Source: a virus
Reading direction: 5' to 3' (one strand)
DNA length: 64,000 nt
IMG/VR virus record: IMGVR_UViG_3300032213_002091
Span: 25,041 to 89,040 of that record
Below, piece after piece: positions 1 to 64,000 of the stretch (positions within the stretch are counted from its first letter, which is position 1; each line of letters starts with the position of its first letter). Both the position numbers and the translations under genes were made by a program. The notes under the pieces are model-generated. The model was not told where the DNA came from. It worked only from the letters and a program-made list of their open reading frames with translations, and made no database searches.

Positions 1-1
1 T

Positions 2-361
2 GAAGCGCCAGTCTGGGACGCAAGCATTTACAAGTTCCCCCCAACCTGCGACAATCCGTCAAAGACTTACGATGTAGATGCAAACAACTACAAGATCGGT
101 TACGCATACTTTGTGGCCGATGCGTCCGCTGCGGAGGACGGTTTCTTCGACGTTCAGCAGGAAGCAGCGTGGAGGTTTGCTGAAACGCAACCGCAAACTC
201 TTTATATCACGCCGGATTGCCCTGCCGAGCCTTCCGGACCCGGAGAGCCAATCACCGTAACAATCTTGCCGACACCGCCTCCCATAGACTCGCCCACCTT
301 TGAAGCCACTTGGTTAAACTGCAGCAGTCTAACTTCCTTCCCCGTAGCTAACCCGGAGTAG
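2..361 (+). CDS. 3' part of a structural protein, truncated by the window edge
   Basis: Frame is open from position 2 (EAPVWDASIYKF...) to TAG 359-361; ends with one copy of the repeat found in the next gene (FEATWLNCSSLTSFP). Confidence 0.75.
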   Translation, partial: EAPVWDASIYKFPPTCDNPSKTYDVDANNYKIGYAYFVADASAAEDGFFDVQQEAAWRFAETQPQTLYITPDCPAEPSGPGEPITVTILPTPPPIDSPTFEATWLNCSSLTSFPVANPE

Positions 362-363
362 TC

Positions 364-2502
364 ATGCCAAACTTCAACTGTGACCCTAATGCAGACACTG
401 CCGGATTGGTAGATTTATCCTACGGTTGGGCGAGCTGCACCTCCATAGTAAGCTTCCCACCCAAAGATTTCAGCTCGGGGCTCAATTTCGATTACACTTG
501 GGCTAATTGCTCTTCAATGGCGATTATCGCTGAGCTTTACCTGTACGACCAGTTGCGAGACGCAACCGAGTTGGTACGAACGTGGGAGGGTTGTTCGAGT
601 CTTACAAGTTTTCAGGACAATTTGTACTTGAAGGCAACTTTGTTTGATCGAACATGGAAAAATTGCAGCAGTTTGACAAGTTTTCCACCTACCACTATTG
701 AGTCGGGTGTTACTTTCACGGAAACATGGTCCGGTTGCTCCAGCCTAACCTCTTTCCCCCTGTTGAATACGGGTCAAGGCACTAATTTCCAAGCTGCGTG
801 GTTCGAGTGTAGTGGGTTAGTTTCTTTCCCGCTGTTAAACACAAGCCAAGGGACAAATTTCATCGGCACTTGGGCGTATTGCTCAAACCTCACTTCATTC
901 CCCCTGTTAAACACAAGTCAAGGCACTAACTTTGCGGGCGCTTGGGCGTATTGCTCAAACCTCACTTCATTCCCCCTGTTAAACACAAGTCAAGGCACTG
1001 ACTTTGCGGTCGCTTGGGCCGACTGCAGTAGTTTAACATCCTTTCCGCTATTGGACACAAGTCAAGGCACTAATTTTTTTGCCACTTGGGCGCTGTGCGG
1101 CGGGTTGACTTCGTTCCCGCCACTAGACACAAGTAAGGGCACTAATTTCCAGTCAACTTGGGAGCAGTGCAGCGGATTAACTTCGTTCCCGTCTTTGAAT
1201 TTGAGTCAAGGAACCAACTTTTCCGGTACCTGGTTAGGTTGCGTAAGTTTAGCCGACTTCCCGCCGAACATGTTTGACTCGTCACTCACCGGCAATTTCA
1301 GTCGAGCTTGGGAAGTTTGTGCGCTGACCCCCGAAAGTATCGAAAATATCTTTGTTTCCCTCGACACCAGCGGGGTAGTGAACGGTACGTGTACTGTTGC
1401 TGGAGGGACCAACGCCTGCTTCGGGGAGTGGACTGCTCTTGCCACTGCCGCTTACGATAATCTAATTGGCAAATCCTGGACCATTGAATACAACTATTGC
1501 CCGCCTCCGGCAGAAGCACTAATCACATTAACTGCCTCGCCTACCGCAGTCGTTAATACCGGGGCAACCAACATTATTTTCAGCTTCACGCGGACCGGGT
1601 CAACAGCTAACCCTCTAACTGTTAATTTCAACGTTGGGGGGACGGCGACTCTTGGAACGGACTACACTCAGTCTGGCGCCGCTTCTTTCTCGCCAACCAG
1701 CGGAAGCATTCTCATTCCTGCAGGGCAAACCACTGGTCAAATTACGATTGACCCAGACCCAGCCGCCTCGATCGTATCCAGCGAAACTGTTGAAATTACC
1801 TTGGTTTCGGGCTCCGGGTACACGCCGGTAACGACCAACCCGGTGGTTGGAACTATCTACGAGGATATACTCCCTGTTGCAATACAGCAGACTATCTATA
1901 TTCGAAGCATTCTTGGAACCATCGGTGGAAACCTGCTGACCGGAGAAGTTAACACCCCTGGACCCAACCCGACTCTTCCGGTGGTTTCCGTGCCGCCTGT
2001 TGTGGGTGCTGGGGGACCGGACTACCAAATTTTTGAGCTTATCAGTGATTCCATTGGGTCCTACGGTATATTCACCTTGAGTTCAAACGGGGATTTTGAG
2101 TACATTGTTGATTTAACCAACCCGATAGTCCTTAACCTCAGCCCTTACACCCCTCCTTACTACACCGGTGTGAGTGAACCATTCCAATTCCGTGTTACAG
2201 ACCTCGCCGGAAACACTAGCGAGGGTGTTGTAAACGTTTCTATACAGGCCAGTTACACAAGGGTCGCTGCTGCTTTCACTTTTGACCCTATTCCTCCCGT
2301 TCCCCCAAATCAAGGGAGGAAAATGTGGCATCTAAACGAACCCCTTGTATCCACACTATCCAACCCGAACTACTCATTCTTCGGCTTAAACTACCCGTGG
2401 ACCGGGCCAGTAACAGATCCCCCCCCATACATCACAGGTTATACCGATCAGCCTGGAAATTGGCTTATAGGTGGCCCTCCCCCTAGTGGTTTCTTTGACT
2501 GA
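364..2502 (+). CDS. Surface/receptor-binding protein with BspA/DUF285-like repeats, a Calx-beta-like domain and a VCBS/cadherin-like domain
   Basis: Tandem 24-aa units LNTSQGTNFxxxWxxCSxLTSFPL; FTRTGSTANPLTVNFNVGGTATLGTDY (Calx-beta-like); GIFTLSSNGDFEY...EPFQFRVTDLAG (VCBS-like). Confidence 0.7.
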   Translation: MPNFNCDPNADTAGLVDLSYGWASCTSIVSFPPKDFSSGLNFDYTWANCSSMAIIAELYLYDQLRDATELVRTWEGCSSLTSFQDNLYLKATLFDRTWKNCSSLTSFPPTTIESGVTFTETWSGCSSLTSFPLLNTGQGTNFQAAWFECSGLVSFPLLNTSQGTNFIGTWAYCSNLTSFPLLNTSQGTNFAGAWAYCSNLTSFPLLNTSQGTDFAVAWADCSSLTSFPLLDTSQGTNFFATWALCGGLTSFPPLDTSKGTNFQSTWEQCSGLTSFPSLNLSQGTNFSGTWLGCVSLADFPPNMFDSSLTGNFSRAWEVCALTPESIENIFVSLDTSGVVNGTCTVAGGTNACFGEWTALATAAYDNLIGKSWTIEYNYCPPPAEALITLTASPTAVVNTGATNIIFSFTRTGSTANPLTVNFNVGGTATLGTDYTQSGAASFSPTSGSILIPAGQTTGQITIDPDPAASIVSSETVEITLVSGSGYTPVTTNPVVGTIYEDILPVAIQQTIYIRSILGTIGGNLLTGEVNTPGPNPTLPVVSVPPVVGAGGPDYQIFELISDSIGSYGIFTLSSNGDFEYIVDLTNPIVLNLSPYTPPYYTGVSEPFQFRVTDLAGNTSEGVVNVSIQASYTRVAAAFTFDPIPPVPPNQGRKMWHLNEPLVSTLSNPNYSFFGLNYPWTGPVTDPPPYITGYTDQPGNWLIGGPPPSGFFD
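690..1270 (+). repeat. 72-nt period coding tandem repeat
   Basis: Recurring acacaagtcaaggcactaa units; 869-927 and 941-999 are identical 59-mers. Confidence 0.85.
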
Positions 2503-2518
2503 GCCCTAGACTGTGAGC

Positions 2519-2526
2519 GGGTAAAA
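2519..2526 (+). promoter_or_regulatory. GGGTAAAA box (putative late promoter)
   Basis: Intergenic, 30 nt before ATG 2549. Confidence 0.75.
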
Positions 2527-2548
2527 CTAAACAGTCTTCAACCCACAG

Positions 2549-2803
2549 ATGGCCCCTAGACGACGCAAAACACCTTCGCAGATCGAACCGAGTACAATTG
2601 AAACTATGGAAGACGAATCAACATTTAGCCTGGAAGAAACGGTTGAAACTCCTTTGGAAACAGTTGAAGTAGTTGAAACGGTAAAAGAACCTTTGGAGCC
2701 GAAACCAACAGGTCGAACGATTTCTCCGCCGGTTGCACCCGTTCCACCCAAACGCCATCCCCGAAACTTACCGAAATTTTCACAGTTTCGTAAGGACATT
2801 TGA
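2549..2803 (+). CDS. Hypothetical protein
   Basis: 84-aa ORF directly after the promoter box, abutting the next gene. Confidence 0.7.
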   Translation: MAPRRRKTPSQIEPSTIETMEDESTFSLEETVETPLETVEVVETVKEPLEPKPTGRTISPPVAPVPPKRHPRNLPKFSQFRKDI

Positions 2804-2805
2804 GA

Positions 2806-3609
2806 ATGCACCAGCCCAAACTCAGAGCTTCTGAATTTGTAAGCCAGTTTGTTGCAATGCTCAATGCAACTGAGGCGAACATGAAGTTTGCTGGACTGCC
2901 TCGGGGAACGCTTCGTGGAACGATTGTGGATATCAACGATCCGCTGGATCGGGGAAGAGTGAAGGTCATCTTTGACGACCACAACATCGAAATTCCCCAA
3001 ATCTCTGGTGCCACCGGAGAGTTTTCCGCCGAGCGCGAAGGCCAACAAGCCAAACCATCACACTGGATTGACACTTCCCCTGCGTTCAAGGGGAAACAAC
3101 CGAAAGGATTGGTCGGAAAGCGTGTAAACATCGTACCGTCAAGCGGAGAGTACCAGTACGCCATCCTCCAAGATGTCTTGTACGACCCCCAACTTCTGAC
3201 TTCAAAGGCAGAGAAAAACCTCAAGATGCCGGACAACAGCACGATGATTCGGCTGCCGGTATACCCCGCAGGAAGCCTTCCGCCCGCATCCAAAGAAAAC
3301 CACGGTTGCACCGTGATTGAAGAAGGGGGGCCAATGAGCTCCGACTGGTTGTGTGTCTGTCTGAAACGAAACGGCAGCTATATCTGGGTCCGCCACGTTG
3401 ACTTAGCACATGGTCACGCAGGCGAAAACGATGGAACTCAGCCAAACGACAGCCGTGGCGACGCAGAACAGCCTGTCAAGGAGCAATCCATTTGGGACTT
3501 TGTTTTCCCCACTTCGGCAAAGGAAATGAGCAAAAACTCTGCTTACGGAACTTCTCCTCGCCCAAACCCCTACGGCGGAAAAGCCACCTGGTACAAACCT
3601 CCCTCTTGA
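2806..3609 (+). CDS. Baseplate spike / gp5-gpV-type OB-fold protein
   Basis: RGTIVDINDPLDRGRVKVIF matches the Gp5/VgrG OB-fold N-terminal pattern; His-rich RHVDLAHGHAG near the C-terminus. Confidence 0.65.
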   Translation: MHQPKLRASEFVSQFVAMLNATEANMKFAGLPRGTLRGTIVDINDPLDRGRVKVIFDDHNIEIPQISGATGEFSAEREGQQAKPSHWIDTSPAFKGKQPKGLVGKRVNIVPSSGEYQYAILQDVLYDPQLLTSKAEKNLKMPDNSTMIRLPVYPAGSLPPASKENHGCTVIEEGGPMSSDWLCVCLKRNGSYIWVRHVDLAHGHAGENDGTQPNDSRGDAEQPVKEQSIWDFVFPTSAKEMSKNSAYGTSPRPNPYGGKATWYKPPS

Positions 3610-3612
3610 ACT

Positions 3613-4035
3613 ATGGCAATTCGTCGTCCCGGAATTCAATCGCCCACTTGGCTCTTTCAGGATTTTCTTTACTTTGAAGATCCTCCGAGTGAGTTACGAT
3701 ACCTATTGGTGAAGTGGGACGGTGAGATTTTCGATCGAGTCTCAGAAACTTTCGACTATAGCAATCCGCCTTACGCTGACGATGAGCAGCGCGGCGGTTC
3801 AATCGTTGCTCGAATCGACTACACGATCGAAGGTTTTCTTGTTACAATCGACTCCTGGGAGGTGAACTGGAGGGACGAGTGGCCGCTCCGGTTGGCTTCG
3901 AATTACCTTCGAAATTGCAAATACCGGGAGTTGGACGGTTACGTCATTCAAGTTCCACAAGACGCTTATTCGTTCTGGGTGAGTGAGTACTTCCACCCGT
4001 TCTCCAACGACCCTCGTACCAATCTTTATAGCTGA
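3613..4035 (+). CDS. Hypothetical protein
   Basis: 140-aa ORF in a tightly packed operon. Confidence 0.7.
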   Translation: MAIRRPGIQSPTWLFQDFLYFEDPPSELRYLLVKWDGEIFDRVSETFDYSNPPYADDEQRGGSIVARIDYTIEGFLVTIDSWEVNWRDEWPLRLASNYLRNCKYRELDGYVIQVPQDAYSFWVSEYFHPFSNDPRTNLYS

Positions 4036-4043
4036 GGAAGCTG

Positions 4044-5123
4044 ATGGCTGCGCCTAAGATCAAGGAAATTCTAGTTTCGACACCGACGACGGTTGTTCTG
4101 TACTTTGACGCGCCACTGGACACAAATGTTCCGGTTCCGCTTACTTCCTTTACCGTCAACTACGGGCAGTACGGGGTGGAAACCCTGATCTATTCTTCGG
4201 ACACGATGGTGTCTCTTGGGTTGGACAGCACTCTAACTCCCTGGGACCAAGCATTCGTTTCCTACGAGCCGCCTCTTGACCTCAACCTTTGCCTGCGCGG
4301 GCCGATTCCCCCTACGGCGAACGACGTTGTCAAGAAACGCAATGCCTCTCGCGCTTTTTATCGCGTTGCAGCGAGAAACACTCTTGCACCGGATGAAACA
4401 ACCGATGGCTCTCGAGTTCAGTCTAACCTGGGCCAAACCATCGGCGGATACGGTTTCCCTTACCAGAACCGTTCCGGCGTACTCACAAACAACAAGACCG
4501 ACCCAAGGAGTGCCTCACCCGACGACTTCATTATCGCGTTCGGCCTCAAAGAAGCCATTCAGCTAACAAACATTGATGACGCAGCAGCCACGACAGTGAA
4601 TGTGGCGAAGCTGCACATGGCGATTCAAGACGCCAACTCTCTGATTGACTCGTATATTGAGCAGTCGGGTAAGGCTGGCATGGTGCTAATCACAAGCAAT
4701 CGCCGCCGCACCGCACTCACAATCGCCCGTTACTACCTCGACACGGTTCGCCGCAGAGAAGACGTCTACAAGGATTACGACGCCGCTCTGAAGCAGATGC
4801 AGGCCGAGATGGGAATGACTGCGATTCGCGCAGGAAATGGGGACTCCGCCATTGATACGCCTCAGGGAATTATGCGGTCCTGGCGCATTCCTCAACGTTA
4901 CAACTCGGTTTCTGGCAAAGGTCTTTCAGGCTGGACAACCGACACCGCTGGAGACCAGGCCCCGGATTACCGCTTCGGTTGGGGCGCAATCGGGCAGAAT
5001 AACGACTTCCCGAACTGGATTACGGCCAACAATTTCCTGGAGTTGGGCGGAACGCTGCAGATTGCTGAACCGAACGATGCTGGCGGCTGGTATATCGACG
5101 GCTCAAACACGAATTTCCCGTAA
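4044..5123 (+). CDS. Mu gp36-like (DUF1320) head-tail adaptor with an N-terminal SwmB-like domain
   Basis: EAIQLTN...AIQDANSLIDSYI...IARYYL...YDAALK (DUF1320 pattern); N-terminal TTVVLYFDAPLD...TSFTVN. Confidence 0.65.
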   Translation: MAAPKIKEILVSTPTTVVLYFDAPLDTNVPVPLTSFTVNYGQYGVETLIYSSDTMVSLGLDSTLTPWDQAFVSYEPPLDLNLCLRGPIPPTANDVVKKRNASRAFYRVAARNTLAPDETTDGSRVQSNLGQTIGGYGFPYQNRSGVLTNNKTDPRSASPDDFIIAFGLKEAIQLTNIDDAAATTVNVAKLHMAIQDANSLIDSYIEQSGKAGMVLITSNRRRTALTIARYYLDTVRRREDVYKDYDAALKQMQAEMGMTAIRAGNGDSAIDTPQGIMRSWRIPQRYNSVSGKGLSGWTTDTAGDQAPDYRFGWGAIGQNNDFPNWITANNFLELGGTLQIAEPNDAGGWYIDGSNTNFP

Positions 5124-5126
5124 ACC

Positions 5127-6344
5127 ATGGAATTGAATACAATCAGTCGTATCGAGCAGTTCATTGTTGATGCTCTTGTTGCCTCCCCCCTGATTCCAAT
5201 CAGCGTGAATGTTCTTCGCCTCGCAGACGCGATCGAAAACGAGGGAGTGGTGCAGCAAACTAACAACATCGTCGTGCGTTACACGGGTTCTTCAAACACA
5301 GTCAAGAATCGCATTCCGATGGTTTTCGAGCGGAGTATGAGCTTCGAGCTGAACTTCTCCTGCCAAAACTATCTCACCTCCTCGGGTCACGATTTCGCCA
5401 CTCAACTTCTTGCAGGCGCTTTCAACACGATAAACGGCAGTGTTCCGTCCGGTGCGTCAGTGCAGACGATCGAACCTTTCACGTGTCAAAACGAACTGTT
5501 CACTGGCATCAGTCCCGAATCTCAGTACACCTACACTCAAACTTACGTTCTCACGATTGAGGAAACGCTGCCGTATGTTGCCCTTGACCCTTGCGTTCAA
5601 CGTGGCGATTGCCGGCAAATCTTTCCGGGACCGAACGTTGAAACGCGCCTTCCCCTGGCCGGAGTTGTTGACACTGCAAGCGGAGAGATTTACGTTCCGT
5701 GGTACACGGGAATCAAGTTACCCCTGGAAGACTATTCCGCCCCGTACGGTGTTCGTTGGAGCAATCCTGCGACTTCGTCAGGAAACTGGGTGTTTGTTTG
5801 CGACCCGGACACGGTATTCCTCCCAGATCCACTCAACCAACCGATTTATCTTTTGAGCAACAACAGCTATACTGAAGATGGCAGGTTAGTTGTGACCGTC
5901 TGGGACGCCGAGACCTCGGAACCGATTGAGGAAGTTTTCTACTCGCCGACCGGAAAGTTTTTGGCGCGGTACGCGATCGAGCTGTGGAATGACGTCGCAG
6001 GCAAAGCCGATCCGATTTCCGACCGGGCTTCAAAATATGCTGAGTGGTTCACAGGCATGAACGTAGGTGAGTTTGCGGTCATTACCGGAGCGTACACCTT
6101 CTTGAACATCGACCCGCTGAACCCGGAGGCAAAACAACTGTACCTCGAGGGCGGTTCCGTGATCGGAATTGTCCCCGAGACGTTCATTCAGACCCCGAAG
6201 GGAAGGTACTACTTTGTGGCTAAATCTCCTCAAGGGAAAGGGTGGATTCTGGAAGATACATTCCAGCTCGCCTCTATCAACTCACTGTGGAAGTTAGGTT
6301 GCGTTCCCTGTGAAGGCAATCCCGGTCCCATCGCCCCTTGTTAA
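5127..6344 (+). CDS. Mu gp37-like neck/tail-terminator protein with C-terminal extension
   Basis: N-terminal ISRIEQFIVDAL and position after the gp36-like gene. Confidence 0.45.
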   Translation: MELNTISRIEQFIVDALVASPLIPISVNVLRLADAIENEGVVQQTNNIVVRYTGSSNTVKNRIPMVFERSMSFELNFSCQNYLTSSGHDFATQLLAGAFNTINGSVPSGASVQTIEPFTCQNELFTGISPESQYTYTQTYVLTIEETLPYVALDPCVQRGDCRQIFPGPNVETRLPLAGVVDTASGEIYVPWYTGIKLPLEDYSAPYGVRWSNPATSSGNWVFVCDPDTVFLPDPLNQPIYLLSNNSYTEDGRLVVTVWDAETSEPIEEVFYSPTGKFLARYAIELWNDVAGKADPISDRASKYAEWFTGMNVGEFAVITGAYTFLNIDPLNPEAKQLYLEGGSVIGIVPETFIQTPKGRYYFVAKSPQGKGWILEDTFQLASINSLWKLGCVPCEGNPGPIAPC

Positions 6345-6502
6345 TGGACTCATCACAAGAACTTTGGAACAGTTACCACATCGCCGTGCAGCGCGGCGAC
6401 ATGGAAGAAGCAAAGAAGATCTTGCAAAAGATCGTGTCATACAAGGGGAATCCCCCGCCACCGAGAGGTGGTTGCTCCAAATGTAGAAAGAGGCTTTACT
6501 GA
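6344..6502 (+). CDS. Small protein with C-terminal CxxC (52 aa, not in the ORF track)
   Basis: MDSSQELWNSYHIAVQRGD...GGCSKCRKRLY; TAATG and TGATG coupling with both neighbours. Confidence 0.7.
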   Translation: MDSSQELWNSYHIAVQRGDMEEAKKILQKIVSYKGNPPPPRGGCSKCRKRLY

Positions 6503-6780
6503 TGGCTAAATCACGCGAAGACATTATCAAGCAGAAAGAGATTCTGGCTCAAGACACCCTTCTTGTGGCGAAAGACGCTCTGGATCAGCTTGCCAACCAG
6601 ATGGAAGAGTGCTCCACTCGCGACCTCGTTTCCATCTTCAACAGTGCGATCAAAGCGCACAGAGAAATTACTTCGGACATCGTTGCCCTGACCCAAGTTG
6701 ATTCAAAAAGCGAGCAGGAATTAGCTGTTGCGTACGACGGAAAAGTTGGGGAGCTTCTGAAAAAACTGACGGGGGATTGA
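6502..6780 (+). CDS. Candidate terminase small subunit
   Basis: 92-aa helical protein immediately upstream of terL; positional inference. Confidence 0.4.
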   Translation: MAKSREDIIKQKEILAQDTLLVAKDALDQLANQMEECSTRDLVSIFNSAIKAHREITSDIVALTQVDSKSEQELAVAYDGKVGELLKKLTGD

Positions 6781-6781
6781 T

Positions 6782-8515
6782 ATGCGTCCCGTAATCACGA
6801 AAGCCAGCCAGCTCGAAGAACACAGCTCGTGGAGAAAATACCAGCGAGGCATACGTGAACTGACGCTTATGGAAGCACCACGCATGGTGATTCAGGATTT
6901 TCGGTACAAAGCTGCTCGCGATTGTTTTCTTGCTTTTTGCGACATTATGAAGCACGGCGACCTGCAGGTTGCCCCGTTTCATGAACTGATCGGCTCAGCG
7001 TTTGAAGACCTTGCTACGCGAAGGTACAAGCGATTGATTGTTTCCTGCCCGCCACGATCGGGGAAGTCAATGCTTGCGACCATGTTCCTAGCATGGCTTC
7101 TCGGGCGAGACCAAAGGACACAACACGTCATTGCCTCTTACGGTGCGTCCCTCTCCTTCAAATTTCACCGTGAAGTAGTTCACATGATGAAGTCGAAGGA
7201 GTTCAAGCGGGTGTTCCCTGAGTGGCTTGGATTCTCACCGGACTCAAAGTATGACATGGTCGGCGGCGGTTACATTCTTGCCACTTCCGTTGGCGGGGTT
7301 CTAACCGGTTTCACCGCCGGAACAACAGATATGGACAGCCCTGGCGTTGGCGCCATGGTGATTGACGACCCGCTCAAATCTTCGGACTCTAAACAAGCAC
7401 TCGACAACCTTGAATCTTGGTGGCAAGAGCAGGCGTCCACCCGAAGAACCAACCACTACTGCCAGATGGTTATCGCAACTCGCTTCCACGAGAAAGATTT
7501 GCATGGCGTTCTGATGGAAGGCGACGGCCTTTACGACGAAGTTCACAACCCGTTTGGTTGGCGTTGGATCAATATCGCAGGACTTTGCGAAGACCCGCGC
7601 ACTGACCCGCTTGAGCGGCAGATCGGTGATTCGCATTGGGGTGACAATCCGACTTTTTCTGTGCCGATGCTTGAGTCGCAGAAGAAGATTATGGGAAGCT
7701 TCAAATTTGCGGCGCTTTACCAAGGCGTTCCCGTTGCTGCGGAAGGCCAGATTGTCAAGAACAGTTGGATTGAGGTTATCGAAGAAGAAGATTGCCCGCC
7801 ACTTGATGTCGTGTGGTTAGCGGCTGACTGCGCTTTCTCCGAGAAACAAATGGCGGACGAAACCGCGATTTGCGTGGCTGGGATTAGTATGCGAGATCCG
7901 ACTGTGATCTACATTCGGGAGATCGTGAAAGGTCGATGGGGTTTCCCCGACTTGGTTGAAGCCGTGAAGCAAAACTACACATATTATCAGGCAAAAGTTC
8001 TATGTATCGAAAAAGCAGCTTCGGGGCACTCTCTCATTCAAGTTCTTCGAAAAGAAGCGAGAGTTCCGATCGAAGAGATGAAGCCGTTGAAGTCGAAGAC
8101 TACGAGACTTCAGGCCGTTTGTCCTTTACTGGAGAACAGCCGGGTTAAACTGGTTCAAGGGCACTGGACTGACACATTCATCAAGGAATTAACCTCATTC
8201 CCGTTTGTCCGTCACGACGACAGTACGGACGCTTTTGCTTGGGCGCTCACTTACTATGCAATGAAAATGGACGTTGTTGATCGTAACCTGCAGGACACGA
8301 TTATTCAAAACAAGCGATTCAAAGGAGATTTACTTCGCGATGGGCTCGGGGATAAGTCCGTCTTTGGGGAAATTCGCACAGGACGGCAGAAGTTGTTCTC
8401 GGGCGACACCGCAATTAACGACCCGGACTACGACGCTTCAACGATGGGTGTTGATGCTCGTTCACCTTTCGTGAGCGGAAGACGGGGTGGAAGAGGACGA
8501 CTCGGCTACGAATGA
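6782..8515 (+). CDS. terL: Terminase large subunit
   Basis: Walker A PPRSGKS, Walker B VIDDP, TRFHEKDL, nuclease motifs ADCAF, IEKAASG and RHDDSTDA. Confidence 0.95.
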   Translation: MRPVITKASQLEEHSSWRKYQRGIRELTLMEAPRMVIQDFRYKAARDCFLAFCDIMKHGDLQVAPFHELIGSAFEDLATRRYKRLIVSCPPRSGKSMLATMFLAWLLGRDQRTQHVIASYGASLSFKFHREVVHMMKSKEFKRVFPEWLGFSPDSKYDMVGGGYILATSVGGVLTGFTAGTTDMDSPGVGAMVIDDPLKSSDSKQALDNLESWWQEQASTRRTNHYCQMVIATRFHEKDLHGVLMEGDGLYDEVHNPFGWRWINIAGLCEDPRTDPLERQIGDSHWGDNPTFSVPMLESQKKIMGSFKFAALYQGVPVAAEGQIVKNSWIEVIEEEDCPPLDVVWLAADCAFSEKQMADETAICVAGISMRDPTVIYIREIVKGRWGFPDLVEAVKQNYTYYQAKVLCIEKAASGHSLIQVLRKEARVPIEEMKPLKSKTTRLQAVCPLLENSRVKLVQGHWTDTFIKELTSFPFVRHDDSTDAFAWALTYYAMKMDVVDRNLQDTIIQNKRFKGDLLRDGLGDKSVFGEIRTGRQKLFSGDTAINDPDYDASTMGVDARSPFVSGRRGGRGRLGYE

Positions 8516-8539
8516 GTGGTGATCTGGTAACCACCACTC
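8514..8539 (+). terminator. Hairpin after terL
   Basis: GAGTGGTG (8514-8521) pairs with CACCACTC (8532-8539); TATAAT follows at 8540-8545. Confidence 0.4.
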
Positions 8540-8577
8540 TATAATCTAAAAGTTGCTGTTGTTTACAACAGATTACC

Positions 8578-8775
8578 ATGGCTATTCATCCGACTGACTT
8601 TAACAGTGAGATTATGCGTGCCGAACACGGCACTGTGGTATTGGCAACTTCGCCAATAGCTGACCAGTATTTGGCAAAAGCAAGGGACAAACAATACAAC
8701 GTGCCGACCGACCGGTACTCTCGATGGTGTGGCGGAAAAGGCGGATTCGATGACTTCGCAGAGCGACTTCACTGA
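8578..8775 (+). CDS. Hypothetical protein
   Basis: 65-aa ORF convergent with the desaturase. Confidence 0.6.
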   Translation: MAIHPTDFNSEIMRAEHGTVVLATSPIADQYLAKARDKQYNVPTDRYSRWCGGKGGFDDFAERLH

Positions 8776-8778
8776 GAG

Positions 8779-9468
8779 TTAAACTCGCTCCAGTGAAGAA
8801 GCTGCCCAGTAAATAAGATCGAATTTGTGCATCTTTTTTCGTTCAGGGTGACGGTGGTGGTCAGAATGAAACTCTTCTCCCCACATCAAGGGGTACAACA
8901 GGGGGAGATTCAAAGCACTGCCCCCTTCACCCTCACCTAAGTGATTCACAATGAAGATGAGGTTCAGCATCCAGAAAGAAACCACTGGTATGAAAGGGAA
9001 CACCAGAGAGGAAAGTAGGAAAAAATTAGCATTATTTCGATGCTGCAGGCAAATCTCTGGATCTCGCAGATACCTGACGTAGGATTTCACCGGCGGGTAG
9101 AATGTTTCGTCCCAACGCTTGAAAACGGTTCTCACGAGCCCTATCCTGCGAAAATCGTGAGGGTCTAGAGTCGTATCGGTGTGCTTGTGATGTTCAACAT
9201 GAACGGCGCAACTCACTGCAAGACTTCCGAATCCGCACATCGAGAAAAGATCGCACAGAAACTTCTTGACACGGCGTGAAAATTGAAACTGATTGTGGGC
9301 CACCGCCCTATGCATAAACGCATACGAGGCGATGTTGAAGCTGAGCAGTCCCACGAACAAGGCAGCCAGCATATAGGTGTAGCCGAACACGTAGGAATAC
9401 ACGCCAAAGGTAATATGGCTTAGCGCGTAGAGAGTGGCGTACAGCCTGACGCTTCTTTGCAATTTCAT
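8779..9468 (-). CDS. Membrane fatty-acid desaturase (delta-9/DesC-like)
   Basis: Three His boxes HRAVAH, HVEHH(KHTD..LDPH) and GEEFHSDHH, plus hydrophobic segments; ATG 9468 chosen as start. Confidence 0.85.
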   Translation of the reverse strand: MKLQRSVRLYATLYALSHITFGVYSYVFGYTYMLAALFVGLLSFNIASYAFMHRAVAHNQFQFSRRVKKFLCDLFSMCGFGSLAVSCAVHVEHHKHTDTTLDPHDFRRIGLVRTVFKRWDETFYPPVKSYVRYLRDPEICLQHRNNANFFLLSSLVFPFIPVVSFWMLNLIFIVNHLGEGEGGSALNLPLLYPLMWGEEFHSDHHRHPERKKMHKFDLIYWAASSLERV

Positions 9469-9469
9469 C

Positions 9470-9922
9470 TTAACCTGCTGCACTAAAGTCCCTGAAGTAA
9501 AGACCAAGTTTGAGAGAGGGCTTAAACTGAAACCGTTTTAGAAGTTTGTCCGAGATTTTACCATTCTTTCGGAGAACAGCCACCCCTTTTACGCAAGGCC
9601 GATTCAAATCACGCAAAAGTTTGAAGGTTCTTTCTAGAATTTTAGGTCTATCCCCGTGGTTCGGTAGAATAAAGACCCCTAAATAGTAGTATTTGCCCTT
9701 CAGGTACGGGGAGTATCTGGCATCCCCTGTAACCGTTCCGACAACTGTATTGGTGGGATTGTGTAAAATCGCCATTACGACTTTGTTAACCCGTACTTTC
9801 GCAAGATTGAGGCTGTAAACTTTGTTGTTCACCCATAACTCTACAGCTTGAGTTTGGACAACCGCAGATTTCAGGCCGTCGCCGAAGAGTAAGCTGTATT
9901 CGGTAGTTTGATCTTCAGTCAC
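9470..9922 (-). CDS. Hypothetical protein (possible GNAT-like fold)
   Basis: 150-aa ORF co-oriented with the desaturase; weak YYLGVFILP similarity only. Confidence 0.5.
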   Translation of the reverse strand: MTEDQTTEYSLLFGDGLKSAVVQTQAVELWVNNKVYSLNLAKVRVNKVVMAILHNPTNTVVGTVTGDARYSPYLKGKYYYLGVFILPNHGDRPKILERTFKLLRDLNRPCVKGVAVLRKNGKISDKLLKRFQFKPSLKLGLYFRDFSAAG

Positions 9923-9953
9923 ATCTCAAAGGGGAATGACCAATGTATTTCGA

Positions 9954-9961
9954 TTTTACCC
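9954..9961 (-). promoter_or_regulatory. GGGTAAAA box on the minus strand
   Basis: TTTTACCC on the + strand, 39 nt before the minus-strand start at 9922. Confidence 0.75.
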
Positions 9962-9985
9962 ACCAGCCTGTGTTCGTTGAGAGTG

Positions 9986-9993
9986 GGGTAAAA
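9986..9993 (+). promoter_or_regulatory. GGGTAAAA box
   Basis: 35 nt before ATG 10021; divergent from the 9954 box. Confidence 0.75.
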
Positions 9994-10020
9994 TTCACTG
10001 TACGAGTTGCCCTTCCAACC

Positions 10021-10842
10021 ATGACTCGTTCCATTCGTTCTGAAGGGGGTGATAAGGATGTAATCCTGTTAAGCAGCAAAGTGTATGACCTACCCACCGA
10101 CTGTATCACTCCCTTAAACATGTTAGATTCAAAGACAAAGCGCAAGGCTCGCCGTGCTGAAAATGCCCAGATGCTAGAACAATCCTACCACAAAGGAATG
10201 GATGTCATGCCTCCCAAGTTTCTGACTTGGCGGCAAGAAGATCTGTGGAATTCCCTCAAGAAAAACACTGTTACTCTCGCCCATGGCTGTGCCGGAACCG
10301 GGAAAACGCTGATTGCGTTGCATTACGGATTGTATGGTGTCGCCTCCGGCGATTTCAACAAAGTGTACTACGTTCGAAGTGACGTGGGTGTTGAATTCCA
10401 GCGCGGGCGCGGAGCGCTGCCTGGAGACCTTTCCGAGAAGATCGCACCCCTGATTGCGCCTGTTCTTGACAACTTGCCCTGCATCATGAGATCGCACGGT
10501 GCAAGTGAGTACCTGCTGAACAAGAAAATTATCGAGCCTGTTCTCCTGGAAGACATTCGGGGACGCTCACTCAACGAGGCTTTCATCATTGTTGATGAGG
10601 CTCAGAATTTCCTCCCTTCACAAATCAAAACCGTCCTGACTCGCGTCGGCAAAGATTCGAAGATCCTTCTGATTGGTGACACGAAGCAGACCGATATGGA
10701 AGTGTTTCGAAGGGAAAATGGTTTGGTCGACGCTATTCACCGACTGCGCCACCTGTCGGAAGTTGGAATCGTAGAGTTCTCAAAAGAGGACATCGTTCGT
10801 AACTCCGTTATCGCTCACATTCTCGACCGTTACGAAGACTGA
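10021..10842 (+). CDS. phoH: PhoH-like ATPase
   Basis: GCAGTGKT, LPGDLSEK, IRGRSL, IVDEAQN, LTRVG, IGDTKQTD and DIVRN motifs; start is 10021 or 10120. Confidence 0.95.
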   Translation: MTRSIRSEGGDKDVILLSSKVYDLPTDCITPLNMLDSKTKRKARRAENAQMLEQSYHKGMDVMPPKFLTWRQEDLWNSLKKNTVTLAHGCAGTGKTLIALHYGLYGVASGDFNKVYYVRSDVGVEFQRGRGALPGDLSEKIAPLIAPVLDNLPCIMRSHGASEYLLNKKIIEPVLLEDIRGRSLNEAFIIVDEAQNFLPSQIKTVLTRVGKDSKILLIGDTKQTDMEVFRRENGLVDAIHRLRHLSEVGIVEFSKEDIVRNSVIAHILDRYED

Positions 10843-10847
10843 TTGCA

Positions 10848-12485
10848 ATGGGAAGTAAGTATCGCTGGTTTGACTTTGCAGACTCTCGCAATCTGCAAGG
10901 GGACGACGCAACTGTGGAGCGTCTTGGGCAAAAACAAGGAATCACAGGAGCATCTTCACCTTTGCCTAGCAAACCAGCGGCTTCCTCCAAATCAGAGGGA
11001 CCTACTTCTTCTGCTATCCGACAGGCAAACGAAAAGGCTGTTGGGGGGAAGCAGAAAAGATGTTCGGTTGGAAAGAAATGTAACGCAACGTGCATCCACA
11101 TCAATGACGACTGTTTAGTAGGCCTCAGCCCTTCTGTTGGGGCAGCTTTAAGCAGAGTTTCTAAGATTCTTTCGGAGCAGGTGGAAGGCGGACGAGTTAC
11201 CGAAGAGACCGCCGAAGAAGTTGTAGAAAAAGTTAAAGAACTGGAACAGTCTCAGACAAAAGCATTCTCAACGTTTAAGAGTTTACTCGACTCCGGTAAA
11301 ACCTCCGATGCTGAAGCAGATGGTGTTGCAAAACTTCTCGTTAGCACGATTATCACTCCCGGCCAAGACCGGAATATCGTTCGCAAAATGAGTTTTGAAG
11401 ACATTGAGGCCGCCCTTAAGCCCGGCAGACTTGAAGCCCTGGAGCAAGCGTATCAGAAATCTTTCAAATCTGACGGTAAGTTTGACCCTTCTCAGAAAGG
11501 TGGAATGGGGGACTTGATTAAGTCCACTTTCCTGAAACACGAAATTTCTGATGAGGTTGCCCAAGCCGCCTATTACATGCTTCCCTCGAAAGTCCGGTCC
11601 GCGATCGATAAAGCAGGGGCAGTAAAAGGAACCGCCGTAATGTATGGGGGTGACGACAGTAATGGAAACCCGACATTCACCGACAAACCTTCACGAGAAC
11701 GTGGAATTTTCCTTGTGAAACGGTGGATGGAGCAGGGTGGCCTAGATCCATACACTGGAAGACCCATCGATATTCGCAACGCGGAGCCTGAGCATATGGT
11801 TGCGTTTGCTCACGCCCTTGCGAAAGGTGGTGGTGGTGACCAACCGCGAAACCTTTTGTGGGCGGCACCTCAACCTAACAACCAGAAAGCGGGAGCCGAC
11901 GATAATTTCGTCACCTGGAAAAAGAATTTGGAAGAATATCGGAAAATGGGTAAAGACCGCTACGATAACGAAATATACAAACCCGCTTTGCAGGAGTCCG
12001 AGTCAACCAAAGGAAAGAAGGGGGCAGCACCAACCGACTTGGCAAATGCTTTGAGTTCAACTTCTCCCGAGGAACGTGTGGCCACCACTCGTAAACTCGT
12101 TGACTCGTATGGAGATAAAGTTCGCTACCTTGTCCGCGCAGCTGGAGTTGGTTGGCAGCACCAGGATCGAGATCTTGATCACAGACTAGGTGGAAAACCA
12201 GCCTTCATGAACAACGGGGTTCCGAAGCTACCCGGAACTAATGTTAAACCAAGTACGGCTGTTCTTATTGCACTTTCCGCAGTTGACCCAGCTAAGCGTG
12301 AATCCTTGAAAGAACGACTAGAAGAATTACGGAAAGCTCGCATTTTAACTGATTCCGAAGCAGCGGCCGTAAGAGGCGACAACTCCGCACGGCTAAGTCT
12401 ACAGGGGCAAAAGAGTAAAGACTATGGTGATGACCTTGCATCCCTTCTGAACGAGTTTGTACCCAACCTTGATTCTTTCTTGTAA
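10848..12485 (+). CDS. Cys-module protein with HNH nuclease domain
   Basis: KRCSVGKKCNATCIHINDDC; QGGLDPYTGRPID...EPEHMVAF...GGGDQPRNL...NNQK (HNH pattern). Confidence 0.7.
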   Translation: MGSKYRWFDFADSRNLQGDDATVERLGQKQGITGASSPLPSKPAASSKSEGPTSSAIRQANEKAVGGKQKRCSVGKKCNATCIHINDDCLVGLSPSVGAALSRVSKILSEQVEGGRVTEETAEEVVEKVKELEQSQTKAFSTFKSLLDSGKTSDAEADGVAKLLVSTIITPGQDRNIVRKMSFEDIEAALKPGRLEALEQAYQKSFKSDGKFDPSQKGGMGDLIKSTFLKHEISDEVAQAAYYMLPSKVRSAIDKAGAVKGTAVMYGGDDSNGNPTFTDKPSRERGIFLVKRWMEQGGLDPYTGRPIDIRNAEPEHMVAFAHALAKGGGGDQPRNLLWAAPQPNNQKAGADDNFVTWKKNLEEYRKMGKDRYDNEIYKPALQESESTKGKKGAAPTDLANALSSTSPEERVATTRKLVDSYGDKVRYLVRAAGVGWQHQDRDLDHRLGGKPAFMNNGVPKLPGTNVKPSTAVLIALSAVDPAKRESLKERLEELRKARILTDSEAAAVRGDNSARLSLQGQKSKDYGDDLASLLNEFVPNLDSFL

Positions 12486-12489
12486 AACC

Positions 12490-12822
12490 ATGCGCAAAGA
12501 CACTCGATTTAATCGCCCCGAGCGGCAAGAAATTGAAACCAAACTGAAGCCTGGAACTCTGGCCGATGCTCAAGCACTCGGGGTATGGAATATGATGCTG
12601 CAAGCTGACGACCCGTCGGAAGTCTGCCGGTGGTATCGTTCCTATCGTGACAGCGATCATTGCACTCTCCCGCGAGAGCAACTGCGAAATATGCGCGACA
12701 CAATGGTTCAGTCGATGCGAGAAACCAACCGCCAAGATTCAAACCCCCGCAAAGAAAAGAAGAAAGGGGTTCACTACGACCACCACAACGACGGTCGCAT
12801 TCGCCCAAGATCCGGAGCCTGA
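12490..12822 (+). CDS. Hypothetical protein
   Basis: ATG 12490, 4 nt after the HNH gene stop. Confidence 0.7.
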   Translation: MRKDTRFNRPERQEIETKLKPGTLADAQALGVWNMMLQADDPSEVCRWYRSYRDSDHCTLPREQLRNMRDTMVQSMRETNRQDSNPRKEKKKGVHYDHHNDGRIRPRSGA

Positions 12823-12823
12823 C

Positions 12824-13270
12824 ATGAACGCACTCGAAGAAATTTCTCAGCACAGGGTTCCCTGTGGCCCGATGACTGTGGCTGCTTCGGGTGTCTGCAG
12901 AAGGCGGCTGCGCGACTCTTACGACCGCCTTCTTGATCGTCTGGCACAAGAAATTCACCAGGAGTACACTCCGCCGGAACTTCCAAAGGATCACAAATTT
13001 GACAAAGAAGGAAAACTTGTTCACAAGGAAGAACTTGCCAAGCGTGAGCAAACTGCGAAAACAATGCAGAAGGGCAAAGAGAAGGCAAAGAAAGAGCGAG
13101 AGAAGAATGCTCCGCATTCTCCAGAGATTTTAGAATCCAAGAAAGAAAAGCTGCTGCAGGAAGGTATGATGAAGGCCGATGTCAAGAAGCAAGTGAAAGA
13201 GTACGAAGAGAAATTGATGGGGAATAGCAAGATGGGGCAAGATATCACGGGCAAGATCAAGAAACGTTAA
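12824..13270 (+). CDS. Hypothetical charged protein
   Basis: ATG 12824 (MNALEEISQHRVPCGP...GVCRRR); K/E-rich. Confidence 0.7.
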   Translation: MNALEEISQHRVPCGPMTVAASGVCRRRLRDSYDRLLDRLAQEIHQEYTPPELPKDHKFDKEGKLVHKEELAKREQTAKTMQKGKEKAKKEREKNAPHSPEILESKKEKLLQEGMMKADVKKQVKEYEEKLMGNSKMGQDITGKIKKR

Positions 13271-13278
13271 GGGTAAAA
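13271..13278 (+). promoter_or_regulatory. GGGTAAAA box
   Basis: 31 nt before ATG 13302. Confidence 0.75.
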
Positions 13279-13301
13279 CTTGAGCAGATTACATTAGTGT
13301 T

Positions 13302-14024
13302 ATGCTCGGTTCTTTTTCAGAGGAAGCTCTCTTCAAGTATTCGGAGATGGTTTCACAAACACAATCTGCAGACTTCTCCGAAGGAGAGAGTTACGACTTC
13401 ACACGGTGTATGCGACCTAACGGGTCTATCTACGGTACGCGAGGGCAATGCCGCAAAGGTGTAGAATCCACCAAAGGCGCAGCAGCCAAAGTAGCGGAAA
13501 GAGCAGCGAAACTGGCACGTCAGAGAAAGAATCAAACACCTGAAAGAAAAGACATGTATGACCGACTCGCAGCGAACGCCGCCGGTCGTGCGCGTGAACC
13601 TTTTGAGAAGGGCGATACCAGGGGGAATATGACGCCCGGTGAAAGGGAAAGACGCAGAGAAGCTGACGCGTACGAGTCAAGTCTATACGGGCATAAAAAT
13701 AACACTTACGGGCCAGGGGGTGTGACCAAGGATACGGGAAAGAAGAGAAAGCAAGAAGCACTCGGCGAATTCGCCAAGGCTGGATTACCATCAAGAGTTG
13801 ACGAGGCCATCGCAAGGGTTATGGAGCACCCGAAATTACAGAAATACGTTGACAAAAACGCCGCCTACGATGATATTGCAGCTACGGTACCAAAAAAAGT
13901 TCTGAAGAAAGTGTTGGGGTGGACCGACAAAGACCTCGTGGCAATTGTTAGGGGGACAGACCCTTACGAGGGAACTATTTACGAGGACGACGAAGGGAAT
14001 TACCAGTTTTACGGGGCGGCCTGA
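13302..14024 (+). CDS. Hypothetical protein with GSFSEEAL leader and YDFTRC...GQCRKG motif
   Basis: 240-aa ORF under a GGGTAAAA box. Confidence 0.75.
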   Translation: MLGSFSEEALFKYSEMVSQTQSADFSEGESYDFTRCMRPNGSIYGTRGQCRKGVESTKGAAAKVAERAAKLARQRKNQTPERKDMYDRLAANAAGRAREPFEKGDTRGNMTPGERERRREADAYESSLYGHKNNTYGPGGVTKDTGKKRKQEALGEFAKAGLPSRVDEAIARVMEHPKLQKYVDKNAAYDDIAATVPKKVLKKVLGWTDKDLVAIVRGTDPYEGTIYEDDEGNYQFYGAA

Positions 14025-14026
14025 GC

Positions 14027-14034
14027 GGGTAAAA
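14027..14034 (+). promoter_or_regulatory. GGGTAAAA box
   Basis: 35 nt before ATG 14062. Confidence 0.75.
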
Positions 14035-14061
14035 TAATTAAAGTTCTATAACAACTGACAA

Positions 14062-14424
14062 ATGAGCAACAGAATTGGAGGCGACTTCGACATGGACGCC
14101 GTTGAAGCATTTCGCGATGCGTACGCATCTCGTCTAATGACTCCGGAGGATCAAGACGTTGATGCGTTCACAGGTCTCCCCACTGGCGAAATCTCAAACA
14201 CTTCTCCGTGGCTTGCCCACACAGGATTGTGGAAATACCCAAGCGGAAAAGGCCCCGACGACGATCTGAAACAACCCTTCCAACCGGAATCCTACTACGA
14301 GGAGGAAGAGACCGACGAGGATGAGGAGCTCACTGAAGAAGAGATTGATACCCTTATCGATGAAATTCTTGACGAAATTAGAACGGAGGGAGACGATGGG
14401 TCTACTGACGAAGACAACGAATAA
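14062..14424 (+). CDS. Highly acidic hypothetical protein
   Basis: 120 aa with a D/E-rich C-terminal half. Confidence 0.75.
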   Translation: MSNRIGGDFDMDAVEAFRDAYASRLMTPEDQDVDAFTGLPTGEISNTSPWLAHTGLWKYPSGKGPDDDLKQPFQPESYYEEEETDEDEELTEEEIDTLIDEILDEIRTEGDDGSTDEDNE

Positions 14425-14716
14425 TTTTAATGAGCGGCGTTTTCTGATTCGCAGCCTCGTTATCATTTTCTTGATTCAGTTTGCATCTACTGGTGCGCAG
14501 TTTGCCAACTGTTTCAAACTCTCAAACAGCTCGGCTGAAACCGAGCGCACGAACCTCGTCTGCAGCCAGGCAAATTCAAGTTTCTCCGAGACTAGCAAAT
14601 TAGCGTTGACAACTCTGCTGGCTTTGTTAGTTCCCGCCGCGCCTGCAGGCGGTGCCGTGGTTGAGCAAGGGACTCGCCGTCGCAAAACTACTGAAGAGTC
14701 CGAGAATCTTTCGTAA
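14396..14716 (+). CDS. Small two-TM membrane protein (possible lysis protein)
   Basis: Hydrophobic FLIRSLVIIFLIQF and LALTTLLALLVPA, basic tail. Confidence 0.55.
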   Translation: MGLLTKTTNNFNERRFLIRSLVIIFLIQFASTGAQFANCFKLSNSSAETERTNLVCSQANSSFSETSKLALTTLLALLVPAAPAGGAVVEQGTRRRKTTEESENLS

Positions 14717-14717
14717 A

Positions 14718-14725
14718 GGGTAAAA
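14718..14725 (+). promoter_or_regulatory. GGGTAAAA box
   Basis: 33 nt before ATG 14751. Confidence 0.75.
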
Positions 14726-14750
14726 GGAAAGTATTGCCACTACCCCCTGT

Positions 14751-15458
14751 ATGTACGGATCCCGTCTCGACTTCTCCGACGTTTCGCTTCCTGGCGTGGG
14801 CGGTAACATTAACGCCTCAAATGCGATTAGCGTGGACAGGTTGAAAGAAATGAACGCCTCCGGCAAGAAGTGGGCTCCCGACATTACTGGCGGGATGTCT
14901 CACCACAACGAAAGTGTTCTGAAAATGAACGCTGCCAATCGCGAAAAACGTGCCAACCTCGTCAACCGGGATTACAACGAAAATTGCGATGGCAACAAAG
15001 CAATGAAAGAGATTTTCGACCGCAAAAAGTCTCGCATGGCCTCCTTCAAGGAGCTTAAGAAAGCCGAGTATGGGTTCGCCGAAGGTGATTCCCAGGACAC
15101 CGAGCTGCTTGCAATCCCGCAACCTTTCGCAATGGCCGAATGCAAATGCGGAGGAACCTGCCCCGTTTGCCGCGATAAAAAGCGCAAAGATGCAGAGTAC
15201 CGTGAGTGGAGCACGGAGAAGCGCAAAGAACTGAAAGAAGGGGGAGTTAAGGGGGAGTTCGCCGGGCCTGAAATGTCCTTCCCAATCTCGAGCCCTGAGG
15301 ACGTTGCCGCTGCATGGTCTTCTGTAGGCAGAGGAAAAAACCCTCGTCAAATCATGGCTAACATCATTCGTATCGCGAAGAAACACGGCTGGGAGTCGGG
15401 TTTGCCGCAGTCCGTAAAAGACCGTCTAGCCTCAGGTCAATCTGGTCTGCCGGAGTAG
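14751..15458 (+). CDS. Hypothetical virion-type protein with CxCxxxCxxC and a FAGP..SFPI domain
   Basis: 235-aa ORF; ECKCGGTCPVC; GEFAGPEMSFPISSPEDV...IIRIAKKHG. Confidence 0.75.
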   Translation: MYGSRLDFSDVSLPGVGGNINASNAISVDRLKEMNASGKKWAPDITGGMSHHNESVLKMNAANREKRANLVNRDYNENCDGNKAMKEIFDRKKSRMASFKELKKAEYGFAEGDSQDTELLAIPQPFAMAECKCGGTCPVCRDKKRKDAEYREWSTEKRKELKEGGVKGEFAGPEMSFPISSPEDVAAAWSSVGRGKNPRQIMANIIRIAKKHGWESGLPQSVKDRLASGQSGLPE

Positions 15459-15459
15459 T

Positions 15460-15726
15460 ATGGAACCCGTAACAATCTTAAGTATTGTGGCGTCAGTCGT
15501 AACAACCGTGTCTGGAATCGGGTGGGTTCTGGAACGAAACGGTAAGCGCATTGACGACAGATTTGGAACCATTATCCGTCATATGGAGAAGATGGAAAGG
15601 GTTCTTGACAACCTAAGAACGGACCTGCCAATCAAGTACACTCTGCGGGAAGATCACTTGCGCTTAACGGAAAAAGTCGAGGATATCCAGAAAGAACTCA
15701 TCATTTGGAAGACCACGGAGTCATGA
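15460..15726 (+). CDS. TM plus coiled-coil protein (holin-like candidate)
   Basis: N-terminal hydrophobic helix followed by a heptad-rich region. Confidence 0.5.
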   Translation: MEPVTILSIVASVVTTVSGIGWVLERNGKRIDDRFGTIIRHMEKMERVLDNLRTDLPIKYTLREDHLRLTEKVEDIQKELIIWKTTES

Positions 15727-15727
15727 A

Positions 15728-16285
15728 ATGAACTTTGAAGATTATGACTGGAATCGCCTTGACGGGCTAGGTTTCAAAGAAAGTACAAAAGATGATCTCA
15801 AAGACGCCTGCTGGTCTGGCTATAAGGCGTATGGTCTCAAGAAGAAAGGTGGGAGAATGGTTCCCAACTGCGTAAAGATCGATAGTAAGCACAGTGAAGG
15901 TGACATTGCCACTGCGGAAATGACACCGAACTACCTACCGAAAGAACCAGGCGAAGGCGACGAAAAAAACCCCCAAATGAATGAAGGAACCCCGATTCGA
16001 ATGCCCCGCATGGAAGTGATCAAGAAGGCAGCCGATAAAAACGGTCAGCTTGCTATGCACGCTTCTGTCAACGACTCCACTTATTCCGAGGTTCTTCAAT
16101 CCACTGAGAACAACGGCGGAATGATCATTACCCAGCTTCGTGTTGCTCTGGAGAAGATCGAAATTATGCTCGATATGCTCGATGCAGAAGACAATCTTCC
16201 ACCGTGGGCTGCAACCAAAATTGCAAACGCTGGTGTTGCCTTAGCAAGCGTTGGCGACTACATTCGTTTCGGCGAGGAAGGTTGA
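15728..16285 (+). CDS. Hypothetical protein with cyanophage-type CWxGY...MVPNCV motif
   Basis: DACWSGYKAYGLKKKGGRMVPNCVK and C-terminal DNLPPWAATKI, both recalled from cyanomyovirus proteins. Confidence 0.7.
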   Translation: MNFEDYDWNRLDGLGFKESTKDDLKDACWSGYKAYGLKKKGGRMVPNCVKIDSKHSEGDIATAEMTPNYLPKEPGEGDEKNPQMNEGTPIRMPRMEVIKKAADKNGQLAMHASVNDSTYSEVLQSTENNGGMIITQLRVALEKIEIMLDMLDAEDNLPPWAATKIANAGVALASVGDYIRFGEEG

Positions 16286-16593
16286 TGTGGGGTTCTTTCT
16301 TTGCGGGAGTTCTTGAGCGGTTTTACCAGGACTACGCCGAAAAAGCAAACTTAGCCTGCAACAAACCGCAGGCGGACACTCAAGGCGGACACAGCCATGT
16401 TGTCAAAGCGTGTTACGACGGTCAGGAAAAGTTGATTCGGTTCGGTCAAGCTGGCGTCAAAGGTTCCCCTAAGAAAGAAGGTGAGTCGGAGTCTTACAAG
16501 GCTCGACGCGAAGCTTTCAAAGCGCGGCACGCAAAAAACATCGCGAAAGGACCGTCTTCCGCCGCATATTGGGCCAACAAAGTTAAGTGGTGA
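16285..16593 (+). CDS. Conserved basic phage protein
   Basis: ATG 16285; HVVKAC...IRFGQ...FKARH...AAYWANKVKW. Confidence 0.75.
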   Translation: MWGSFFAGVLERFYQDYAEKANLACNKPQADTQGGHSHVVKACYDGQEKLIRFGQAGVKGSPKKEGESESYKARREAFKARHAKNIAKGPSSAAYWANKVKW

Positions 16594-16598
16594 ATCTC

Positions 16599-17102
16599 AT
16601 GCAAAGCAATTTCAATTTCCCCTCCGTTGACCACCTGATTGAAGGTGTTCACTACACTATCGTAGACTGGGACTTCGCGGACGGCCAAGGTTGCGGAGAT
16701 GGCGAGAAGATGGTTTTTGGCGTCTGTCGCAAAGTTGGTGGTGGAACGGGTGAGAAAGACTTCGACTCCAGCAAGAAAACAAAGCAGGAAGAAGAAGGGG
16801 AAGCCGAAGCTAAGAAGCAAGGTTCCGACGTCAAAAGCAACAAACCGGTGACAGTGAACGGCAAGAAGATGGGCTGGGCCGTCAAAAACGGGAAGCCCGT
16901 GCTTGTTGAGTGGGGTTCAGTCGCTGGTGAAAAGAAAGTGGGTCCGAAACCCGTAAAACCAAGTCAATCGCCCCGCCCAAAAAACGTTCAAGCGCCCTCC
17001 CCTGCCCAACCGGCTTCAGCTTTGGCGAACCCGAACGCTAGCAGCTCGGCTCGACAGCAGGCTATCAACACAATCGGTCGCAACACCCTTCAAAACACTT
17101 GA
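16599..17102 (+). CDS. Hypothetical protein (WDFAD, GC...GVCRK)
   Basis: ATG 16599; K/P-rich C-terminus. Confidence 0.7.
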   Translation: MQSNFNFPSVDHLIEGVHYTIVDWDFADGQGCGDGEKMVFGVCRKVGGGTGEKDFDSSKKTKQEEEGEAEAKKQGSDVKSNKPVTVNGKKMGWAVKNGKPVLVEWGSVAGEKKVGPKPVKPSQSPRPKNVQAPSPAQPASALANPNASSSARQQAINTIGRNTLQNT

Positions 17103-17104
17103 TA

Positions 17105-17112
17105 GGGTAAAA
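17105..17112 (+). promoter_or_regulatory. GGGTAAAA box
   Basis: 33 nt before ATG 17138. Confidence 0.75.
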
Positions 17113-17137
17113 GTATCCATAAAGCCTCCGTCCCGAC

Positions 17138-17650
17138 ATGCGTACAGACGCCATTTCTGAAAAGGCTATTGAACAAGCCTACTTGATTTATTCGGAGCGG
17201 GGACACCAGATCCTCGATTACTCCCACACACCGACAGATTACGCTCGCGGAACCGTTCTAGAACCCGAGAATACATCTGTGATCAACTCCCGTTTCGGCG
17301 AGCTTCTGCCGGAAAGCATTCGGGATGGCGGAGAGTATGACAGCCTTTCCGAGCAAGAAAGATCCCTCGATCTGCGCATCGACTCTCTTCAAAACGAGAT
17401 GCGTACCTCGCGTATGCGTGGAAATTTCAAGGGCCTGCAAGCTCAGATGAAGGAAATGCACAACCTAATCAAAGCCAAAGAGGCGCTTGACGCAAAGCTC
17501 GCCACGCTTGATCTTGGTTGCAAACAAATGGACGATTACGACCGGACGATGAATCAGGACGATTCTTACTCCGAGCAAATTCAGTCCGTCGGAGCTCGCA
17601 TTTCTGAACTCGAAGCCAAACTTGAAGAGTACCGGGAGAGCCGCCAGTGA
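17138..17650 (+). CDS. Coiled-coil hypothetical protein
   Basis: 170 aa, heptad pattern, two YSE motifs. Confidence 0.7.
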   Translation: MRTDAISEKAIEQAYLIYSERGHQILDYSHTPTDYARGTVLEPENTSVINSRFGELLPESIRDGGEYDSLSEQERSLDLRIDSLQNEMRTSRMRGNFKGLQAQMKEMHNLIKAKEALDAKLATLDLGCKQMDDYDRTMNQDDSYSEQIQSVGARISELEAKLEEYRESRQ

Positions 17651-19620
17651 AAAAGAGATGCAGCCGCAGTAAAGCGTGTGGAGCAGGTTGTATCAGCAAT
17701 TCAAAAGCGTGCCGGCTCAACTTCCCAACCACTGTAAACAACATTCTCAACAAAGCCTCGGATCAAGTCGGGGTTGTTGAACTCTACCGTGCTGCTGCTG
17801 CAGGCGGAAAGCGCGGCGGCGCGGCTCAGTTCGAGAAGATCAAGAAGGAACTTCGCCAAGAACTCGGCAGAAACATTCGCGCAGGCGAAGACGCACGGGA
17901 ACTCAAGCGACGCCTCGTTGCGGCTGGCGTGATTCCAGCACGAGGTGCTGCAGCACCTAAGACAGAAGAAAACGCTGGGCAAATTTTCCAGAAAGCCGTC
18001 GCACAACCACAATCGGTTCCTTCCGCTCTGAAGCAAGAACTGAATCAAATCGCGGCTAGAGATCAGCAACAAAAAGATAACAAACCCGACTCCTTGTACG
18101 GAGCATGGGATACGAATCTTCTAGTTAGGTTCCGGAAAGATCTCTCGAACCAAAAATTTGAGGATAGGGAGATCATTAAGCTAGCTAAAAATAGAGTAGA
18201 CCGGGAGTTAGCTCGCAGAGAGGAAAAACCGAGTGAGAAACCTCCGGTAGTTCTCGCAGCGCGGCAACTTGATAAGTCACCCGGCGCTCGAACAAGAACG
18301 GTCCCCCCGCCAAGGGGAATAACGAATGGCGAATCCGATAACTGGCAATGGACCGGCGTGACTGACGTATTCGACGATATTTCACGCATAATGAGGGGAG
18401 TATCTCCGCGACACATTTCCATGGTTGGTGACGAAAGTGCGCGAGTCAAGAAATCACAAATCGCGCAACTTCAATCCGTGTTGGGTCTCGGAGCTCAAAC
18501 GAGGAAAGAAGTTGGCCGTGACCTGGAAGGGCTTCTCGATGAGGCAAGAAATCTGAAAGGCAGACTCATTAGTCAGCAGAAAAGGTTCAAAGGTAGTGAC
18601 CAGGAGAGATTGGTTTTACTCGATCGTCTCAAGAAAGTTCGAGAAGCGATTCAAGGTCCTGCCACCAAAGCAACCGGAAACGTTCGCTACGCTCGTGAAG
18701 ATGCCCGCGACCATGACGGTGATATGCTGAGCAAAGGAATTTCTCGTGAGCTTGGAAACAAGTCGTATCGCTGGGAAGATTCTTACGGCTCCGGCTCAAC
18801 TCTTCTCGGAAGAGGTGCCTATGGAACTGTTCTTCGTGAACCAAACAAGGGTAACGCCATCAAGAGAGGCGAAGTTGGCAAAATTGAGGCCGATCTGATT
18901 GATCGCCTTGGTAAAGTTGATCTTGGTCCGAAACTTCTTGCTGCACAACTTGACGGTGATTCTCAGTATAACCCTGGAACGAAGATCGGTCGCGTGGCGA
19001 TGAGCGTGGTTGCAGGAAGTCCGATCGGCTCAAAAGCGCCCGACAAAGAAATTGGCGGTGTCAAAGTCGCTGATGCGTATTGGATTGCTCGAGCAAATCT
19101 TCACAGAATGGGTATCGCTCACAACGATATGCACATTGATAACGTCCTTGTTGATCGCAAAGGTAAAGCCCGTTTCGTTGACATGGGCCTCGCTCAGGAT
19201 TCACCGAAGGCAGCTTTAGCTGAGGCAATGGGTGTTTTTCTTCCACCGAGGGGATCTACGGCAGATAGAGGACGTGGTGCTGCAGGGCAAGGGGACTGGC
19301 AAGTTCGCAGATGGAAGGGAACGGCAGGCGATCTGTTGTCAATATATGAGAAGGGAACTAAAAATGGTGGTACCCCGCTGGCAACAGAGAGAGCCCGGAA
19401 AGATCTAGAGACAAAAGCCCCCATCCTTGCTAAAGTTCGAGAAAACAAAAACGAAGTGCAGTTTGCGATGCTTCGAGATGGTTTCTCCAAAGACGACATC
19501 GCCACCGTGATGGACCACGGGATTCGCTCGCCGATGGAGACTTACGAGCAGGGCGTCTGGGCTAAAATAAGCAACGAACAGGCACAAAAATACATCTCGA
19601 TTCTTTACGACGGAGTTTGA
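17647..19620 (+). CDS. Cys-module protein with a C-terminal Ser/Thr protein-kinase-like domain
   Basis: KRCSRSKACGAGCISNSKAC; LGRGAYGTV, AIK, HNDMHIDNVLV, FVDMGLA. Confidence 0.85.
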   Translation: MKKRCSRSKACGAGCISNSKACRLNFPTTVNNILNKASDQVGVVELYRAAAAGGKRGGAAQFEKIKKELRQELGRNIRAGEDARELKRRLVAAGVIPARGAAAPKTEENAGQIFQKAVAQPQSVPSALKQELNQIAARDQQQKDNKPDSLYGAWDTNLLVRFRKDLSNQKFEDREIIKLAKNRVDRELARREEKPSEKPPVVLAARQLDKSPGARTRTVPPPRGITNGESDNWQWTGVTDVFDDISRIMRGVSPRHISMVGDESARVKKSQIAQLQSVLGLGAQTRKEVGRDLEGLLDEARNLKGRLISQQKRFKGSDQERLVLLDRLKKVREAIQGPATKATGNVRYAREDARDHDGDMLSKGISRELGNKSYRWEDSYGSGSTLLGRGAYGTVLREPNKGNAIKRGEVGKIEADLIDRLGKVDLGPKLLAAQLDGDSQYNPGTKIGRVAMSVVAGSPIGSKAPDKEIGGVKVADAYWIARANLHRMGIAHNDMHIDNVLVDRKGKARFVDMGLAQDSPKAALAEAMGVFLPPRGSTADRGRGAAGQGDWQVRRWKGTAGDLLSIYEKGTKNGGTPLATERARKDLETKAPILAKVRENKNEVQFAMLRDGFSKDDIATVMDHGIRSPMETYEQGVWAKISNEQAQKYISILYDGV

Positions 19621-19781
19621 TGGGCAAGCACGACGAACAGTATATCGCTCTGATGTCACGTTACAAGGAGCGCAGACAAGAGCTGGGCGAAAGAGCGGAT
19701 CTCTACCTTGAGGCGGCAATGAAGCTTCGAGAGAAGGGAGAAGTGAGCGAAGACGCGATTATCGGCGGGGCCTACCTGTAG
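19620..19781 (+). CDS. 53-aa protein translationally coupled to the kinase gene (not in the ORF track)
   Basis: TGATG overlap; MGKHDEQYIALMSRYKERRQELGERADLYLEAAMKL...GAYL. Confidence 0.7.
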   Translation: MGKHDEQYIALMSRYKERRQELGERADLYLEAAMKLREKGEVSEDAIIGGAYL

Positions 19782-19788
19782 GGTAAAA
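19781..19788 (+). promoter_or_regulatory. GGGTAAAA box
   Basis: 49 nt before ATG 19830. Confidence 0.7.
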
Positions 19789-19829
19789 GGTTGAAGCGTC
19801 ATTACGCGTTTCAACTCGCTCTTTAGCAA

Positions 19830-22800
19830 ATGTCTGCTGTAAAAATCGTTTTCAAGCGTTCGAGCATTCCGGGAAAGCGCCCGACGAGCTCAAACCTTGA
19901 GGTTGGTGAGATTGGCCTAAATACGAACTCAAACGATCCCGGTCTATTCTTTGAGGTTAACAACGACACTGTTGTTAAAGTAGGTCCAACATCGGTTCTT
20001 CCGCAGGCTCCGACAAGTTTACCCTCGAAAGGTGAACTCTGGTTGAATACGCAAGACGGAACCCTGAATTGCGGTGTCTTCAAAGATTTCACCTCTCAAT
20101 GGCAAACGATTGCAGCACCCTACCTCGGCGGTGGTGGATATGTTGTGTTCGTTGCCCCCGAATTTCTTGGCTCCACGGATTCAATTCTGAATGATGGCCA
20201 AGCGTTGCCGTTTCAGACTCTGACACGCGCAATCCTGGAGCTAAGCAAAATTACAATCAATGCAATCTTGACGGGTGCGACTCCCGCAAGCGAGAATAGC
20301 AAATATACGATTTACCTCGCCCCTTCTCGCGTCACTGCGAACAATGGCCCTGGCGCAAGTCTTGCCGAGTTCAACGTTAACTTCTCGTCAGATCCGTTTG
20401 CTCAGGTTACAACAACTCAGCTAACTCAGTTCAACAGTCCTACCGGGGGAATCATCGTTCCTCGGGGAATTTCGATTGTTGGCCTTGACCTCAAGAAGTG
20501 CATCTTGAGCCCAACATACGTCCCCAATTACAAGAACCCTGCGTACCCCGCCGGAGTCGATGGCGACTTTGACCAACCGATTACATCAGTCCTGAAGTGG
20601 ACTGGTAACACTTACCTCAACAACTACTCCATTCTTGACAAAGTTCAGTCACGGGATGTGTATAAAATTGAGTCCTCAACAAACGGGGAAGCAGTGTTTT
20701 ACTCGACTCGACCACACGGTCTAGAGGTGAACGATCTTGTTGAGGTCGAGTTCGCAGCCAGTGTGAATCAAATCACAGGAACTTTCTTAAACGGCAAATA
20801 CTACGCCTACCCGATTGATACTTTCTCTTTCTACTTGCGCACTGCGCCGGAAGCTCTATACGTAAAATACTCCGCCCTTCCGACGATTTCAACGTCCGAC
20901 TCGATAATTCTTTACGTCACAAATACACTCAAGTCAGCCCACCGCCTTCGCGGTAGCTTGAACACGACTCTGAGCGAGTTGGCAGATTATTACACCAAAG
21001 TTCAAAGGGCTTTCCCCGACTTCTTTGGCGGACAGGTAACTAACGGAGCTCTCCTGGTAAGTCAGGCTGAGTTCGTTATCGTGGCACCTACGAATTCCGA
21101 CTACCCAAACAACCGAGCTGCTAACAGCACCAGCAACTCCTCAGCTTACGCGAACAGCGTAAACGTTCGTTCCGATTACGGCATGTGCTGGGGCGAGGTA
21201 ATTGGTAACCAGATTCAAGGATTCAGGTCTCTCATCGCAAACGAATGCACTTGCGTTTCATTGCAGAACGACCCGGCGGCGTACGAAATTTACACGACTC
21301 TGCTCAACCCGATCACAAACATTTCGGAACAAAAGTGGTGGTCTCTCGCAAGAGCAACGTACCTTTCACTTCCGCTGAACGAGCGTCCTTCAACAATCGA
21401 TGCGGTTTCAGTAGAGGCTCAACTCGACCTTCTCAACAGAACTCAGATTAAGAACATTCGTTACTACTACCAAAATCAAGTTACGGAAAGCAACGAAAGT
21501 ATTGGCATTGTTAACACAGAGGTGGACTTCCGTCACTTCGGGTTTAGAATTCGAGATGGTGCATACGGTCAACTTCAGTCGATTTACACGATTGGTTGCG
21601 CAGTGGGCACGTGGGCTTTGAACGGAGGTTTCGTTTCCCTCACAAACAGCACGAGCAACTTCGGGTCAGTTGCGATCAAATCTGAAGGATTCTTCGGAAT
21701 CAACACTGTTGGTGGTGCAGATGCCAACCAAACCGGTTTTCTGTTCGAGGGTATTCAACGACCTCTTGCGCTCACAGAGTCTCAAGTTGTGTCGGACCAG
21801 AACAAACAAATTCTTTCTCTTGGGGCGAAAGTAGTCTCGGTCACTATTGATTCGGTGCTGGATCCGGGCATTCAATTGATTGAGCTCAGTTCAGAGTTTT
21901 CTCCTTGCTATCTTCTGCCGTACTCACTTAACCCTGGAAGTGCCGTATGGGTGAGAAACTCGACCAACGGGCAAACTTATCGAGGTTTCTTTGCAACAGA
22001 TGGCGGACCAACGGTAGTTCCAACCCCTGGATCTTGCGGCCTCACTTCAACCCTAAGGTTGAGAGCATCCGACAGCAGCATTCCTTTGGCGGCGGCTGTA
22101 ACTGAGCTGGAAGTCCCCTATATTCGTCGATTTGTTGATCCCCGTCCGGAGTTTGACCGGGCCTATAGTTTCAAAGTGTCGAACACATATCCAACCGTTA
22201 TTCCTCCCCAGGTAGGTTCAGTTCTTCGCCTCAACCAAACCAACCAAGCGATCAACCCTGGAACTCTTCGCCCCAACGTTCAATTCGACCCTGGCGTGTT
22301 GGGGGGGTGGGGGAGAATCTTCACCGTAGACCACGTATTTACCGCAGCTTTGGCGGAGTCGCCGCAATTCAACTACGTTATCGGAGACAGCAACGAGAAC
22401 GTAAACTACTACTTCACGGCCACCGTTTCTGACTACGCCAGACCCTGGAAGCAGGAGTTTGATAACTCTACCGGTACGATTGTCACTTACCAAGAGAGAA
22501 ACTGGTACACGGCGGAAAATAACATTTGGGACAATCTTTACTACGGAAGTGCGAACAACTTCCGACCAAGCGCAGGTCCGTTGAAACTTGCCCCCACCGA
22601 ATCTTGCTCACCGTTTGTGGATACGAGCGTTACTGAACGACAGGAGCGAATCTCCACAACTTACCAAGGAAGTTATGCGCCAGATGTGTACATCGAAGGA
22701 GATGTGTACTCGGAGACGGACACCTATTTCCGAGGGTCAACCTACCCCTACCCTTCCTACAGTGTTCAATCTTACTTTGACGGAGATGATGGTTCTCCCA

Positions 22801-23642
22801 GCCTAGGAATCTGTCTAAGCGACATTCCTAATGGATCTACAACTCAAACTAGCGGCGGGCTAACTGTTATTCAGACTTCTCTATCAGCTGGGGCCACAAC
22901 AAGATATCGGCCTGCGGTTGTTCAGTTTTCAGTGGCAAATGCCTCGGTTATCCCGAACCCTGAGGAAGAAGTTTCGATCATCCAACTTGTTGGAGGGGGC
23001 AATTTTGAGTACATGCAGGTGATTGACGTTTCCGGGTCAACCTTGAAAGCGATTCGCCTAAATCGAACCAACAGTTACTACCCGAACCCTTCTGCGGAGA
23101 ATCAGAATTGGCCCTCAGGCACATCTGTGATTGTTTGCGAAACAAACAAAACACCGAGCCCAGAAATTTACGACCCGATCTGGAGCAACACGAAGCAAGC
23201 TGTTCTTCGTTTCTTCGAGATCATGGGTTACTCGAACGAGGAGATTCTTCCGTATCTTGGTCCAATGTACTGGGGCGACAGAACTCTGGCAATTACGTCC
23301 ATTCCGTTGACCCCCGCCCAAGGGTACGCTCTGGTTACCGAGCGCTGGCCACTCGAGTTCAACAGTCCTTCAACGATTATTGCCAACACTCATACTTGGG
23401 CCTTCACCGGATACTTAAACTACTCCCGTGGCCTACCCAAGTTCCAGAATAACGAGTTGTCCAGAAAACTTTCCGCCGACTACCAGTCGACTGTTCTGTG
23501 GGGCGGTAAAGTTACGATCACTGGAGTAAGCAACCGAGGGGAAATCGTTCTGTTTGGCCCGCAACGTCAGGCTTTGACGGGAAGGTTCTACGAAGATGTC
23601 AACCCCCTGGTCAATCCCGCGAACCAACAACTTTCTCAGTGA
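19830..23642 (+). CDS. Large tail fibre / baseplate-associated structural protein
   Basis: N-terminal KRSSIPGKRPT...GEIGLN...PGLFF (cyanophage fibre anchor); beta-rich body. Confidence 0.7.
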   Translation: MSAVKIVFKRSSIPGKRPTSSNLEVGEIGLNTNSNDPGLFFEVNNDTVVKVGPTSVLPQAPTSLPSKGELWLNTQDGTLNCGVFKDFTSQWQTIAAPYLGGGGYVVFVAPEFLGSTDSILNDGQALPFQTLTRAILELSKITINAILTGATPASENSKYTIYLAPSRVTANNGPGASLAEFNVNFSSDPFAQVTTTQLTQFNSPTGGIIVPRGISIVGLDLKKCILSPTYVPNYKNPAYPAGVDGDFDQPITSVLKWTGNTYLNNYSILDKVQSRDVYKIESSTNGEAVFYSTRPHGLEVNDLVEVEFAASVNQITGTFLNGKYYAYPIDTFSFYLRTAPEALYVKYSALPTISTSDSIILYVTNTLKSAHRLRGSLNTTLSELADYYTKVQRAFPDFFGGQVTNGALLVSQAEFVIVAPTNSDYPNNRAANSTSNSSAYANSVNVRSDYGMCWGEVIGNQIQGFRSLIANECTCVSLQNDPAAYEIYTTLLNPITNISEQKWWSLARATYLSLPLNERPSTIDAVSVEAQLDLLNRTQIKNIRYYYQNQVTESNESIGIVNTEVDFRHFGFRIRDGAYGQLQSIYTIGCAVGTWALNGGFVSLTNSTSNFGSVAIKSEGFFGINTVGGADANQTGFLFEGIQRPLALTESQVVSDQNKQILSLGAKVVSVTIDSVLDPGIQLIELSSEFSPCYLLPYSLNPGSAVWVRNSTNGQTYRGFFATDGGPTVVPTPGSCGLTSTLRLRASDSSIPLAAAVTELEVPYIRRFVDPRPEFDRAYSFKVSNTYPTVIPPQVGSVLRLNQTNQAINPGTLRPNVQFDPGVLGGWGRIFTVDHVFTAALAESPQFNYVIGDSNENVNYYFTATVSDYARPWKQEFDNSTGTIVTYQERNWYTAENNIWDNLYYGSANNFRPSAGPLKLAPTESCSPFVDTSVTERQERISTTYQGSYAPDVYIEGDVYSETDTYFRGSTYPYPSYSVQSYFDGDDGSPSLGICLSDIPNGSTTQTSGGLTVIQTSLSAGATTRYRPAVVQFSVANASVIPNPEEEVSIIQLVGGGNFEYMQVIDVSGSTLKAIRLNRTNSYYPNPSAENQNWPSGTSVIVCETNKTPSPEIYDPIWSNTKQAVLRFFEIMGYSNEEILPYLGPMYWGDRTLAITSIPLTPAQGYALVTERWPLEFNSPSTIIANTHTWAFTGYLNYSRGLPKFQNNELSRKLSADYQSTVLWGGKVTITGVSNRGEIVLFGPQRQALTGRFYEDVNPLVNPANQQLSQ

Positions 23643-23651
23643 GTGATTAAA

Positions 23652-23659
23652 GGGTAAAA
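23652..23659 (+). promoter_or_regulatory. GGGTAAAA box
   Basis: 35 nt before ATG 23687. Confidence 0.75.
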
Positions 23660-23686
23660 CCTTGCATAGGCCGTTTTGAGACCCAA

Positions 23687-24073
23687 ATGTCTTTACCAAC
23701 TCCCCCTCCTTTCTCAGATCCTATTCCCAACCCTTCGCCGACAGTCCCTAACGTACCCGAGGAGTACATCGTGAAGGGTCCTTACTGGGATATGAAAGTT
23801 GTGACGACAAGCGGATTGTCTGTCACTTCCGGCGGAAAACTTCAAGTGACTGGTTCTCCTACGGTGTACTCGTCAGCCGAGACGTCTAATCTTACCAGTT
23901 ACTCTGGACATCTGAACATCGGTAACGGCATTGGAGTTGTAGGAGGAAACAATCTGCAAATTGGCACAGGAACCAACACGATTCCTTACTATGTGAAGAC
24001 AGCCCAGGGACTTTTGATTCTTGGGAATGGTTTCGATGTAAATAGCGCAACAGGCACTCTGAGCCAGGACTGA
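23687..24073 (+). CDS. Small structural protein
   Basis: 128 aa, beta/Gly-rich, in the tail region. Confidence 0.65.
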   Translation: MSLPTPPPFSDPIPNPSPTVPNVPEEYIVKGPYWDMKVVTTSGLSVTSGGKLQVTGSPTVYSSAETSNLTSYSGHLNIGNGIGVVGGNNLQIGTGTNTIPYYVKTAQGLLILGNGFDVNSATGTLSQD

Positions 24074-24075
24074 CA

Positions 24076-24083
24076 GGGTAAAA
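24076..24083 (+). promoter_or_regulatory. GGGTAAAA box
   Basis: 59 nt before ATG 24135. Confidence 0.7.
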
Positions 24084-24134
24084 CTTACTATATTTCTAAA
24101 CAACTTCCCTTTCGAAACTTAGTCAGCATAAGTA

Positions 24135-26378
24135 ATGGCCAATTCGATCCCAATTCAATTACTACGTTCAAAAGCTTTCCGACAGAGGCCAGACGCTGCC
24201 TTTCTGCTGGAAGGTCAGCCCGCCGTCAACATCAACGAGTTTGAGCCGGGGCTGTTCTTCTCGGATTCTGCGAACAACCTGTTCAAAGTAGGTCCCACTT
24301 CAGTCGGCCCGGAAGCTCCGAACTCGGGTATTTCCGGCTCTGGGGCGCAATTTCTTCTGGTGGGAGCTGTTACAGCAGTTTCCGTTGAGGACGGAGGAAC
24401 AACTTACGCCGTTAACGATGTTCTTACCGTTATTGGGGGATCGGGTACTGCCGCTACGCTTGAGGTTACAGGGGTTTCCGCAGGTGAAATCACTTCCGTC
24501 ACCCTTCTGAACGCAGGCAACTACTCAGTCTTCCCGGTTTCTCCTGTAATTGTCTCCGGGGGCTCAGGCTCTGGGGCAACATTCAATTTGACTGGAGGAG
24601 TTACCTCCGCCGCTGTAAGTTTTGGTGGAACGAACTACTTCGTAGGAAATATTCTGACCCTTTCGGGTGGCACTGGCATTCCTGCGGTTCTTCAAGTTCA
24701 GACTGTGTCTGGAACTTCGGTTACCTCGGTCAGTCTGGTGACGCCGGGAAGTTACACCGTGTTCCCGGTTCCGCCTGCCGGTGTTATCGAAAGCAGCGGC
24801 ACGGGTGGAAATTCGGTTGGGGAGCAGTGGCTAGACACCTACAACCCGAATGCCCCAGGATTGAAAGTATTTGATGGTGTTCGGTGGAGAGGAATCACAC
24901 CGATCTCAAATACCCTGTGGGTTGACGTGAACGGGAATGACGGGAATGACGGAACGAGTCCGCAAACAGCGAAGAGAACAATCAAGAGCGCCTTGGCACT
25001 GGCTGAAGTTGGCACTCAAATTCGGGTTTCTACTGGTAACTTCGAAGAGCAGAACCCCCTGGTGTTCCCTTACACGGACGTCTCGATTGTTGGAGCAGAC
25101 CTGCGCGCCACGACCATCACCCTTCTGAATCCGAACAACGATCTGTTCCACGTTCTTAACGGTTGCTATGTTCAGAACTTTTCCTTCTTAGGGGAAGTGA
25201 ACAAGATCCCAAACCCCCTGAACCCGTTGGAACAAATCCAGGGGTACGGGATTATGTCCTTCAAGCCCGGTGCGCCTGATATCAACACACCTGGCTCGCC
25301 GTTGTATATCACACAGAGCCCTTACGTTCAGAACTGCACAAACTTCGTTACCAACAGCATTGGCCTGAACGTTGACGGTAGCAAAGCGGGCGGCCTGCGA
25401 AGCATGGTGCTCGACAGCTTCACTCAATACAACCCTGACGGTTTGGGCGTCAAAGTTTACAACAAAGGTTACTGCCAAGTCGTGAGTATGTTCACGATCT
25501 GCGCGGATAAGTCCGTGTTGGCAGAAACCGGTGGAACAGTTAGCGTTACCAACAGTAACTCTGACTTTGGAAACTACGCGATGTACGCAGATGGTACGGG
25601 ACCACTGGAGCAATCCGGTGAGCTGGCGAGTGCCGCGACAGTTAACAACAGCGTGTTTAGCCTAGAAAACCTGACAACGAATCAGATTCCTTACGTGGGG
25701 CAGGTGATTACGGTTGGTGAGCTTTACTATAATGTGTCTGGTTTCGAGATTACGAATCCGGGCAGTGGTTTTACAAGCACCCCGACTGTCACTGTGTCGA
25801 TTGGAACGGGTCCGAATGCAATTCGGGCCCAAGGTATCGCGGTAATTAAGAACAACCAACTGATTGATATCGAGGTTGCTTCTTCTGGTCAGAACTACAC
25901 AGCTTCAGACACGATTGTCGTCACGATTACCGGGGGAGGCGGTGTCGGAGCAACTGCAACGGCAGTGAAAAATCCTGTGTATTACACCGTTGCCGGAGTC
26001 ACAGAACCTTACGACAGCATTACGGATACGGTTTCGATCGCGATTCAAGAAAACCTCCCATACACACCTTCAGTTGGCGACACCGTAAACTTCTGGCGTG
26101 TTAGCCGGATCATTGCGAACTCTCACTGTATGGAATACGTGGGTAGCGGAACCGACATCAACACTGCTATTCCCTTTACAGGTGGAACTGCCATCCAAGC
26201 TAACGAAGTCATTCAAATCAACGGTGGTCGCGTTGCCATTACTAGCACGGACCAACTTGGTGACTTCCGCGTTGGCGAAGACCTGGTAATTAACCAAAAC
26301 ACTGGAACAATCTCTGGCCAAGCGTTTAGAAAGTCGATCCTGGCCATCGTGATTCCTTACATCCTCGCCCTCTCCTGA
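24135..26378 (+). CDS. Tail fibre/spike with a beta-helix (pectin-lyase-like) region
   Basis: Same anchor type as 19830; WVDVNGNDGNDG...AKRTIKSAL, IVGADLR, QSPYVQNCT. Confidence 0.7.
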   Translation: MANSIPIQLLRSKAFRQRPDAAFLLEGQPAVNINEFEPGLFFSDSANNLFKVGPTSVGPEAPNSGISGSGAQFLLVGAVTAVSVEDGGTTYAVNDVLTVIGGSGTAATLEVTGVSAGEITSVTLLNAGNYSVFPVSPVIVSGGSGSGATFNLTGGVTSAAVSFGGTNYFVGNILTLSGGTGIPAVLQVQTVSGTSVTSVSLVTPGSYTVFPVPPAGVIESSGTGGNSVGEQWLDTYNPNAPGLKVFDGVRWRGITPISNTLWVDVNGNDGNDGTSPQTAKRTIKSALALAEVGTQIRVSTGNFEEQNPLVFPYTDVSIVGADLRATTITLLNPNNDLFHVLNGCYVQNFSFLGEVNKIPNPLNPLEQIQGYGIMSFKPGAPDINTPGSPLYITQSPYVQNCTNFVTNSIGLNVDGSKAGGLRSMVLDSFTQYNPDGLGVKVYNKGYCQVVSMFTICADKSVLAETGGTVSVTNSNSDFGNYAMYADGTGPLEQSGELASAATVNNSVFSLENLTTNQIPYVGQVITVGELYYNVSGFEITNPGSGFTSTPTVTVSIGTGPNAIRAQGIAVIKNNQLIDIEVASSGQNYTASDTIVVTITGGGGVGATATAVKNPVYYTVAGVTEPYDSITDTVSIAIQENLPYTPSVGDTVNFWRVSRIIANSHCMEYVGSGTDINTAIPFTGGTAIQANEVIQINGGRVAITSTDQLGDFRVGEDLVINQNTGTISGQAFRKSILAIVIPYILALS

Positions 26379-26382
26379 TAAC

Positions 26383-26718
26383 ATGGCACTTCCATTAACA
26401 GTCTTTAAGACGATTCCCGTCGACGTTCCTACTTCGGCCACGAACGTTTACACCGCGCCCACTGGTTACAACGCGATTGTTCTGACAGCGCAAGCGGTTA
26501 ACACAGATGCCGCCGCTCAAAACTTCTCGATGAGGCTTGTTCGGAACTCAACTGTGCATCCTATAGTCTTCAACTATGCGATTCCTTCTCAGGAAGTTTT
26601 GATTGCGTCGGGCGGAACCGCTGGCAAACTTGTTCTTCAGACCGGGGACACTCTCTCGATCGTCGGAACAACCACAAACATCAAATTTACTTTAAGTGTC
26701 CTTGAAACGCTGATCTAA
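26383..26718 (+). CDS. Small virion structural protein
   Basis: VYTAPTGYNAIVL...GKLVLQTGDTL, a recurrent cyanophage tail-region pattern. Confidence 0.65.
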   Translation: MALPLTVFKTIPVDVPTSATNVYTAPTGYNAIVLTAQAVNTDAAAQNFSMRLVRNSTVHPIVFNYAIPSQEVLIASGGTAGKLVLQTGDTLSIVGTTTNIKFTLSVLETLI

Positions 26719-26721
26719 GCC

Positions 26722-28443
26722 ATGGCAGGATTTTTCGATGGAAGGGTAATTCCCGTTCCCCCAACTTTAGCGAACGCTACTCGTTACGAAATTCTTGGTT
26801 TGGCCGACACAGAGCCCAACCTTGGAGTTCCGCCAGTTGATGGCTACGGGTTAGTTAGTACGGCGGCGGGTGTGCGAAGCTGGCAACTTGTTCCCCCGGC
26901 AGGACCGCCAGGCCCTCCGGGAGCACCGGGGCCAACAGGAGGCACAGGAGCTTCCGGGCCGCCTGGTCCCTCCGGTCCATCGGGAACGCCTGGCACTCCT
27001 GGCACACCTGGCCCAGTTGGACCTCCAGGGTCCGGCGGGGGATCAGGCGCACTTAACGCAAAATATATTGACAGTATCTCGTTTAACGGAACTCAAACCA
27101 CTTTCACTCTGACATCTGCTGGAGTAAATCTTCCTATCACAGTTCTGCAGCAAGATTTAGTTCTGTTTATTGGTGGTGCAATTCAACTTGCAGGGACGGC
27201 TTTCACATGGAACGCTGGTCTGAGCCAGGTTACGTTCACGAGTGCGCCACCTGCAGGAGATTACTTTGTAGGTTGGGTTGCGAGTCAAGTTGCCACCGGA
27301 CCAACCGGACCTACAGGGCCAACTGGCGCGGGTGGACTTGAGCGTCTTGATAACATTAGCGGCGGTTTCAACGGCTCAACAGTTACTTTCACTCTGACGT
27401 ACCTGGGCGGAACAACGCTGCCTTCGAACGTAACCGCAGACGATTTAGTTTTGTTTATCGGCGGCGCTGTTCAATCCACGGCAGCATTTTCGTGGAACCC
27501 CGCGCTGAGCCAAGTAACCTTCTCGACTGCCCCGCTAGCGGGAGATTATTTCGTCGGATTTGTTGGAAACACCGTTGCTATCGCGGGCGTTCCCACCGGT
27601 CTGATTTCCATGTGGTCTGGTTCAGTTGCGGCCATCCCAGGCGGTTGGCAACTGTGCGACGGAACAAACGGAACACCGGACTTGCGGGACAGATTCATTG
27701 TCGGTGCAGGAAGCAGTTACGCCCCTGGTAACACTGGCGGTCAGAATGCGGTCACTTTAGGCATTGGCGAAATGCCTAACCACGGCCACGGATTTTCCGA
27801 TCCTGGTCACTCTCACCAGTCGACCAGGAATGACTTTGCCGCAAATACCGGGGGGTATGGTTCCGGTTCTGGCGGAGGTGGACTGGGTCCAAATACAGTC
27901 TTTACAAACAACGTAGGTACTGGAATAACATTCGTTGCGGAGGGTGGGAGTGGAGCTCACGAAAACAGACCTCCTTACTACGCCCTTGCGTACATTATGT
28001 GCATAAGCGGCAGCAGCAGCGGTGGAGGTTCAGTTACCGGAACCGTTATTTGGTCGTCAGCCTCTACAGCGCCTATTGGCTACGTTGCGTGTAACGGAGC
28101 GGCTGTCTCACGAACCACCTATAGTAATTTGTTCGCTGTTATCGGAACCACTTACGGCAGTGGGGACGGAAGCACAACATTCAATCTTCCGGACTTGAGA
28201 GGCGAATTCATTCGAGGTTGGGACGCCGGTCGTGGAGTTGACTCAGGCCGAGTTTTTGGTAGTTCTCAGCTGGATGACTTTGCGAGTCACGATCACCCGC
28301 TCTTCAACCAAATATCTGGACCGGGAACTTCTGTCATTAGCGGACCCTCCGGTAGTAATACAATTAACACGGTAACCGGCAGTACCGGTGGAACTGAGAC
28401 TCGTCCTCGCAACGTTGCACTTCTCCCCTGCATCAAGTTCTGA
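26722..28443 (+). CDS. Tail fibre with collagen repeat and two tail-collar domains
   Basis: GPP/GTP triplets; [10 protein letters not shown]...[19 protein letters not shown] and GYVACNG...[27 protein letters not shown]; [14 protein letters not shown]. Confidence 0.85.
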
Positions 28444-28451
28444 TAATAACC

Positions 28452-28895
28452 ATGAAAATCTATCACTATCACCCAGTCTACAAATACTTCTTGGAGGAGG
28501 GAATCGCAGATTCCTCCCCTCTGGACCCTCCAGGCGTATGGCTGATTCCCGCTCACGCAACTGAAGAAGAACCGCCCAGCTTTTCTTCGGGCCGCATTCC
28601 CGTTTTTCAGGAGGATTCTTGGAAAGTTGTGAAAGACAAAAGGGGGGTTTATTACCGCACCTCGGATCCAACGCAACGTCTCGAAAACTTTGATCCGTCC
28701 GAAGCTCCGAGGGGCTACACTAAAAAAGTTCCACCCGAAGTTCCACCCGGAAAAGAATTAACTTGGGATGACGGGTGGGTTCTCGTTGACGCGGAGATCA
28801 AACCTCTCGTCGAAACCACTTTGAGCCCACACGAGAAGCTGGAAAAACTGGGCCTTACTCCCGACGACCTCAAGGCAATCCTCGGCCTTTCCTGA
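28452..28895 (+). CDS. Tail fibre assembly chaperone
   Basis: ADSSPLDPPGVWLIPAHATEEEPP...WKVVKDKRG, directly after a fibre gene. Confidence 0.75.
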   Translation: MKIYHYHPVYKYFLEEGIADSSPLDPPGVWLIPAHATEEEPPSFSSGRIPVFQEDSWKVVKDKRGVYYRTSDPTQRLENFDPSEAPRGYTKKVPPEVPPGKELTWDDGWVLVDAEIKPLVETTLSPHEKLEKLGLTPDDLKAILGLS

Positions 28896-28921
28896 CCTAA
28901 CATACGATCAAAACACCCCTA

Positions 28922-29524
28922 ATGAAAAACCCACTTATTCAGGTTGTTCCAACCCTGAGCAAAGAAGAGTTGCGCGTTGTCAATCAATTTTGCGACCGCA
29001 AAGAGAATTTACGCTTAAAGAACACTGTTTTCTCAGGTGAAAGTTTTCGAGTGGACACTTCTCTTCGCTCGAGTGAAGGATTCACTCTGGTGGAAGAAAC
29101 TGCGATCACCGACTTAGTCGGGAAAGCTATAAATACTGCTCTGCTTGAATACCGAGACCGCCTCGGGGGAATCCACCCTTCGCTCGTCAGCTATACTCTC
29201 GCCCCTGGCGCTGCAGGAACTCGATCTCACCGCGAAGGCATTCAAATTCTTGAGTACGGGCCTGGTCAGGAATACAAATTCCATTACGATCAGAATTGGG
29301 ACCGGGCGCAGAACACTTTTTATCGAACGATTTCTGTTGTTCTTTACCTCACCTCTGACTTTGAAGGTGGCGGAACCGAATTCATCGACGAAGTCTATAA
29401 ACCGAAACCGGGCCACGCACTGATCTTCCCTTCGAGTTGGTGTTTTCCTCACCGAGGCCAAGTTGTAACATCCGGACTCAAAAGAGTCGCTGTTACATGG
29501 TACTACGTCTACCCGGCTTCGTAA
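28922..29524 (+). CDS. 2OG-Fe(II) oxygenase (prolyl-4-hydroxylase-like)
   Basis: YKFHYD, RTISVVLYL, FEGGGTEF, LIFPS...FPH...VTSGLKRVAVTW. Confidence 0.9.
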   Translation: MKNPLIQVVPTLSKEELRVVNQFCDRKENLRLKNTVFSGESFRVDTSLRSSEGFTLVEETAITDLVGKAINTALLEYRDRLGGIHPSLVSYTLAPGAAGTRSHREGIQILEYGPGQEYKFHYDQNWDRAQNTFYRTISVVLYLTSDFEGGGTEFIDEVYKPKPGHALIFPSSWCFPHRGQVVTSGLKRVAVTWYYVYPAS

Positions 29525-29527
29525 ATG

Positions 29528-29535
29528 GGGTAAAA
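29528..29535 (+). promoter_or_regulatory. GGGTAAAA box
   Basis: 76 nt before ATG 29604; the leader contains a GAAGTTG/CAACTTC hairpin. Confidence 0.65.
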
Positions 29536-29603
29536 TTGCCTCAGTTGAACTGGAGAAGTTGGCTCGCCTCAACTTCACGGGCTGTTATCGCTAAAGAATC
29601 ACA

Positions 29604-30719
29604 ATGGCAATTAGTAAAGTTGAACTCTTAGATGACACCGGCGTAGTAGCTGGAAGTTACACTACCTCCAACATCACAATCAGTTCGGACGGTAGAATCA
29701 CCAGCGCCACGAACGGTTCCCCAGCCGCCACAGGTGTCACTCCCGGAACGTACACGAATCCGTCATTTACGGTTGGCGCAGATGGTAGGCTCACAGCTGC
29801 TTCAACCTTGGGGTCGATCGATCTTCCTGGCGTAAGTGCCGGGGATGGGGACATTTTGAGTGCTGGCGGCTTCGACGGCATGGTGGGATTGTACAACACT
29901 AACACCTCAGCAGCAAACAGAAATATCAACTTCAACCTGAATAACAACTCAGGTGCTAATTCCTCTTATCTTGTCGTCGGGCGAGACGCGGGTACAGGAT
30001 CTTTTCTTACGGATGTCTTGACGAATTTCCGGGCCGCCCAAGGAGCTTTCACTATAACAAACGGAGACGGTTTTACAATTTGGGGGGATAAAGGCGATGT
30101 CTTGGTTAACGGCGGTATAGACGGAACGTGGGGCATGTTCCTTCAGTCCAATGCCGCTGACCGAAATATGGGGTTTTATACTTATAACGATTTTGGCAAT
30201 ATTTTTCCTATTTTGACTTTAGGCCGGGACCCAAACACCGGACGATATTACGCGGCAGTTAATAGTGCAGCGCCGTCCGGAGGTTCTGATTTGTTCGTCA
30301 ACGCTGGCAACCTCAACGTAAACGGCGTAAAGAATTTCCGAATCAATCACCCCTTGGACGAGAATAAGTACCTCGTTCACACATCGGTTGAGGCACCGCG
30401 AGCCGACCTGATTTACAGGGGGACGGTTCAGCTGGTGGCTGGAACTGCCGCAATCACGCTCGACGAGGAATACGGCTTGATTCCTGGCACTTGGGAGGAA
30501 CTCTGCAGAAATCCGCAAGTTTGGGTCACAAGCGTCGATGGCTGGGAACTTTGCAAGGGTTCGGTCGTTGACGGAGTCTTAACCATTCAAGCGAAAGATC
30601 CCGCATGCGTTGAAACTGTCAGTTGGTTGGTAGTTGCCGAGCGCCAAGACGAAGTTATGTACACCTACGGGCACGACGAAGACGGTCGCCCGCTTCTTGA
30701 GCCAGACAAAAGTATTTGA
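29604..30719 (+). CDS. Tail fibre, paralog of 36212
   Basis: GVxxGxYT...TVxxDGRLTAA repeats; C-terminal KNFRINHP...LVHTSVEAP..DLIYRG. Confidence 0.75.
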   Translation: MAISKVELLDDTGVVAGSYTTSNITISSDGRITSATNGSPAATGVTPGTYTNPSFTVGADGRLTAASTLGSIDLPGVSAGDGDILSAGGFDGMVGLYNTNTSAANRNINFNLNNNSGANSSYLVVGRDAGTGSFLTDVLTNFRAAQGAFTITNGDGFTIWGDKGDVLVNGGIDGTWGMFLQSNAADRNMGFYTYNDFGNIFPILTLGRDPNTGRYYAAVNSAAPSGGSDLFVNAGNLNVNGVKNFRINHPLDENKYLVHTSVEAPRADLIYRGTVQLVAGTAAITLDEEYGLIPGTWEELCRNPQVWVTSVDGWELCKGSVVDGVLTIQAKDPACVETVSWLVVAERQDEVMYTYGHDEDGRPLLEPDKSI

Positions 30720-30730
30720 TTGACCCGAGA

Positions 30731-30738
30731 GGGTAAAA
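30731..30738 (+). promoter_or_regulatory. GGGTAAAA box
   Basis: 51 nt before ATG 30782. Confidence 0.7.
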
Positions 30739-30781
30739 CCGTATATCAGACCCACTCTTAGACCCTTGTTCTGTTCAGATT

Positions 30782-31813
30782 ATGGCCGTAACAAAACAAA
30801 TTTACTCGCTGACAGTTGGCTTCAGCCAGACCGACGTCATTGATCAACTGGAGCAAGCCCTCATTGACGCGGGTTTGATGACGGGTTGGCACGACTCTTT
30901 TACGTCCGGAGCCCGCGCATACGGTGTGTTTGAGTGCGTTTACGATCCCACGAAAACGTTTGGAACCACCTACTACTTGTTCACTATTGAGCAACAGCGA
31001 ATCGGTGTTTCAATCGGAACGGGTTGGGATACCGCTACGAACACCTTTACAGGGACACAGTACCTGGACTACTTTCTTCAGCCCCCGGATATTCAGGTTT
31101 ATGGGAACTACGGTGCCACAGCCATCGGTCAGCCGGGTGTTGAAACGTACAGTAACACCACTACCTTTAACATTTATCGCTACACATCCACGGTCAACAG
31201 CAATCAGAGTTGGTTCGTATTTCAGCAAGGTTTCAACATAAGTTACCCCTTCACCTTCCACAACCCTGCGGAGACCCTTTACCCTTGGTTGGATCTGGAT
31301 CTAGGCATGATTCCGGGCCTTTACGCAACTATCTGCGGTGTAAATTACAACGCAGGTGCCACAAGTTTCTGCCTCCAGTCGAACATTCGTCGTGCCTACC
31401 CGTACGGGCAGGTCTTAACGGGCTACTCAAACTACTACGGCAATGATACTTTCAACGGTCTTAAGACTCCATCCTACACCTACTACGGCTGCGGTAAAAC
31501 GAACAATGCTGCGACCTACAACTTTCCCCCAGGGGGCGCCAAAATCGTTATTCCGGTAGGGTCGCCCGACGCGAACCCCGCTTACTCTCAAAATTACGTT
31601 CCGATCTGCTCCGATCTACCTTGGACCCCGTTCTCTTCTTCTCCCTTGGCGACGGATTTCGGTGTCTACATGCATTACGCGAACAACACTCTGAACTTTG
31701 AAGATCGGTTCGTCGTTGACCCTGGCGTTGAAGAGTGGGAAATTCTGTACTGTGTGAATAATCCTACGGTCACAACCGGTGCGAGTTCGACATTCCTGGC
31801 TCGCGTGGTCTGA
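30782..31813 (+). CDS. Structural protein, tail region
   Basis: 343 aa, aromatic/Thr-rich. Confidence 0.65.
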   Translation: MAVTKQIYSLTVGFSQTDVIDQLEQALIDAGLMTGWHDSFTSGARAYGVFECVYDPTKTFGTTYYLFTIEQQRIGVSIGTGWDTATNTFTGTQYLDYFLQPPDIQVYGNYGATAIGQPGVETYSNTTTFNIYRYTSTVNSNQSWFVFQQGFNISYPFTFHNPAETLYPWLDLDLGMIPGLYATICGVNYNAGATSFCLQSNIRRAYPYGQVLTGYSNYYGNDTFNGLKTPSYTYYGCGKTNNAATYNFPPGGAKIVIPVGSPDANPAYSQNYVPICSDLPWTPFSSSPLATDFGVYMHYANNTLNFEDRFVVDPGVEEWEILYCVNNPTVTTGASSTFLARVV

Positions 31814-31815
31814 CG

Positions 31816-32049
31816 ATGGCCACCTTTCCGATTGGCGACGATTTTATTTACGATCTTGTCAACTCCACCTCTTTCACAGAGGTAACTGATGGTAGCCAGC
31901 CGGTTTTATCGCCAAAATTGTTAGTGATTAGTAACAACCGAATCAGCCTCGACTTATTTCCCTCGGAGGATTGCCCAACTCTGCCAAATCAGGGTCAAGT
32001 TTGGCCGCAAGGGTTATTCTTCGGGTCTTACGCTAACCGCGCAAACTAA
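31816..32049 (+). CDS. Short paralog of the 32114 N-terminus
   Basis: Shared MATFPIGDDFIxxLVxSTSFTEVxDGSQ start. Confidence 0.7.
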   Translation: MATFPIGDDFIYDLVNSTSFTEVTDGSQPVLSPKLLVISNNRISLDLFPSEDCPTLPNQGQVWPQGLFFGSYANRAN

Positions 32050-32113
32050 GCCCCCAGTCGTTCCGAGTTGATCTCGTTGATTACTCTAGTCTGTGTTAAA
32101 TTGACGATGTAAG

Positions 32114-33202
32114 ATGGCAACTTTTCCGATTGGCGACGACTTTATCTTCAACCTTGTTAGCTCCACTTCGTTTACAGAGGTGAGTGATGGCAGCCAAGGG
32201 GAATTGTTGCCAAGGTATTGGTCTGCCCAAGGGTTACTTGATCTACTTCCGGGCTTCACGTCTTTCACGCCCATACTTAACCAGACGAGCCAAGTGTCCG
32301 TTCGCACTTGGCCCGCTCAAGGTTTACTCAACCTGCTGCCGGGGTTCACGTCTCTGACGCCCCTGGTTAATCAAACAAGTCAGGTGTCGGTTAAAACTTT
32401 CGTTGCGACGAACACACTAAACTTGAATCTGCCAAACGCACCCACTTGCAACTGGCCGACCCTTCCAACTACGGGACAAATCTGGCCGTTAAACAATTAC
32501 TTCTACGAGTACGTGCCAGCTCCCCCTGCACCCACGGACCCAATTCCAGCATTGTCCCCCGTTCTCTGGTATGACTTTGCCGATGAATCGACTGTTACCA
32601 CTTCGGGAACTGCGATCACTTCGGTTACAGACAAGGGCAGCAATGGCTGGACATTATCAGTTGGCGGCACAAGCCCTCAGTATGTAACTGGCATTAATGG
32701 CAATAAGTGTTTAGATTGGGGCGTAAGTCCGTCTCATGCCAACTTCATGTACAACAGCAGCAGCACTTCTACAACAATCGGCGAAGTGTACGTTGTTGTT
32801 GATGCTAGTTTTGGTGGCACTGCAGGTAACTATGCCGGTCTTTTTACCTCATACAACAACGCCTGGTACATGCTGGCATTCTCTTCATCTCTTGATGAGT
32901 CGGGCACAGGTTTCAATCAGCTATTTGTCAATGGTGGCACCAGCAACAGGTTCTCAGGGGGATTGTTTACCTCGCCTTCGATCGACAACCCTGCGATCAT
33001 GCGTATCAACAACTCATCTGGCACCGCATTCAACACAACCGGTGGCTTTGAAATCGGCAATGATCGCGGAAACTCCAGCCTCAATCGCGGCTGGCCTGGC
33101 TTGATTGGGGAGTACATTGTCTTTCCCTCCGTTCTAAGCCCCACCGACCGCGATTCTGTGCAGGCATGGCTTGCCTCCAAATGGGGCATCACGCTGGTTT
33201 GA
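32114..33202 (+). CDS. Structural protein with a C-terminal lectin/LamG-like domain
   Basis: 30-aa internal duplication; SPVLWYDFADESTVT...VTDKGSNG...IGEYIVF...WLASKWG. Confidence 0.65.
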   Translation: MATFPIGDDFIFNLVSSTSFTEVSDGSQGELLPRYWSAQGLLDLLPGFTSFTPILNQTSQVSVRTWPAQGLLNLLPGFTSLTPLVNQTSQVSVKTFVATNTLNLNLPNAPTCNWPTLPTTGQIWPLNNYFYEYVPAPPAPTDPIPALSPVLWYDFADESTVTTSGTAITSVTDKGSNGWTLSVGGTSPQYVTGINGNKCLDWGVSPSHANFMYNSSSTSTTIGEVYVVVDASFGGTAGNYAGLFTSYNNAWYMLAFSSSLDESGTGFNQLFVNGGTSNRFSGGLFTSPSIDNPAIMRINNSSGTAFNTTGGFEIGNDRGNSSLNRGWPGLIGEYIVFPSVLSPTDRDSVQAWLASKWGITLV

Positions 33203-33208
33203 CCGCAG

Positions 33209-33216
33209 GGGTAAAA
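33209..33216 (+). promoter_or_regulatory. GGGTAAAA box
   Basis: 36 nt before ATG 33245. Confidence 0.75.
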
Positions 33217-33244
33217 CCTCCTATAAAGGGTTTAAGTTTGTTGT

Positions 33245-34021
33245 ATGCCAACTCTAATTTTCCCGTCGCCTGCTTACAACGGACAGATCTACCCTGATCC
33301 CCCCATCGTAGGTGTAGATCAATATCAGTATAACGAGCAATTTGACACTTGGGAGTTGCTTTCAAGCGGACCTGGACCGGTTGGGCCTGTCGGGCCACCG
33401 GGACCGCCAGGACCTTCTGGCACTCCGGGTACTCCCGGAACTTCTGGTTCACCTGGACCTACAGGTTCACCTGGACCTACAGGTTCACCTGGGCCTACAG
33501 GACCAACTGGTACTCCTGGAAATAATGGGACTCCTGGTTCACCGGGTACTCCTGGGACTCCTGGTTCACCTGGGCCTACAGGTTCGCCGGGGCCGGAAGG
33601 ACCTACGGGACCTGTGGGGCCTCCCGGGGGAGGGTCAGAATATACTTTCACGGACTTTACAACAAGCGTACTTCCTGCAGGAGGAGTGCAAGACTTCCAA
33701 CTTGCGTTGGGTGGTTTATTCCACTTGGTGGCAATTTCTTCGGACTTGCCTATGTGGATTCGCGTTTACGGGGACTCAGCATCGAGAGCCGCTGACACAA
33801 GGACATCTCCGGGAGGAACTCCCCCTTTAAGCGGAACCGGTTTCTATGCCGAAGTTGTAACGACCACGGCAGACGAGACAATCGACTTCGCACCCTTGCC
33901 AGCGGTTTATGCAGGGTTTGGCCTAACTTTCTTCAGAGTGGTAAACATGGGAGTCAGCTCTGTGGCTTTCCAGTTGCAGTTCAAAACGGTCGAAGTCGTT
34001 CCTGGCCTCACACCTGGCTGA
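33245..34021 (+). CDS. Collagen-like fibre protein
   Basis: Long uninterrupted Gly-X-Y run (GSPGPT/GTP). Confidence 0.8.
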
Positions 34022-34030
34022 TAAAATCCT

Positions 34031-35467
34031 ATGGCACTCGACAAAGTTCAACTGCTGAATAATACCGGGGTAGCAGCCGGAACATACGTTAACCCGAACC
34101 TCACCGTAACCTCTGACGGCAGAATTTCGAGTATTTCTTCGGATCCTACTCCTGGCCCTGCGGGACCACCTGGTACTCCGGGAACTAACGGGACTCCTGG
34201 TTCACCTGGGCCTACAGGTTCTCCTGGACCTACAGGGCCAACCGGTCCAACCGGGCCAACTGGTACTCCGGGGAATGATGGGACTCCTGGTTCACCGGGG
34301 CCTACAGGTCCAACTGGTACTCCTGGAACTGACGGGACTCCTGGTTCCCCTGGGCCTACGGGTCCAACCGGTGATCCTGGCACCCCTGGAACTGACGGGA
34401 CTCCTGGTTCCCCTGGGCCTACAGGACCAACCGGTGATCCTGGCACCCCTGGAACTGACGGGACTCCTGGTTCCCCTGGGCCTACAGGACCAACCGGTCC
34501 AACTGGGCCTACAGGACCCACAGGTCCCACACCGTTCATCCCCTCCGGATCCCCGGCAAATAAAATTGTCTCCCCGTTAGAAGTTTTAACAGGAACTTAC
34601 TTCTGTAATGATTTCACCCTTAACAGTGGCACAAGCTGCTACATTCGGGACACGGTTTACATCATGGCCCGTGGCAACGTAATTATCGACGGCCTTATAT
34701 CAGGCGACGGATCCACCGCGAATGGTCCTCCCCCGATGAATTATGCCTATTTAGGGAGCCAATGGATTTCAACAGGGGTTGGCCAAGGCGGTCAGTTTGG
34801 AAACTACGGAAACTACAACGGTGCAGGTATTGCCGGAGGGCGGACGTCCATAGGCGGTTTGGCCTCTGACGCGATTGTGAATTTACGCGGTTCAGATGGT
34901 GCCTCAGGGTACATGGCTAATTCGGACACGGTAACCGTTTCTGGTCATTACTCTTCGGGGGGTCTTGCCGGAAAGACCCTCATCATTCGAGCGTTAGGAT
35001 CCATTCTAATTGGTCCCAGTGCTGTAATTAACTGCAATGGGGCCTGGGGACAAAATTGGAACCTTCTATTCCCCTTCCCCGCGACGCTTTTGTACTCAGG
35101 TGCCGGTGGTGGATCAGGGGGCGCAATTATTTTAGACGCTGACGGGGATTGCATCAATAGTGGGAGTCTTGCCGCCACCGGTGGCAACGGAAGCGATGGT
35201 CTAAATGGTACTTATGGTGGTGGTGGTGGTGGTGGTGGTATTATTATCGTTCAGTCGCGTTATGGGACCTCCTCGGTAGGGACTGCGATTGTAAGCGGGG
35301 GACTTGCGGGCAACAGTTCAGGTACTACCTTGGGTTCAGGGGGCGGAGGAGGTTGCGGTGGGTTTGGCGGAAATGGGGGATTCGGGTACGTACCTGGTGA
35401 TCCCACTCCTGTTGCTCCGTATAACGGCCTAGCAGGAGTTGTTCGACAATGGGGTACTCCTTGGTAA
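34031..35467 (+). CDS. Collagen-like tail fibre with a Gly-rich C-terminal domain
   Basis: Anchor MALDKVQLL..., Gly-X-Y run with 63-nt tandem units, (GGT)8 at 35216-35239. Confidence 0.8.
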
Positions 35468-35799
35468 TGACTTTAGACACAAACATGAACTATTCTGTCA
35501 CTGATTGCTACTACGCGGATGTAGACCACAAAACCATAGCTTGCTGGCTAGAGATACCAGATGCTGAAAAAATGTTTCTACTTCTTACGGCGGACGCTCC
35601 CGATTCAACAGCAACTTTTTATGAAAACGCCCTGAACGGAGATTATGGGCCCATCACAAGTTACGCTGACTCTCACTGGTATTGCACACTACACGGGTTT
35701 TACTGGAATAACCAGTACTACGGTTTAGGGGATGTGATGATTTCCCCTTCTGGAGAACAACCTCCCAACGCAACTCAAACACCCCCTCCACGACCCTGA
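35467..35799 (+). CDS. Tail-fibre-associated small protein
   Basis: Coupled to the fibre gene; ALNGDYGPI motif. Confidence 0.6.
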   Translation: MTLDTNMNYSVTDCYYADVDHKTIACWLEIPDAEKMFLLLTADAPDSTATFYENALNGDYGPITSYADSHWYCTLHGFYWNNQYYGLGDVMISPSGEQPPNATQTPPPRP

Positions 35800-35805
35800 G
35801 CTAAA

Positions 35806-36138
35806 ATGTTACAACCCCAAAACCTATTTGTCAGCTGGGACGGAGAGGGCTGGCGTCAGTCCCCCTTTGACTGGAACAACTCTCTGGATGACTCGAAAGA
35901 GTTTATGATCTCCCAGACGAATTCTTTCGCTTACAAAACTCTCTCCCCAAGCGACTGGTACGTTACACGTCAAGTTGAAGCGGCGGTTCCCGTTCCAGCG
36001 GAACTGGGTGCATGGCGGCAGGAAATCCGAGACGCAGCCAGAGTCAAGAGAGAAAGTGTGCTGGAATGCGACACGAAAGAAGAGCTGAACACGTACACCA
36101 AGAGCGAAGAATACCTGTTCTGGCCTGATCAACCCTGA
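35806..36138 (+). CDS. Tail assembly chaperone-like protein
   Basis: LSPSDWYVTRQVE...WRQEIRD...WPDQP. Confidence 0.7.
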   Translation: MLQPQNLFVSWDGEGWRQSPFDWNNSLDDSKEFMISQTNSFAYKTLSPSDWYVTRQVEAAVPVPAELGAWRQEIRDAARVKRESVLECDTKEELNTYTKSEEYLFWPDQP

Positions 36139-36177
36139 TATTTATTTCAAGACTTAAAAATCAAGACTTAACCTTAG

Positions 36178-36185
36178 GGGTAAAA
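36178..36185 (+). promoter_or_regulatory. GGGTAAAA box
   Basis: 34 nt before ATG 36212; preceded by a TCAAGACTTAA direct repeat (36147, 36161). Confidence 0.75.
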
Positions 36186-36211
36186 TACCAAAAAGAAGGT
36201 GTGAAATTTCA

Positions 36212-37627
36212 ATGACACTCGACAAAGTTCAACTCCTGGACGACAGCGGGGTAACCCCTGGAAGTTACACCCTTACCAATCTTACGGTGGGTGCGGATGG
36301 AAGACTCACAGCCGCTTCTAGTGGCTCTCTGAATGCTACAGGTGTGACTCCTGGAAGTTACAATCTTTCCAGCATTACGGTGGGTGCGGATGGGAGACTC
36401 ACAGCCGCTTCCACTCCCACAAGTATTAACTTGCCTTCTATCGCAAACCCCGGTGACGGGGATATCACTAGTGCGGGTGGGTCCGACGGAATATTCACTA
36501 TATCCAACTCGTCTAACGACACACCAATGTTGCTAGGGGCCACAACAGGTGGTGTTATGGGTCCTAAAGTTGTATTAGATCCTCGTCCGAGCAACTGTTA
36601 CACGTGGCCTTTCGTTCTGCCGGGGTCATCCCCTAATGGTTATTTCTATGTCAAAGGTAACTTACTACTTGGAACTCAGTTTGATGACTCGGGGGAACTA
36701 TCCAGCACAGGTGGCAGTGACGGCAATTTCGGCATATTTAATGGAGCGGAAACCCTAGGCGACCCTATCAACACTACCTCAAGGTCTATTTCTTTCTGGA
36801 CAAAAACTTACTCAAATAATAACACGGAGTGCAGATTTACTATTAACCAGTACGGTTCTACATCTCTTCAAAGTTTGGGGTACTTAGGTCAACTTATTGG
36901 TGTAGGTGGTGGTGCTTTAGGGTCCAGCGATATGGTCGTTGATGGTGGCACTGATGGGCAGTTCGTTATTTTCAATAACAGCGGCGCTGCTGCCAGGATG
37001 ATATCCCTTGCCATTAACAACGAATCTTTAAATGGGCCCGACGCATTGCTCCGGTGCTACAGGGATGGTGGTACTGGAGCACGCATTGTAGATTGCCCCC
37101 TCCCTGGAACTACCTTTGATGTGAACGGTACTAAACTGTTCCGAATCGAACATCCTATCGATAGCTCTAAAGACCTCGTTCATGTTTCAATCGAAGGGCC
37201 AAGAGCCGATCTAATTTACCGCGGAAACGTAAAACTCATAAACGGTGGGGCGACCGTCGATTTAGACGAAGAGTATGGGCTGATTCCGGGAACTTGGAAG
37301 TCGCTTTGCAGAAACCCCCAGGTTTGGATTACAAGTGTAGATGGTTGGGAGCCCTGCAAAGGCTCCGTTTCTGACCAAATCCTTACAATATACTCCAAAG
37401 ACTCAAATTCTAAGGAAACAGTTAGCTGGTTGGTGGTGGCGGAACGGAAGGATTCGGCTATGTATGGCCCCTCTAGTGATGAAGAGGGTAGACCGATTCT
37501 TGAACCAAACAGAAGGCCCCCAAACAACCCTCACCCCTACCCGGATTTTCCAAATTCACCAGTTCAACAGACTCAGTCAAACTCTAGTGAGAGTTCTTCA
37601 GAAGACGACGCAGCAAAACTTCCATAA
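36212..37627 (+). CDS. Tail fibre, paralog of 29604
   Basis: Same N-terminal repeats and C-terminal KLFRIEHP...LVHVSIEGPRADLIYRG domain. Confidence 0.75.
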   Translation: MTLDKVQLLDDSGVTPGSYTLTNLTVGADGRLTAASSGSLNATGVTPGSYNLSSITVGADGRLTAASTPTSINLPSIANPGDGDITSAGGSDGIFTISNSSNDTPMLLGATTGGVMGPKVVLDPRPSNCYTWPFVLPGSSPNGYFYVKGNLLLGTQFDDSGELSSTGGSDGNFGIFNGAETLGDPINTTSRSISFWTKTYSNNNTECRFTINQYGSTSLQSLGYLGQLIGVGGGALGSSDMVVDGGTDGQFVIFNNSGAAARMISLAINNESLNGPDALLRCYRDGGTGARIVDCPLPGTTFDVNGTKLFRIEHPIDSSKDLVHVSIEGPRADLIYRGNVKLINGGATVDLDEEYGLIPGTWKSLCRNPQVWITSVDGWEPCKGSVSDQILTIYSKDSNSKETVSWLVVAERKDSAMYGPSSDEEGRPILEPNRRPPNNPHPYPDFPNSPVQQTQSNSSESSSEDDAAKLP

Positions 37628-38328
37628 AGTCCTTCCGGAGTCTCATATTCACCGCAACCCTTACTTCGGTTGGCACTGGCGAGGACGATTGCGTACCTCG
37701 CCTTTTCATTATGGAACTTTTTCCACGACTCCCAGAGCGCCTCGAGTCGAAACTTCTTCGCAGTCGGCGGACCAACCAACGCAATGTCCGTGTACTTCAG
37801 TTTATTTTCAGTCATGAAAATATCGGCAATCTCGCTGAACGACAGCCCAGTATGATCGACGTCTGTGCGCATTCCTCGACGAATTTGCTTGCCCGTTAGG
37901 CAGCAGACGCAGGGCAACTCAACCTGATCTCGAAATCTCTTCAACTGATCTTTGACGGCGCCACGCATCGCAGACTTCACGGCATTGTAATGTTTTTCCT
38001 CCGAAGTTGCCGCAGTGGCGATCTTCTTGGTCGGATACAACGCCTCCACCAGCTTGCTCTTTGAAATCGGCTGGCGAGTTCCAGCTCTCTCGAGTGAGAG
38101 CATCTTCACTTTTCGCCCACCGGCAATCTCAACGTTGCGAAGGTAAACAGCAGTCTCAGAATCCTGGCCCAGTTTCCCCCACTGTTCGGTCAATCGGCAG
38201 CTGCGAAGAATGAACTCGGCAGGCTCACCACACAGACGACTGCCTGCGCGATGGTTGCCAATTATTCGGCCAATCTTTTCGTTGTACTGACCTTTGTTCA
38301 GATCGAAAGTAGTTTTTCCAAGTGTCAT
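37573..38328 (-). CDS. HNH-like nuclease-fold protein
   Basis: CCLTGKQI...TDVDH...ANRSKG; preceded by GGGTAAAG on the minus strand (38368-38375). Confidence 0.5.
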   Translation of the reverse strand: MTLGKTTFDLNKGQYNEKIGRIIGNHRAGSRLCGEPAEFILRSCRLTEQWGKLGQDSETAVYLRNVEIAGGRKVKMLSLERAGTRQPISKSKLVEALYPTKKIATAATSEEKHYNAVKSAMRGAVKDQLKRFRDQVELPCVCCLTGKQIRRGMRTDVDHTGLSFSEIADIFMTENKLKYTDIALVGPPTAKKFRLEALWESWKKFHNEKARYAIVLASANRSKGCGEYETPEGLYGSFAASSSEELSLEFD

Positions 38329-38368
38329 GACATATTTCGCGGAATATCCCGCAGTTTCCCTCGATAAC

Positions 38369-38395
38369 TTTACCCACCACGGCTCTCGCTATAGT
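38369..38395 (+). promoter_or_regulatory. Class-2 promoter TTTACC-N15-TATAGT
   Basis: Directly before GTG 38406. Confidence 0.6.
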
Positions 38396-38405
38396 GAATG
38401 AGTGA

Positions 38406-38777
38406 GTGGTACCCGTCGATGTGAACACCGTTATTCGTCAACGCGACGACCTACGACTGCTGGAAGGCACGCAGGTTGAATGTTCGGGTCGGGTCAAAGA
38501 GTTTCGCCGCCACGAAAAACGTCAAGACCTTGACACCATTCTCCTTGTCAGCTTGATCGTTACTCCCCTACCAATCGGAGAGTCGATTCTGGTTAGCCAC
38601 CTGTGGTTTCTTCGCCGCCAGTTCAAGAAGATTGGTCGCGTGCCAGAGCAAAACGAGCGTGTCAAATTCTTCGGGGAAATCTACTGTTACACTCGCCTCG
38701 GAGGGAAATCCATCGACCGAAACCTGTTCGGATCTACCGACTACGGGATTAAGCCACTAAGTTACAATGCAAATTGA
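38406..38777 (+). CDS. Hypothetical protein (possible OB fold)
   Basis: 123-aa ORF at the start of an operon. Confidence 0.65.
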   Translation: MVPVDVNTVIRQRDDLRLLEGTQVECSGRVKEFRRHEKRQDLDTILLVSLIVTPLPIGESILVSHLWFLRRQFKKIGRVPEQNERVKFFGEIYCYTRLGGKSIDRNLFGSTDYGIKPLSYNAN

Positions 38778-38967
38778 GATTGTCAACCACTTCACCAACA
38801 CCGGAAAAGAGTTCTTTCGATTTGAACTCTACGACGGGCCAGACGGAATCGAGCACGTAAGCGGTTTCGCCTCCGATCTGGTTGAAGCTTTCAGCAAGAT
38901 TATTGAGTGGAGAGAGCGAATCGGCCAAGACTACTACAACGAAATTAACGATGAAACCGACTACTGA
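38767..38967 (+). CDS. Hypothetical protein
   Basis: 66-aa ORF overlapping both neighbours. Confidence 0.65.
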   Translation: MQIEIVNHFTNTGKEFFRFELYDGPDGIEHVSGFASDLVEAFSKIIEWRERIGQDYYNEINDETDY

Positions 38968-39571
38968 GGAACTTGCCCGTTTTCGGGAGAGCGCAACCGA
39001 ATGGGCCAAAGAACGCCTCGCCGATGCGTCCACAGTCATAATTGACACGGAAACCACCGGCCTGCCAAGCAAAGATCCCGACACCGAAATTTGCCAGTTG
39101 GCGATTACCGACGTCAAGGGTCGCCCGCTCTTCTCGATGCTGGTGAAACCCAACAAGCCGATGAACGACGAGGTGATTGCGATTCACGGTATCACCAACG
39201 AACAAGTTCAAAACCAGCCCATCTTCTCTCAAATTGCCAAGATGGTCGCCTTCGTTCTTGAGGGCAAGCACGTTGTTTGCTGGAACAGTGACTTCGACGT
39301 GAAACTTCTGTGGTCTCTCTTCAAGAAGTACGACCAAAAACTGCCGAAGATTGCCGGTGCATCCTGCGCGATGGACCAGTATTCCGAGTGGGTTGGCGAG
39401 TGGAACGCGAAGAAAGAAGGTTTCAAATGGCAGCGCCTTCCCGCCCTTTCCGGAATGCCAGCTCACGACGCTTTCGCAGACTGCCTTTCAACCATCAAAG
39501 TGATTGAGATGATGGCGGGATCGGTGAGCAAGGAAGAACTCAACGCTGAGGATATTGACCTCGACTTCTGA
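38951..39571 (+). CDS. DEDDh 3'-5' exonuclease (DnaQ-like)
   Basis: IIDTETTGL, IHGIT, WNSDFD, AHDAFADC. Confidence 0.9.
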   Translation: MKPTTEELARFRESATEWAKERLADASTVIIDTETTGLPSKDPDTEICQLAITDVKGRPLFSMLVKPNKPMNDEVIAIHGITNEQVQNQPIFSQIAKMVAFVLEGKHVVCWNSDFDVKLLWSLFKKYDQKLPKIAGASCAMDQYSEWVGEWNAKKEGFKWQRLPALSGMPAHDAFADCLSTIKVIEMMAGSVSKEELNAEDIDLDF

Positions 39572-39599
39572 TTTACACGTGGCACTCTTCCCCTATACT
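39572..39599 (+). promoter_or_regulatory. Class-2 promoter TTTACA-N16-TATACT
   Basis: Before ATG 39624. Confidence 0.6.
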
Positions 39600-39623
39600 A
39601 TTCCCGACCAACTTACTGGAACA

Positions 39624-39806
39624 ATGTACGAATTTGGGCGTTATCATCTAACATACGAGCCCCCCTCCGATGTAGTCGAAACTGAAATTTCGATGACCAT
39701 CTCTTCAGACGCGACTCTACCTCAAATGGTAGAGCTCTTTCAGAATTTCCTTCAAGTCAACGGGTATCTACTTGACGGCGCAGTACTGAAGGTCTCAGAA
39801 GAATGA
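39624..39806 (+). CDS. Hypothetical protein
   Basis: 60 aa; TLPQMVELFQNFLQVNGY. Confidence 0.65.
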   Translation: MYEFGRYHLTYEPPSDVVETEISMTISSDATLPQMVELFQNFLQVNGYLLDGAVLKVSEE

Positions 39807-40582
39807 AAAACAGCAATCCCTGGTTCATTGAAGGGTCGTCTCGCGCCCGCCTTGTCTGGGTAACTCCCGACGCTGAAGAGCACATCGCCTACATCGCTCG
39901 TGTCAGCAACCCGAAGAATCAAGAGAACGAAAAGTTCGAAGGTCTTCTGAAGTATTGCATCAAGCAAGGCCACGTTTCGGTGTTTGAGCAGGCTTATATG
40001 TGCGTGGAGTTGATCACTCCGCTGGCAATCGCAACGCAAATGCTTCGTCACCGGTCTTTCTGCTTTCAGCAATTTTCGCTACGTTACAGCTCGAACGAAG
40101 AGTTGAAAGATCTGCTTGGTGAATTCGGCTCCCTGTACTACATTCCCGAAGAGGCTCGGGTGCAGGACCACAAGAATCGGCAGAACAGCATCTTTGCGGA
40201 TGACGCAAAGCTGACTGACGAGATGATGAACACAATGCAGTCCGCTTACACAGTTGCAGACCTCGCCTACAATGATCTCCTTAAAAGTGACATCGCGAAA
40301 GAAGTCGCCCGCTTCGTACTTCCGCAGGGTGGTTACACTCGTATGTACGTCACAGGTAATGTTCGCAGCTGGATGCATTACGTTGGGGTACGTGACGACG
40401 AAGGTGTTGCTCAATGGGAGCACGTTGAACTCGCCCGCGCAATCCGCCCCATCTTCTCAACGCAATTCCCCACCGTCTCCAGAGCCTACTTCAATCGGGA
40501 GCCTTCTTCCCTAGAGATTGAAAACCAAGAACTCAAAGCTGAGATCGAAACCTTGAAAGCTATCCTGCGGGGCAAACTCTGA
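39803..40582 (+). CDS. thyX: Flavin-dependent thymidylate synthase
   Basis: IARVSNP, GHVSVFE, RHRSFCFQQFSLRY, KEVARFVLP, AQWEH. Confidence 0.95.
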   Translation: MKNSNPWFIEGSSRARLVWVTPDAEEHIAYIARVSNPKNQENEKFEGLLKYCIKQGHVSVFEQAYMCVELITPLAIATQMLRHRSFCFQQFSLRYSSNEELKDLLGEFGSLYYIPEEARVQDHKNRQNSIFADDAKLTDEMMNTMQSAYTVADLAYNDLLKSDIAKEVARFVLPQGGYTRMYVTGNVRSWMHYVGVRDDEGVAQWEHVELARAIRPIFSTQFPTVSRAYFNREPSSLEIENQELKAEIETLKAILRGKL

Positions 40583-40583
40583 A

Positions 40584-40805
40584 ATGGCAACGTTGACTAA
40601 ACAGCTCGTTCACGCCCACTGGCACATTCTGGAAGACTGGCCGAAGAAAGATGGCGATTACGTTGTTTGTTTCCTTCAGGACAACGGCGATTACGGCTGG
40701 CCGGATATCTGGGAATTCACTGCCCGCGATGGGTGGGAACCCGTTGCCGGTCAAGATCACGCAGACCAGCCTACGCACTGGTGCGACTTACCCATGCCTC
40801 GATGA
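40584..40805 (+). CDS. DUF551-like small protein
   Basis: WP...GDYVV...PTHWCDLP. Confidence 0.6.
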   Translation: MATLTKQLVHAHWHILEDWPKKDGDYVVCFLQDNGDYGWPDIWEFTARDGWEPVAGQDHADQPTHWCDLPMPR

Positions 40806-41773
40806 TTGACAGACCGAAACTAGAAACCAACTTTCAATTTCGGAACGATCCAGCTCCCGTCGTGGTGGTAGATTTTCACGTCTACCTTCACGACATTCTT
40901 CGCTGGTTTGAGGAAAAGATTGAAAACTCGTTCAAGCCCGAGGTTGAAGACAAACTCCTCAAAGGTGCCTGGGCGCTCAAAATAAATCGTGGCCCGGATA
41001 TGCTCCCTCGCCACTCGTACCGCATCGTGGTTGTGGCCGATAGCAGATTCTCTGATACAGGGAACTATTGGCGAGACCGGTTCATGCGGGAATCAACAAC
41101 CGTGAAATTCGCTTGGGAACAGTATGCTGAGTCGCAAGGTAAAAACCTTTCTGAGATTCCTACACATTACAAGGGAACCAGGGGCGAGAAAACCGACAAC
41201 TTCTGGCGTGTTTTCAACGTCGGATGGGCGTATTGTAATGAGTACTTCCCGATTTTCGCTCAGGAAGGTTTCGAAGCGGACGACATTGCGGGCGCTATCT
41301 ATCGCCTCAGTCGGGATAGCGGCGCTGACAGCGTTGTTACTCAGCGGCAAATCTTCCTCTCGACCTTAGATCGTGACTGGAGCCAACTTGTCGATGAAGA
41401 ACATAGGGTCTACTTCGCAAACACTCGAGTACCGTTCCCAAAGGAGAAAATACAGGAGAGACTTGTCGGCAACCAAGGCGTTATTGAGCATACTCTTCAT
41501 CGCATGGGTTACGAACTCGATCATCCTCGCAATCTCGCTGATTGGAAAGTCAAACACGGTGATCTGGGTGACAATTTGCCTCCAGGCAGTCCTAAATGTC
41601 TCTTTGATCTTTGCGAACCGAACCCTCATTATTCTGTTGAGGAAACGGCACCGTGGTATAGTCGACTTGTGGAGTGTTTGAACGATCCGAAACCGAATGA
41701 TCGTGTTGACCACTTTGAATCAACGATTCGTCAGTTTGCGAAGATCTGCCTTGAGCCTCCGGTGAGGCTTTAA
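40802..41773 (+). CDS. 5'-3' exonuclease / RNase H (PolI N-terminal-like)
   Basis: YKGTR, GFEADDIAG, DRDWSQLV, GDLGDNLP. Confidence 0.85.
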   Translation: MIDRPKLETNFQFRNDPAPVVVVDFHVYLHDILRWFEEKIENSFKPEVEDKLLKGAWALKINRGPDMLPRHSYRIVVVADSRFSDTGNYWRDRFMRESTTVKFAWEQYAESQGKNLSEIPTHYKGTRGEKTDNFWRVFNVGWAYCNEYFPIFAQEGFEADDIAGAIYRLSRDSGADSVVTQRQIFLSTLDRDWSQLVDEEHRVYFANTRVPFPKEKIQERLVGNQGVIEHTLHRMGYELDHPRNLADWKVKHGDLGDNLPPGSPKCLFDLCEPNPHYSVEETAPWYSRLVECLNDPKPNDRVDHFESTIRQFAKICLEPPVRL

Positions 41774-41776
41774 TCA

Positions 41777-41784
41777 GGGTAAAA
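41777..41784 (+). promoter_or_regulatory. GGGTAAAA box
   Basis: 31 nt before ATG 41808. Confidence 0.75.
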
Positions 41785-41807
41785 GTTAACAGCTAAGCTG
41801 AATAAGG

Positions 41808-42491
41808 ATGTCTGATGCCGCCTACCAGGCGAAGTACCTGTCGATGGCGCGTCTCTTGTGGGAGGCGGCAGAGGGCTTGCCTGAAAGAATTTCTGATAAC
41901 TACTCTAATTATCTCCGGCACGATTATTCTGACGGTTCCGTTTCTCTCGCGCCGCTGATCAACAAGTTTGACTTTGCCGATGGCCTGGAACCCGAAGAGT
42001 GGGACGAGGCCGTCGAGATTCTTGGCAAAGTTGACCCGTCTGATTGGCCATTTGTTGACGACATCGTTTCAGTCAACACAGAAGAACTTCTGCGAATCTA
42101 CGACGAAGACGCAACTCCTGGGTGCGAGACTCAGGACTTCATCGAAGATAGCCTAGGGTGCGGTGAAAAGTGTGAGCAGGTGCTGCAGAGGGTAATTGAG
42201 TCCGTGTTTGGCTCACCTGTAGAAAAGATTCGTAGCAATTCCGGCGACTTTCCGAAAGAAGAGAACAAATTTCTCCAGAAAAGCGACGGAACATTTGCCG
42301 GCACGTTTATGCACGGCGACCACAAATTCAACTTTGAAATTGCGCCCACTGAGAGCGGCTGGCTTTGCACATACCGCATGAAGGCGGACTCGCTTGACCG
42401 TCTGCCACCGGTTCCGAATGAGCACAAAGACGAAGACGACGAAACGAAGAAGGACTACACACGCAGAGTGCGAAATCGGGGGTGGAAATAA
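41808..42491 (+). CDS. Hypothetical acidic protein
   Basis: 227-aa ORF. Confidence 0.7.
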   Translation: MSDAAYQAKYLSMARLLWEAAEGLPERISDNYSNYLRHDYSDGSVSLAPLINKFDFADGLEPEEWDEAVEILGKVDPSDWPFVDDIVSVNTEELLRIYDEDATPGCETQDFIEDSLGCGEKCEQVLQRVIESVFGSPVEKIRSNSGDFPKEENKFLQKSDGTFAGTFMHGDHKFNFEIAPTESGWLCTYRMKADSLDRLPPVPNEHKDEDDETKKDYTRRVRNRGWK

Positions 42492-43267
42492 TGGCTAATC
42501 CTGGCGGTCCGCTGAACGTGGTCGGCATTACGCCGCAGCTTATTTCAAACTTAGTTACAACGAGCGTGAGCTCAGGAGTTATATCCAGCGCGAATCAACT
42601 CCTGGCAGGCGTTGCGAACCAGAGCCTCGCACAAGCGGGTTCAGCTTTGGTGGGGAATGCTGCCGGCAACCTCGTGAACGTCGGTATCAACTCTCTTCTT
42701 GGGACGCAAGTCGCTGGTGTTTCCGGTCTCAATTTGAACACCGGAGCAAACGTTCTTGCCTCGACGATCACACCTTTTGTTACAGGTGCGCTCGCGCAAG
42801 GAATCAACCAGTCGATTCAAAACAGTCTGAAAGGTGCTGGGCCACTTGGTCAAGTTCTGGCCGAGATCGGGACTGGCCTGGTAAATCAAGGCCTCAACGG
42901 TCTTACGAACTTGATTGGCGGGGGAATCACGCCTGGTTCGGGCTTAAGCTCTAGCAATGCCACGAGGTTTTTCCCCGGTGCTGGGGATGAGCCGGAAGCA
43001 AACTACAATGGCGGCGGTTCTTACACGCTGGGTTCAAATGGCCCCGACGTGGTGATTGCGATTCGCGCAGCAAACTCGGGTCCGCAGACTTTTGAGAACT
43101 ACTCTTCAATTTTCAACCCTACAACTCCAACCACGTTACCCTTAACAAGTGTAACGAATCCGGGCAAAAGTCAGAACTCAATTGTAAACCAACTCAAGAG
43201 CGCAGCGATAGGCGCAGTCGGGAGCATAGCAACCAGAGGACTTACAACAGCTTTGTCGAGGATATGA
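42491..43267 (+). CDS. Gly/Ala/Asn-rich virion protein
   Basis: Low-complexity amphipathic repeats, upstream of the tape measure gene. Confidence 0.6.
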   Translation: MANPGGPLNVVGITPQLISNLVTTSVSSGVISSANQLLAGVANQSLAQAGSALVGNAAGNLVNVGINSLLGTQVAGVSGLNLNTGANVLASTITPFVTGALAQGINQSIQNSLKGAGPLGQVLAEIGTGLVNQGLNGLTNLIGGGITPGSGLSSSNATRFFPGAGDEPEANYNGGGSYTLGSNGPDVVIAIRAANSGPQTFENYSSIFNPTTPTTLPLTSVTNPGKSQNSIVNQLKSAAIGAVGSIATRGLTTALSRI

Positions 43268-43270
43268 TTC

Positions 43271-43993
43271 ATGGCCTATTCTGATAGTTTCTCGAATTCG
43301 TTCAAAACCGATTCGTTGATATACGACCCGGCAACGAAGGTCACTTTGACAAATGTTGACCCGAACGCGATAAACTCCTTGAGTTTTAACCCCGCCGCTT
43401 TCAACCCGAATGTTAACCTGGGACCCACAAGTTGGACCTTCATCTGCGCCCCGGAGGAAATCTCCTGGACGACTTCTAACGCAGTCAATCGCGTCGACAT
43501 CTTCGGTACAAACAGCCCGCCAGCAATTTCTGGGACCAAGGGGTTGCGTGAATTTACTCTGAACAATGCGCTCGTCGAGGGTTTCTCTCGCAACAAGACG
43601 GTCGAGGCCAAGGTTTCAGCGTTAGAGGACCTCTTAAAGTACAAGTCTTCGCTGTCCGGCGGTTTCGTTAACGTCCCTGTGTACCAAGTGTGGGCGAACC
43701 AGAAGGGTTACGGCCAGCAGGCATATTTCCTGCTCAAGAGTGTACAGGTTAAGGAAAAGATGCGCGATCTCACGGGTGACTCAACTCGTGCTTACGTTGA
43801 CGTCTCTTTCGTCGAGGTTCCGGCGTTTCAGGTGGACTCCGGTATTGACCAGGCACCTTTTTCACAACAAGGGGGGAACAGTTCTCTTGCCAGGATTAGC
43901 TTAGCGAACGCACAGGCGAATGTGGTGGCGTTAAAGGCGCAAGCTCAGGCCAAGGCAAAACCTGCCCCCAGAGCAAACCCTGCAAGGAGATAG
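43271..43993 (+). CDS. Probable tail tube initiator / baseplate-proximal protein
   Basis: WTFICAPEEISW...VKEKMRD..G...RAYVDVSFVE; position next to the tape measure gene. Confidence 0.45.
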   Translation: MAYSDSFSNSFKTDSLIYDPATKVTLTNVDPNAINSLSFNPAAFNPNVNLGPTSWTFICAPEEISWTTSNAVNRVDIFGTNSPPAISGTKGLREFTLNNALVEGFSRNKTVEAKVSALEDLLKYKSSLSGGFVNVPVYQVWANQKGYGQQAYFLLKSVQVKEKMRDLTGDSTRAYVDVSFVEVPAFQVDSGIDQAPFSQQGGNSSLARISLANAQANVVALKAQAQAKAKPAPRANPARR

Positions 43994-43995
43994 CC

Positions 43996-44003
43996 GGGTA
44001 AAA
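43996..44003 (+). promoter_or_regulatory. GGGTAAAA box
   Basis: 31 nt before ATG 44027. Confidence 0.75.
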
Positions 44004-44026
44004 GTAAGAAAGAATAACCTCGAAGA

Positions 44027-47000
44027 ATGGCCGACAACAGGACATTTACGCTGATTGGTAAGTTTGACGATCAAATCAGCAAGAAGCTGAGGGAGGTCAA
44101 CAAACTCTTTGCCGACATTCGCAAGTCAACGGAATCGTTCAGTTCTGAAGTTGGGAGTGCGTCGAAGTCGATCAATAAGATGACGTCCGCGTTAGAGGAC
44201 GCAGGTAGAGCAGCAGGTAAAGTTCGCGACACTGTATCTCAGATTGGCGAGGGCGTAAAAGGACTAGACGGCATTTCAGAGTCTCTTGAATCCGCAGCGA
44301 GAGCGGCTGGCAGAGCACAGGATGAAGTTCTCGGCATCGGTGAAGCGGCAGGACGGGCAAATCGTCAAGCAGACGACTTGATGAACACCCTCTTGAAAGC
44401 TGAGGGACTAAGCAAATTTGGCGACGCGATGGCCCAAGGTTTCAATCGCGGTATGAATGTTGTCATGGGCACCATTCAAAAGGCAGCGGGACTGACCGCG
44501 AAGCTCTTCAAAGACGCGATGGACGATGAGCTGGCGGACATCAAAGCAGCACAAGGTATCGAAGGTTCCTTCGGTTTGGCAGGGTTTAAGGGAGATTTTA
44601 AAGAATCTCAAAGGATGTACAAAAAGTACGACCAAGTCGTCTCTGAGATGATTCGACAATCGTCTGCTCCAACTTCAAAAGTCGTGGAGCTGCAAAGGTA
44701 CACTCTTGACACGATTGGTCCTTTGATGCTTGCGGCGCAAGGTGTCAAGAAGGGCACCGCGATGAAAGATATTGACCCGAAAAAGATTCAGGATTCTGCA
44801 AAACAGTATGGCTCTTTTCTGGAAAAAGCAGCCCTATTCTCTCAAGGAACTGGCTCCAACACCGTTCGAGTTGCGGCGGGCCTTGAGCAGTTGGTAACAA
44901 GGGGAAAGATTGACACCACGATCGACTTCTTCTCAGACAACATCATGCTGATGAAGAACCTTGAAGCGGTAGGGTTTATGGGCCGCCGAGGTGGAGGCGG
45001 AAGCGGAAAAATGATGAACGCCACCGACGCCCAAAGGATGGCGGCGATGATGGAAGCTTTCAATAAGTCGATGTCGGGCGAATCAACAAAAGCGATGGCC
45101 AACAGCCTGACCGGCTCTTTGCAGGGACTGCAAGACACGATCTTCAACCCTTCCGTCGGTATTCTTGGAATGTCTGTGACATTCTCGAAAGAAGAGCAGA
45201 AGAAAGCAAACGAGTCCATACGCCGAATTCAGAATGAACGAATCGCGGGTTACCGAAAAGAGTTAAAGAATGTTTTACTATCAGAAAAACGCAAAGAGGA
45301 GCTGAGGATCAACATTAAACAAGCTGAGACCACACGAGATCAGCTTATATCCGAAGACGAGATTAGCACTCCCTTTAAGGCATTTAGTTACGCATTCTCC
45401 AACCTGATTAGAAACTTGACCGCAGCGATCAACGCGATTGGCCCGGTATGGACGAGTTTTGCTGTTGCAGCCATTGAAGTAACTAACAAAGTTTTTGGCC
45501 CCTTGGGGGAAACTCTCGGAAACGTTGCATCTGACATGCGCGCCAAGAAAGTCACCCAAGCAGAAGGTTTCGGTCGCATTGTTGGGGAAATCTTTAAGAC
45601 AATCGGTCAGATCATGGGCGACCTTGCCAACATGATTAACGACCCGAACAGTGCGATGGGCAAAGTCCAAAGTGAGTTCATGAAAGGTTTCATGGCAGCA
45701 TTTAAAGCTCCAGGAACACTACAGGCAGCGCAGGAAGGAATTAAGAATGGTTTGTCAGCACTTATCGGAAAATTCTTCGAGTTCCTGTGGAAAGCAATCA
45801 CGTTTGAGCCGATTCGTCCGTTGATGCTTCTCTTCGTCGCAGGTATCTTTGGGCCACCTTTGATCGGAGCTGTGATTGCCGGCGCGACTCCCTTGATTAT
45901 TTCCGCCATTGGAAAGATGGTGGTGGGTTCACTCGGAAGAGGTGGTGGTGGGACAGGTGGAGCGGCTGCAGGCTTAGGGGCTTTCATCACTCCGGCAGGG
46001 GCAAGAGCAGCTGGCGGAATTCGCGGAGCAGCAGGATTTGGAAAAGGGCTTTTAGGGCTGGCGTACAGTCTTGGTGGACGTCCGGGCCTCAAGGCCGGCA
46101 GAGGTTTGGCGAATGCCCTGGGGGGAATCGGTGGAGCTGCGGGGAAAGTGGGCAAATTTGTCCCTGGCGGAGCGTTAGCGTTCGGAGCTCTTGACGCCGG
46201 AGTTAGAATGGCTTCCGGACAAGACGCAGGAAAAGCAATCGGGGGTGCCGCAGCAACAGCTATTGGAGCCACATTAGGGGGTATTCTAGGTCAAGCACTC
46301 ATTCCTATCCCCGGTGTTGGAGCTGCGGTGGGCGGTATCGCCGGTGGAATTATCGGGGATAAAGTTGGAACCTTCTTTATGGGTCCTGCGGATGCTCAAA
46401 GCAAAGCCGCAGAAGCGCAGACGCTTGCGGCGAACGCGATGAAGAGCGCCAGCGATAAGTATGGACCTGGTGCAGAAGGACTGGGCGGTGTTGAAGTTTT
46501 ATCGAGAAAGTTTGGCGGAGGGGCCGGTTTCTCGAAGTTCATGGACGAGGAAAAGAAAGCGGGACGTATAACTCAGCAAGAGTATGTTGAGGGTCGCGTT
46601 TTGGCGTCTCAAATGAAGACGCTTAACAGAGCCACCGATAAAGTTAAGTCAACTCAGGAGAAATTATCTGAGGCAACAGCTCTTAGCACAGGTCAGCAGA
46701 AAAAGATCGCGTCGGAGCTTGAAGTAGCCAAGCAAAAACAAAAAGCAGCAATGGACGCGATCACTCAGCAGTGGTCGAGTATGGACTCGGCAAACAGGGT
46801 CAAAATCTTAACTTCGGCAGGAGTTCTGGCGTCAGCGATTCAAGAAGCGGCAGACAAAATTAGGAATGTCAGAGTTCCTACAAGAGTTACCCCTGTAACT
46901 GGGCCGGTTCCCGGGAGCCCCTACGCAAGACCCTCGGGTGAGGAGCCGGGGAAAACAAGAGTAAGAAATGGGTGGGTAGAAGAGAGTGACGGAATGGGAG

Positions 47001-47674
47001 GATGGTATAGAATAAGGAAGGCAAATCCAGGGGACAGGCGAGGGGAAGGGTGGCCTCTGTCTCACTTCTCCACGAAGAATTGGGGAGAAGGTTGCTCTGT
47101 CGGCAGTCTTGGAGGAAGCCAAGCCGGAAGCGTGGACGCTTTCAATTCTGTTGCACGAGGGAAGGGATTAAGCCTCACCAGCGGTTACCGACCAGGGTCC
47201 AGGGGTTTCCACGGAATTAACCGGGCCAGAGATTACTCGAACGGCTATTCTCCAACTCCGCAAATGTTGTCCTTCGCCACACACATGGCCCAAACCTACG
47301 GCGCGAACCTGCGAGAGCTCATTTACACACCACTAGGCTTCAGTATCAAGAATGGTAGAAAAGTTCCGCCTTACGCAACGGAAGGGCACTATAATCACGT
47401 TCACGTGGCTTACGCCCTTGGCGCAGGAATGCCAGCGTTCTTCTCATCACAAAGAGCTGCGATGGACTGGGAGCGCAAGGCGACACTCGGCAACGTCAAA
47501 GTTTCCTCGATAACTTCGAATTCCTCCGAAGGAATGGGAGGTGCGGTGTCCGTGAACGCACCGATCACGATCTACCAGCAGCCGGGCCAAAACTCCGAGC
47601 AACTTGCCGCTTTGGTAGCGATGGAACTTTCAAACGCAATCAATCAAGCTCGCTCTTCTTCAATGTACGTGTAA
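44027..47674 (+). CDS. Tape measure protein with a C-terminal Zn-peptidase (M15-like) domain
   Basis: 1215 aa, Ala/Gly helical with hydrophobic stretches; TSGYRPG..FH....ARD and HYNHVHV. Confidence 0.85.
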   Translation: MADNRTFTLIGKFDDQISKKLREVNKLFADIRKSTESFSSEVGSASKSINKMTSALEDAGRAAGKVRDTVSQIGEGVKGLDGISESLESAARAAGRAQDEVLGIGEAAGRANRQADDLMNTLLKAEGLSKFGDAMAQGFNRGMNVVMGTIQKAAGLTAKLFKDAMDDELADIKAAQGIEGSFGLAGFKGDFKESQRMYKKYDQVVSEMIRQSSAPTSKVVELQRYTLDTIGPLMLAAQGVKKGTAMKDIDPKKIQDSAKQYGSFLEKAALFSQGTGSNTVRVAAGLEQLVTRGKIDTTIDFFSDNIMLMKNLEAVGFMGRRGGGGSGKMMNATDAQRMAAMMEAFNKSMSGESTKAMANSLTGSLQGLQDTIFNPSVGILGMSVTFSKEEQKKANESIRRIQNERIAGYRKELKNVLLSEKRKEELRINIKQAETTRDQLISEDEISTPFKAFSYAFSNLIRNLTAAINAIGPVWTSFAVAAIEVTNKVFGPLGETLGNVASDMRAKKVTQAEGFGRIVGEIFKTIGQIMGDLANMINDPNSAMGKVQSEFMKGFMAAFKAPGTLQAAQEGIKNGLSALIGKFFEFLWKAITFEPIRPLMLLFVAGIFGPPLIGAVIAGATPLIISAIGKMVVGSLGRGGGGTGGAAAGLGAFITPAGARAAGGIRGAAGFGKGLLGLAYSLGGRPGLKAGRGLANALGGIGGAAGKVGKFVPGGALAFGALDAGVRMASGQDAGKAIGGAAATAIGATLGGILGQALIPIPGVGAAVGGIAGGIIGDKVGTFFMGPADAQSKAAEAQTLAANAMKSASDKYGPGAEGLGGVEVLSRKFGGGAGFSKFMDEEKKAGRITQQEYVEGRVLASQMKTLNRATDKVKSTQEKLSEATALSTGQQKKIASELEVAKQKQKAAMDAITQQWSSMDSANRVKILTSAGVLASAIQEAADKIRNVRVPTRVTPVTGPVPGSPYARPSGEEPGKTRVRNGWVEESDGMGGWYRIRKANPGDRRGEGWPLSHFSTKNWGEGCSVGSLGGSQAGSVDAFNSVARGKGLSLTSGYRPGSRGFHGINRARDYSNGYSPTPQMLSFATHMAQTYGANLRELIYTPLGFSIKNGRKVPPYATEGHYNHVHVAYALGAGMPAFFSSQRAAMDWERKATLGNVKVSSITSNSSEGMGGAVSVNAPITIYQQPGQNSEQLAALVAMELSNAINQARSSSMYV

Positions 47675-47677
47675 ACT

Positions 47678-49084
47678 ATGGCAGGAAACTTAATCATCCC
47701 TCGCGTAGAAGTGTACTGGGGAAAAGTGAATCTAACCTCTTACGCCGGTGACGAAAACTACCCGAAAGGCGACCCCCTGGTTTACAAGGTCGAGTGCACA
47801 TTGCCGCAGCAATCAGACAACCCGAGCGGTTCGATGATGTGGGTGCCTACAGCGGGAGCATACAAGATCTATGAGAAACTACTTCGAGAGAACGCTGACG
47901 AACAGATCGTAACAACCTTCGGTTACGCGGGAAAGAAGAAAGTCTCTTTCATCTGGATGTGGGGTGGCAACGGGTACAGTTACGGTAACACGATGGCGCT
48001 GAAAGTTTTCCTCCTTTCCGAGCTCAGCGGTTTGATCAACGCAAATACCCGAAGCGTTGCAAACAACGAGGACAACTCAATGACGATGCTGGGTGCGGTT
48101 CAAACAACGGAAAGACTCTTCGCCGTAGACAAATTGAAGATCGTCCGTTACACAGACACGGCTCGAAAAGATCTACAGGACAACAGAATCAAGAACCAGT
48201 ATGGCCGAGACCAAACATTTGTGTCTTCGATCAACAACATCGTCAAAGAAAACGGAAACTACGTCTTTTCGACTAACATTGTCTCGGAAGCTGCTACAAC
48301 CAGCGGAAACACTTCCGTCACAGGTAAGACCGAAACGGCTTCAAAATTGGTGATATTCACCCCTTACCAGCATGAGGAAGGAAAAGCTCCCGTTCTCGAT
48401 GGTCAAAGTAGAGGTTATAACGAGTTCCCCGACCCTACAAAACGTTATGGTTATTTGCTCGGTCCCAGTCTGATTAACACAATGGAGCGTTCATTCCAGT
48501 GGGCACCTCCTCAGCAGACTCAAATGCCAACTCCTGCGAAAACGAGCACTCCTAAAGGGAACAAGGGGAAAGCCGGTACGAAACCCCCTGTGAATAAACA
48601 GCAGGAAAAGGCTTCTGGTGTTGGTGCGGTTAGCGGAACCGCTCTGGCAGCAACAAACCCTGGAATCAGCGTGGCCCTTGACAAAGTTGGGCCAGGTAAG
48701 CAAATTCTTCAGCAGCTGGAAGCAGCAGCGAAACTAAGTTTCAGCACCTTTCTTGTTCCCGCGCTCGTTGGTATCAAGCCCTACGACATTATCTATATCC
48801 CTGCCTTGGACGCAGAAGGTCCAGAGGATATTGAAGACTGGATTGTAAACACGGTTGATTATAATCAAACCGACGGAGGTGTAGACGTCAGCGTTACAGC
48901 GAGTCGAACATACGGATTCGGAGGGAACTTGATGAACCCTGTAAGTGGGTTCGTTTTCCTTGAGAAAGCTAAAACTCTTACAACACTAGAGAAGTGGGAA
49001 GAGTACGCCTGGTGTATTACACCGAGCACTCCGACAACTTTGGCAGGACCGGTCCCCATTCCTGTTATTCCGGCTTCGCGATAG
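47678..49084 (+). CDS. Probable baseplate hub protein
   Basis: Follows the tape measure gene; C-terminal IKPYDIIYI...WIVNTVDY. Confidence 0.5.
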   Translation: MAGNLIIPRVEVYWGKVNLTSYAGDENYPKGDPLVYKVECTLPQQSDNPSGSMMWVPTAGAYKIYEKLLRENADEQIVTTFGYAGKKKVSFIWMWGGNGYSYGNTMALKVFLLSELSGLINANTRSVANNEDNSMTMLGAVQTTERLFAVDKLKIVRYTDTARKDLQDNRIKNQYGRDQTFVSSINNIVKENGNYVFSTNIVSEAATTSGNTSVTGKTETASKLVIFTPYQHEEGKAPVLDGQSRGYNEFPDPTKRYGYLLGPSLINTMERSFQWAPPQQTQMPTPAKTSTPKGNKGKAGTKPPVNKQQEKASGVGAVSGTALAATNPGISVALDKVGPGKQILQQLEAAAKLSFSTFLVPALVGIKPYDIIYIPALDAEGPEDIEDWIVNTVDYNQTDGGVDVSVTASRTYGFGGNLMNPVSGFVFLEKAKTLTTLEKWEEYAWCITPSTPTTLAGPVPIPVIPASR

Positions 49085-49086
49085 AG

Positions 49087-49113
49087 TTTACCGTCTAAGG
49101 TCGCCGCTATAGT
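49087..49113 (+). promoter_or_regulatory. Class-2 promoter TTTACC-N15-TATAGT
   Basis: Intergenic, before ATG 49170. Confidence 0.6.
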
Positions 49114-49169
49114 GAGGTTGAATGCGCTGGCAACAAGGCCAGACTGCCGCATTCTTACCGAGACACAAA

Positions 49170-50138
49170 ATGGCTACTCAAACTTTCAAAATCAGCCCCA
49201 ATCTCGACGAGCGTAATCGCGCTCGACTCGAAAGCAAAACCTACACTCGGGCATACACCGACATTCCGAACTCCGCTCTTCCAGAGAGCCTGCGAGTTGC
49301 TCTCAATGCGGTCTTCAAGGCTCTGACCGGTGAAGATCTGGACGAGTCCGGAAGCACTTTCACCGTCCGTGCGGACGCGAATGGTGTTTTCAAGCGCCTC
49401 TACTCCCCGACCGTTTTCTCTACTGAGGAAAAAGGTCTTGTGATTCGCTGGGGCGACCAGGATATCTCCCTGGACGTTCAACCCGGTAAAATCACTACCC
49501 CTTCCGCCCCGAAAGGCACCAAATTTGCCTTCAAGGAAGAACAGATTGGCAAGTTCACCGAGCCTGTCCTCAGCGTTTCTACAACGTTTGACGGCACTCT
49601 GTACACTCTGCCGATTCCGGTTCGTTCCGCTGACTACGAAGACAAAATCAGCGCGGATCTTCTTGACCTGCTCCTGGATGAAAACCCGGAAGCAATCGCT
49701 GAGAAAGTTCAGCTTGCCTCTGATCTTTCCAAGCGTGGCGAAGGTTCCGGCGAGCGGATGGTTGGCCCCTTCGTGAAGGTGGCAAGCCTGCCGATCGGTG
49801 AATACAAGATCACCACTTACCGCAAAAAGGAAGGCGGCCAATACGGCACCGACTACTTCCTACAGGCCCAGGTAACTGAGCCCTTCACCGCTCCCGTTCG
49901 CACGGAAGTTGATGGAGAATGGATGGACGTCGAAACCGAAGTTGTTGACTGGTGCATTGTTCGCCCGAACAACGCTCTGAAGAAAACTCTCGCTGCCGAT
50001 CCGTTGATCGCTCCGGATTCCCCTGCCACTCTCCGTGTGATTGAACATGGTGAGTATAATGGGTTCCCGACTGCGAAGTGCATCCTGAAGGTTGCTGCGT
50101 TCGCCGAAGACCCTGATTCGTTCGATCTGGACTTCTGA
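49170..50138 (+). CDS. Hypothetical protein, candidate ssDNA-binding/replication protein
   Basis: Beta-rich with acidic-aromatic tail EDPDSFDLDF; precedes a helicase-like gene. Confidence 0.5.
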   Translation: MATQTFKISPNLDERNRARLESKTYTRAYTDIPNSALPESLRVALNAVFKALTGEDLDESGSTFTVRADANGVFKRLYSPTVFSTEEKGLVIRWGDQDISLDVQPGKITTPSAPKGTKFAFKEEQIGKFTEPVLSVSTTFDGTLYTLPIPVRSADYEDKISADLLDLLLDENPEAIAEKVQLASDLSKRGEGSGERMVGPFVKVASLPIGEYKITTYRKKEGGQYGTDYFLQAQVTEPFTAPVRTEVDGEWMDVETEVVDWCIVRPNNALKKTLAADPLIAPDSPATLRVIEHGEYNGFPTAKCILKVAAFAEDPDSFDLDF

Positions 50139-50153
50139 ACTCCTTGACATTTT

Positions 50154-50181
50154 GCCCTGGCCTTACCGGCTGGGGCTTTTT
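50154..50181 (+). terminator. Rho-independent terminator
   Basis: GCCCTGGCC-ttacc-GGCTGGGGC stem (two G-U pairs) followed by T5. Confidence 0.65.
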
Positions 50182-50189
50182 GCTATACT
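50162..50189 (+). promoter_or_regulatory. Class-2 promoter CTTACC-N16-TATACT
   Basis: Overlaps the terminator; before ATG 50219. Confidence 0.5.
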
Positions 50190-50218
50190 CGAACGGAAAC
50201 AACTACCCAAACTAAAAC

Positions 50219-52204
50219 ATGGCCGACCCTTTTTCTGGAGCTGCTGGCACCACGAAACAAGAAATTGACATTCTAGGGAAAGGAAAAGAAAGGAAGAAAG
50301 CACGCTCATTTGGCTCATCGGCAAAGAAAGAGGAGGAAGACAAGAAAGCTCCCGTGAAAGTATCGGAGCTGTACAACGCTGGGATCGCACTTCTTGAGGC
50401 TCGGGGTTTCCGAGTGGAACTCACCGAAACTGGCGACCACGTTAACCACCGCATTCTAAGACCGCAACCACCGGAGCAAATCAAGGGAATCAAGTATCCA
50501 AACTCCTTTGAACCACTGCAGGACATCTGCACCGATGCTCACTTCGAGCTGATCGAAGCTGCTTTTCACCCGGACACTTGTGAACCAGAAGTAAGAACGT
50601 TCTGGGAACCTTTGTTTCGCCCGAGAGCGGGTGACAGCGACCTATCTTCCTTCACTGAACGCCTGCTAAAGATGAAGCGGGTGAATCAAGCGAAGAACAT
50701 TCACCAAACACTTGACTATGGACACACCTTTGACCCAGTTGGCCGTTGGGGTGGCCAACCTGTTCTTAACCCTCGGATCTGGGTTCCTGACCGGGATTGG
50801 TTTGACCCTGCGCTTAACAAGGTCACTTTTTCTGATGTTTTCACAATCTTCCCCGAAGCCGAGCAAGAAATGCTCCGACTTATCCTCGGAAGAGTTGGTG
50901 TCGGCAGAGCCAATCACCTTCCTCCCGGGAGGACAGAGCCAGTGGACCACACCGCTCGTATGGCGGGTGTTATCGTCGGGAAAGACGCAGGTCTTGGTAA
51001 GTCAACCCTGTTCAATGGGCTCACCGCAGCTCTTCAGCGATGTGGTTTCGTCACCCACACCTTCAAATCAACCGAGGACCGATTCGGTCTCAAAGCAGCA
51101 GCTCTCAGCGACGTTGCCTACAAAGACGACACAAGTCTCACGTCGCTCAAAAAGTTCCTCGCAGCCGAAGAAACCAAAATCCTGATTACCAATGGCTTGT
51201 TCCAAGTTGAAGAGAAGTTTCAGGCCGCTGAGCAGATTTGGCCGAAGACTGTTATCCTGGTTAACTCAAACGACTGGAATAGCAAGTTCGCCTACGATCT
51301 TGATCCAGGCATTATCGACCGAATCAAAATCATTTCGACCTACCGCGAGTACGAAGTGGCAAAGAATCGAGAGACTCTGGAGGGAACCGTTTCGGAGGGC
51401 TCACCGGATCTCCGCCCACGGGCACATATCCCGTACCTTGCGGACAAACTCGGGGTCAGTCAAGAGGCGCTTTATCTTTGGTGCTTGCGGTTGGCAACTG
51501 ACCGATTCTGGGAAGTCATCAACGACACTCGTGACCCTTCAATTAACCGGCTCCAAGTCGAGGTCCGGTACTGGACGACTCGGCAGAGGATCCGCTTCAA
51601 AGCGGATGTTACACAAGCGCTCGTCAATGGGATGGCATTTGCGTGGATGCTCCGGACAGGAAACACGGAAATCCCTGAGCTCACGCCGGACATGCTACAA
51701 GAATGCCTCGACCACTTCTACTTCCTCGGAGTTGACCCGTCGGGCCTTCACATGATGACCAGGATGAAGAAACATTGGGAACTCGCAGGTAGGCCATCGA
51801 CGCACTACTATCAAGGTTTCCGTGAGATTCGTTGGGAGTCGATCAAGAAAGCCGTCACGTATTTCGAACAGTTCGGCCGGAACTCAGGGGGAAGTTCAAC
51901 CACCGCTGAAGTTATCAAGGACATGATGGAAAAACTGGTGATGCGAGACGGCTTCAAGATCGGTGGGTCTGCGAACTACGTGATCGAGAACTGGGAAAAC
52001 ATGCGTCACGCGAGCGAAGAACTGCAGATGGAGGGCAAGGAACTTATCGAGGAAATCGAGGAATTCGATCGAATTCGTCTAAGCAATCCGGAAGAGCGTT
52101 GTTACGACAAGTGGTTGGAAAACAAGCACTACTCACCCGATCGCGCTGAAAAGTTCCGCTCTGTCGCTCGTGAAAAGCTTTTCCGTCTGGAAACGATCTC
52201 CTGA
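50219..52204 (+). CDS. P-loop NTPase, probable SF3/D5-type replicative helicase
   Basis: VIVGKDAGLGKST Walker A, AYKDD Walker B, VEEKF, ILVNSN, IIDRI. Confidence 0.65.
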   Translation: MADPFSGAAGTTKQEIDILGKGKERKKARSFGSSAKKEEEDKKAPVKVSELYNAGIALLEARGFRVELTETGDHVNHRILRPQPPEQIKGIKYPNSFEPLQDICTDAHFELIEAAFHPDTCEPEVRTFWEPLFRPRAGDSDLSSFTERLLKMKRVNQAKNIHQTLDYGHTFDPVGRWGGQPVLNPRIWVPDRDWFDPALNKVTFSDVFTIFPEAEQEMLRLILGRVGVGRANHLPPGRTEPVDHTARMAGVIVGKDAGLGKSTLFNGLTAALQRCGFVTHTFKSTEDRFGLKAAALSDVAYKDDTSLTSLKKFLAAEETKILITNGLFQVEEKFQAAEQIWPKTVILVNSNDWNSKFAYDLDPGIIDRIKIISTYREYEVAKNRETLEGTVSEGSPDLRPRAHIPYLADKLGVSQEALYLWCLRLATDRFWEVINDTRDPSINRLQVEVRYWTTRQRIRFKADVTQALVNGMAFAWMLRTGNTEIPELTPDMLQECLDHFYFLGVDPSGLHMMTRMKKHWELAGRPSTHYYQGFREIRWESIKKAVTYFEQFGRNSGGSSTTAEVIKDMMEKLVMRDGFKIGGSANYVIENWENMRHASEELQMEGKELIEEIEEFDRIRLSNPEERCYDKWLENKHYSPDRAEKFRSVAREKLFRLETIS

Positions 52205-52214
52205 GGGTATAACT

Positions 52215-52598
52215 ATGAATGTAACTAACTCTCTCGAGACTACCACGGTGGACGCATTTTCCTATGAGTGTCAAAAACAAGCAAGGTTGAAAGCCCAGCT
52301 CGAATCAGAAGGCTTCACCTGCTGTGACGACCCTGCAAACCTTTACGACAAGATTGGCACTGTTCAAGAGATTGAGTGTCTCTGTGAGCAGTATACCCCT
52401 CGGCTGCTAGCCAAGCTGTATGCCAAAGGCACGGAAAGTCTCGAGCATTCATTCTTCCTCTGTCCTCTGTGGCAGATCATCAAATTCAGCTACGTGATTC
52501 CTCAGCCTGGGGAGTATTTCACCGCAAAATATGTGATTGGAATTCGTCGCGTCGGTGAAAACGTTTTCGTACCTTCCTTGCGTCTTCCTTTGACATGA
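52215..52598 (+). CDS. Hypothetical protein
   Basis: ATG 52215 after GAGGG. Confidence 0.65.
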   Translation: MNVTNSLETTTVDAFSYECQKQARLKAQLESEGFTCCDDPANLYDKIGTVQEIECLCEQYTPRLLAKLYAKGTESLEHSFFLCPLWQIIKFSYVIPQPGEYFTAKYVIGIRRVGENVFVPSLRLPLT

Positions 52599-53014
52599 GC
52601 AGCGAATTCTTCAGCAGCAACACCCCCGATACACCAACGCCTCTCAACAGTGCTGGAACGCCAACGCAAAAGTATCAGAACGCTGCTGGAGAGTTCGACC
52701 TGAAGAAATCCCTTGAGCGCAAAATCAAATCGAGAAAAGATCAGGACATTCCGGCTTTCTCTGAGGACGATGCAATTCAACGCTACTACGGGGATTTCTC
52801 GATCGAGTCGAAACGAAATGCGCGAGATCTTCTTCGTACGCACCCGGAGTTCGGGCAAGAAGGAAAGATGCGAATGAACCGTGTGGGCAATAATACCCGC
52901 GAAGTTCTACCTCATGACCCCACCAAGACCGTTGAAAACGGTGGGCACATTGTCTACCAGGATCAACCGCAAACCTCTCAAAAGAAGTACAACAATGGCT
53001 CAAAAGTACACTGA
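52595..53014 (+). CDS. Hypothetical protein
   Basis: 139-aa ORF, ATGA coupling. Confidence 0.65.
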   Translation: MSSEFFSSNTPDTPTPLNSAGTPTQKYQNAAGEFDLKKSLERKIKSRKDQDIPAFSEDDAIQRYYGDFSIESKRNARDLLRTHPEFGQEGKMRMNRVGNNTREVLPHDPTKTVENGGHIVYQDQPQTSQKKYNNGSKVH

Positions 53015-53507
53015 TCCGCAGACATTCCTGAAAAATCTGGTTGTCAAGAAAGGCAAAAGCGACCTTCTAGGTGTGTATCTAACCGGTGTCACCGTTGTAG
53101 CCGACGCTGTGAACGATTACGGTTACGAGTACAGCCAAGAGTGGGTTGCAAAGAACGTTGAAACTCTTCAAAGAAAAGAAGAAGCCAGCTGGAACAAGTT
53201 GCTGGTTGAAACTCGCAAGAACACAGACGATATCGTTCACACTCTTACGTTCAGCCGGTTGGACGAATCGATCACGATGTATTTCATTGTGGAAGGGCAT
53301 GAAATGTCAGCGATGGTTTTCATTCCAACGCTTTTGGTGAACGAGTTCGTATCGGAAATTGCCTTTTACAATCAACTCCTGACTGAAGTGGCAGCTTTCG
53401 CGGGTAAAACACCAACCAGCGTCAAATTTACGTTGGGCGCTGCTTTGATGGACTGGGACGACCTTGTTGAACAAGGGTGCGCTCGCGAGGTGGACGTCGG
53501 CTTCTAG
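52995..53507 (+). CDS. Hypothetical protein
   Basis: ATG 52995 (MAQKYTDP). Confidence 0.65.
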   Translation: MAQKYTDPQTFLKNLVVKKGKSDLLGVYLTGVTVVADAVNDYGYEYSQEWVAKNVETLQRKEEASWNKLLVETRKNTDDIVHTLTFSRLDESITMYFIVEGHEMSAMVFIPTLLVNEFVSEIAFYNQLLTEVAAFAGKTPTSVKFTLGAALMDWDDLVEQGCAREVDVGF

Positions 53508-53508
53508 G

Positions 53509-53535
53509 TTTACCGGGCTTCGGCCCGCCTATACT
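53509..53535 (+). promoter_or_regulatory. Class-2 promoter TTTACC-N15-TATACT containing a cUUCGg hairpin
   Basis: CGGGC-TTCG-GCCCG at 53514-53527; before mazG. Confidence 0.6.
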
Positions 53536-53556
53536 ACCCTTGACTACCTAAACTAA

Positions 53557-53886
53557 ATGGATCTGAACAGCTACCAAACCTCGGCTCTTAACACTGCGGT
53601 TTACCCTAACCAGGGTGCAAATTTCGTCTATCCTGCCCTGGGTCTCGTTGGCGAAGCTGGCGAAGTTGCGGACAAACTGAAGAAAGTTATTCGCGACAAC
53701 GACGGAATCTTGACCGATGAAGTTCGCGACAAAGTTGCCAAAGAAATCGGGGATGTAATGTGGTATGTCGCCGTGCTATCTTACGAGATGGATTACCCCC
53801 TGGAGGACATCGCCAAGATGAACCTGGACAAACTTGCTTCTCGTGCTGAGCGTGGAGTGATCTCTGGCTCTGGTGACAACCGATGA
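53557..53886 (+). CDS. mazG: MazG-like nucleotide pyrophosphohydrolase
   Basis: LGLVGEAGEVADKLKK...KEIGDVMWY...NLDKL..R...GSGDNR. Confidence 0.9.
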   Translation: MDLNSYQTSALNTAVYPNQGANFVYPALGLVGEAGEVADKLKKVIRDNDGILTDEVRDKVAKEIGDVMWYVAVLSYEMDYPLEDIAKMNLDKLASRAERGVISGSGDNR

Positions 53887-54143
53887 GAGCTTCCAAGTGC
53901 ACCTTCAAAGACATGATGATTGCCGCCATCGGCAATCTCCAGCTCGGCACTGCTACCTCCTTCATCCAGGTGGAGTTTGGCCTTGCAGAGCTTGAAACCT
54001 GCTGGAGCGGGTTTGTAGATTCTTCCGACCATTTTGGTCTGGACTTTACATCGAAAAAACACGTATTCAATGAGTTTGCATCCGCCCTCTCAGACTACAT
54101 CGAGTTCCTTGGTGAACCCACATCTATTAAAGTGGGATCGTAG
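53883..54143 (+). CDS. Hypothetical protein
   Basis: 86 aa, ATGA coupling. Confidence 0.55.
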   Translation: MRASKCTFKDMMIAAIGNLQLGTATSFIQVEFGLAELETCWSGFVDSSDHFGLDFTSKKHVFNEFASALSDYIEFLGEPTSIKVGS

Positions 54144-54714
54144 ATTCCTCCGAATCGCCGAAGAGGTGCGCCTCTGGAGCAAAGATCCAGGCACCAAAGT
54201 TGGTTGCGTTCTAGTTAACGATCGTCGCATGATCGCTTCGGGATACAATGGTTTTCCGAGCACTTTGTCAGACTCTCTGGAGCTGTACGAAGATCGCGAT
54301 TACAAATTGGCAGTGACAGTTCATGCCGAAGCGAACGCTATCATGAACGCTGCTAAAAACGGTGCTAAAACACAGTCCTGCACCGCCTACGTTACTTTTC
54401 CTCCCTGTAGCCAATGCGCTGCGTCGCTTATTCAAGCGGGAGTGAAAAGAGTTGTGTGCCCAGACCCAGCAAATGCCCCTGAAAGGTGGAGGGCAAGTTT
54501 CAAGCTGGCGAATGAAATGCTATATCAATCCGGCGTGAAACTCCTTTACTATACAGAGGCCGACTTACAATGTCTAACCGAAACTGCCCCGTCTGTGGAG
54601 CCCACTGGGTTCAAGGACAACTCTACTGGTCCACAGGAAAACCTGGAAAAGACGAAGATCTCAACGCTCTCGTATGCAGGCGATTACCTGCCGAAAAGGC
54701 TGAGCGATGCGTAA
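54070..54714 (+). CDS. dCMP deaminase
   Basis: WSKDPGTKVG, GYNG, HAEANA, PCSQC. Confidence 0.92.
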   Translation: MSLHPPSQTTSSSLVNPHLLKWDRRFLRIAEEVRLWSKDPGTKVGCVLVNDRRMIASGYNGFPSTLSDSLELYEDRDYKLAVTVHAEANAIMNAAKNGAKTQSCTAYVTFPPCSQCAASLIQAGVKRVVCPDPANAPERWRASFKLANEMLYQSGVKLLYYTEADLQCLTETAPSVEPTGFKDNSTGPQENLEKTKISTLSYAGDYLPKRLSDA

Positions 54715-54800
54715 ATCCCTCCCAAGGGAAGGACGGGGGTGTCGGCTGGGCGGAACGGCAAGCCATGACAGAAGCTGCTCTTACGAAATTTGATCTCTGA
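54570..54800 (+). CDS. Small Cys-rich protein
   Basis: CPVCGAHWVQGQLYWSTGK...LVC...CVNP; overlaps the deaminase 3' end. Confidence 0.6.
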   Translation: MSNRNCPVCGAHWVQGQLYWSTGKPGKDEDLNALVCRRLPAEKAERCVNPSQGKDGGVGWAERQAMTEAALTKFDL

Positions 54801-54828
54801 GGCGGATAACCGCCCCATGTCTGGGCGG

Positions 54829-54866
54829 TTTACCCCCTTTGCAAACTGGCCGAAAAGCGGTATACT
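54829..54866 (+). promoter_or_regulatory. Promoter of the first sigma gene (TTTACC, TTGCAA-N16-TATACT)
   Basis: Intergenic, following two small hairpins at 54801-54827. Confidence 0.55.
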
Positions 54867-54886
54867 AATTACAGTTGATGAGAACC

Positions 54887-55477
54887 ATGAGTAACGACCA
54901 AACCTTCTACGACGCTGTCAAGGGCGACGCCCGCGCTGTCACTCAAGTGATTAAACAATACACTCCGCTAGTTCATAAACTGGTGAACAAATACGCCTGG
55001 ATGGCCCCGAAGCACAGCCGAGAGGATCTTGTGCAAGAGGGTTTGCTGGGAATTGTTAAAGCAATCGAAACCTTTGATGCTGACAAAGGTTGCAAGCCGA
55101 TGACCTGGATTTACCCTCAAGTTCGTGGAGCTGTTCAAGGTCTAGCGCGAAAAGAAAACCGAAATCCAAAGTATCCCCTGTCGCTTGAACAGTCGGATTG
55201 GGCGAAGAATCTTGAGGATCCCAATCAGTTTGAAGTTCGCGACGAGATTGCTTCCGCCCGAATTCGTGACATTGTTCTGTCCGGTTGCGGTTCCCTCGAC
55301 AGCAAACGAGCGCAAATTGTTTGTGCCCGTTACGGCCTTCTCGGAGAGAAAGGACTTCGTCAGGGGGAGGTTGCCCAGAAGTTCGGAATGTCGAAGCAAG
55401 CGATCAACTCGCATATCTCACGTTTCACCCGAATTGTGCGCGAAAAGCACCCGGAACTGGAGGCTTTGATTCAGTGA
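54887..55477 (+). CDS. RNA polymerase sigma factor with regions 2 and 4
   Basis: REDLVQEGLLGIVKAIETFD..KG; C-terminal RYGL...LRQGEVAQKFGMSKQAI HTH. Confidence 0.9.
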   Translation: MSNDQTFYDAVKGDARAVTQVIKQYTPLVHKLVNKYAWMAPKHSREDLVQEGLLGIVKAIETFDADKGCKPMTWIYPQVRGAVQGLARKENRNPKYPLSLEQSDWAKNLEDPNQFEVRDEIASARIRDIVLSGCGSLDSKRAQIVCARYGLLGEKGLRQGEVAQKFGMSKQAINSHISRFTRIVREKHPELEALIQ

Positions 55478-55698
55478 CAAAGCTTCTGGTTGTCGTCCCG
55501 TTTTTACTAGCTCAGCACGGGTCGATTGATCCCTTTGTGTTTGGGCAGACGTACTGCTTTCTTCGACAACAAGGAGTTTCTGAACGAACTGCAATCAACC
55601 AAGCTGTGGATGAGGCTTGGCGCCCAAATCGAACCTCGGAAATGTTGAAAATTGACGTTCCTGTGGCTAAACAATTTATCGAAACAAATTGCCAATGA
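55474..55698 (+). CDS. Small hypothetical protein
   Basis: GTGA coupling; N-terminal hydrophobic stretch. Confidence 0.6.
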   Translation: MTKLLVVVPFLLAQHGSIDPFVFGQTYCFLRQQGVSERTAINQAVDEAWRPNRTSEMLKIDVPVAKQFIETNCQ

Positions 55699-55928
55699 CT
55701 GAACCTCTCTCCCCCTCCGCGCAGGCCGTGTTGGATGCCGCCGACTCCGCATTTGACCAAGCCGGAACAACTCGCCAAGGCATCGCCGCCGCCCTCCGCG
55801 CTGCTGCGGATCAAGTGGCCTCCAGTGATGCAATGGAGCCGCGTAACCACATACCCATGGCGCTTGAGTGCCAACGCATCCGCAAAGAACTACTAACCAT
55901 CGCCGCCGAGCTGGAGGGTTTTAACTAA
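55695..55928 (+). CDS. Cyanophage small protein (LSPSAQAVLDA...IAAELEG family)
   Basis: IAAALRAAADQV motif recalled from cyanophage accessory ORFs. Confidence 0.7.
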   Translation: MTEPLSPSAQAVLDAADSAFDQAGTTRQGIAAALRAAADQVASSDAMEPRNHIPMALECQRIRKELLTIAAELEGFN

Positions 55929-56353
55929 TGTCACCTTGTTCATCCTGTATTCATTATCGGGTAGCTATAGGTGGTCTGCACCCCATTGAAAGCTGGTGTG
56001 CTATCTCGGGAGAATGGTTAAGTGCCAGAGACGTATGGCACAATAACCCTGAAGCACACACCGGAGTTTGGGGAGTGAAAACAAATAACATTCCCGAGTG
56101 TAAGTTCACTATGTCTGCCCGTGAGGTTGGCGAATACGACGAATGGTATGCTTCAAAGATCACTATGTACTACCGGGAGAATCGTGGAGGGTACAAAGGT
56201 TTCCACAACGATTGGCGCAATAGCCACTGGCTAGATACTTTCATCGAAGAAAGGGAAGTAGCATTAAACAACCGAAAAAGATTTTGGCCTGGTAACGATC
56301 TTGCACACTTTGTACAACGACAACCCCCCACCATCGCCGCCGAGCTGGAGGGT
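55896..56353 (+). repeat. 24-bp exact direct repeat
   Basis: ACCATCGCCGCCGAGCTGGAGGGT at 55896-55919 and 56330-56353. Confidence 0.9.
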
Positions 56354-56365
56354 GGCAATGACTGA
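55928..56365 (+). CDS. Hypothetical protein (CxxC..H)
   Basis: 145 aa; lies between the direct repeats. Confidence 0.65.
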   Translation: MSPCSSCIHYRVAIGGLHPIESWCAISGEWLSARDVWHNNPEAHTGVWGVKTNNIPECKFTMSAREVGEYDEWYASKITMYYRENRGGYKGFHNDWRNSHWLDTFIEEREVALNNRKRFWPGNDLAHFVQRQPPTIAAELEGGND

Positions 56366-57020
56366 TTGGCAGGACAGAGACAATGGCGATGCAGTGCTTG
56401 ACGGCTGGTACGCAATCCTCGTCTCTTGGGGAACTCCGTGGGAAGAAGATACGCCAGATGTTCTTCTATTCAGGGATGGAGCATGGGTGCAACGGCAAAA
56501 AGACTGCAGTCTTCCAAACTTTTATTACTTTCAAGGACCATTTCAAAGCTCCATGGAAGCTCGCGATTGGGGTCACGCGCATGACGGGGTTGGCAAGTAT
56601 TTTGCAGAACGTGCCGAGGAGGCACTCCGCGCCCGCGCCGCCCTAGCCCAGCCGGTGGGGGAGGGGCCGACGGACAAGGAGCTTCTGGGGTGGATGCTGA
56701 AGGCTGCCGCTTCAGTTCCTGGCGGGCAATGCACCGGCATCCTGGACTGGGATAAAGAGGCCGTAGCCGCCGCCCGCGCCGTCCTCGCCCGCTATGGCCG
56801 CCCCGCCATCGAGCCGGTGCCGGTGAGCGAGCGCCCGCCGGGGCCGGAGGATTGCGATGGGGAGGGGAGGTGTTGGTTGCAACAACCTCATCCCGCAACA
56901 CCAGAAACTCCCGAATGGAGGTTGATGCCCGCCAGGTACGCCAGCACCCTTTACGGCACAACCCACTGGCTCCCCCACTGGGCGCTGCCGGTGCCTGGGG
57001 TGGAGGGTGCCGATGCTTAA
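56358..57020 (+). CDS. Mosaic hypothetical protein
   Basis: C-terminal PVPVSERPPGPEDCD.EGRCW...THWLPHWALPVP; GC-rich 3' half. Confidence 0.7.
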   Translation: MTDWQDRDNGDAVLDGWYAILVSWGTPWEEDTPDVLLFRDGAWVQRQKDCSLPNFYYFQGPFQSSMEARDWGHAHDGVGKYFAERAEEALRARAALAQPVGEGPTDKELLGWMLKAAASVPGGQCTGILDWDKEAVAAARAVLARYGRPAIEPVPVSERPPGPEDCDGEGRCWLQQPHPATPETPEWRLMPARYASTLYGTTHWLPHWALPVPGVEGADA

Positions 57021-57162
57021 CGCCCTGCTCGCCCTCGCCCTGCTGCTCGTCCTTGCCCTGTGGTTCACCCTCGGCGCAGCGGTTGAGCTGTGCATCAAGG
57101 TGACCTTCGTGCGCCTGTTGCCACTCCTGCTAAGATTGCCACCACCGGAGGCGGATCAGTGA
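57013..57162 (+). CDS. Small membrane protein (49 aa)
   Basis: MLNALLALALLLVLALWF...; GGAGG upstream. Confidence 0.55.
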   Translation: MLNALLALALLLVLALWFTLGAAVELCIKVTFVRLLPLLLRLPPPEADQ

Positions 57163-57290
57163 CTAACAAACAACTGTATACTCTTTGTGGCGTGATTACT
57201 TTGTCTGCAGCGTATATTACGAACAGCACATTTCTGAGTGTGTTTGCGTTTTTGTGGTTCGTTTCTTCACTAGTTAGTAAAAATGACTAA
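57159..57290 (+). CDS. Small membrane protein
   Basis: GTGA coupling; two hydrophobic stretches. Confidence 0.5.
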   Translation: MTNKQLYTLCGVITLSAAYITNSTFLSVFAFLWFVSSLVSKND

Positions 57291-57639
57291 TTCAACCACG
57301 GGTAAAACTTTCATTGTCACGAAGGTCTACGACGAGGACTGCGATGTTTGCAAACACATGAGCAAACATGATCGAGCAGTGTACGAAGGTTTTTCGGAAG
57401 TTGCTTATCAGGAAGTTAACCTGAATGACGTAATCAACCACGACAACGACTTTACGAAACTCCGTTTGTACCAGTGCCTTGAGCGCTATGCGCTTAACAA
57501 CGACTACACGATCGACCTTCCTGTTTACGTGTATTTAACGAAACAGGGGAAGTACGTGGGACACCACATCGGTTCAGCAACTGTTGTCGAACTTCGTGAA
57601 AAAACAAAAGAAATCCTCGAAGACTGTTTACCAGAGTAA
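57283..57639 (+). CDS. Thioredoxin-like protein
   Basis: KVYDEDCDVCKHM and LPVYVY. Confidence 0.7.
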   Translation: MTNSTTGKTFIVTKVYDEDCDVCKHMSKHDRAVYEGFSEVAYQEVNLNDVINHDNDFTKLRLYQCLERYALNNDYTIDLPVYVYLTKQGKYVGHHIGSATVVELREKTKEILEDCLPE

Positions 57640-57673
57640 ATCCTGAGGAGAATAACTACTCAGTGTATAGTCT

Positions 57674-58297
57674 ATGTACCACATTCTTTACAACTCTTTT
57701 GAAGAAAGACCGGGTGGGAGAGACTATATCGGTGCCCATAGCACTGATAACTTGAACGACGGGTACTTGGGTTCTTTCTCGGACCCAACTTTCGAACCTA
57801 CTGCTAAAATCATCATTTCTTTTCACCCTGACAGAGAATCTCTGATGAGGGCAGAAATGCACCTCCAGCGACTACTCAAGGTTGTAGAAGATCCCCAATA
57901 TGCAAACCGTGCTTACCAAACCTCGTCAGGTTTTTCAACTCAGGGGTTAAAACACTTAAGTGGGTGGAAATGGAGTGAAGAAGCGAAAGAGAGGCGAAGG
58001 GGAGAAGGAAACCCCATGTTTGGGAAGTCTCGCGAAAGGAGTCTTGACAGCTCCCTTGCCTTAGAAACCAAACAGAAAATGCGGGAAAAGAAGTTGGGTG
58101 AAAACAACCCAATGTATGGCAGGTCGGGTGAGTTGAGTCCAACTTACGGCAGAGTGAAGTCAAAGGCGGAAATAGAATCTCGTCGTGGTAAAATGAAGAA
58201 AAAACGATGGTTTGTAAACCCTGATGGGGAAACTAAAATGTTTGACACACAACCTCAGGGCGAATGGCGTCCTGGACGCCTTTGGGAGGAAGACTGA
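57674..58297 (+). mobile_element. Free-standing GIY-YIG (Seg-like) homing endonuclease with NUMOD3-type repeats
   Basis: YIGAHSTDNLNDGYLGS; GEGNPMFGK and GENNPMYGR. Confidence 0.8.
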
Positions 58298-58299
58298 CG

Positions 58300-58626
58300 T
58301 TGGGACATCACGTACTTGTATCCCTTTACGGGATAGCTTTTAACTTGTTGGATGATTCTAACGGGATTAAACAGGCTTTTGAGAAAGCTGTGGAAGTTTG
58401 CGGCGCAACCGTTCTCAACCGGTTTTCTCACCAGTTTTTCCCTCAAGGCGTAACAATCGTTTACGCTCTCGCAGAAAGTCACATTAGCATTCACACTTTC
58501 CCGGAGAGAGGGTGTTGCGCAATCGACGTATACACCTGCGGGGACATGAATTCGCGAGAAGGAATGCAAGTCTTGATTGACTACTTTCAACCAATTGAAA
58601 TTTCAATGCAGGAGATCAACAGATGA
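58300..58626 (+). CDS. speD: S-adenosylmethionine decarboxylase proenzyme
   Basis: HQFFPQGVT...LAESHISIHTFPE...IDVYTCG; start is TTG 58300 or ATG 58264. Confidence 0.93.
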   Translation: MGHHVLVSLYGIAFNLLDDSNGIKQAFEKAVEVCGATVLNRFSHQFFPQGVTIVYALAESHISIHTFPERGCCAIDVYTCGDMNSREGMQVLIDYFQPIEISMQEINR

Positions 58627-58772
58627 CAAGTAAAAAGAAACTGGCTAAAGAAGCTCTCAAGAATCCCGAGCTTTTCTCATTCGGCGAGCTGGCATTCTTT
58701 CGCAAATGGCTAGAACACCGTCGCCTGCGAAAGCTCCAGAAAAAAGAGCAGAAGAACAAAGATGAGGCGTGA
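58623..58772 (+). CDS. Small basic protein (49 aa)
   Basis: MTSKKKLAKEALKNPELFSFGEL...; ATGA coupling. Confidence 0.6.
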   Translation: MTSKKKLAKEALKNPELFSFGELAFFRKWLEHRRLRKLQKKEQKNKDEA

Positions 58773-58774
58773 CG

Positions 58775-58801
58775 TTTACTTTTGTAACTAACCCCTATAC
58801 T
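58775..58801 (+). promoter_or_regulatory. Class-2 promoter TTTACT-N15-TATACT
   Basis: Before hli ATG 58826. Confidence 0.6.
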
Positions 58802-58825
58802 GGTGATGTCCTACGCGCTAAACTA

Positions 58826-59023
58826 ATGACAGTCACTTCCAACGAGCTGGGACAGCAAAACATCTTCGCAAAAGAACCTCCAATTACCATGGTTGACCAT
58901 CCTTACGGCGTTCCTCACAACGAACGCGCAGAAAAACTGAATGGCCGCATCGCAATGCTTGGTGTCATCGCTGCTCTTGGCGCCTATGCCCTAACCGGGC
59001 AGATCATTCCTGGAATTTGGTGA
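58826..59023 (+). CDS. hli: High-light-inducible protein
   Basis: NIFAKEP and AEKLNGRIAMLG...YALTGQIIPGIW. Confidence 0.95.
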   Translation: MTVTSNELGQQNIFAKEPPITMVDHPYGVPHNERAEKLNGRIAMLGVIAALGAYALTGQIIPGIW

Positions 59024-59028
59024 CACAA

Positions 59029-59268
59029 ATGTGGTGGCCAACCCTCGAATCGCTCAAAGATCTTACGGTTGAAGAAACTGAAGAAGGGTTCGATCTTTCC
59101 GCTCCGGACGGCTCCGAGTGCGGACTCTGGTTGGCCCACTTTTCCGAGACGGAAGAGCTTAGACAAGAGTTTCAAGCAGAGCTAGAGACCTGTATACTTA
59201 ACTACATCAAGGAACACGATGTCAAAAATGAAGTCCCCGACCGGTCAGAAAGTGGTTGTTCGGGTTGA
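59029..59268 (+). CDS. Hypothetical acidic protein
   Basis: ATG 59029. Confidence 0.6.
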   Translation: MWWPTLESLKDLTVEETEEGFDLSAPDGSECGLWLAHFSETEELRQEFQAELETCILNYIKEHDVKNEVPDRSESGCSG

Positions 59269-59362
59269 AAAGAAAACGGCGCAGGGCCGTTCTCGCAATA
59301 CGAATCTTGCTGCAACGCCGAACCGGGGAAGGAAACGCCGGTATCGGGGCCAAGGTTCATGA
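59219..59362 (+). CDS. Small basic cyanophage protein (47 aa)
   Basis: KKTAQG...RKRRYRGQG; ATGA-coupled to the next gene. Confidence 0.6.
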   Translation: MSKMKSPTGQKVVVRVEKKTAQGRSRNTNLAATPNRGRKRRYRGQGS

Positions 59363-59673
59363 GCCTAACACAGTTGAACCCCCCATTGCCCCTAGAAACT
59401 CCGAAAGGGAAAGGGTGGGCTCACGCTGTTATCGACTATTCACAGGAGCACGATCTTCTGTGGATGGTCTTTTTGAACGAGGGTGGTGAATGCTGGTGCT
59501 TCCCGAACTCGGATATTCGCATGGTTAACAATTTCTCTCTTGGTCGTTATGTCCCTGATTATCAGTCTTACCGTAGCTTCGGCAGTGGGAACCCTCCTTG
59601 GCAATCTCAGCCTGTTCATGATAATCGGCGCGATGGCGGAGAGGCAACAAAAGAAACAACAAAGGGAACTTGA
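59359..59673 (+). CDS. Hypothetical protein
   Basis: QLNPPLPLETPKG.GWAH..IDYSQEHDL.W. Confidence 0.7.
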   Translation: MSLTQLNPPLPLETPKGKGWAHAVIDYSQEHDLLWMVFLNEGGECWCFPNSDIRMVNNFSLGRYVPDYQSYRSFGSGNPPWQSQPVHDNRRDGGEATKETTKGT

Positions 59674-59752
59674 GCGCATGCAGAACGCATTCCTGGAGAT
59701 GCGACAGAAAGAAACCGAGCGACTGTATCGCTACGCACAAATGGAAAGCTAA
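59549..59752 (+). CDS. Small TM plus coiled-coil protein
   Basis: Hydrophobic N-terminus and Q/E/R-rich tail; overlaps the previous gene. Confidence 0.5.
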   Translation: MSLIISLTVASAVGTLLGNLSLFMIIGAMAERQQKKQQRELERMQNAFLEMRQKETERLYRYAQMES

Positions 59753-59754
59753 GG

Positions 59755-59782
59755 TTTACCGCCCGGTTTTCGAGCCTATATT
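59755..59782 (+). promoter_or_regulatory. Class-2 promoter TTTACC-N16-TATATT
   Basis: Before GTG 59806. Confidence 0.6.
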
Positions 59783-59805
59783 AAACTCACCTGTTCCAAA
59801 CCCCT

Positions 59806-60447
59806 GTGAACATTTTCGCTGTAAACAACGACCCTCGCCTCGCCGCCAAAGACCTACCCGACAAACTCATAGTGAAAATGCCCACGGAGTCGCTTCAACT
59901 GCTGACCCCATGGGCTTTCAACACGCATGGGGTTAAAATCGAAAAGCCGGGGCAAAAAGAACTCTTTGAATCCGATAAAAAATACTACGGCATCAAAGGA
60001 TTCGCTCACCATCCCTGTGCAAAGTGGCTCTACGAAAGTCCCGCGAACGTTCATTGGTTGCTTGAACATGCTTTTGGCATGGCCGACGAGTATTGGCAGC
60101 GTTATGACAAATACCACGGAACTCTACACGGACTAAACCAAATCAGAACTCTGGTGTACACCAATCACAACAAAGATTACTCCCGAGACCACACCGAGTT
60201 TGTCCAAGCAATGCCCGAGGAGTTCAAAGTTCCTGACGACCCTGTAACTGCATACCGCAACTACGTCAACGGTTACAAAGGTTACGCCGAGTGGCGTTAC
60301 AGTGAGAAACCAGACTGGTGGGATGAAACAAAGCACGAACCTGTGCGCAAACAGTATCTCGCCGAGCGAGAAGAAAAACGCCTGAAACGTAAGAATGACA
60401 AGTATCCGCGAGTACCGGCAACCCTACAAAGTGAACGGGAAATTTGA
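59806..60447 (+). CDS. Pyrimidine-dimer glycosylase-like (DenV-related) protein
   Basis: MNIF...P..AA....DK.IVKM..E..QLL, HHPC.KW, QAMPEEFK..DPVTAYRNY. Confidence 0.75.
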   Translation: MNIFAVNNDPRLAAKDLPDKLIVKMPTESLQLLTPWAFNTHGVKIEKPGQKELFESDKKYYGIKGFAHHPCAKWLYESPANVHWLLEHAFGMADEYWQRYDKYHGTLHGLNQIRTLVYTNHNKDYSRDHTEFVQAMPEEFKVPDDPVTAYRNYVNGYKGYAEWRYSEKPDWWDETKHEPVRKQYLAEREEKRLKRKNDKYPRVPATLQSEREI

Positions 60448-61372
60448 ATTCCCCGAGTTTTTCGAAGCCTACCACAAGGCTCAATCGTCTCAATGGCGCC
60501 CTCAAGAGGCTTCCTTTGAGAGTGACATTCGCGACTGGCAAAACGCAAGCCAGGACGAACGGGAAATCGTGGGTGGTATCCTCCGAGGATTTACCCAACT
60601 TGAGTGCCATGTTAGCGATTACTGGTCAAACATTCCAGCATGGTTCCCCAAACACGAGGTTGCTGCAGTCGCAAGAGCTTTCGCTCTTTCGGAAATTGTT
60701 CATGCTGAGGCGTACAATCTGCTATCCGACACTCTTGGGTTAGATGAGTTTGAAGCATTCCTTGGCGACCCAATCGCCCAACAAAAGATCGGATACTTCC
60801 TTGAAAATCGAGGAGTTAAGGAGTCTCTTGCTGTGTTCAGCGGTGCTGGGGAAGGTGTTTCTCTATTCAGTTCTTTTGCTGTTCTTCTCTCCCTTAACCT
60901 TACTGGGCGTTTCAAGGGAATCGCTCAAATCATTTCTTGGTCGGCTCTTGATGAGCAGCAACATTCAGAAACCGGAATAGCCCTGTTCAACCAGTTGGTG
61001 AAAGAAGAGGGCCTGGGTGAAATCGAGGAATACAACATCGTTCGCGGTTTCGATGAAGTTGTGAAGAACGAGCTGGTTTTTCTGGACAACATCTTCAAAG
61101 GCCGAAAGCTCAGCACCATCGACAAATACGACGTTGAGAACTACCTTTATTACCGCGCAAACGACCGGCTCATGCGTTTGAACATTGGCAAAAGATACAC
61201 CTACGATGAAGCTGCCGCCACGCGAATCAAGGAGTGGTTTCACCCGATCATGGAAGGTGCGACCAGCACAGACTTCTTCGCCCAAGCCAAAGATGGAAGC
61301 AACTATGTTTCCAAACCCACTCAAGATTTCATGGGTGTTAACCTCAAGACGCTAGACCTGAACCTCGTATGA
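60395..61372 (+). CDS. nrdB: Ribonucleotide reductase class I beta subunit
   Basis: FTQLE, EIVHAEAY, EGVSLFSSF, DEQQH, TDFF. Confidence 0.93.
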   Translation: MTSIREYRQPYKVNGKFEFPEFFEAYHKAQSSQWRPQEASFESDIRDWQNASQDEREIVGGILRGFTQLECHVSDYWSNIPAWFPKHEVAAVARAFALSEIVHAEAYNLLSDTLGLDEFEAFLGDPIAQQKIGYFLENRGVKESLAVFSGAGEGVSLFSSFAVLLSLNLTGRFKGIAQIISWSALDEQQHSETGIALFNQLVKEEGLGEIEEYNIVRGFDEVVKNELVFLDNIFKGRKLSTIDKYDVENYLYYRANDRLMRLNIGKRYTYDEAAATRIKEWFHPIMEGATSTDFFAQAKDGSNYVSKPTQDFMGVNLKTLDLNLV

Positions 61373-63297
61373 CCGAACCAATCGCCCCCAAGTGGCTTTC
61401 CAACGAAGGAATGCACACTTTATCCGCAGGCTATTTGCTGCCTGGGGAAACTCCCCGTGCGATGTTTCAACGGGTTTCCCGTGCAGCGTCCGTAATTAAC
61501 GAAGACGAAACCCTTTATGACGACCTTTTTACTTGCCTTTGGAATGGGTGGCTGGGTCTGGCTTCTCCCGTCGCTGCTAATTTTGGGACCTCACGAGCCC
61601 TTCCCATATCTTGCTACTCTGTACACCCTAGCGATTCTGTTAGCAGTATTTACTCACATCTCAAAGAAGTCGCGCAGCTGAGCAAAAACGGTGGCGGTGT
61701 TGGGGTTTATTTTGGCGATGTACGCCCTGCTGGCGCTCCTATTACAGGTGGTGGAAAGTCTACAGGGATAGTTCCCTGGGCGCAGCAGTACGACCTCTGC
61801 GCTCGAGTTGTATCGCAGGGCGGAGTTCGTCGAGGATCATTCGCAATCTACCTCCCGATTGATCACCCCGACGTTCCCGAACTGCTTCGATCTAAGGATC
61901 ACACGAAGGGAGATCCTCGAAAGTTTATCGACTCAAACGTGGCCTTAACAATCACGGATGAGTGGGTTGAATCGATGATCGCCGGTGACAATGAGAAACA
62001 AGAACTCTTCGGAGAAGTTCTGAAGACAAGACTGATCTCTGGTTCTCCCTACTTGGTTTTCATTGACAACGCTAATCGGCAAAACCCGGAGTGCTACACT
62101 GAGCGTGGCCTCTCCGTGAAAACCTCAAATCTTTGCTCAGAAATCTTCCTTCACACCGATGAGTATCATTCGTTCGTCTGCGTCCTCAGCAGCCTCAATC
62201 TTAGTCGGTACGACGAGTTTAGTGATTGGAAATCTCCTACTACTGGACGTACGGTCCCCGAACTCGCGATTCATCTCCTCGATGCAGTCGTTTCGGAATT
62301 CATTCGCAAGGCAAAAGACAAAGTTGGACTCGGTCGCTCCGTTCGCTTCGCTGAGAAAAGCCGGGCACTAGGTCTTGGCACAATGGGCCTTCACACACTG
62401 TACCAGAAACGTGGATTACCTTTCAGCTCGCCTGGCGCTCGTGAACTCAACATCGAAACGCATAAGTGGATTCGAGAGCGAGCTGAAGTTGCCTCACGAG
62501 AACTGGCACAGAAGTTTGGGGAGCCCGAATGGTGCGTGGGGTCCGGTAGACGCCATACTCATCTTATTGCTGTTGCTCCTACTCGGACCAATAGTGTTAT
62601 TAGTGGAGCGTTTAGCCAAGGTATTGAGCCAATCGATTCAAACTATTTTGTTGCGAAACAAGCCAAAGGAACTTACGTTCGAAAGAACCCTGTTCTAGAA
62701 AAGCTTCTTTGTGAACGCGGAGTCAGCGAAGGGATTTGGGAGCAGATTCTGACAGCAAAGGGGAGTGTTCAGGACCTTACCGTTCTGAGTGACGAGGAGA
62801 AAGAAATCTTCAAAACAGCTCGAGAAATTGACCAGTTTGAACTGGTGAAGCAAGCAGCTGATCGTCAACCGTTTATCTGCCAAGGGCAAAGTTTGAATCT
62901 GTTTGTAGACCCGGAATCTGACGCCGCATATATCACTCGCCTTCACCTTTCTGCCTGGAAAATGGGACTGAAATCCCTGTACTACCTAAAGTCAAGTTCT
63001 TTGCTAACGAATAAAAAGGTGGTGCCAGCGCTGGTGGTTACAAAAGAAGGTTGCCCGTGGTGCGTCAAACTGAAAGACGAACTTCAGAAGAGAAACATTG
63101 TTTTCGAGGAAATCTCAAAACAAGAGGCTCAAGATAGAGGATATTGGAACCCTGAATGGCAGACAGTTCCCCAGCTTTGGCTATACAAGAAGCACATTGG
63201 CGGCTATACTGACTTCATGGCTCACACCGAAAAAGCCGAAATTCCTCAAGAAACTGGGACAACAAACTATGCTGAATGCACTTCCTGCGAAGCCTAA
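61369..63297 (+). CDS. nrdA: Ribonucleotide reductase alpha subunit with an embedded glutaredoxin domain
   Basis: PISC, GGGVG, SNLCSEI, VCVLSSLN, APT, KSLYY; then TKEGCPWC...TVPQ...IGGY; terminal CTSCEA. Confidence 0.95.
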   Translation: MTEPIAPKWLSNEGMHTLSAGYLLPGETPRAMFQRVSRAASVINEDETLYDDLFTCLWNGWLGLASPVAANFGTSRALPISCYSVHPSDSVSSIYSHLKEVAQLSKNGGGVGVYFGDVRPAGAPITGGGKSTGIVPWAQQYDLCARVVSQGGVRRGSFAIYLPIDHPDVPELLRSKDHTKGDPRKFIDSNVALTITDEWVESMIAGDNEKQELFGEVLKTRLISGSPYLVFIDNANRQNPECYTERGLSVKTSNLCSEIFLHTDEYHSFVCVLSSLNLSRYDEFSDWKSPTTGRTVPELAIHLLDAVVSEFIRKAKDKVGLGRSVRFAEKSRALGLGTMGLHTLYQKRGLPFSSPGARELNIETHKWIRERAEVASRELAQKFGEPEWCVGSGRRHTHLIAVAPTRTNSVISGAFSQGIEPIDSNYFVAKQAKGTYVRKNPVLEKLLCERGVSEGIWEQILTAKGSVQDLTVLSDEEKEIFKTAREIDQFELVKQAADRQPFICQGQSLNLFVDPESDAAYITRLHLSAWKMGLKSLYYLKSSSLLTNKKVVPALVVTKEGCPWCVKLKDELQKRNIVFEEISKQEAQDRGYWNPEWQTVPQLWLYKKHIGGYTDFMAHTEKAEIPQETGTTNYAECTSCEA

Positions 63298-63298
63298 G

Positions 63299-63976
63299 AT
63301 GACACGTCGTCGCAACAAAAAATACCCAAGACTGACGCCCGAGCAGCAGAAACTTGTGTCGGAACACACTTGGATCGCAGGCAGACTCGCCTACGGCGCA
63401 AAGTGTTTAACGGGGGGTCACACGGGTTCACTTACGCGGGAAGATCTTGAGTCGGTGGCAAAATTCGCGTTGTGCGTTGCCGCAACCCGTTACCGCTCCG
63501 ATATGGATGTTAAGTATAGCACTTACGCATGGAACACTGCTAGGGGTTACATTCAACACGCCCTCCGAGATTACTCTCGCATGGTACGGACACCGCGCTG
63601 GATTGCCAATTATCGAAACAAAGTGTCCGACCTCGTGAAAGAGGGCAAGACCTACAAGGAAATTGCCGATATTTTGGGCCTTGACGAGAGCAGAGTTCTC
63701 AACTGCGAGATGTCCGAGAACAATTACCACGTGTCTTACGATAGCTCGCCCGAGGACTGGAGCACTCCCGAGTTCGTCTACAACTTTGAAGAGCACAAGG
63801 CAACGTTGTTAAGCCCAAACCTCATTCACGAGATCCGCGCTTTGACGGACGCTGAGATGGTGATGCTGCTAAAGTACGTCGAGGGTGAGCCCATGAGTGA
63901 CGAGGAGAAGGAATACGCCGCAGAAAAATTCTTTGAACTTCAGGCGATTGCACATGGACTCCGAGAAGAACTTTGA
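63299..63976 (+). CDS. SigF/SigB-like sigma factor with apparently truncated region 4
   Basis: YSTYAWNTARGYIQHALRD..RMVRTPRW (region 2.3-2.4), TYKEIADILG (region 3); no second HTH seen. Confidence 0.85.
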   Translation: MTRRRNKKYPRLTPEQQKLVSEHTWIAGRLAYGAKCLTGGHTGSLTREDLESVAKFALCVAATRYRSDMDVKYSTYAWNTARGYIQHALRDYSRMVRTPRWIANYRNKVSDLVKEGKTYKEIADILGLDESRVLNCEMSENNYHVSYDSSPEDWSTPEFVYNFEEHKATLLSPNLIHEIRALTDAEMVMLLKYVEGEPMSDEEKEYAAEKFFELQAIAHGLREEL

Positions 63977-64000
63977 GGTTAAGCCGTTTCCCCTTGAGAC

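What the first reader, a model, noticed from the sequence alone, without database searches (positions are those of the whole stretch)
10848..19781. Polymorphic effector pair: identical Cx5Cx3Cx6C module fused to an HNH nuclease or a protein kinase
Seen: 11061-11114 (KR-CSVGKKCNATCIHINDDC) and 17659-17712 (KR-CSRSKACGAGCISNSKAC) have identical Cys spacing and a similar following helix (SVGAALSRVS / TVNNILNKAS). After long charged linkers the C-termini are unrelated: HNH (about 11730-11890) versus kinase (about 18800-19200). Each gene is followed at once by a small ORF (12490; 19620 via TGATG). Known: a conserved N-terminal targeting domain, variable toxic tip and coupled immunity gene define polymorphic toxins, including phage MuF toxins. 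Inference: this may be an undescribed phage effector family delivered in the virion for host takeover, anti-defence or phage competition.
Basis: partly seen in the sequence, partly recalled or inferred. Interest (0 to 1): 0.85.

Follow-up and report, generated by a model that had tools for sequence, protein, structure and literature searches.

The report
Four-cysteine tag on cyanophage enzymes
Two genes of this uncultured cyanobacterial virus, a Cas9-type HNH nuclease and a protein kinase, start with the same small uncatalogued four-cysteine module that related viruses attach to many different enzymes, and it probably marks enzymes carried inside the virus particle into the host.

Summary
ORF A (10848-12485) and ORF B (17647-19620) hold the only two Cx5Cx3Cx6C strings in the 89-kb phage genome. 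The two modules are homologous: an HMM built only from ORF A relatives finds ORF B at E=1.6e-8. ORF A carries a Cas9-type HNH core and ORF B a protein kinase.

The module heads a large family: 959 clusters at E<=0.001. Its partners include kinases, HNH, ADP-ribosyltransferases, zeta-toxin-like kinases, a zincin peptidase, lipases and DnaJ. The slot between phoH and the next gene holds HNH variant 1, variant 2, a peptidase, a kinase or nothing in related phages.

In the cultured relative S-CBWM1, four of five tagged proteins are annotated or reported as virion proteins. So virion-carried cargo is the best reading, though the loading role of the tag is untested.

The toxin-immunity part fails for ORF A: the downstream 110-aa gene stays whatever fills the slot. 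The 53-aa gene after the kinase is a conserved partner of unknown role.

New here: C1 and C3 are always lost together, and the cargo has about 40 times fewer Cys outside the tag.

This scan had already reached the same tag reading on other genomes.

The parts
10848..12485 (+). ORF A, 545 aa: leader, 4-Cys module, helical body with a Cas9-type HNH core
   Evidence: ORF. 64 homologs. 45% identical to S-CBWM1 gp174 'virion structural protein'. AlphaFold mean pLDDT 77.5.
10848..11045 (+). N-terminal leader of ORF A (aa 1-66, MGSKYRWFDFADSRNLQGDDA...)
   Evidence: Nearly identical in P0055-P0064, whose bodies are only 22-28% identical. DNA is 90% identical to L015/L023 over 10828-10984 and unalignable after that.
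11061..11114 (+). 4-Cys module of ORF A (C72, C78, C82, C89)
   Evidence: The exact pattern is in 62 of 64 homologs.
11130..11186 (+). Helix following the module in ORF A (aa 95-113)
   Evidence: AlphaFold secondary structure.
11745..11888 (+). HNH core of ORF A (D300 ... E315 H316 ... N335 ... N344 K347)
   Evidence: E315, H316, N335 and N344 are invariant in 24 sequences. The A1 profile hits Cas9 HNH domains at E=5.5e-5. Foldseek gives a local match to 7mpz, prob 0.85, rmsd 2.0 over 67 columns.
12490..12822 (+). 110-aa conserved gene after ORF A (homolog of S-CBWM1 gp107); neighbour, not cognate immunity
   Evidence: tblastn matches in 41 loci (some of them overlapping stretches of one contig), 35-98% identity. 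It follows different slot contents or an empty slot. No Pfam hit.
17105..17112 (+). GGGTAAAA motif ahead of the unit 17138-17650 / ORF B / 53-aa ORF
   Evidence: 18 copies in the window against 2.3 expected, mostly about 30 nt before start codons.
17647..19620 (+). ORF B, 657 aa: 4-Cys module, K/R/E-rich middle part, protein kinase
   Evidence: ORF. 140 homologs, many with PF00069. Exact module in 65 of the 120 listed.
17659..17712 (+). 4-Cys module of ORF B (C5, C11, C15, C22)
   Evidence: AlphaFold of aa 1-52 on alignment A3: pLDDT 77.4, beta-hairpin 9-11/14-16.
17728..17799 (+). Helices after the module in ORF B (aa 28-51)
18805..19617 (+). Kinase domain of ORF B (GRGAYG loop, AIK, HNDMHIDN, VDMG)
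   Evidence: Pfam Pkinase E=6.3e-5, 22.9 bits against a 31.7 cut-off, aa 484-521. PHROG kinase aa 387-521. tblastn to cyanophage Ser/Thr kinases. Weak PDB hits on the catalytic loop. The motif names are recalled.
19620..19781 (+). 53-aa partner gene overlapping the kinase stop (TGATG)
   Evidence: Found directly after the kinase in L064-L068, L013 and (weakly) L052. Also S-CBWM1 gp114 and S-CREM2 gp13.

Best explanation
ORF A and ORF B belong to a large, uncatalogued family of cyanophage proteins. An N-terminal unit of about 45 aa is fused to interchangeable enzymes. The unit is a basic run, a Cx5Cx3Cx6C beta-hairpin and an amphipathic helix.

The most likely working: both proteins are made late, incorporated into the virion, and delivered to the cyanobacterial cell with the DNA. 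There the kinase phosphorylates host (or phage) proteins and the Cas9-type HNH nuclease cuts DNA, as early takeover or counter-defence enzymes. The 4-Cys unit is the shared handle that gets such cargo into the particle.

Shown: the two modules are homologous. The enzyme domains are HNH and kinase with catalytic residues in place. The tag goes with many different C-termini, and the C-terminus differs at one locus between close relatives. The tag holds the only cysteines of the cargo.

Inferred: virion location of these two proteins (from the S-CBWM1 homologs), loading by the tag, delivery, and the targets.

The pairing C1-C3 and C2-C4 (disulfides or two separate functional pairs) is inferred from loss patterns. 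The 53-aa gene after the kinase is a conserved partner, such as a subunit, chaperone or inhibitor. The 110-aa gene after ORF A is only a syntenic neighbour.
For: Homology of the tag:
- E=1.6e-8, next hit 0.61.
- exact pattern in 62/64 ORF A homologs and 65/120 ORF B homologs.

Family size:
- 959 cluster representatives at E<=0.001 and 219 at <=1e-10, out of 1.84 billion.
- the tag starts within the first 40 aa in 102 of 141 newly listed proteins.

Cargo diversity:
- ART PF03496/PF01129.
- Zeta_toxin E=7.9e-22.
- HELGH zincin motif.
- Lipase/esterase, DnaJ and LRAT domains in giants with 2-6 tags.
- 15 C-terminal clusters among 278 tagged proteins.

Gene arrays and numbers per genome:
- Five tagged genes within the 12-kb locus L013, four in L011, three in L058.
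- 5 tags in S-CBWM1 and 13 in a 154-kb virus record.

Same-locus swapping:
- Against L015/L023, phoH is 97% identical and the first 137 nt of ORF A 90%. Nothing aligns over 10985-12489, and identity is 91% again from 12490.
- The slot between phoH and the 110-aa gene holds HNH in 20 loci, zincin in 6, a kinase in 1, and none within 400 nt in 11, out of 38.

Virion evidence:
- gp174 is annotated 'virion structural protein' and sits next to the major capsid gene.
- PMC10665884 (passages read): APH, ChoK and Rio2 kinases detected in S-CBWM1 virions.
- gp162, gp161 and gp113 all start with the tag. The PknB-like gp173 has none.
- S-CREM2 virions hold a homologous kinase and a Cas9-like nuclease.
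- The S-TIM5 match to the HNH region lies under a 'virion structural protein' feature.
- In the siphovirus CL131 a 1811-aa protein with 4 tags lies between tape-measure-type genes.
- The window genes lie between terL/phoH and tail-fibre genes.

Cysteine economy:
- 0.023 Cys per 100 aa outside the tag in 278 tagged proteins; 258 have none.
- The comparison set, 44 other + strand ORFs of 200 aa or more in this genome, has 0.94 per 100 aa.
Against: - No experiment shows the module loading anything.
- The virion data are second-hand. The original S-CBWM1 paper is not in the library, and my mapping of 'APH, ChoK, Rio2' to gp162, gp161 and gp113 rests on product names.
- The authors of PMC10665884 themselves warn that abundant regulatory proteins may co-purify with virions in CsCl.
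- The fifth tagged S-CBWM1 protein, gp106, is annotated only as hypothetical.
- The virion kinase and nuclease of S-CREM2 lack the tag, so it is not needed for virion association in every lineage.
- The tag also lies inside giant proteins (10 of 141 first copies start beyond aa 130).
- It also occurs in small bacterial proteins with signal peptides. That fits a generic stabilising mini-domain as well as an address.
- AlphaFold gave the module pLDDT below 50 within full-length ORF A.
Confidence: 0.55

Rival explanations
1. Polymorphic toxin with cognate immunity. The tag is a trafficking domain, the C-termini are toxins for host killing or phage-phage competition, and the ORF right after each gene is its antidote.
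For: The domain repertoire (HNH, ART, zeta toxin, lipases, peptidase) overlaps that of polymorphic toxins and polyvalent proteins (PMC5512222 passages). C-termini are swapped at one locus. The 53-aa ORF is translationally coupled to the kinase and conserved with it across distant phages.
Against: The 110-aa ORF does not co-vary with the upstream domain and persists when the slot is empty. Two tagged kinases of S-CBWM1 (gp161, gp162) have no small ORF after them. The zeta-type gene in L044 is followed by no obvious partner at once, and is preceded by another tagged gene. The S-CREM2 homolog of the 53-aa protein stands in the virion proteome table (row '13 ... 1 11.5'), which suits a co-packaged partner better than a producer-cell antidote. 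No MuF domain was found.
Confidence: 0.12
2. The module serves the enzymes, not loading. It would be a small metal-binding or disulfide-stabilised nucleic-acid- or protein-binding knuckle that directs the enzymes to a substrate. Virion presence would come from other signals (leaders, linkers) or from co-purification.
For: A basic run precedes C1 in most copies (KRKRC, KKKKC). The module recurs inside multi-domain giants and in secreted bacterial proteins. ORF A has a separate conserved 66-aa leader. Tag-less homologs are found in S-CREM2 virions.
Against: A substrate-binding knuckle would not be expected on enzymes as unrelated as lipases, DnaJ, peptidases, kinases and nucleases. Four of five tagged S-CBWM1 proteins are tied to virions, and the untagged kinase gp173 is not named among them. 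No known Zn-finger family matched by sequence or fold (0 PDB hits at E<=10; best Z 2.3). C3 is replaced by Y, F, N or W in 14 of 31 degenerate copies, which does not fit a kept metal site.
Confidence: 0.22
3. ORF A is a packaging-associated HNH protein that helps the terminase, like the HNH proteins next to terminase genes in HK97-like phages (recalled). It would not be an injected effector.
For: ORF A lies 2.3 kb downstream of terL, and its HNH catalytic residues are invariant.
Against: In S-CBWM1 the ortholog sits next to the major capsid gene, not the terminase, and is annotated as a virion protein. The slot can instead hold a peptidase or a kinase, or be empty, so its content is dispensable for packaging. 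The HNH is of the Cas9 type inside a 545-aa helical protein.
Confidence: 0.04
4. Chance resemblance of two cysteine-rich strings.
For: None beyond the shortness of the motif.
Confidence: 0.01

Closest known systems
Phage T4 internal head proteins IPI-III and the ADP-ribosyltransferase Alt with their capsid targeting sequence (PMC9026906, passages read)
   Same: A short N-terminal element is shared by otherwise unrelated proteins that are packed in the head and ejected into the host. The cargo includes host-modifying enzymes (ART). The cargo set varies between related phages.
   Different: The T4 CTS is a roughly 10-residue propeptide without cysteines, and the prohead protease removes it. Here the element is a roughly 45-aa folded unit with four cysteines. 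No cleavage or loading has been shown. It also occurs in a siphovirus and inside giant proteins.
Virion-associated protein kinases and 'Cas9-like nuclease' of cyanophages (S-CBWM1, S-CRM01, S-TIM5, S-CREM2; PMC10665884, section 19 and passages read)
   Same: ORF B is homologous to these kinases (29-33% identity), and ORF A's HNH region matches S-TIM5 virion protein DNA. The order kinase, small ORF, HNH nuclease is seen in S-CREM2. The small ORF is homologous to the window's 53-aa ORF.
   Different: The passages I read do not mention a shared N-terminal module. S-CREM2 proteins lack the 4-Cys tag. The annotated GenBank starts of S-CBWM1 gp113 and gp161 leave the tag out.
Polyvalent proteins and MuF-anchored phage effectors (Iyer et al. 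2017, PMC5512222, passages read). MuF polymorphic toxins (Jamet et al. 2017) are recalled, not read.
   Same: Phage-packaged effectors with the same kinds of domains (ART, kinases, zeta-toxin-like kinase, peptidases, lipid- or peptidoglycan-acting hydrolases). Combinatorial architectures. Giant multi-domain relatives exist here too.
   Different: No MuF, portal-associated or other known anchor domain was found. ORF A and ORF B carry a single effector each. The word 'cysteine' does not occur in the main text of PMC5512222.
Cas9 HNH domain (Pfam HNH_4 type)
   Same: The profile of ORF A homologs aligns to Cas9 HNH over DxYTG ... (D/E)H ... N ... N..K. The predicted fold matches locally.
   Different: A stand-alone HNH inside a helical 545-aa phage protein. 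No RuvC, no guide-RNA parts. Activity is untested.

Membership tests
HNH (beta-beta-alpha-metal) nucleases, Cas9 / HNH_4 type | Catalytic (D/E)-H pair followed by conserved Asn residues, on a beta-hairpin plus helix | tested here: met
   E315, H316, N335 and N344 are invariant, and D300 and K347 are at least 90% conserved, in 24 sequences. Predicted strands 313-316 and 336-339 and helix 341-349.
HNH (beta-beta-alpha-metal) nucleases, Cas9 / HNH_4 type | Significant sequence or fold similarity to known HNH domains | tested here: met
   A1 profile against PDB: Cas9 HNH at E=5.5e-5, 8.2e-5 and 8.9e-4. Foldseek 7mpz prob 0.85, rmsd 2.0, but E=1.2 for the whole model. Pfam found no HNH family on ORF A alone. 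One tagged relative matched HNH_4 at 4.2e-5.
HNH (beta-beta-alpha-metal) nucleases, Cas9 / HNH_4 type | Nuclease activity | not testable with these tools
   Needs an assay of the purified protein with and without H316A.
Protein kinase superfamily (eukaryotic-like / RIO / APH-like) | Pfam Pkinase match above the gathering score | tested here: inconclusive
   ORF B scores 22.9 bits against a 31.7 cut-off, E=6.3e-5, over the catalytic loop only. Many homologs carry a precomputed PF00069 hit. PHROG 'kinase' E=1.1e-4 over aa 387-521.
Protein kinase superfamily (eukaryotic-like / RIO / APH-like) | Gly-rich loop, Lys, catalytic HxD...N and DxG motifs | tested here: met
   GRGAYG, AIK, HNDMHIDN and VDMG are read in the translation. 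The last two align to HRDIKPDN and DFG of a human kinase. The motif definitions are recalled.
Polymorphic toxin systems / MuF toxins | Conserved N-terminal part with variable C-terminal toxin domains | tested here: met
Polymorphic toxin systems / MuF toxins | Cognate immunity gene directly downstream that changes with the toxin domain | tested here: not met
   For ORF A, the 110-aa gene is the same downstream of HNH, zincin, kinase or an empty slot. For ORF B it is inconclusive: the 53-aa gene is tied to one kinase subfamily, and two other tagged kinases have no such gene.
Polymorphic toxin systems / MuF toxins | MuF (Mu gp30 / SPP1 gp7) domain | tested here: not met
   No such Pfam or PHROG match in ORF A or ORF B. 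One tagged relative matches the C-terminal third of a 'head morphogenesis' PHROG.
T4-type CTS internal proteins | Presence in purified virions | tested here: inconclusive
   Known only for homologs and only at second hand. There are no data for this phage.
T4-type CTS internal proteins | Short N-terminal propeptide cleaved by the prohead protease | not testable with these tools
   ORF B starts directly with the tag. ORF A has a 66-aa leader. A portal-adjacent peptidase homolog exists in the genome. Cleavage needs N-terminal mapping.
Polyvalent proteins (Iyer et al. 2017) | Two or more effector domains in one polypeptide | tested here: not met
   ORF A and ORF B have one enzyme domain each. Giant tagged relatives (900-3641 aa) do meet the feature.
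Classical zinc ribbons / knuckles | Two CxxC-type knuckles, or similarity to a known Zn-binding fold | tested here: inconclusive
   The spacing is Cx5C and Cx6C. There were 0 PDB sequence hits at E<=10, and the best fold Z was 2.3. Metal binding is untested.

The most novel reading that the evidence does not exclude
The four cysteines are a redox device as well as an address. In otherwise Cys-free cargo they would form C1-C3 and C2-C4 disulfides, or a disulfide tether to a virion part, while the particle sits in oxygenated water. Reduction in the host cytoplasm would then release or switch on the enzyme. This would make the unit a portable, reduction-triggered loading handle shared by myo- and siphoviral cyanophages, and usable to pack foreign proteins.
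Probability: 0.15. Interest if true: 0.85.

Novelty: new variant of a known kind. Interest (0 to 1): 0.66.

Why it matters
Phage proteins that enter the cell with the DNA decide the first minutes of infection, yet outside T4, N4 and the MuF-type proteins little is known about how they are chosen for packing. Here one small module heads about a thousand protein clusters with a dozen or more enzyme types. Its link to virion proteomics in a cultured host-phage pair (S-CBWM1 / Synechococcus CBW1002) makes the question directly testable. If the tag loads cargo, it gives a rule for finding injected effectors in cyanophage metagenomes and a handle for packing foreign proteins. The paired loss of cysteines and the near absence of Cys in the cargo point to unusual redox chemistry.

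Tried and rejected
Searches that found nothing for the module:
- Pfam: no family on the module in ORF A or ORF B at E<=0.1. None in a 10-repeat or a 3-repeat protein at E<=0.001.
- PDB sequences: 0 hits at E<=10.
- VIA-align wide fold search: best Z 2.3.
- ESM Atlas: no usable hit.
- These absences do not show that the fold is new.

Other results that led nowhere:
- Foldseek on the whole ORF A model gave no match at E<=0.001, only the local Cas9 HNH row.
- Megablast of the region against cultured phages found no match.
- tblastn of one 44-aa module against 50,697 phage records at E<=1 found 3 records: S-CBWM1 under two accessions, and CL131.
- The degenerate DNA pattern in bacterial genomes gave 60 stretches. 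By my own arithmetic (not a tool result) that is about the chance number. Only 6 of the 60 were true 4-Cys modules.

Readings rejected:
- Chance motif.
- The 110-aa ORF as immunity.
- ORF A as a terminase helper.
- A long disordered linker in ORF A.

Literature:
- No paper in the searchable library describes the module.
- Searches. 'find' for 'cysteine' in PMC5512222 and PMC7824862 gave 0 occurrences each.
- Not seen: the original S-CBWM1 paper (Xu et al. 2018, not held). All supplements were closed, among them Table S5 of PMC6293099, which lists the CL131 virion proteins and could say whether gp048 is in the particle, and the files of PMC5512222.

Sampling caveats:
- The cluster counts are biased, because 184 of the proteins were collected as homologs of ORF A and ORF B.
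- The less biased set is the best 150 (tallies).
- Proteins under 150 aa and 3'-cut ORFs were dropped before clustering.
- 41 of the 141 proteins (under 180 or over 800 aa) were left out of the Pfam tally.
- 29 of the 31 degenerate modules come from one kinase clade, so they represent few independent events.

Full report
WHAT IS THERE. The window is bases 25041-89040 of an 89,040-bp single-contig virus record. It is related to Synechococcus phage S-CBWM1 (Aokuangvirus): sheath, portal, peptidase, capsid and phoH homologs are 46-66% identical. Its late region runs terL (6782-8515), phoH, ORF A (10848-12485), a row of small genes, ORF B (17647-19620), a 53-aa gene and then tail-fibre genes. They are the only Cx5Cx3Cx6C matches in all six frames of the genome.

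THE TWO MODULES ARE HOMOLOGOUS. The pattern is exact in 62 of 64 homologs of ORF A and in 65 of 120 listed homologs of ORF B. The shared consensus is (K/R)(K/R)C-x-KGKSCGATCI-x5-C, followed by a hydrophobic stretch and a helix. An HMM made only from ORF A relatives (59 distinct modules, the window's own left out) finds ORF B at E=1.6e-8 among 1165 six-frame ORFs of this genome. The next hit is at 0.61.

THE ENZYMES. In 24 ORF A relatives, E315, H316, N335 and N344 are invariant. The profile hits Cas9 HNH domains in the PDB at E=5.5e-5. The AlphaFold model (pLDDT 77.5) matches a Cas9 HNH domain locally, with prob 0.85 and rmsd 2.0 over 67 columns, while the rest of the helical protein matches nothing. 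ORF B has a kinase core. Pfam Pkinase scores below its cut-off (E=6.3e-5), but PHROG 'kinase' families match, PF00069 is recorded on many homologs, and the catalytic motifs are present.

A LARGE POLYMORPHIC FAMILY. A profile of 62 modules taken from the window and IMG/VR loci finds 959 cluster representatives at E<=0.001 in 1.84 billion proteins. Partners of the module are:
- Ser/Thr kinases of several kinds and HNH of two divergent variants.
- ADP-ribosyltransferases.
- A zeta-toxin-like kinase, E=7.9e-22.
- A HELGH zincin peptidase.
- A PGDYG domain.
- Lipases/esterases, DnaJ and LRAT in giant proteins with 2-6 modules.
- Many classes without a name.

Genomes carry from 2 copies (this one) to 13, and the tagged genes often lie close together in one locus.

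Polymorphism is visible at one locus. Against L015/L023, phoH is 97% identical and the first 137 nt of ORF A 90%. Nothing aligns over 10985-12489, and identity returns at 12490. The replaced body is an HNH variant only 22-28% identical. Across 38 loci that hold the 110-aa gene, the slot after phoH has an HNH-type gene in 20, the zincin type in 6, a kinase in 1, and no tagged gene within 400 nt in 11. In three of those 11, phoH ends 51-158 nt before the 110-aa gene.

THE DOWNSTREAM ORFS. The 110-aa gene (12490-12822, homolog of S-CBWM1 gp107) is therefore a fixed neighbour, not a cognate antidote. The 53-aa gene overlaps the kinase stop. It follows this kinase subfamily in IMG/VR relatives, in S-CBWM1 (gp114) and in the T4-like S-CREM2 (gp13), where the kinase has no Cys tag. 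The S-CREM2 proteome table has a row '13 ... Hypothetical protein 1 11.5'. I read the last two numbers as one peptide and 11.5% coverage, but the column heads were not in the passage. Two other tagged kinases of S-CBWM1 have no such partner.

VIRION LINK. S-CBWM1 has five tagged proteins:
- gp174, an HNH protein annotated as a virion structural protein, next to the capsid gene.
- gp113 (RIO-like), gp161 (ChoK-like) and gp162 (APH-like) kinases.
- gp106, annotated hypothetical.

PMC10665884 states, citing Xu et al. [quoted passage not shown] The untagged PknB-like gp173 is not named there. The same paper finds a homologous kinase and a 'Cas9 nuclease' in S-CREM2 virions, and warns that co-purification is possible. 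In the siphovirus CL131 a 1811-aa protein with four tags and three hydrolase domains lies between tape-measure-type genes. Its proteome table is a closed supplement.

CHEMISTRY OF THE TAG.
- Of 431 module copies aligned to the profile, 398 have all four Cys. In 31, C3 is replaced (H, Y, F, N, W) and C1 does not align.
- For 29 kinase copies and the 3 copies I checked by eye, the C1 position holds another residue. Two copies have C1 at a shifted spacing.
- No copy lacks C2 or C4, or one Cys alone. This points to two pairs, C1-C3 and C2-C4.
- Outside the tag, the 278 tagged proteins have 0.023 Cys per 100 aa, and 258 have none. The comparison set, 44 other + strand ORFs of 200 aa or more in this genome, has 0.94.
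- ORF A and ORF B have no other Cys.
- Six bacterial relatives, and four of the 141 listed representatives, are small proteins whose N-termini look like signal peptides to me.
- AlphaFold on the module alone gives a beta-hairpin and two helices at pLDDT 77.

READING. The best-supported model is virion cargo with a shared loading handle, analogous to the T4 capsid targeting sequence and Alt (PMC9026906) and to the polyvalent proteins (PMC5512222), but with a new, folded, cysteine-based element. Loading by the tag, delivery and the targets are all inferred. The rivals are a substrate-directing knuckle, toxin-immunity and a terminase helper. Each is weighed in its own section.

EARLIER NOTES. This scan reached the same tag reading on other genomes. 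I saw those texts only after my own. They agree with my results and did not change them.

Noticed in passing
window 2519-57307 (18 sites, e.g. 9986, 13271, 14027, 14718, 17105, 19781, 24076): GGGTAAAA occurs 18 times against 2.3 expected. 17 copies are on the + strand, mostly about 30 nt before start codons of late genes. It looks like a phage promoter or another start-linked signal, and it splits the block into units.
   Followed up: partly
window 13302-14024 (aa 36-53) and L044:4706-5818: A second N-terminal tag, C-x13-C-[RK]-K-G (CMRPNGSIYGTRGQCRKG). The same tag heads a Zeta_toxin-domain protein in L044 (E=8.1e-18), next to a 4-Cys-tagged zeta-type paralog. So at least two tag types carry like cargo.
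   Followed up: partly
window 15728-16285 (aa 16-64): The motif CWSGYKAYGLKKKGGRMVPNC matches eight PHROG families at very different profile positions. It looks like another mobile small Cys module.
   Followed up: no
L002 / L040 (S-CBWM1 gp113) and L131 (gp161): The GenBank starts of gp113 (GTG just after C4) and gp161 lie downstream of, or inside, the 4-Cys module. Longer ORFs with ATG starts include the whole tag.
   Followed up: yes
L130 (S-CREM2 gp12, gp13, gp14): The virion kinase, the small partner and the Cas9-like nuclease of this T4-like phage begin with similar leaders (RFDAFLTEE, SFLTEQ, RFASFMAEA). Kinase and nuclease also share a repeat of the type G-x-G-x-[WY]-x-D-x5-[IV]-x-[RH]. 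This looks like a different tag system for the same kind of cargo. The likeness to the T4 CTS is from recall.
   Followed up: no
L030:5995-6159: In one relative the tagged gene in the phoH slot is cut to 54 aa, possibly a decaying copy.
   Followed up: no
L023:5266-5732 against window 10828-10844: L023 and L015 have about 470 nt more between phoH and the tagged gene, and the 17 nt around the phoH stop appear twice in the alignment. This may be a scar of the cassette exchange.
   Followed up: no
window 12824-13270: The ORF listed as 12647-13270 is conserved only from about aa 60 on. The real gene probably starts at the ATG near 12824, right after the stop of the 110-aa gene.
   Followed up: partly
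P0270 (527 aa, metagenome protein): A protein with ten 4-Cys repeats and what looks to me like a C-terminal membrane anchor. It looks cellular and extracellular, not phage-like.
   Followed up: no

Follow-up and report, generated by a model that had tools for sequence, protein, structure and literature searches.

What defines a sigma factor is its pair of DNA readers, regions 2 and 4, and natural sigmas without a -35 reader are, to our knowledge, rare. In extended -10 promoters the junction of regions 2.4 and 3.0 recognizes the bases immediately preceding the -10 hexamer, and at such promoters sigma-70 reportedly initiates without region 4.2 or -35 contact, a result said to go back to Kumar et al. 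in J Mol Biol in 1993. Phage S-CBWM1 (Aokuangvirus), whose annotated sigma factor is the orthologue of the protein described here, is said to have its primary description in Xu et al. 2018, Environ Microbiol. According to the SigB report (PMC11156646), S. aureus SigB reads the GGG of GGGTAT jointly by sigma2 and sigma3, with R100 and R110 hydrogen-bonding G-14 and G-15 and R97 contacting G-13. The late promoters of phage T4 have a -10-like element as their sole component and show no conservation at -35; gp55 directs the host polymerase to them, and gp33, a protein with acidic patches, clamps the tip of the beta flap and reads no DNA (PMC7892883). According to PMC4331800, phiEco32 and phage 7-11 carry short motifs (tAATGTAtA and the core TGATGT, respectively) before their middle and late genes. 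The gene studied here, P0001, occupies positions 63299-63976 on the plus strand of the window, that is, the whole 64-kb stretch of DNA that was analysed, and encodes 225 aa. We regard it, with a probability of roughly 60%, as the late sigma factor of a cyanophage resembling S-CBWM1 (Aokuangvirus-like), reading promoters made of a single box.

The coordinates of the gene are exact, with the ATG at 63299, one base past the nrdA stop codon (63295-63297), and the TGA ending at 63976. The reading frame is complete and not cut by the contig end, and relatives with 10 kb of downstream DNA end at the same place. Its product is orthologous to gp045 of S-CBWM1 (YP_009816510.1, annotated as 'RNA polymerase sigma factor'), with 56% identity over 98% of the protein, and it matches the PHROG sigma-factor family phrog_351 (E 1.1e-14). 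Among NCBIfam models, SigBFG and FliA/WhiG share first place with 42 bits each (E about 8e-11). P0001 itself lies below every curated cut-off in the Pfam and NCBIfam scans: the cut-off of SigBFG (TIGR02980) is 234.35 bits, and the 42-bit match covers only profile positions 29-137 of 227, while Pfam Sigma70_r2 matches residues 45-94 with 17.5 bits, under its 24-bit cut-off. Across the family, Sigma70_r2 is found at E 0.01 or better in 34 of 43 members. Profile-profile comparison (hhalign) of the family with canonical group-3 sigmas, which covered region 2, gave 99.9% probability and E 6.8e-35, and the best fold match of the protein was S. aureus SigB in the open complex (8x6g_H, E 5e-6). Judged by these profiles and alignments, the ORF product belongs to the sigma-70 family and carries group-3 (SigB/SigF-type) determinants in regions 2.4-3.0, and we infer that it binds core RNA polymerase and initiates transcription.

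The protein can be followed from domain to domain along the plus strand. Region 2, the core-binding and -10-reading part, covers residues about 13-98 (63335-63592) by hhalign, HMM alignment and Pfam Sigma70_r2; within it, region 2.3 (KYSTYAW) is more group-1-like. The block RGYIQHALRDYSRMVRTPRW (residues 82-101; 63542-63601) corresponds, in the alignment to 8x6g_H, to the last sigma2 helix and the start of sigma3. Region 3 follows at residues about 100-138 (63596-63712) with the helix-turn-helix (HTH) TYKEIADILGLDESRVL, recognized by NCBIfam, Pfam and model helices: the Pfam HTH-type matches fall at residues 108-133, the predicted helices at 100-114, 119-126 and 130-138, and the SigBFG and FliA alignments extend to residues 147-153. 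The region-3 helix pair proposed by the initial annotation can thus be assigned to a region-3 HTH, and the strings that it quoted are all present, RGYIQHALRD at residues 82-91, VRTPRW at 96-101 and IRALTDAEMVMLLKY at 179-193. In place of region 3.2 there is an acidic linker (residues 139-170; 63713-63808), modelled with low confidence (pLDDT 50-63 for residues 141-170). It leads to a region-4.1-like helix pair (residues 171-196; 63809-63886) with the pattern L-[ST]-D-x-E...L-x-x-Y, supported by hhalign, HMM and model, in which helices are predicted at 173-180 and 184-195 with pLDDT 96-97. A single terminal helix at residues about 199-218 (63893-63952; predicted helix 201-218) replaces the region 4.2 HTH.

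Among the residues expected to read DNA, H87, R90 and R100 align with R97, R100 and R110 of SigB in the 8x6g_H alignment, and the equivalents of the GGG-reading arginines of SigB (R100 and R110) are conserved as R90 and R100. R100 is the sole invariant residue in 26 family sequences, R90 is at least 90% conserved, and the block of residues 82-101 changes hardly at all across relatives that share 40-100% identity. Cyanobacterial SigA carries A and V at the positions of the two arginines.

The lack of a recognizable region 4.2 HTH, proposed earlier for this protein, was found to hold for the whole family by hhalign, a canonical HMM and Pfam. The HMM was built from 24 canonical group-3 sigmas, hand-picked as nearest relatives, all of which match SigBFG and 21 of which match FliA/WhiG. 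On the 35 family proteins its alignment ended at or before model position 213 of 244 in every case, whereas it reached at least position 236 of 244 in 24 of 24 canonical sigmas and, as a positive control, did find the HTH of the neighboring sigma at 54875. The hhalign alignment of the family to canonical sigmas breaks off at ...KYV-EGEP, at region 4.1. In the Pfam Sigma70 r2/r3/r4 comparison, r2 was sub-threshold and the only region-4-type match within the protein lay at residues 115-133, in the region-3 HTH. The 4.2 HTH was likewise missing from every one of the 31 hits (185-330 aa) that came ahead of the first canonical hit in the ranking, and about 10 alignment columns are absent compared with canonical sigmas, several family members being shorter still. 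The terminal helix has a net charge of -4 over 22 residues; the median is -3 in 21 relatives versus +3.5 in 24 canonical 4.2 segments, and of these 21 close relatives 18 have a negatively charged helix, 2 a neutral one and 1 a helix with a charge of +1. According to alignment and model, an acidic single helix stands where the -35-reading region 4.2 HTH should be, and this HTH-less layout of regions 2, 3 and 4.1-like is, by the same comparisons, common to a large phage family. A rough measure, regex-based and with inconsistent anchors, gives a basic terminal helix in some distant members, and therefore an unspecific contact with DNA is possible for the family. Six-frame Pfam Sigma70_r4 searches, which address homologues only, of four phage records (the 89-kb contig, the complete S-CBWM1 and relatives of 277 kb, 98% complete, and 150 kb) returned only the partner sigma and the region-3 HTH match. 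A small conserved ORF overlapping the sigma 3' end was considered as a region-4 substitute or partner and rejected, its best Pfam hit being NblA.

The family is deep and is found almost only in viral contigs; cellular copies amount to 2 loci in 185,579 species genomes, both on MAG contigs (searched with a single peptide pattern), and megablast found no close DNA relatives among deposited phages. The family appears, from the sequences collected, to be large and phage-restricted. In the tree, a clade with SH-aLRT 96 contains 32 HTH-less rows together with 2 HTH-bearing rows, a topology compatible with loss of the HTH within a lineage. The initial annotation had proposed capture of a host SigF-type sigma. 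This specific origin is not supported, since the SigBFG and FliA/WhiG models tie at 42 bits with the cyanobacterial SigF model behind them at 36.7 bits, the family profile scores about the same on cyanobacterial SigA (90.9 bits) as on SigB (90.3 bits), and the family is both deep and nearly confined to viral contigs.

The presumed counterpart of this sigma in the DNA is the box GGGTAAAA, which occurs 18 times in the 64-kb window against 2.3 expected, a number reached in 0 of 100 shuffles. Thirteen of the copies lie on the plus strand at 2519-2526, 9986-9993, 13271-13278, 14027-14034, 14718-14725, 17105-17112, 23652-23659, 29528-29535, 30731-30738, 36178-36185, 41777-41784, 43996-44003 and, ahead of a 1270-aa ORF matching tail-fibre families, 19781-19788. 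The plus-strand copies at 24076-24083 and 33209-33216 also precede ORFs matching tail-fibre families, the former of 747 aa. Two others have an uncertain role, one at 53402-53409 (plus) inside the 3' part of ORF 52881-53507 and one at 57300-57307 (plus) just past the listed ATG of ORF 57283-57639. The sole minus-strand copy, at 9954-9961, stands about 31 nt ahead of the minus-strand ORF 9470-9922. The same bias was seen beyond the window: the 89-kb contig has 24 forward copies and 1 reverse copy, S-CBWM1 has 33 and 1, and 57 related loci, with many near-duplicates among them, have 211 copies on the strand of the sigma gene and 0 on the opposite one. With a sigma of 40% identity, a 65-kb relative has 10 forward and 0 reverse copies, and the box is not enriched in a 119-kb relative with a 50% identical sigma and 36% G+C (3 forward, 2 reverse); taken together, the whole records of distant relatives gave forward/reverse counts of 10/0, 4/0, 4/0, 3/2 and 3/2. 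One-mismatch variants remained at background level in the 89-kb contig, and loci within ±10 kb in distant relatives contained too few sites for box variants to be assessed.

Upstream of the box there is no conserved element: over 151 non-redundant sites no upstream column exceeded 0.12 bit except -1, and no 5-mer between -45 and -17 was present in more than 17 of the 151, versus 15 in the control region. Downstream, an A six nucleotides past the box is weakly conserved. The pairing of this sigma with single-box promoters, suggested by the initial annotation, is in agreement with these data, as an oriented GGGTAAAA without conserved upstream element co-occurs with the 63299 sigma. In S-CBWM1 the boxes precede annotated major head, portal, protease, sheath, tape-measure and tail-fibre genes, and none was found ahead of its polymerase, primase or RNR genes. 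Ten window ORFs that follow a box were tested; three match tail-fibre families, and the other 7 gave no structural annotation. Lake-water metatranscriptomes (6-7% of sampled words) contain short contigs of relatives, 90-99% alike, over 29000-37000, which are uninformative on transcript starts or ends.

The window encodes a partner sigma of 200 aa from a TTG start at 54875-55477 (plus strand), with region 2 (Pfam r2, 55.9 bits) and a region 4 containing an HTH (r4, 21.5 bits) and without region 3; the canonical HMM aligns to it at positions 17-103 and 185-237 only. In 35 of 57 related loci its gene precedes that of the 63299-type sigma by 5-9 kb, and since both phage sigmas travel together, co-occurrence cannot tell which of them reads the box. 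It is conceivable, if unlikely, that the boxes are real promoters with another reader, either this partner or a host group-3 sigma such as SigF, in which case the 63299 protein may read a second promoter class (GTTTAC-N16-18-TAnnnT) or may occupy core polymerase and so lower -35-dependent host transcription. The joint conservation of the two phage sigmas would suit such an arrangement, as would the arginine that the partner keeps at the R90-equivalent position and the reading of GGTAA at -12 by cyanobacterial SigF (PMC2532724). However, the partner has no region 3 and an L takes the place of R100, though SigB reads the GGG jointly with sigma2 and sigma3 (PMC11156646), and the intact HTH of the partner fits a two-box promoter. 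Synechocystis SigF, according to PMC2532724, also needs a TAGGC -32 region, and this word occurs in 1 of the 151 box sites; moreover, where the box has been retained, the GGG-reading block of the 63299 family hardly varies. We infer that the 63299 sigma, rather than the 54875 sigma or a host sigma, is the box reader.

Two further explanations concern the C-terminal domain and the nature of the box. Region 4 may be very divergent and not lost, its terminal helix contacting upstream DNA, specifically or unspecifically, with a degenerate or variably spaced element there. The modelled C-domain, which also counts among the evidence for the sigma architecture itself, gives some reason to consider this, since the isolated domain is predicted as four helices (pLDDT 85.9) and sigma region-4 domains make up 14 of the 20 top VIA matches, with about 60 model residues aligned to about 70 chain residues and all Z-scores at or below 5.2, the range that the tool calls unreliable for helical domains. 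Foldseek found no PDB match for the same domain at E 0.001 or better, the best E being 2.8. The basic terminal helices of some distant members point the same way, and HMMER once aligned the terminal helix ungapped to the first HTH helix of SigA. Nevertheless, the missing residues (about 10, with several members even shorter), the negative helix charge in 18 of 21 close relatives, profile alignments that stop ahead of the HTH in 35 of 35 family proteins, and the absence of upstream information content or an enriched word at 151 sites make a hidden DNA-reading region 4 improbable. Still a little less probable is that GGGTAAAA is not a promoter at all and serves as an RNA processing, terminator-associated or translation-related signal at gene boundaries, as its frequent position directly past the upstream stop codon and 22-45 nt ahead of the next start might suggest. 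Against such a signal, the box fits the -10 consensus type of SigB/SigF sigmas (PMC11156646 and PMC2532724), a co-encoded sigma bears matching reading residues, the A six nucleotides downstream is weakly conserved, and the only minus-strand copy of the window stands ahead of a minus-strand ORF.

Taking the 63299 protein as the late sigma of the single-box promoters, a simple sequence of events can be proposed. The sigma gene follows nrdB-nrdA with no box between them, so that the protein would be made together with the nucleotide-metabolism genes and would then turn on the structural genes. It would bind host core RNA polymerase like any sigma, and its shortened C-terminal domain might conceivably still clamp the beta-flap tip without reading DNA. 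Promoter choice would depend wholly on the strict 8-bp box, in which the last sigma2 helix and the first sigma3 helix (H87, R90 and R100) would recognize the GGG in its double-stranded state, as SigB does at GGGTAT, and the A-rich part after it would be melted; the A six nucleotides past the box may be at or near the start site.

Such a family may be used to ask how much promoter information sigma2 and sigma3 alone can carry, what an HTH-less region 4 still does at the beta flap, and how cyanophages not of the T4 type time their late genes. In addition, GGGTAAAA would serve as a marker of transcription units in hundreds of contigs from uncultured lake cyanophages, and the isolate S-CBWM1 with its host offers a laboratory system.

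Compared with described systems, the locus is nearest to S-CBWM1, which shares the gene order (sigma 1 ... nrdB, nrdA, sigma 2) and the same GGGTAAAA boxes. In the literature searched, no account was found of the architecture of this sigma, of the missing 4.2 HTH or of GGGTAAAA as a promoter, and the S-CBWM1 record gives a name only. Among cellular sigmas, S. aureus SigB (8x6g) is both the best fold match and a top profile match with the family (90.3 bits), shares the GGG-reading arginines, and has the same type of -10 box, GGGTAT for SigB (PMC11156646) and GGTAA for Synechocystis SigF (PMC2532724). According to these sources, region 4.2 is complete in both SigB and SigF, and both depend on a -35/-32 element, whereas the 63299 sigma has neither the HTH nor the element. 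phiEco32 and 7-11 also combine a phage sigma with one short motif (PMC4331800) and differ from the present phage in motif and hosts.

The comparison with T4 is looser. There the functions are split over gp55 and gp33 with the sliding clamp gp45 as activator, while here one chain holds regions 2, 3 and 4.1; the gp55-type layout of region 2 only plus gp33 and gp45 was not found in the 63299 protein, and no search revealed a sequence relationship to gp55. The annotation of S-CBWM1 lists no clamp, gp33 or gp55, an annotation-level result that divergent analogues would escape. The earlier idea of convergence on the gp55 design consequently survives as a loose analogy only, given the retained region 3 and region-4.1-like domain and the lack of these annotated partners. 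A bolder view, which we put forward tentatively and hold at somewhat less than even odds, is that of a single-chain sigma whose region 4 would act as an acidic, non-DNA-binding flap clamp (gp55 and gp33 in one protein) and whose 16-bit extended -10 box would be read by sigma2 and sigma3, serving as the late switch of widespread freshwater/estuarine cyanophages and representing a transitional form, still alive, on the way from the complete sigma to the split design of T4. The textbook example of a lost -35 reader, T4 gp55, tells little on how such a loss happens, being strongly diverged and heavily dependent on gp33 and gp45; a large group-3-related family that has kept regions 3 and 4.1 and is accompanied by a very strict single box makes a tractable system. 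Finally, the activity of sigma-70 at extended -10 promoters is the case of an engineered truncation, whereas the 63299 family would represent a natural, family-wide loss.

The sigma factor gene runs from an ATG at 63299 to a TGA at 63976 (plus strand) and encodes P0001, a protein of 225 aa, on an IMG/VR contig of 89,040 bases that is 40% complete according to CheckV and whose final 64 kb form the window. The stop codon of nrdA, encoding the class I RNR large subunit, ends one base before this ATG. A mechanical ORF list also has a longer form from TTG 63098, which overlaps nrdA; conservation in the family starts at M-[TS]-R-R-R. P0001 belongs to the sigma-70 family according to PHROG sigma-factor families (best E 1.1e-14), and none of its sigma matches reached the curated Pfam/NCBIfam cut-offs. 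Among deposited proteins it is nearest to S-CBWM1 gp045, from a Synechococcus phage, with 56% identity across 98% of its length; gp045 carries a sigma factor annotation and lies in the same gene order. Deposited phages yielded no nucleotide-level relatives. The family comprises 870 proteins at E ≤1e-3 in a 90%-clustered collection, 241 representatives at 50% clustering (46 with E ≤1e-10) and 57 loci in IMG/VR, while a pattern-based scan of 185,579 species genomes yielded two such loci, both on MAG contigs.

The neighboring genes have features of their own. The RNR large subunit (61369-63297) carries a fused glutaredoxin domain at residues 556-610, ahead of the Cys pair at its C terminus (E 8.3e-8 for Pfam Glutaredoxin), and the S-CBWM1 orthologue has an intein in its place. 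Downstream, an ORF of 72 aa overlaps the final 23 bases of the sigma gene and is cut by the contig end (63954-64000). A full copy occurs in a related locus (L006:10656-10874), the S-CBWM1 copy (L002:8665-8853) lacks annotation, and tblastn matches were obtained in 50 loci, directly 3' of the sigma gene in all except L050. The best Pfam match of this ORF is NblA, the phycobilisome degradation adaptor (E 0.002-0.003, 18.6-18.9 bits against a 25-bit cut-off), and being NblA-like it was rejected as a part of the sigma.

The initial annotation held that this sigma has no recognisable region 4.2 helix-turn-helix (HTH), and alignment, profile, HMM end points and predicted structure all bear this out. 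In an alignment with two canonical sigmas, a region-4.1-like L-S-D-x-E...L-x-x-Y motif is retained in the family, and about 10 columns are missing from it precisely at the position of the HTH. A profile of 43 family sequences matched that of 24 canonical relatives, hand-picked by eye for an intact HTH, with 99.9% probability, in an alignment that terminates at ...KYV-EGEP. The HMM built from these 24 sequences (244 positions, HTH at about 209-240) ended at position 213 or earlier in all 35 family proteins of at least 190 aa; it reached at least 236 in its 24 members, by construction, and, as an independent control, matched the second phage sigma of the contig at positions 185-237. Among 102 representative matches of 185-330 aa, all 31 ranking above the first canonical one were devoid of the HTH. 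In the full-length AlphaFold model (pLDDT 86.0), a low-confidence linker is followed by 4.1-like helices (173-180 and 184-195) and then, in place of the two helices of a canonical sigma, by a single long one (201-218); the C-domain modelled alone gave a matching arrangement (pLDDT 85.9). Foldseek returned no significant match for this domain. In a VIA-align comparison with 48,161 chains, 14 of the 20 top rows were sigma region-4 domains (WhiG, AlgU, SigE region 4 on DNA, SigB and others), aligning about 60 model residues with about 70 chain residues at Z values of at most 5.2, which the tool rates as unreliable for helical domains. We read the predicted C-domain as a shortened derivative of region 4. 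Its terminal helix has a net charge of -4 (median -3 in 21 relatives, range -6 to +1), whereas region 4.2 has a median of +3.5 (0 to +6) among the 24 canonical sigmas; by a rough measure, the helix seems basic in some distant family members. No separate region-4 protein emerged from six-frame Pfam searches of the contig, the complete genome of S-CBWM1 and two large relatives, in which the only matches were the second sigma and the region-3 HTH.

A quick, unrooted maximum-likelihood tree was computed from the region 2-3 columns of 84 proteins, after removal of 18 in which only region 2 was alignable. P0001 belongs to a 34-row clade (SH-aLRT 96) with 32 rows that lack the HTH, and within it a group of 28 is HTH-less throughout (support 80). 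The other two, the metagenomic proteins P0179 and P0224, have an intact region 4.2 HTH and pair on a long branch (support 100), where they may represent the ancestral state. Three further HTH-less rows, which may be fragments, are dispersed among canonical sigmas. The topology is compatible with one loss of the HTH within a phage lineage; a tree of this kind leaves a single loss unproven and has no bearing on a cyanobacterial donor.

The proposed likeness to SigF held in part. The NCBIfam models SigB/F/G and FliA/WhiG tie at 42 bits, with alignments stopping at residues 147-153; the score against the cyanobacterial SigF model is 36.7 bits. The family profile scored cyanobacterial SigA and Staphylococcus aureus SigB nearly alike (90.9 and 90.3 bits), followed by Bacillus SigF (79.7) and FliA (64.2). 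All 24 of the nearest canonical relatives, chosen by eye for an intact HTH, matched SigBFG and 21 of them FliA/WhiG, and the best fold match of P0001 was SigB in an open complex (8x6g_H). What stood was the group-3-type character of the local reading residues. In the SigB open complex, as described in PMC11156646, the last sigma2 helix and the first sigma3 helix together read the upstream GGG of GGGTAT in double-stranded form, with R110 and R100 hydrogen-bonding G-15 and G-14, R97 touching G-13, and A-11 flipped into a pocket of F79 and F86. In HMMER alignments, R110, R100 and R97 correspond to R100, R90 and H87 of P0001, and F79 and F86 to M69 and Y76; in cyanobacterial SigA, A and V occupy the sites of the two arginines. 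Among 26 aligned sequences, the sole invariant column is R100, R90 is kept in at least 90%, and the block FALCVAATRY...KFSTYAW...RGYIQHALRD.SR.VR.PRW is nearly constant across relatives of 100% to 40% identity. Judged from these alignments, the informative likeness of P0001 to SigF/SigB is local, lying in the region 2/3 reading residues.

The putative late promoter is a strict 8-bp box, GGGTAAAA, which occurs 18 times in the window, 17 of them on the plus strand and 1 on the minus strand, where 2.33 would be expected and each of 100 shuffles gave at most 6; the sole minus-strand box stands ahead of a minus-strand ORF. The whole contig has 24 forward and 1 reverse, and S-CBWM1 33 and 1 (4 and 1 for the reversed-pattern control). 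Across the 57 related loci, many of them near-duplicates, 211 boxes lie on the sigma strand and none on the opposite one. Whole records of more distant relatives have 10/0 (sigma 40% identical), 4/0 and 4/0, and a non-family control record 3/2. No enrichment was seen in G002 (119 kb, 36% G+C; 3 forward, 2 reverse), which may use a variant box or be too fragmentary; this record encodes a sigma of 50% identity in which the reading block of P0001 recurs. Single-mismatch variants are at background level in the contig (no more than 5 forward, with 2 reverse), and S-CBWM1 tolerates a few of them. No upstream element was seen over the 151 sites left after removal of near-identical upstream regions: all columns upstream of -1 carry at most 0.12 bit, the top 5-mer from -45 to -17 is found at 17 sites, compared with 15 for a control region, and TAGGC, the -32 word given for Synechocystis SigF promoters in PMC2532724, is present in one. 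An A six nt downstream of the box is weakly conserved (78/151).

In S-CBWM1, mapped by eye on the annotation, boxes precede major head, portal, protease, tail sheath, tape measure, tail fibre and baseplate-region genes, and none precedes polymerase, primase, topoisomerase or RNR genes. Ten box-preceded ORFs of the window were tested, of which three match tail-fibre families, two families of unknown function and five nothing. Listed ORFs enclose two of the boxes, one (57300-57307) shortly past the ATG at 57283 and the other (53402-53409) within the final 100 nt of ORF 52881-53507; these reflect either mis-called ORF starts or internal promoters in the early/middle region.

The box could in principle be read by either phage sigma, and co-occurrence leaves this undecided because the two are linked: the second sigma (54875-55477, plus strand, 200 aa) lies 5-9 kb upstream of the P0001-type sigma in 35 of 57 loci, and most loci without it have less than about 7 kb of upstream DNA, one with 10 kb having none. 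By this linkage, the two complementary architectures form a fixed pair. The second sigma combines region 2 with an intact region 4 HTH, lacks region 3 and carries L at the R100 position, an architecture that would fit a two-box promoter. Such a promoter-like class, GTTTAC-N16-18-TAnnnT, occurs 7 times forward and once in reverse in the contig (13/1 in S-CBWM1), ahead of replication and nucleotide-metabolism genes; window sites of the form GTTTAC(C)-N16-18-TATA(C/G)T lie at 38370, 49086, 50163, 53508, 58774 and 59754, and a variant, TTGCAA-N16-TATACT (54829-54866), precedes the second sigma itself. Based on the complementary architectures and the conserved reading residues, we suggest, with a probability of about 0.6, that P0001 reads the box. 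Since its gene comes after nrdB-nrdA and no box lies between 57300 and its start, P0001 would be expressed alongside those genes, before the box-driven structural genes.

Taken together, our findings partly support P0001 as a phage late sigma using single-box promoters, a natural variant lacking the -35 reader: the missing HTH and the oriented single boxes agree with the initial annotation, and the SigF likeness does so only in part. The searched literature held no prior description of this architecture or box, which the original S-CBWM1 description might mention. The interest of the family lies in a natural, family-wide loss of the -35 reader that is open to experiment in an existing phage-host pair. 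According to PMC7892883, T4 late promoters consist of a -10-like element only, recognised by gp55, while gp33 clamps the flap tip helix "as sigma R4", to which it is unrelated, and the sliding clamp is needed for full activity; in phiEco32 and phage 7-11, a phage sigma is paired with one short motif (PMC4331800). The P0001 family resembles these systems in its one box. It is set apart as a recognisable group-3-type sigma with regions 3 and 4.1 retained in a single chain, and S-CBWM1 has no clamp or co-activator annotations.
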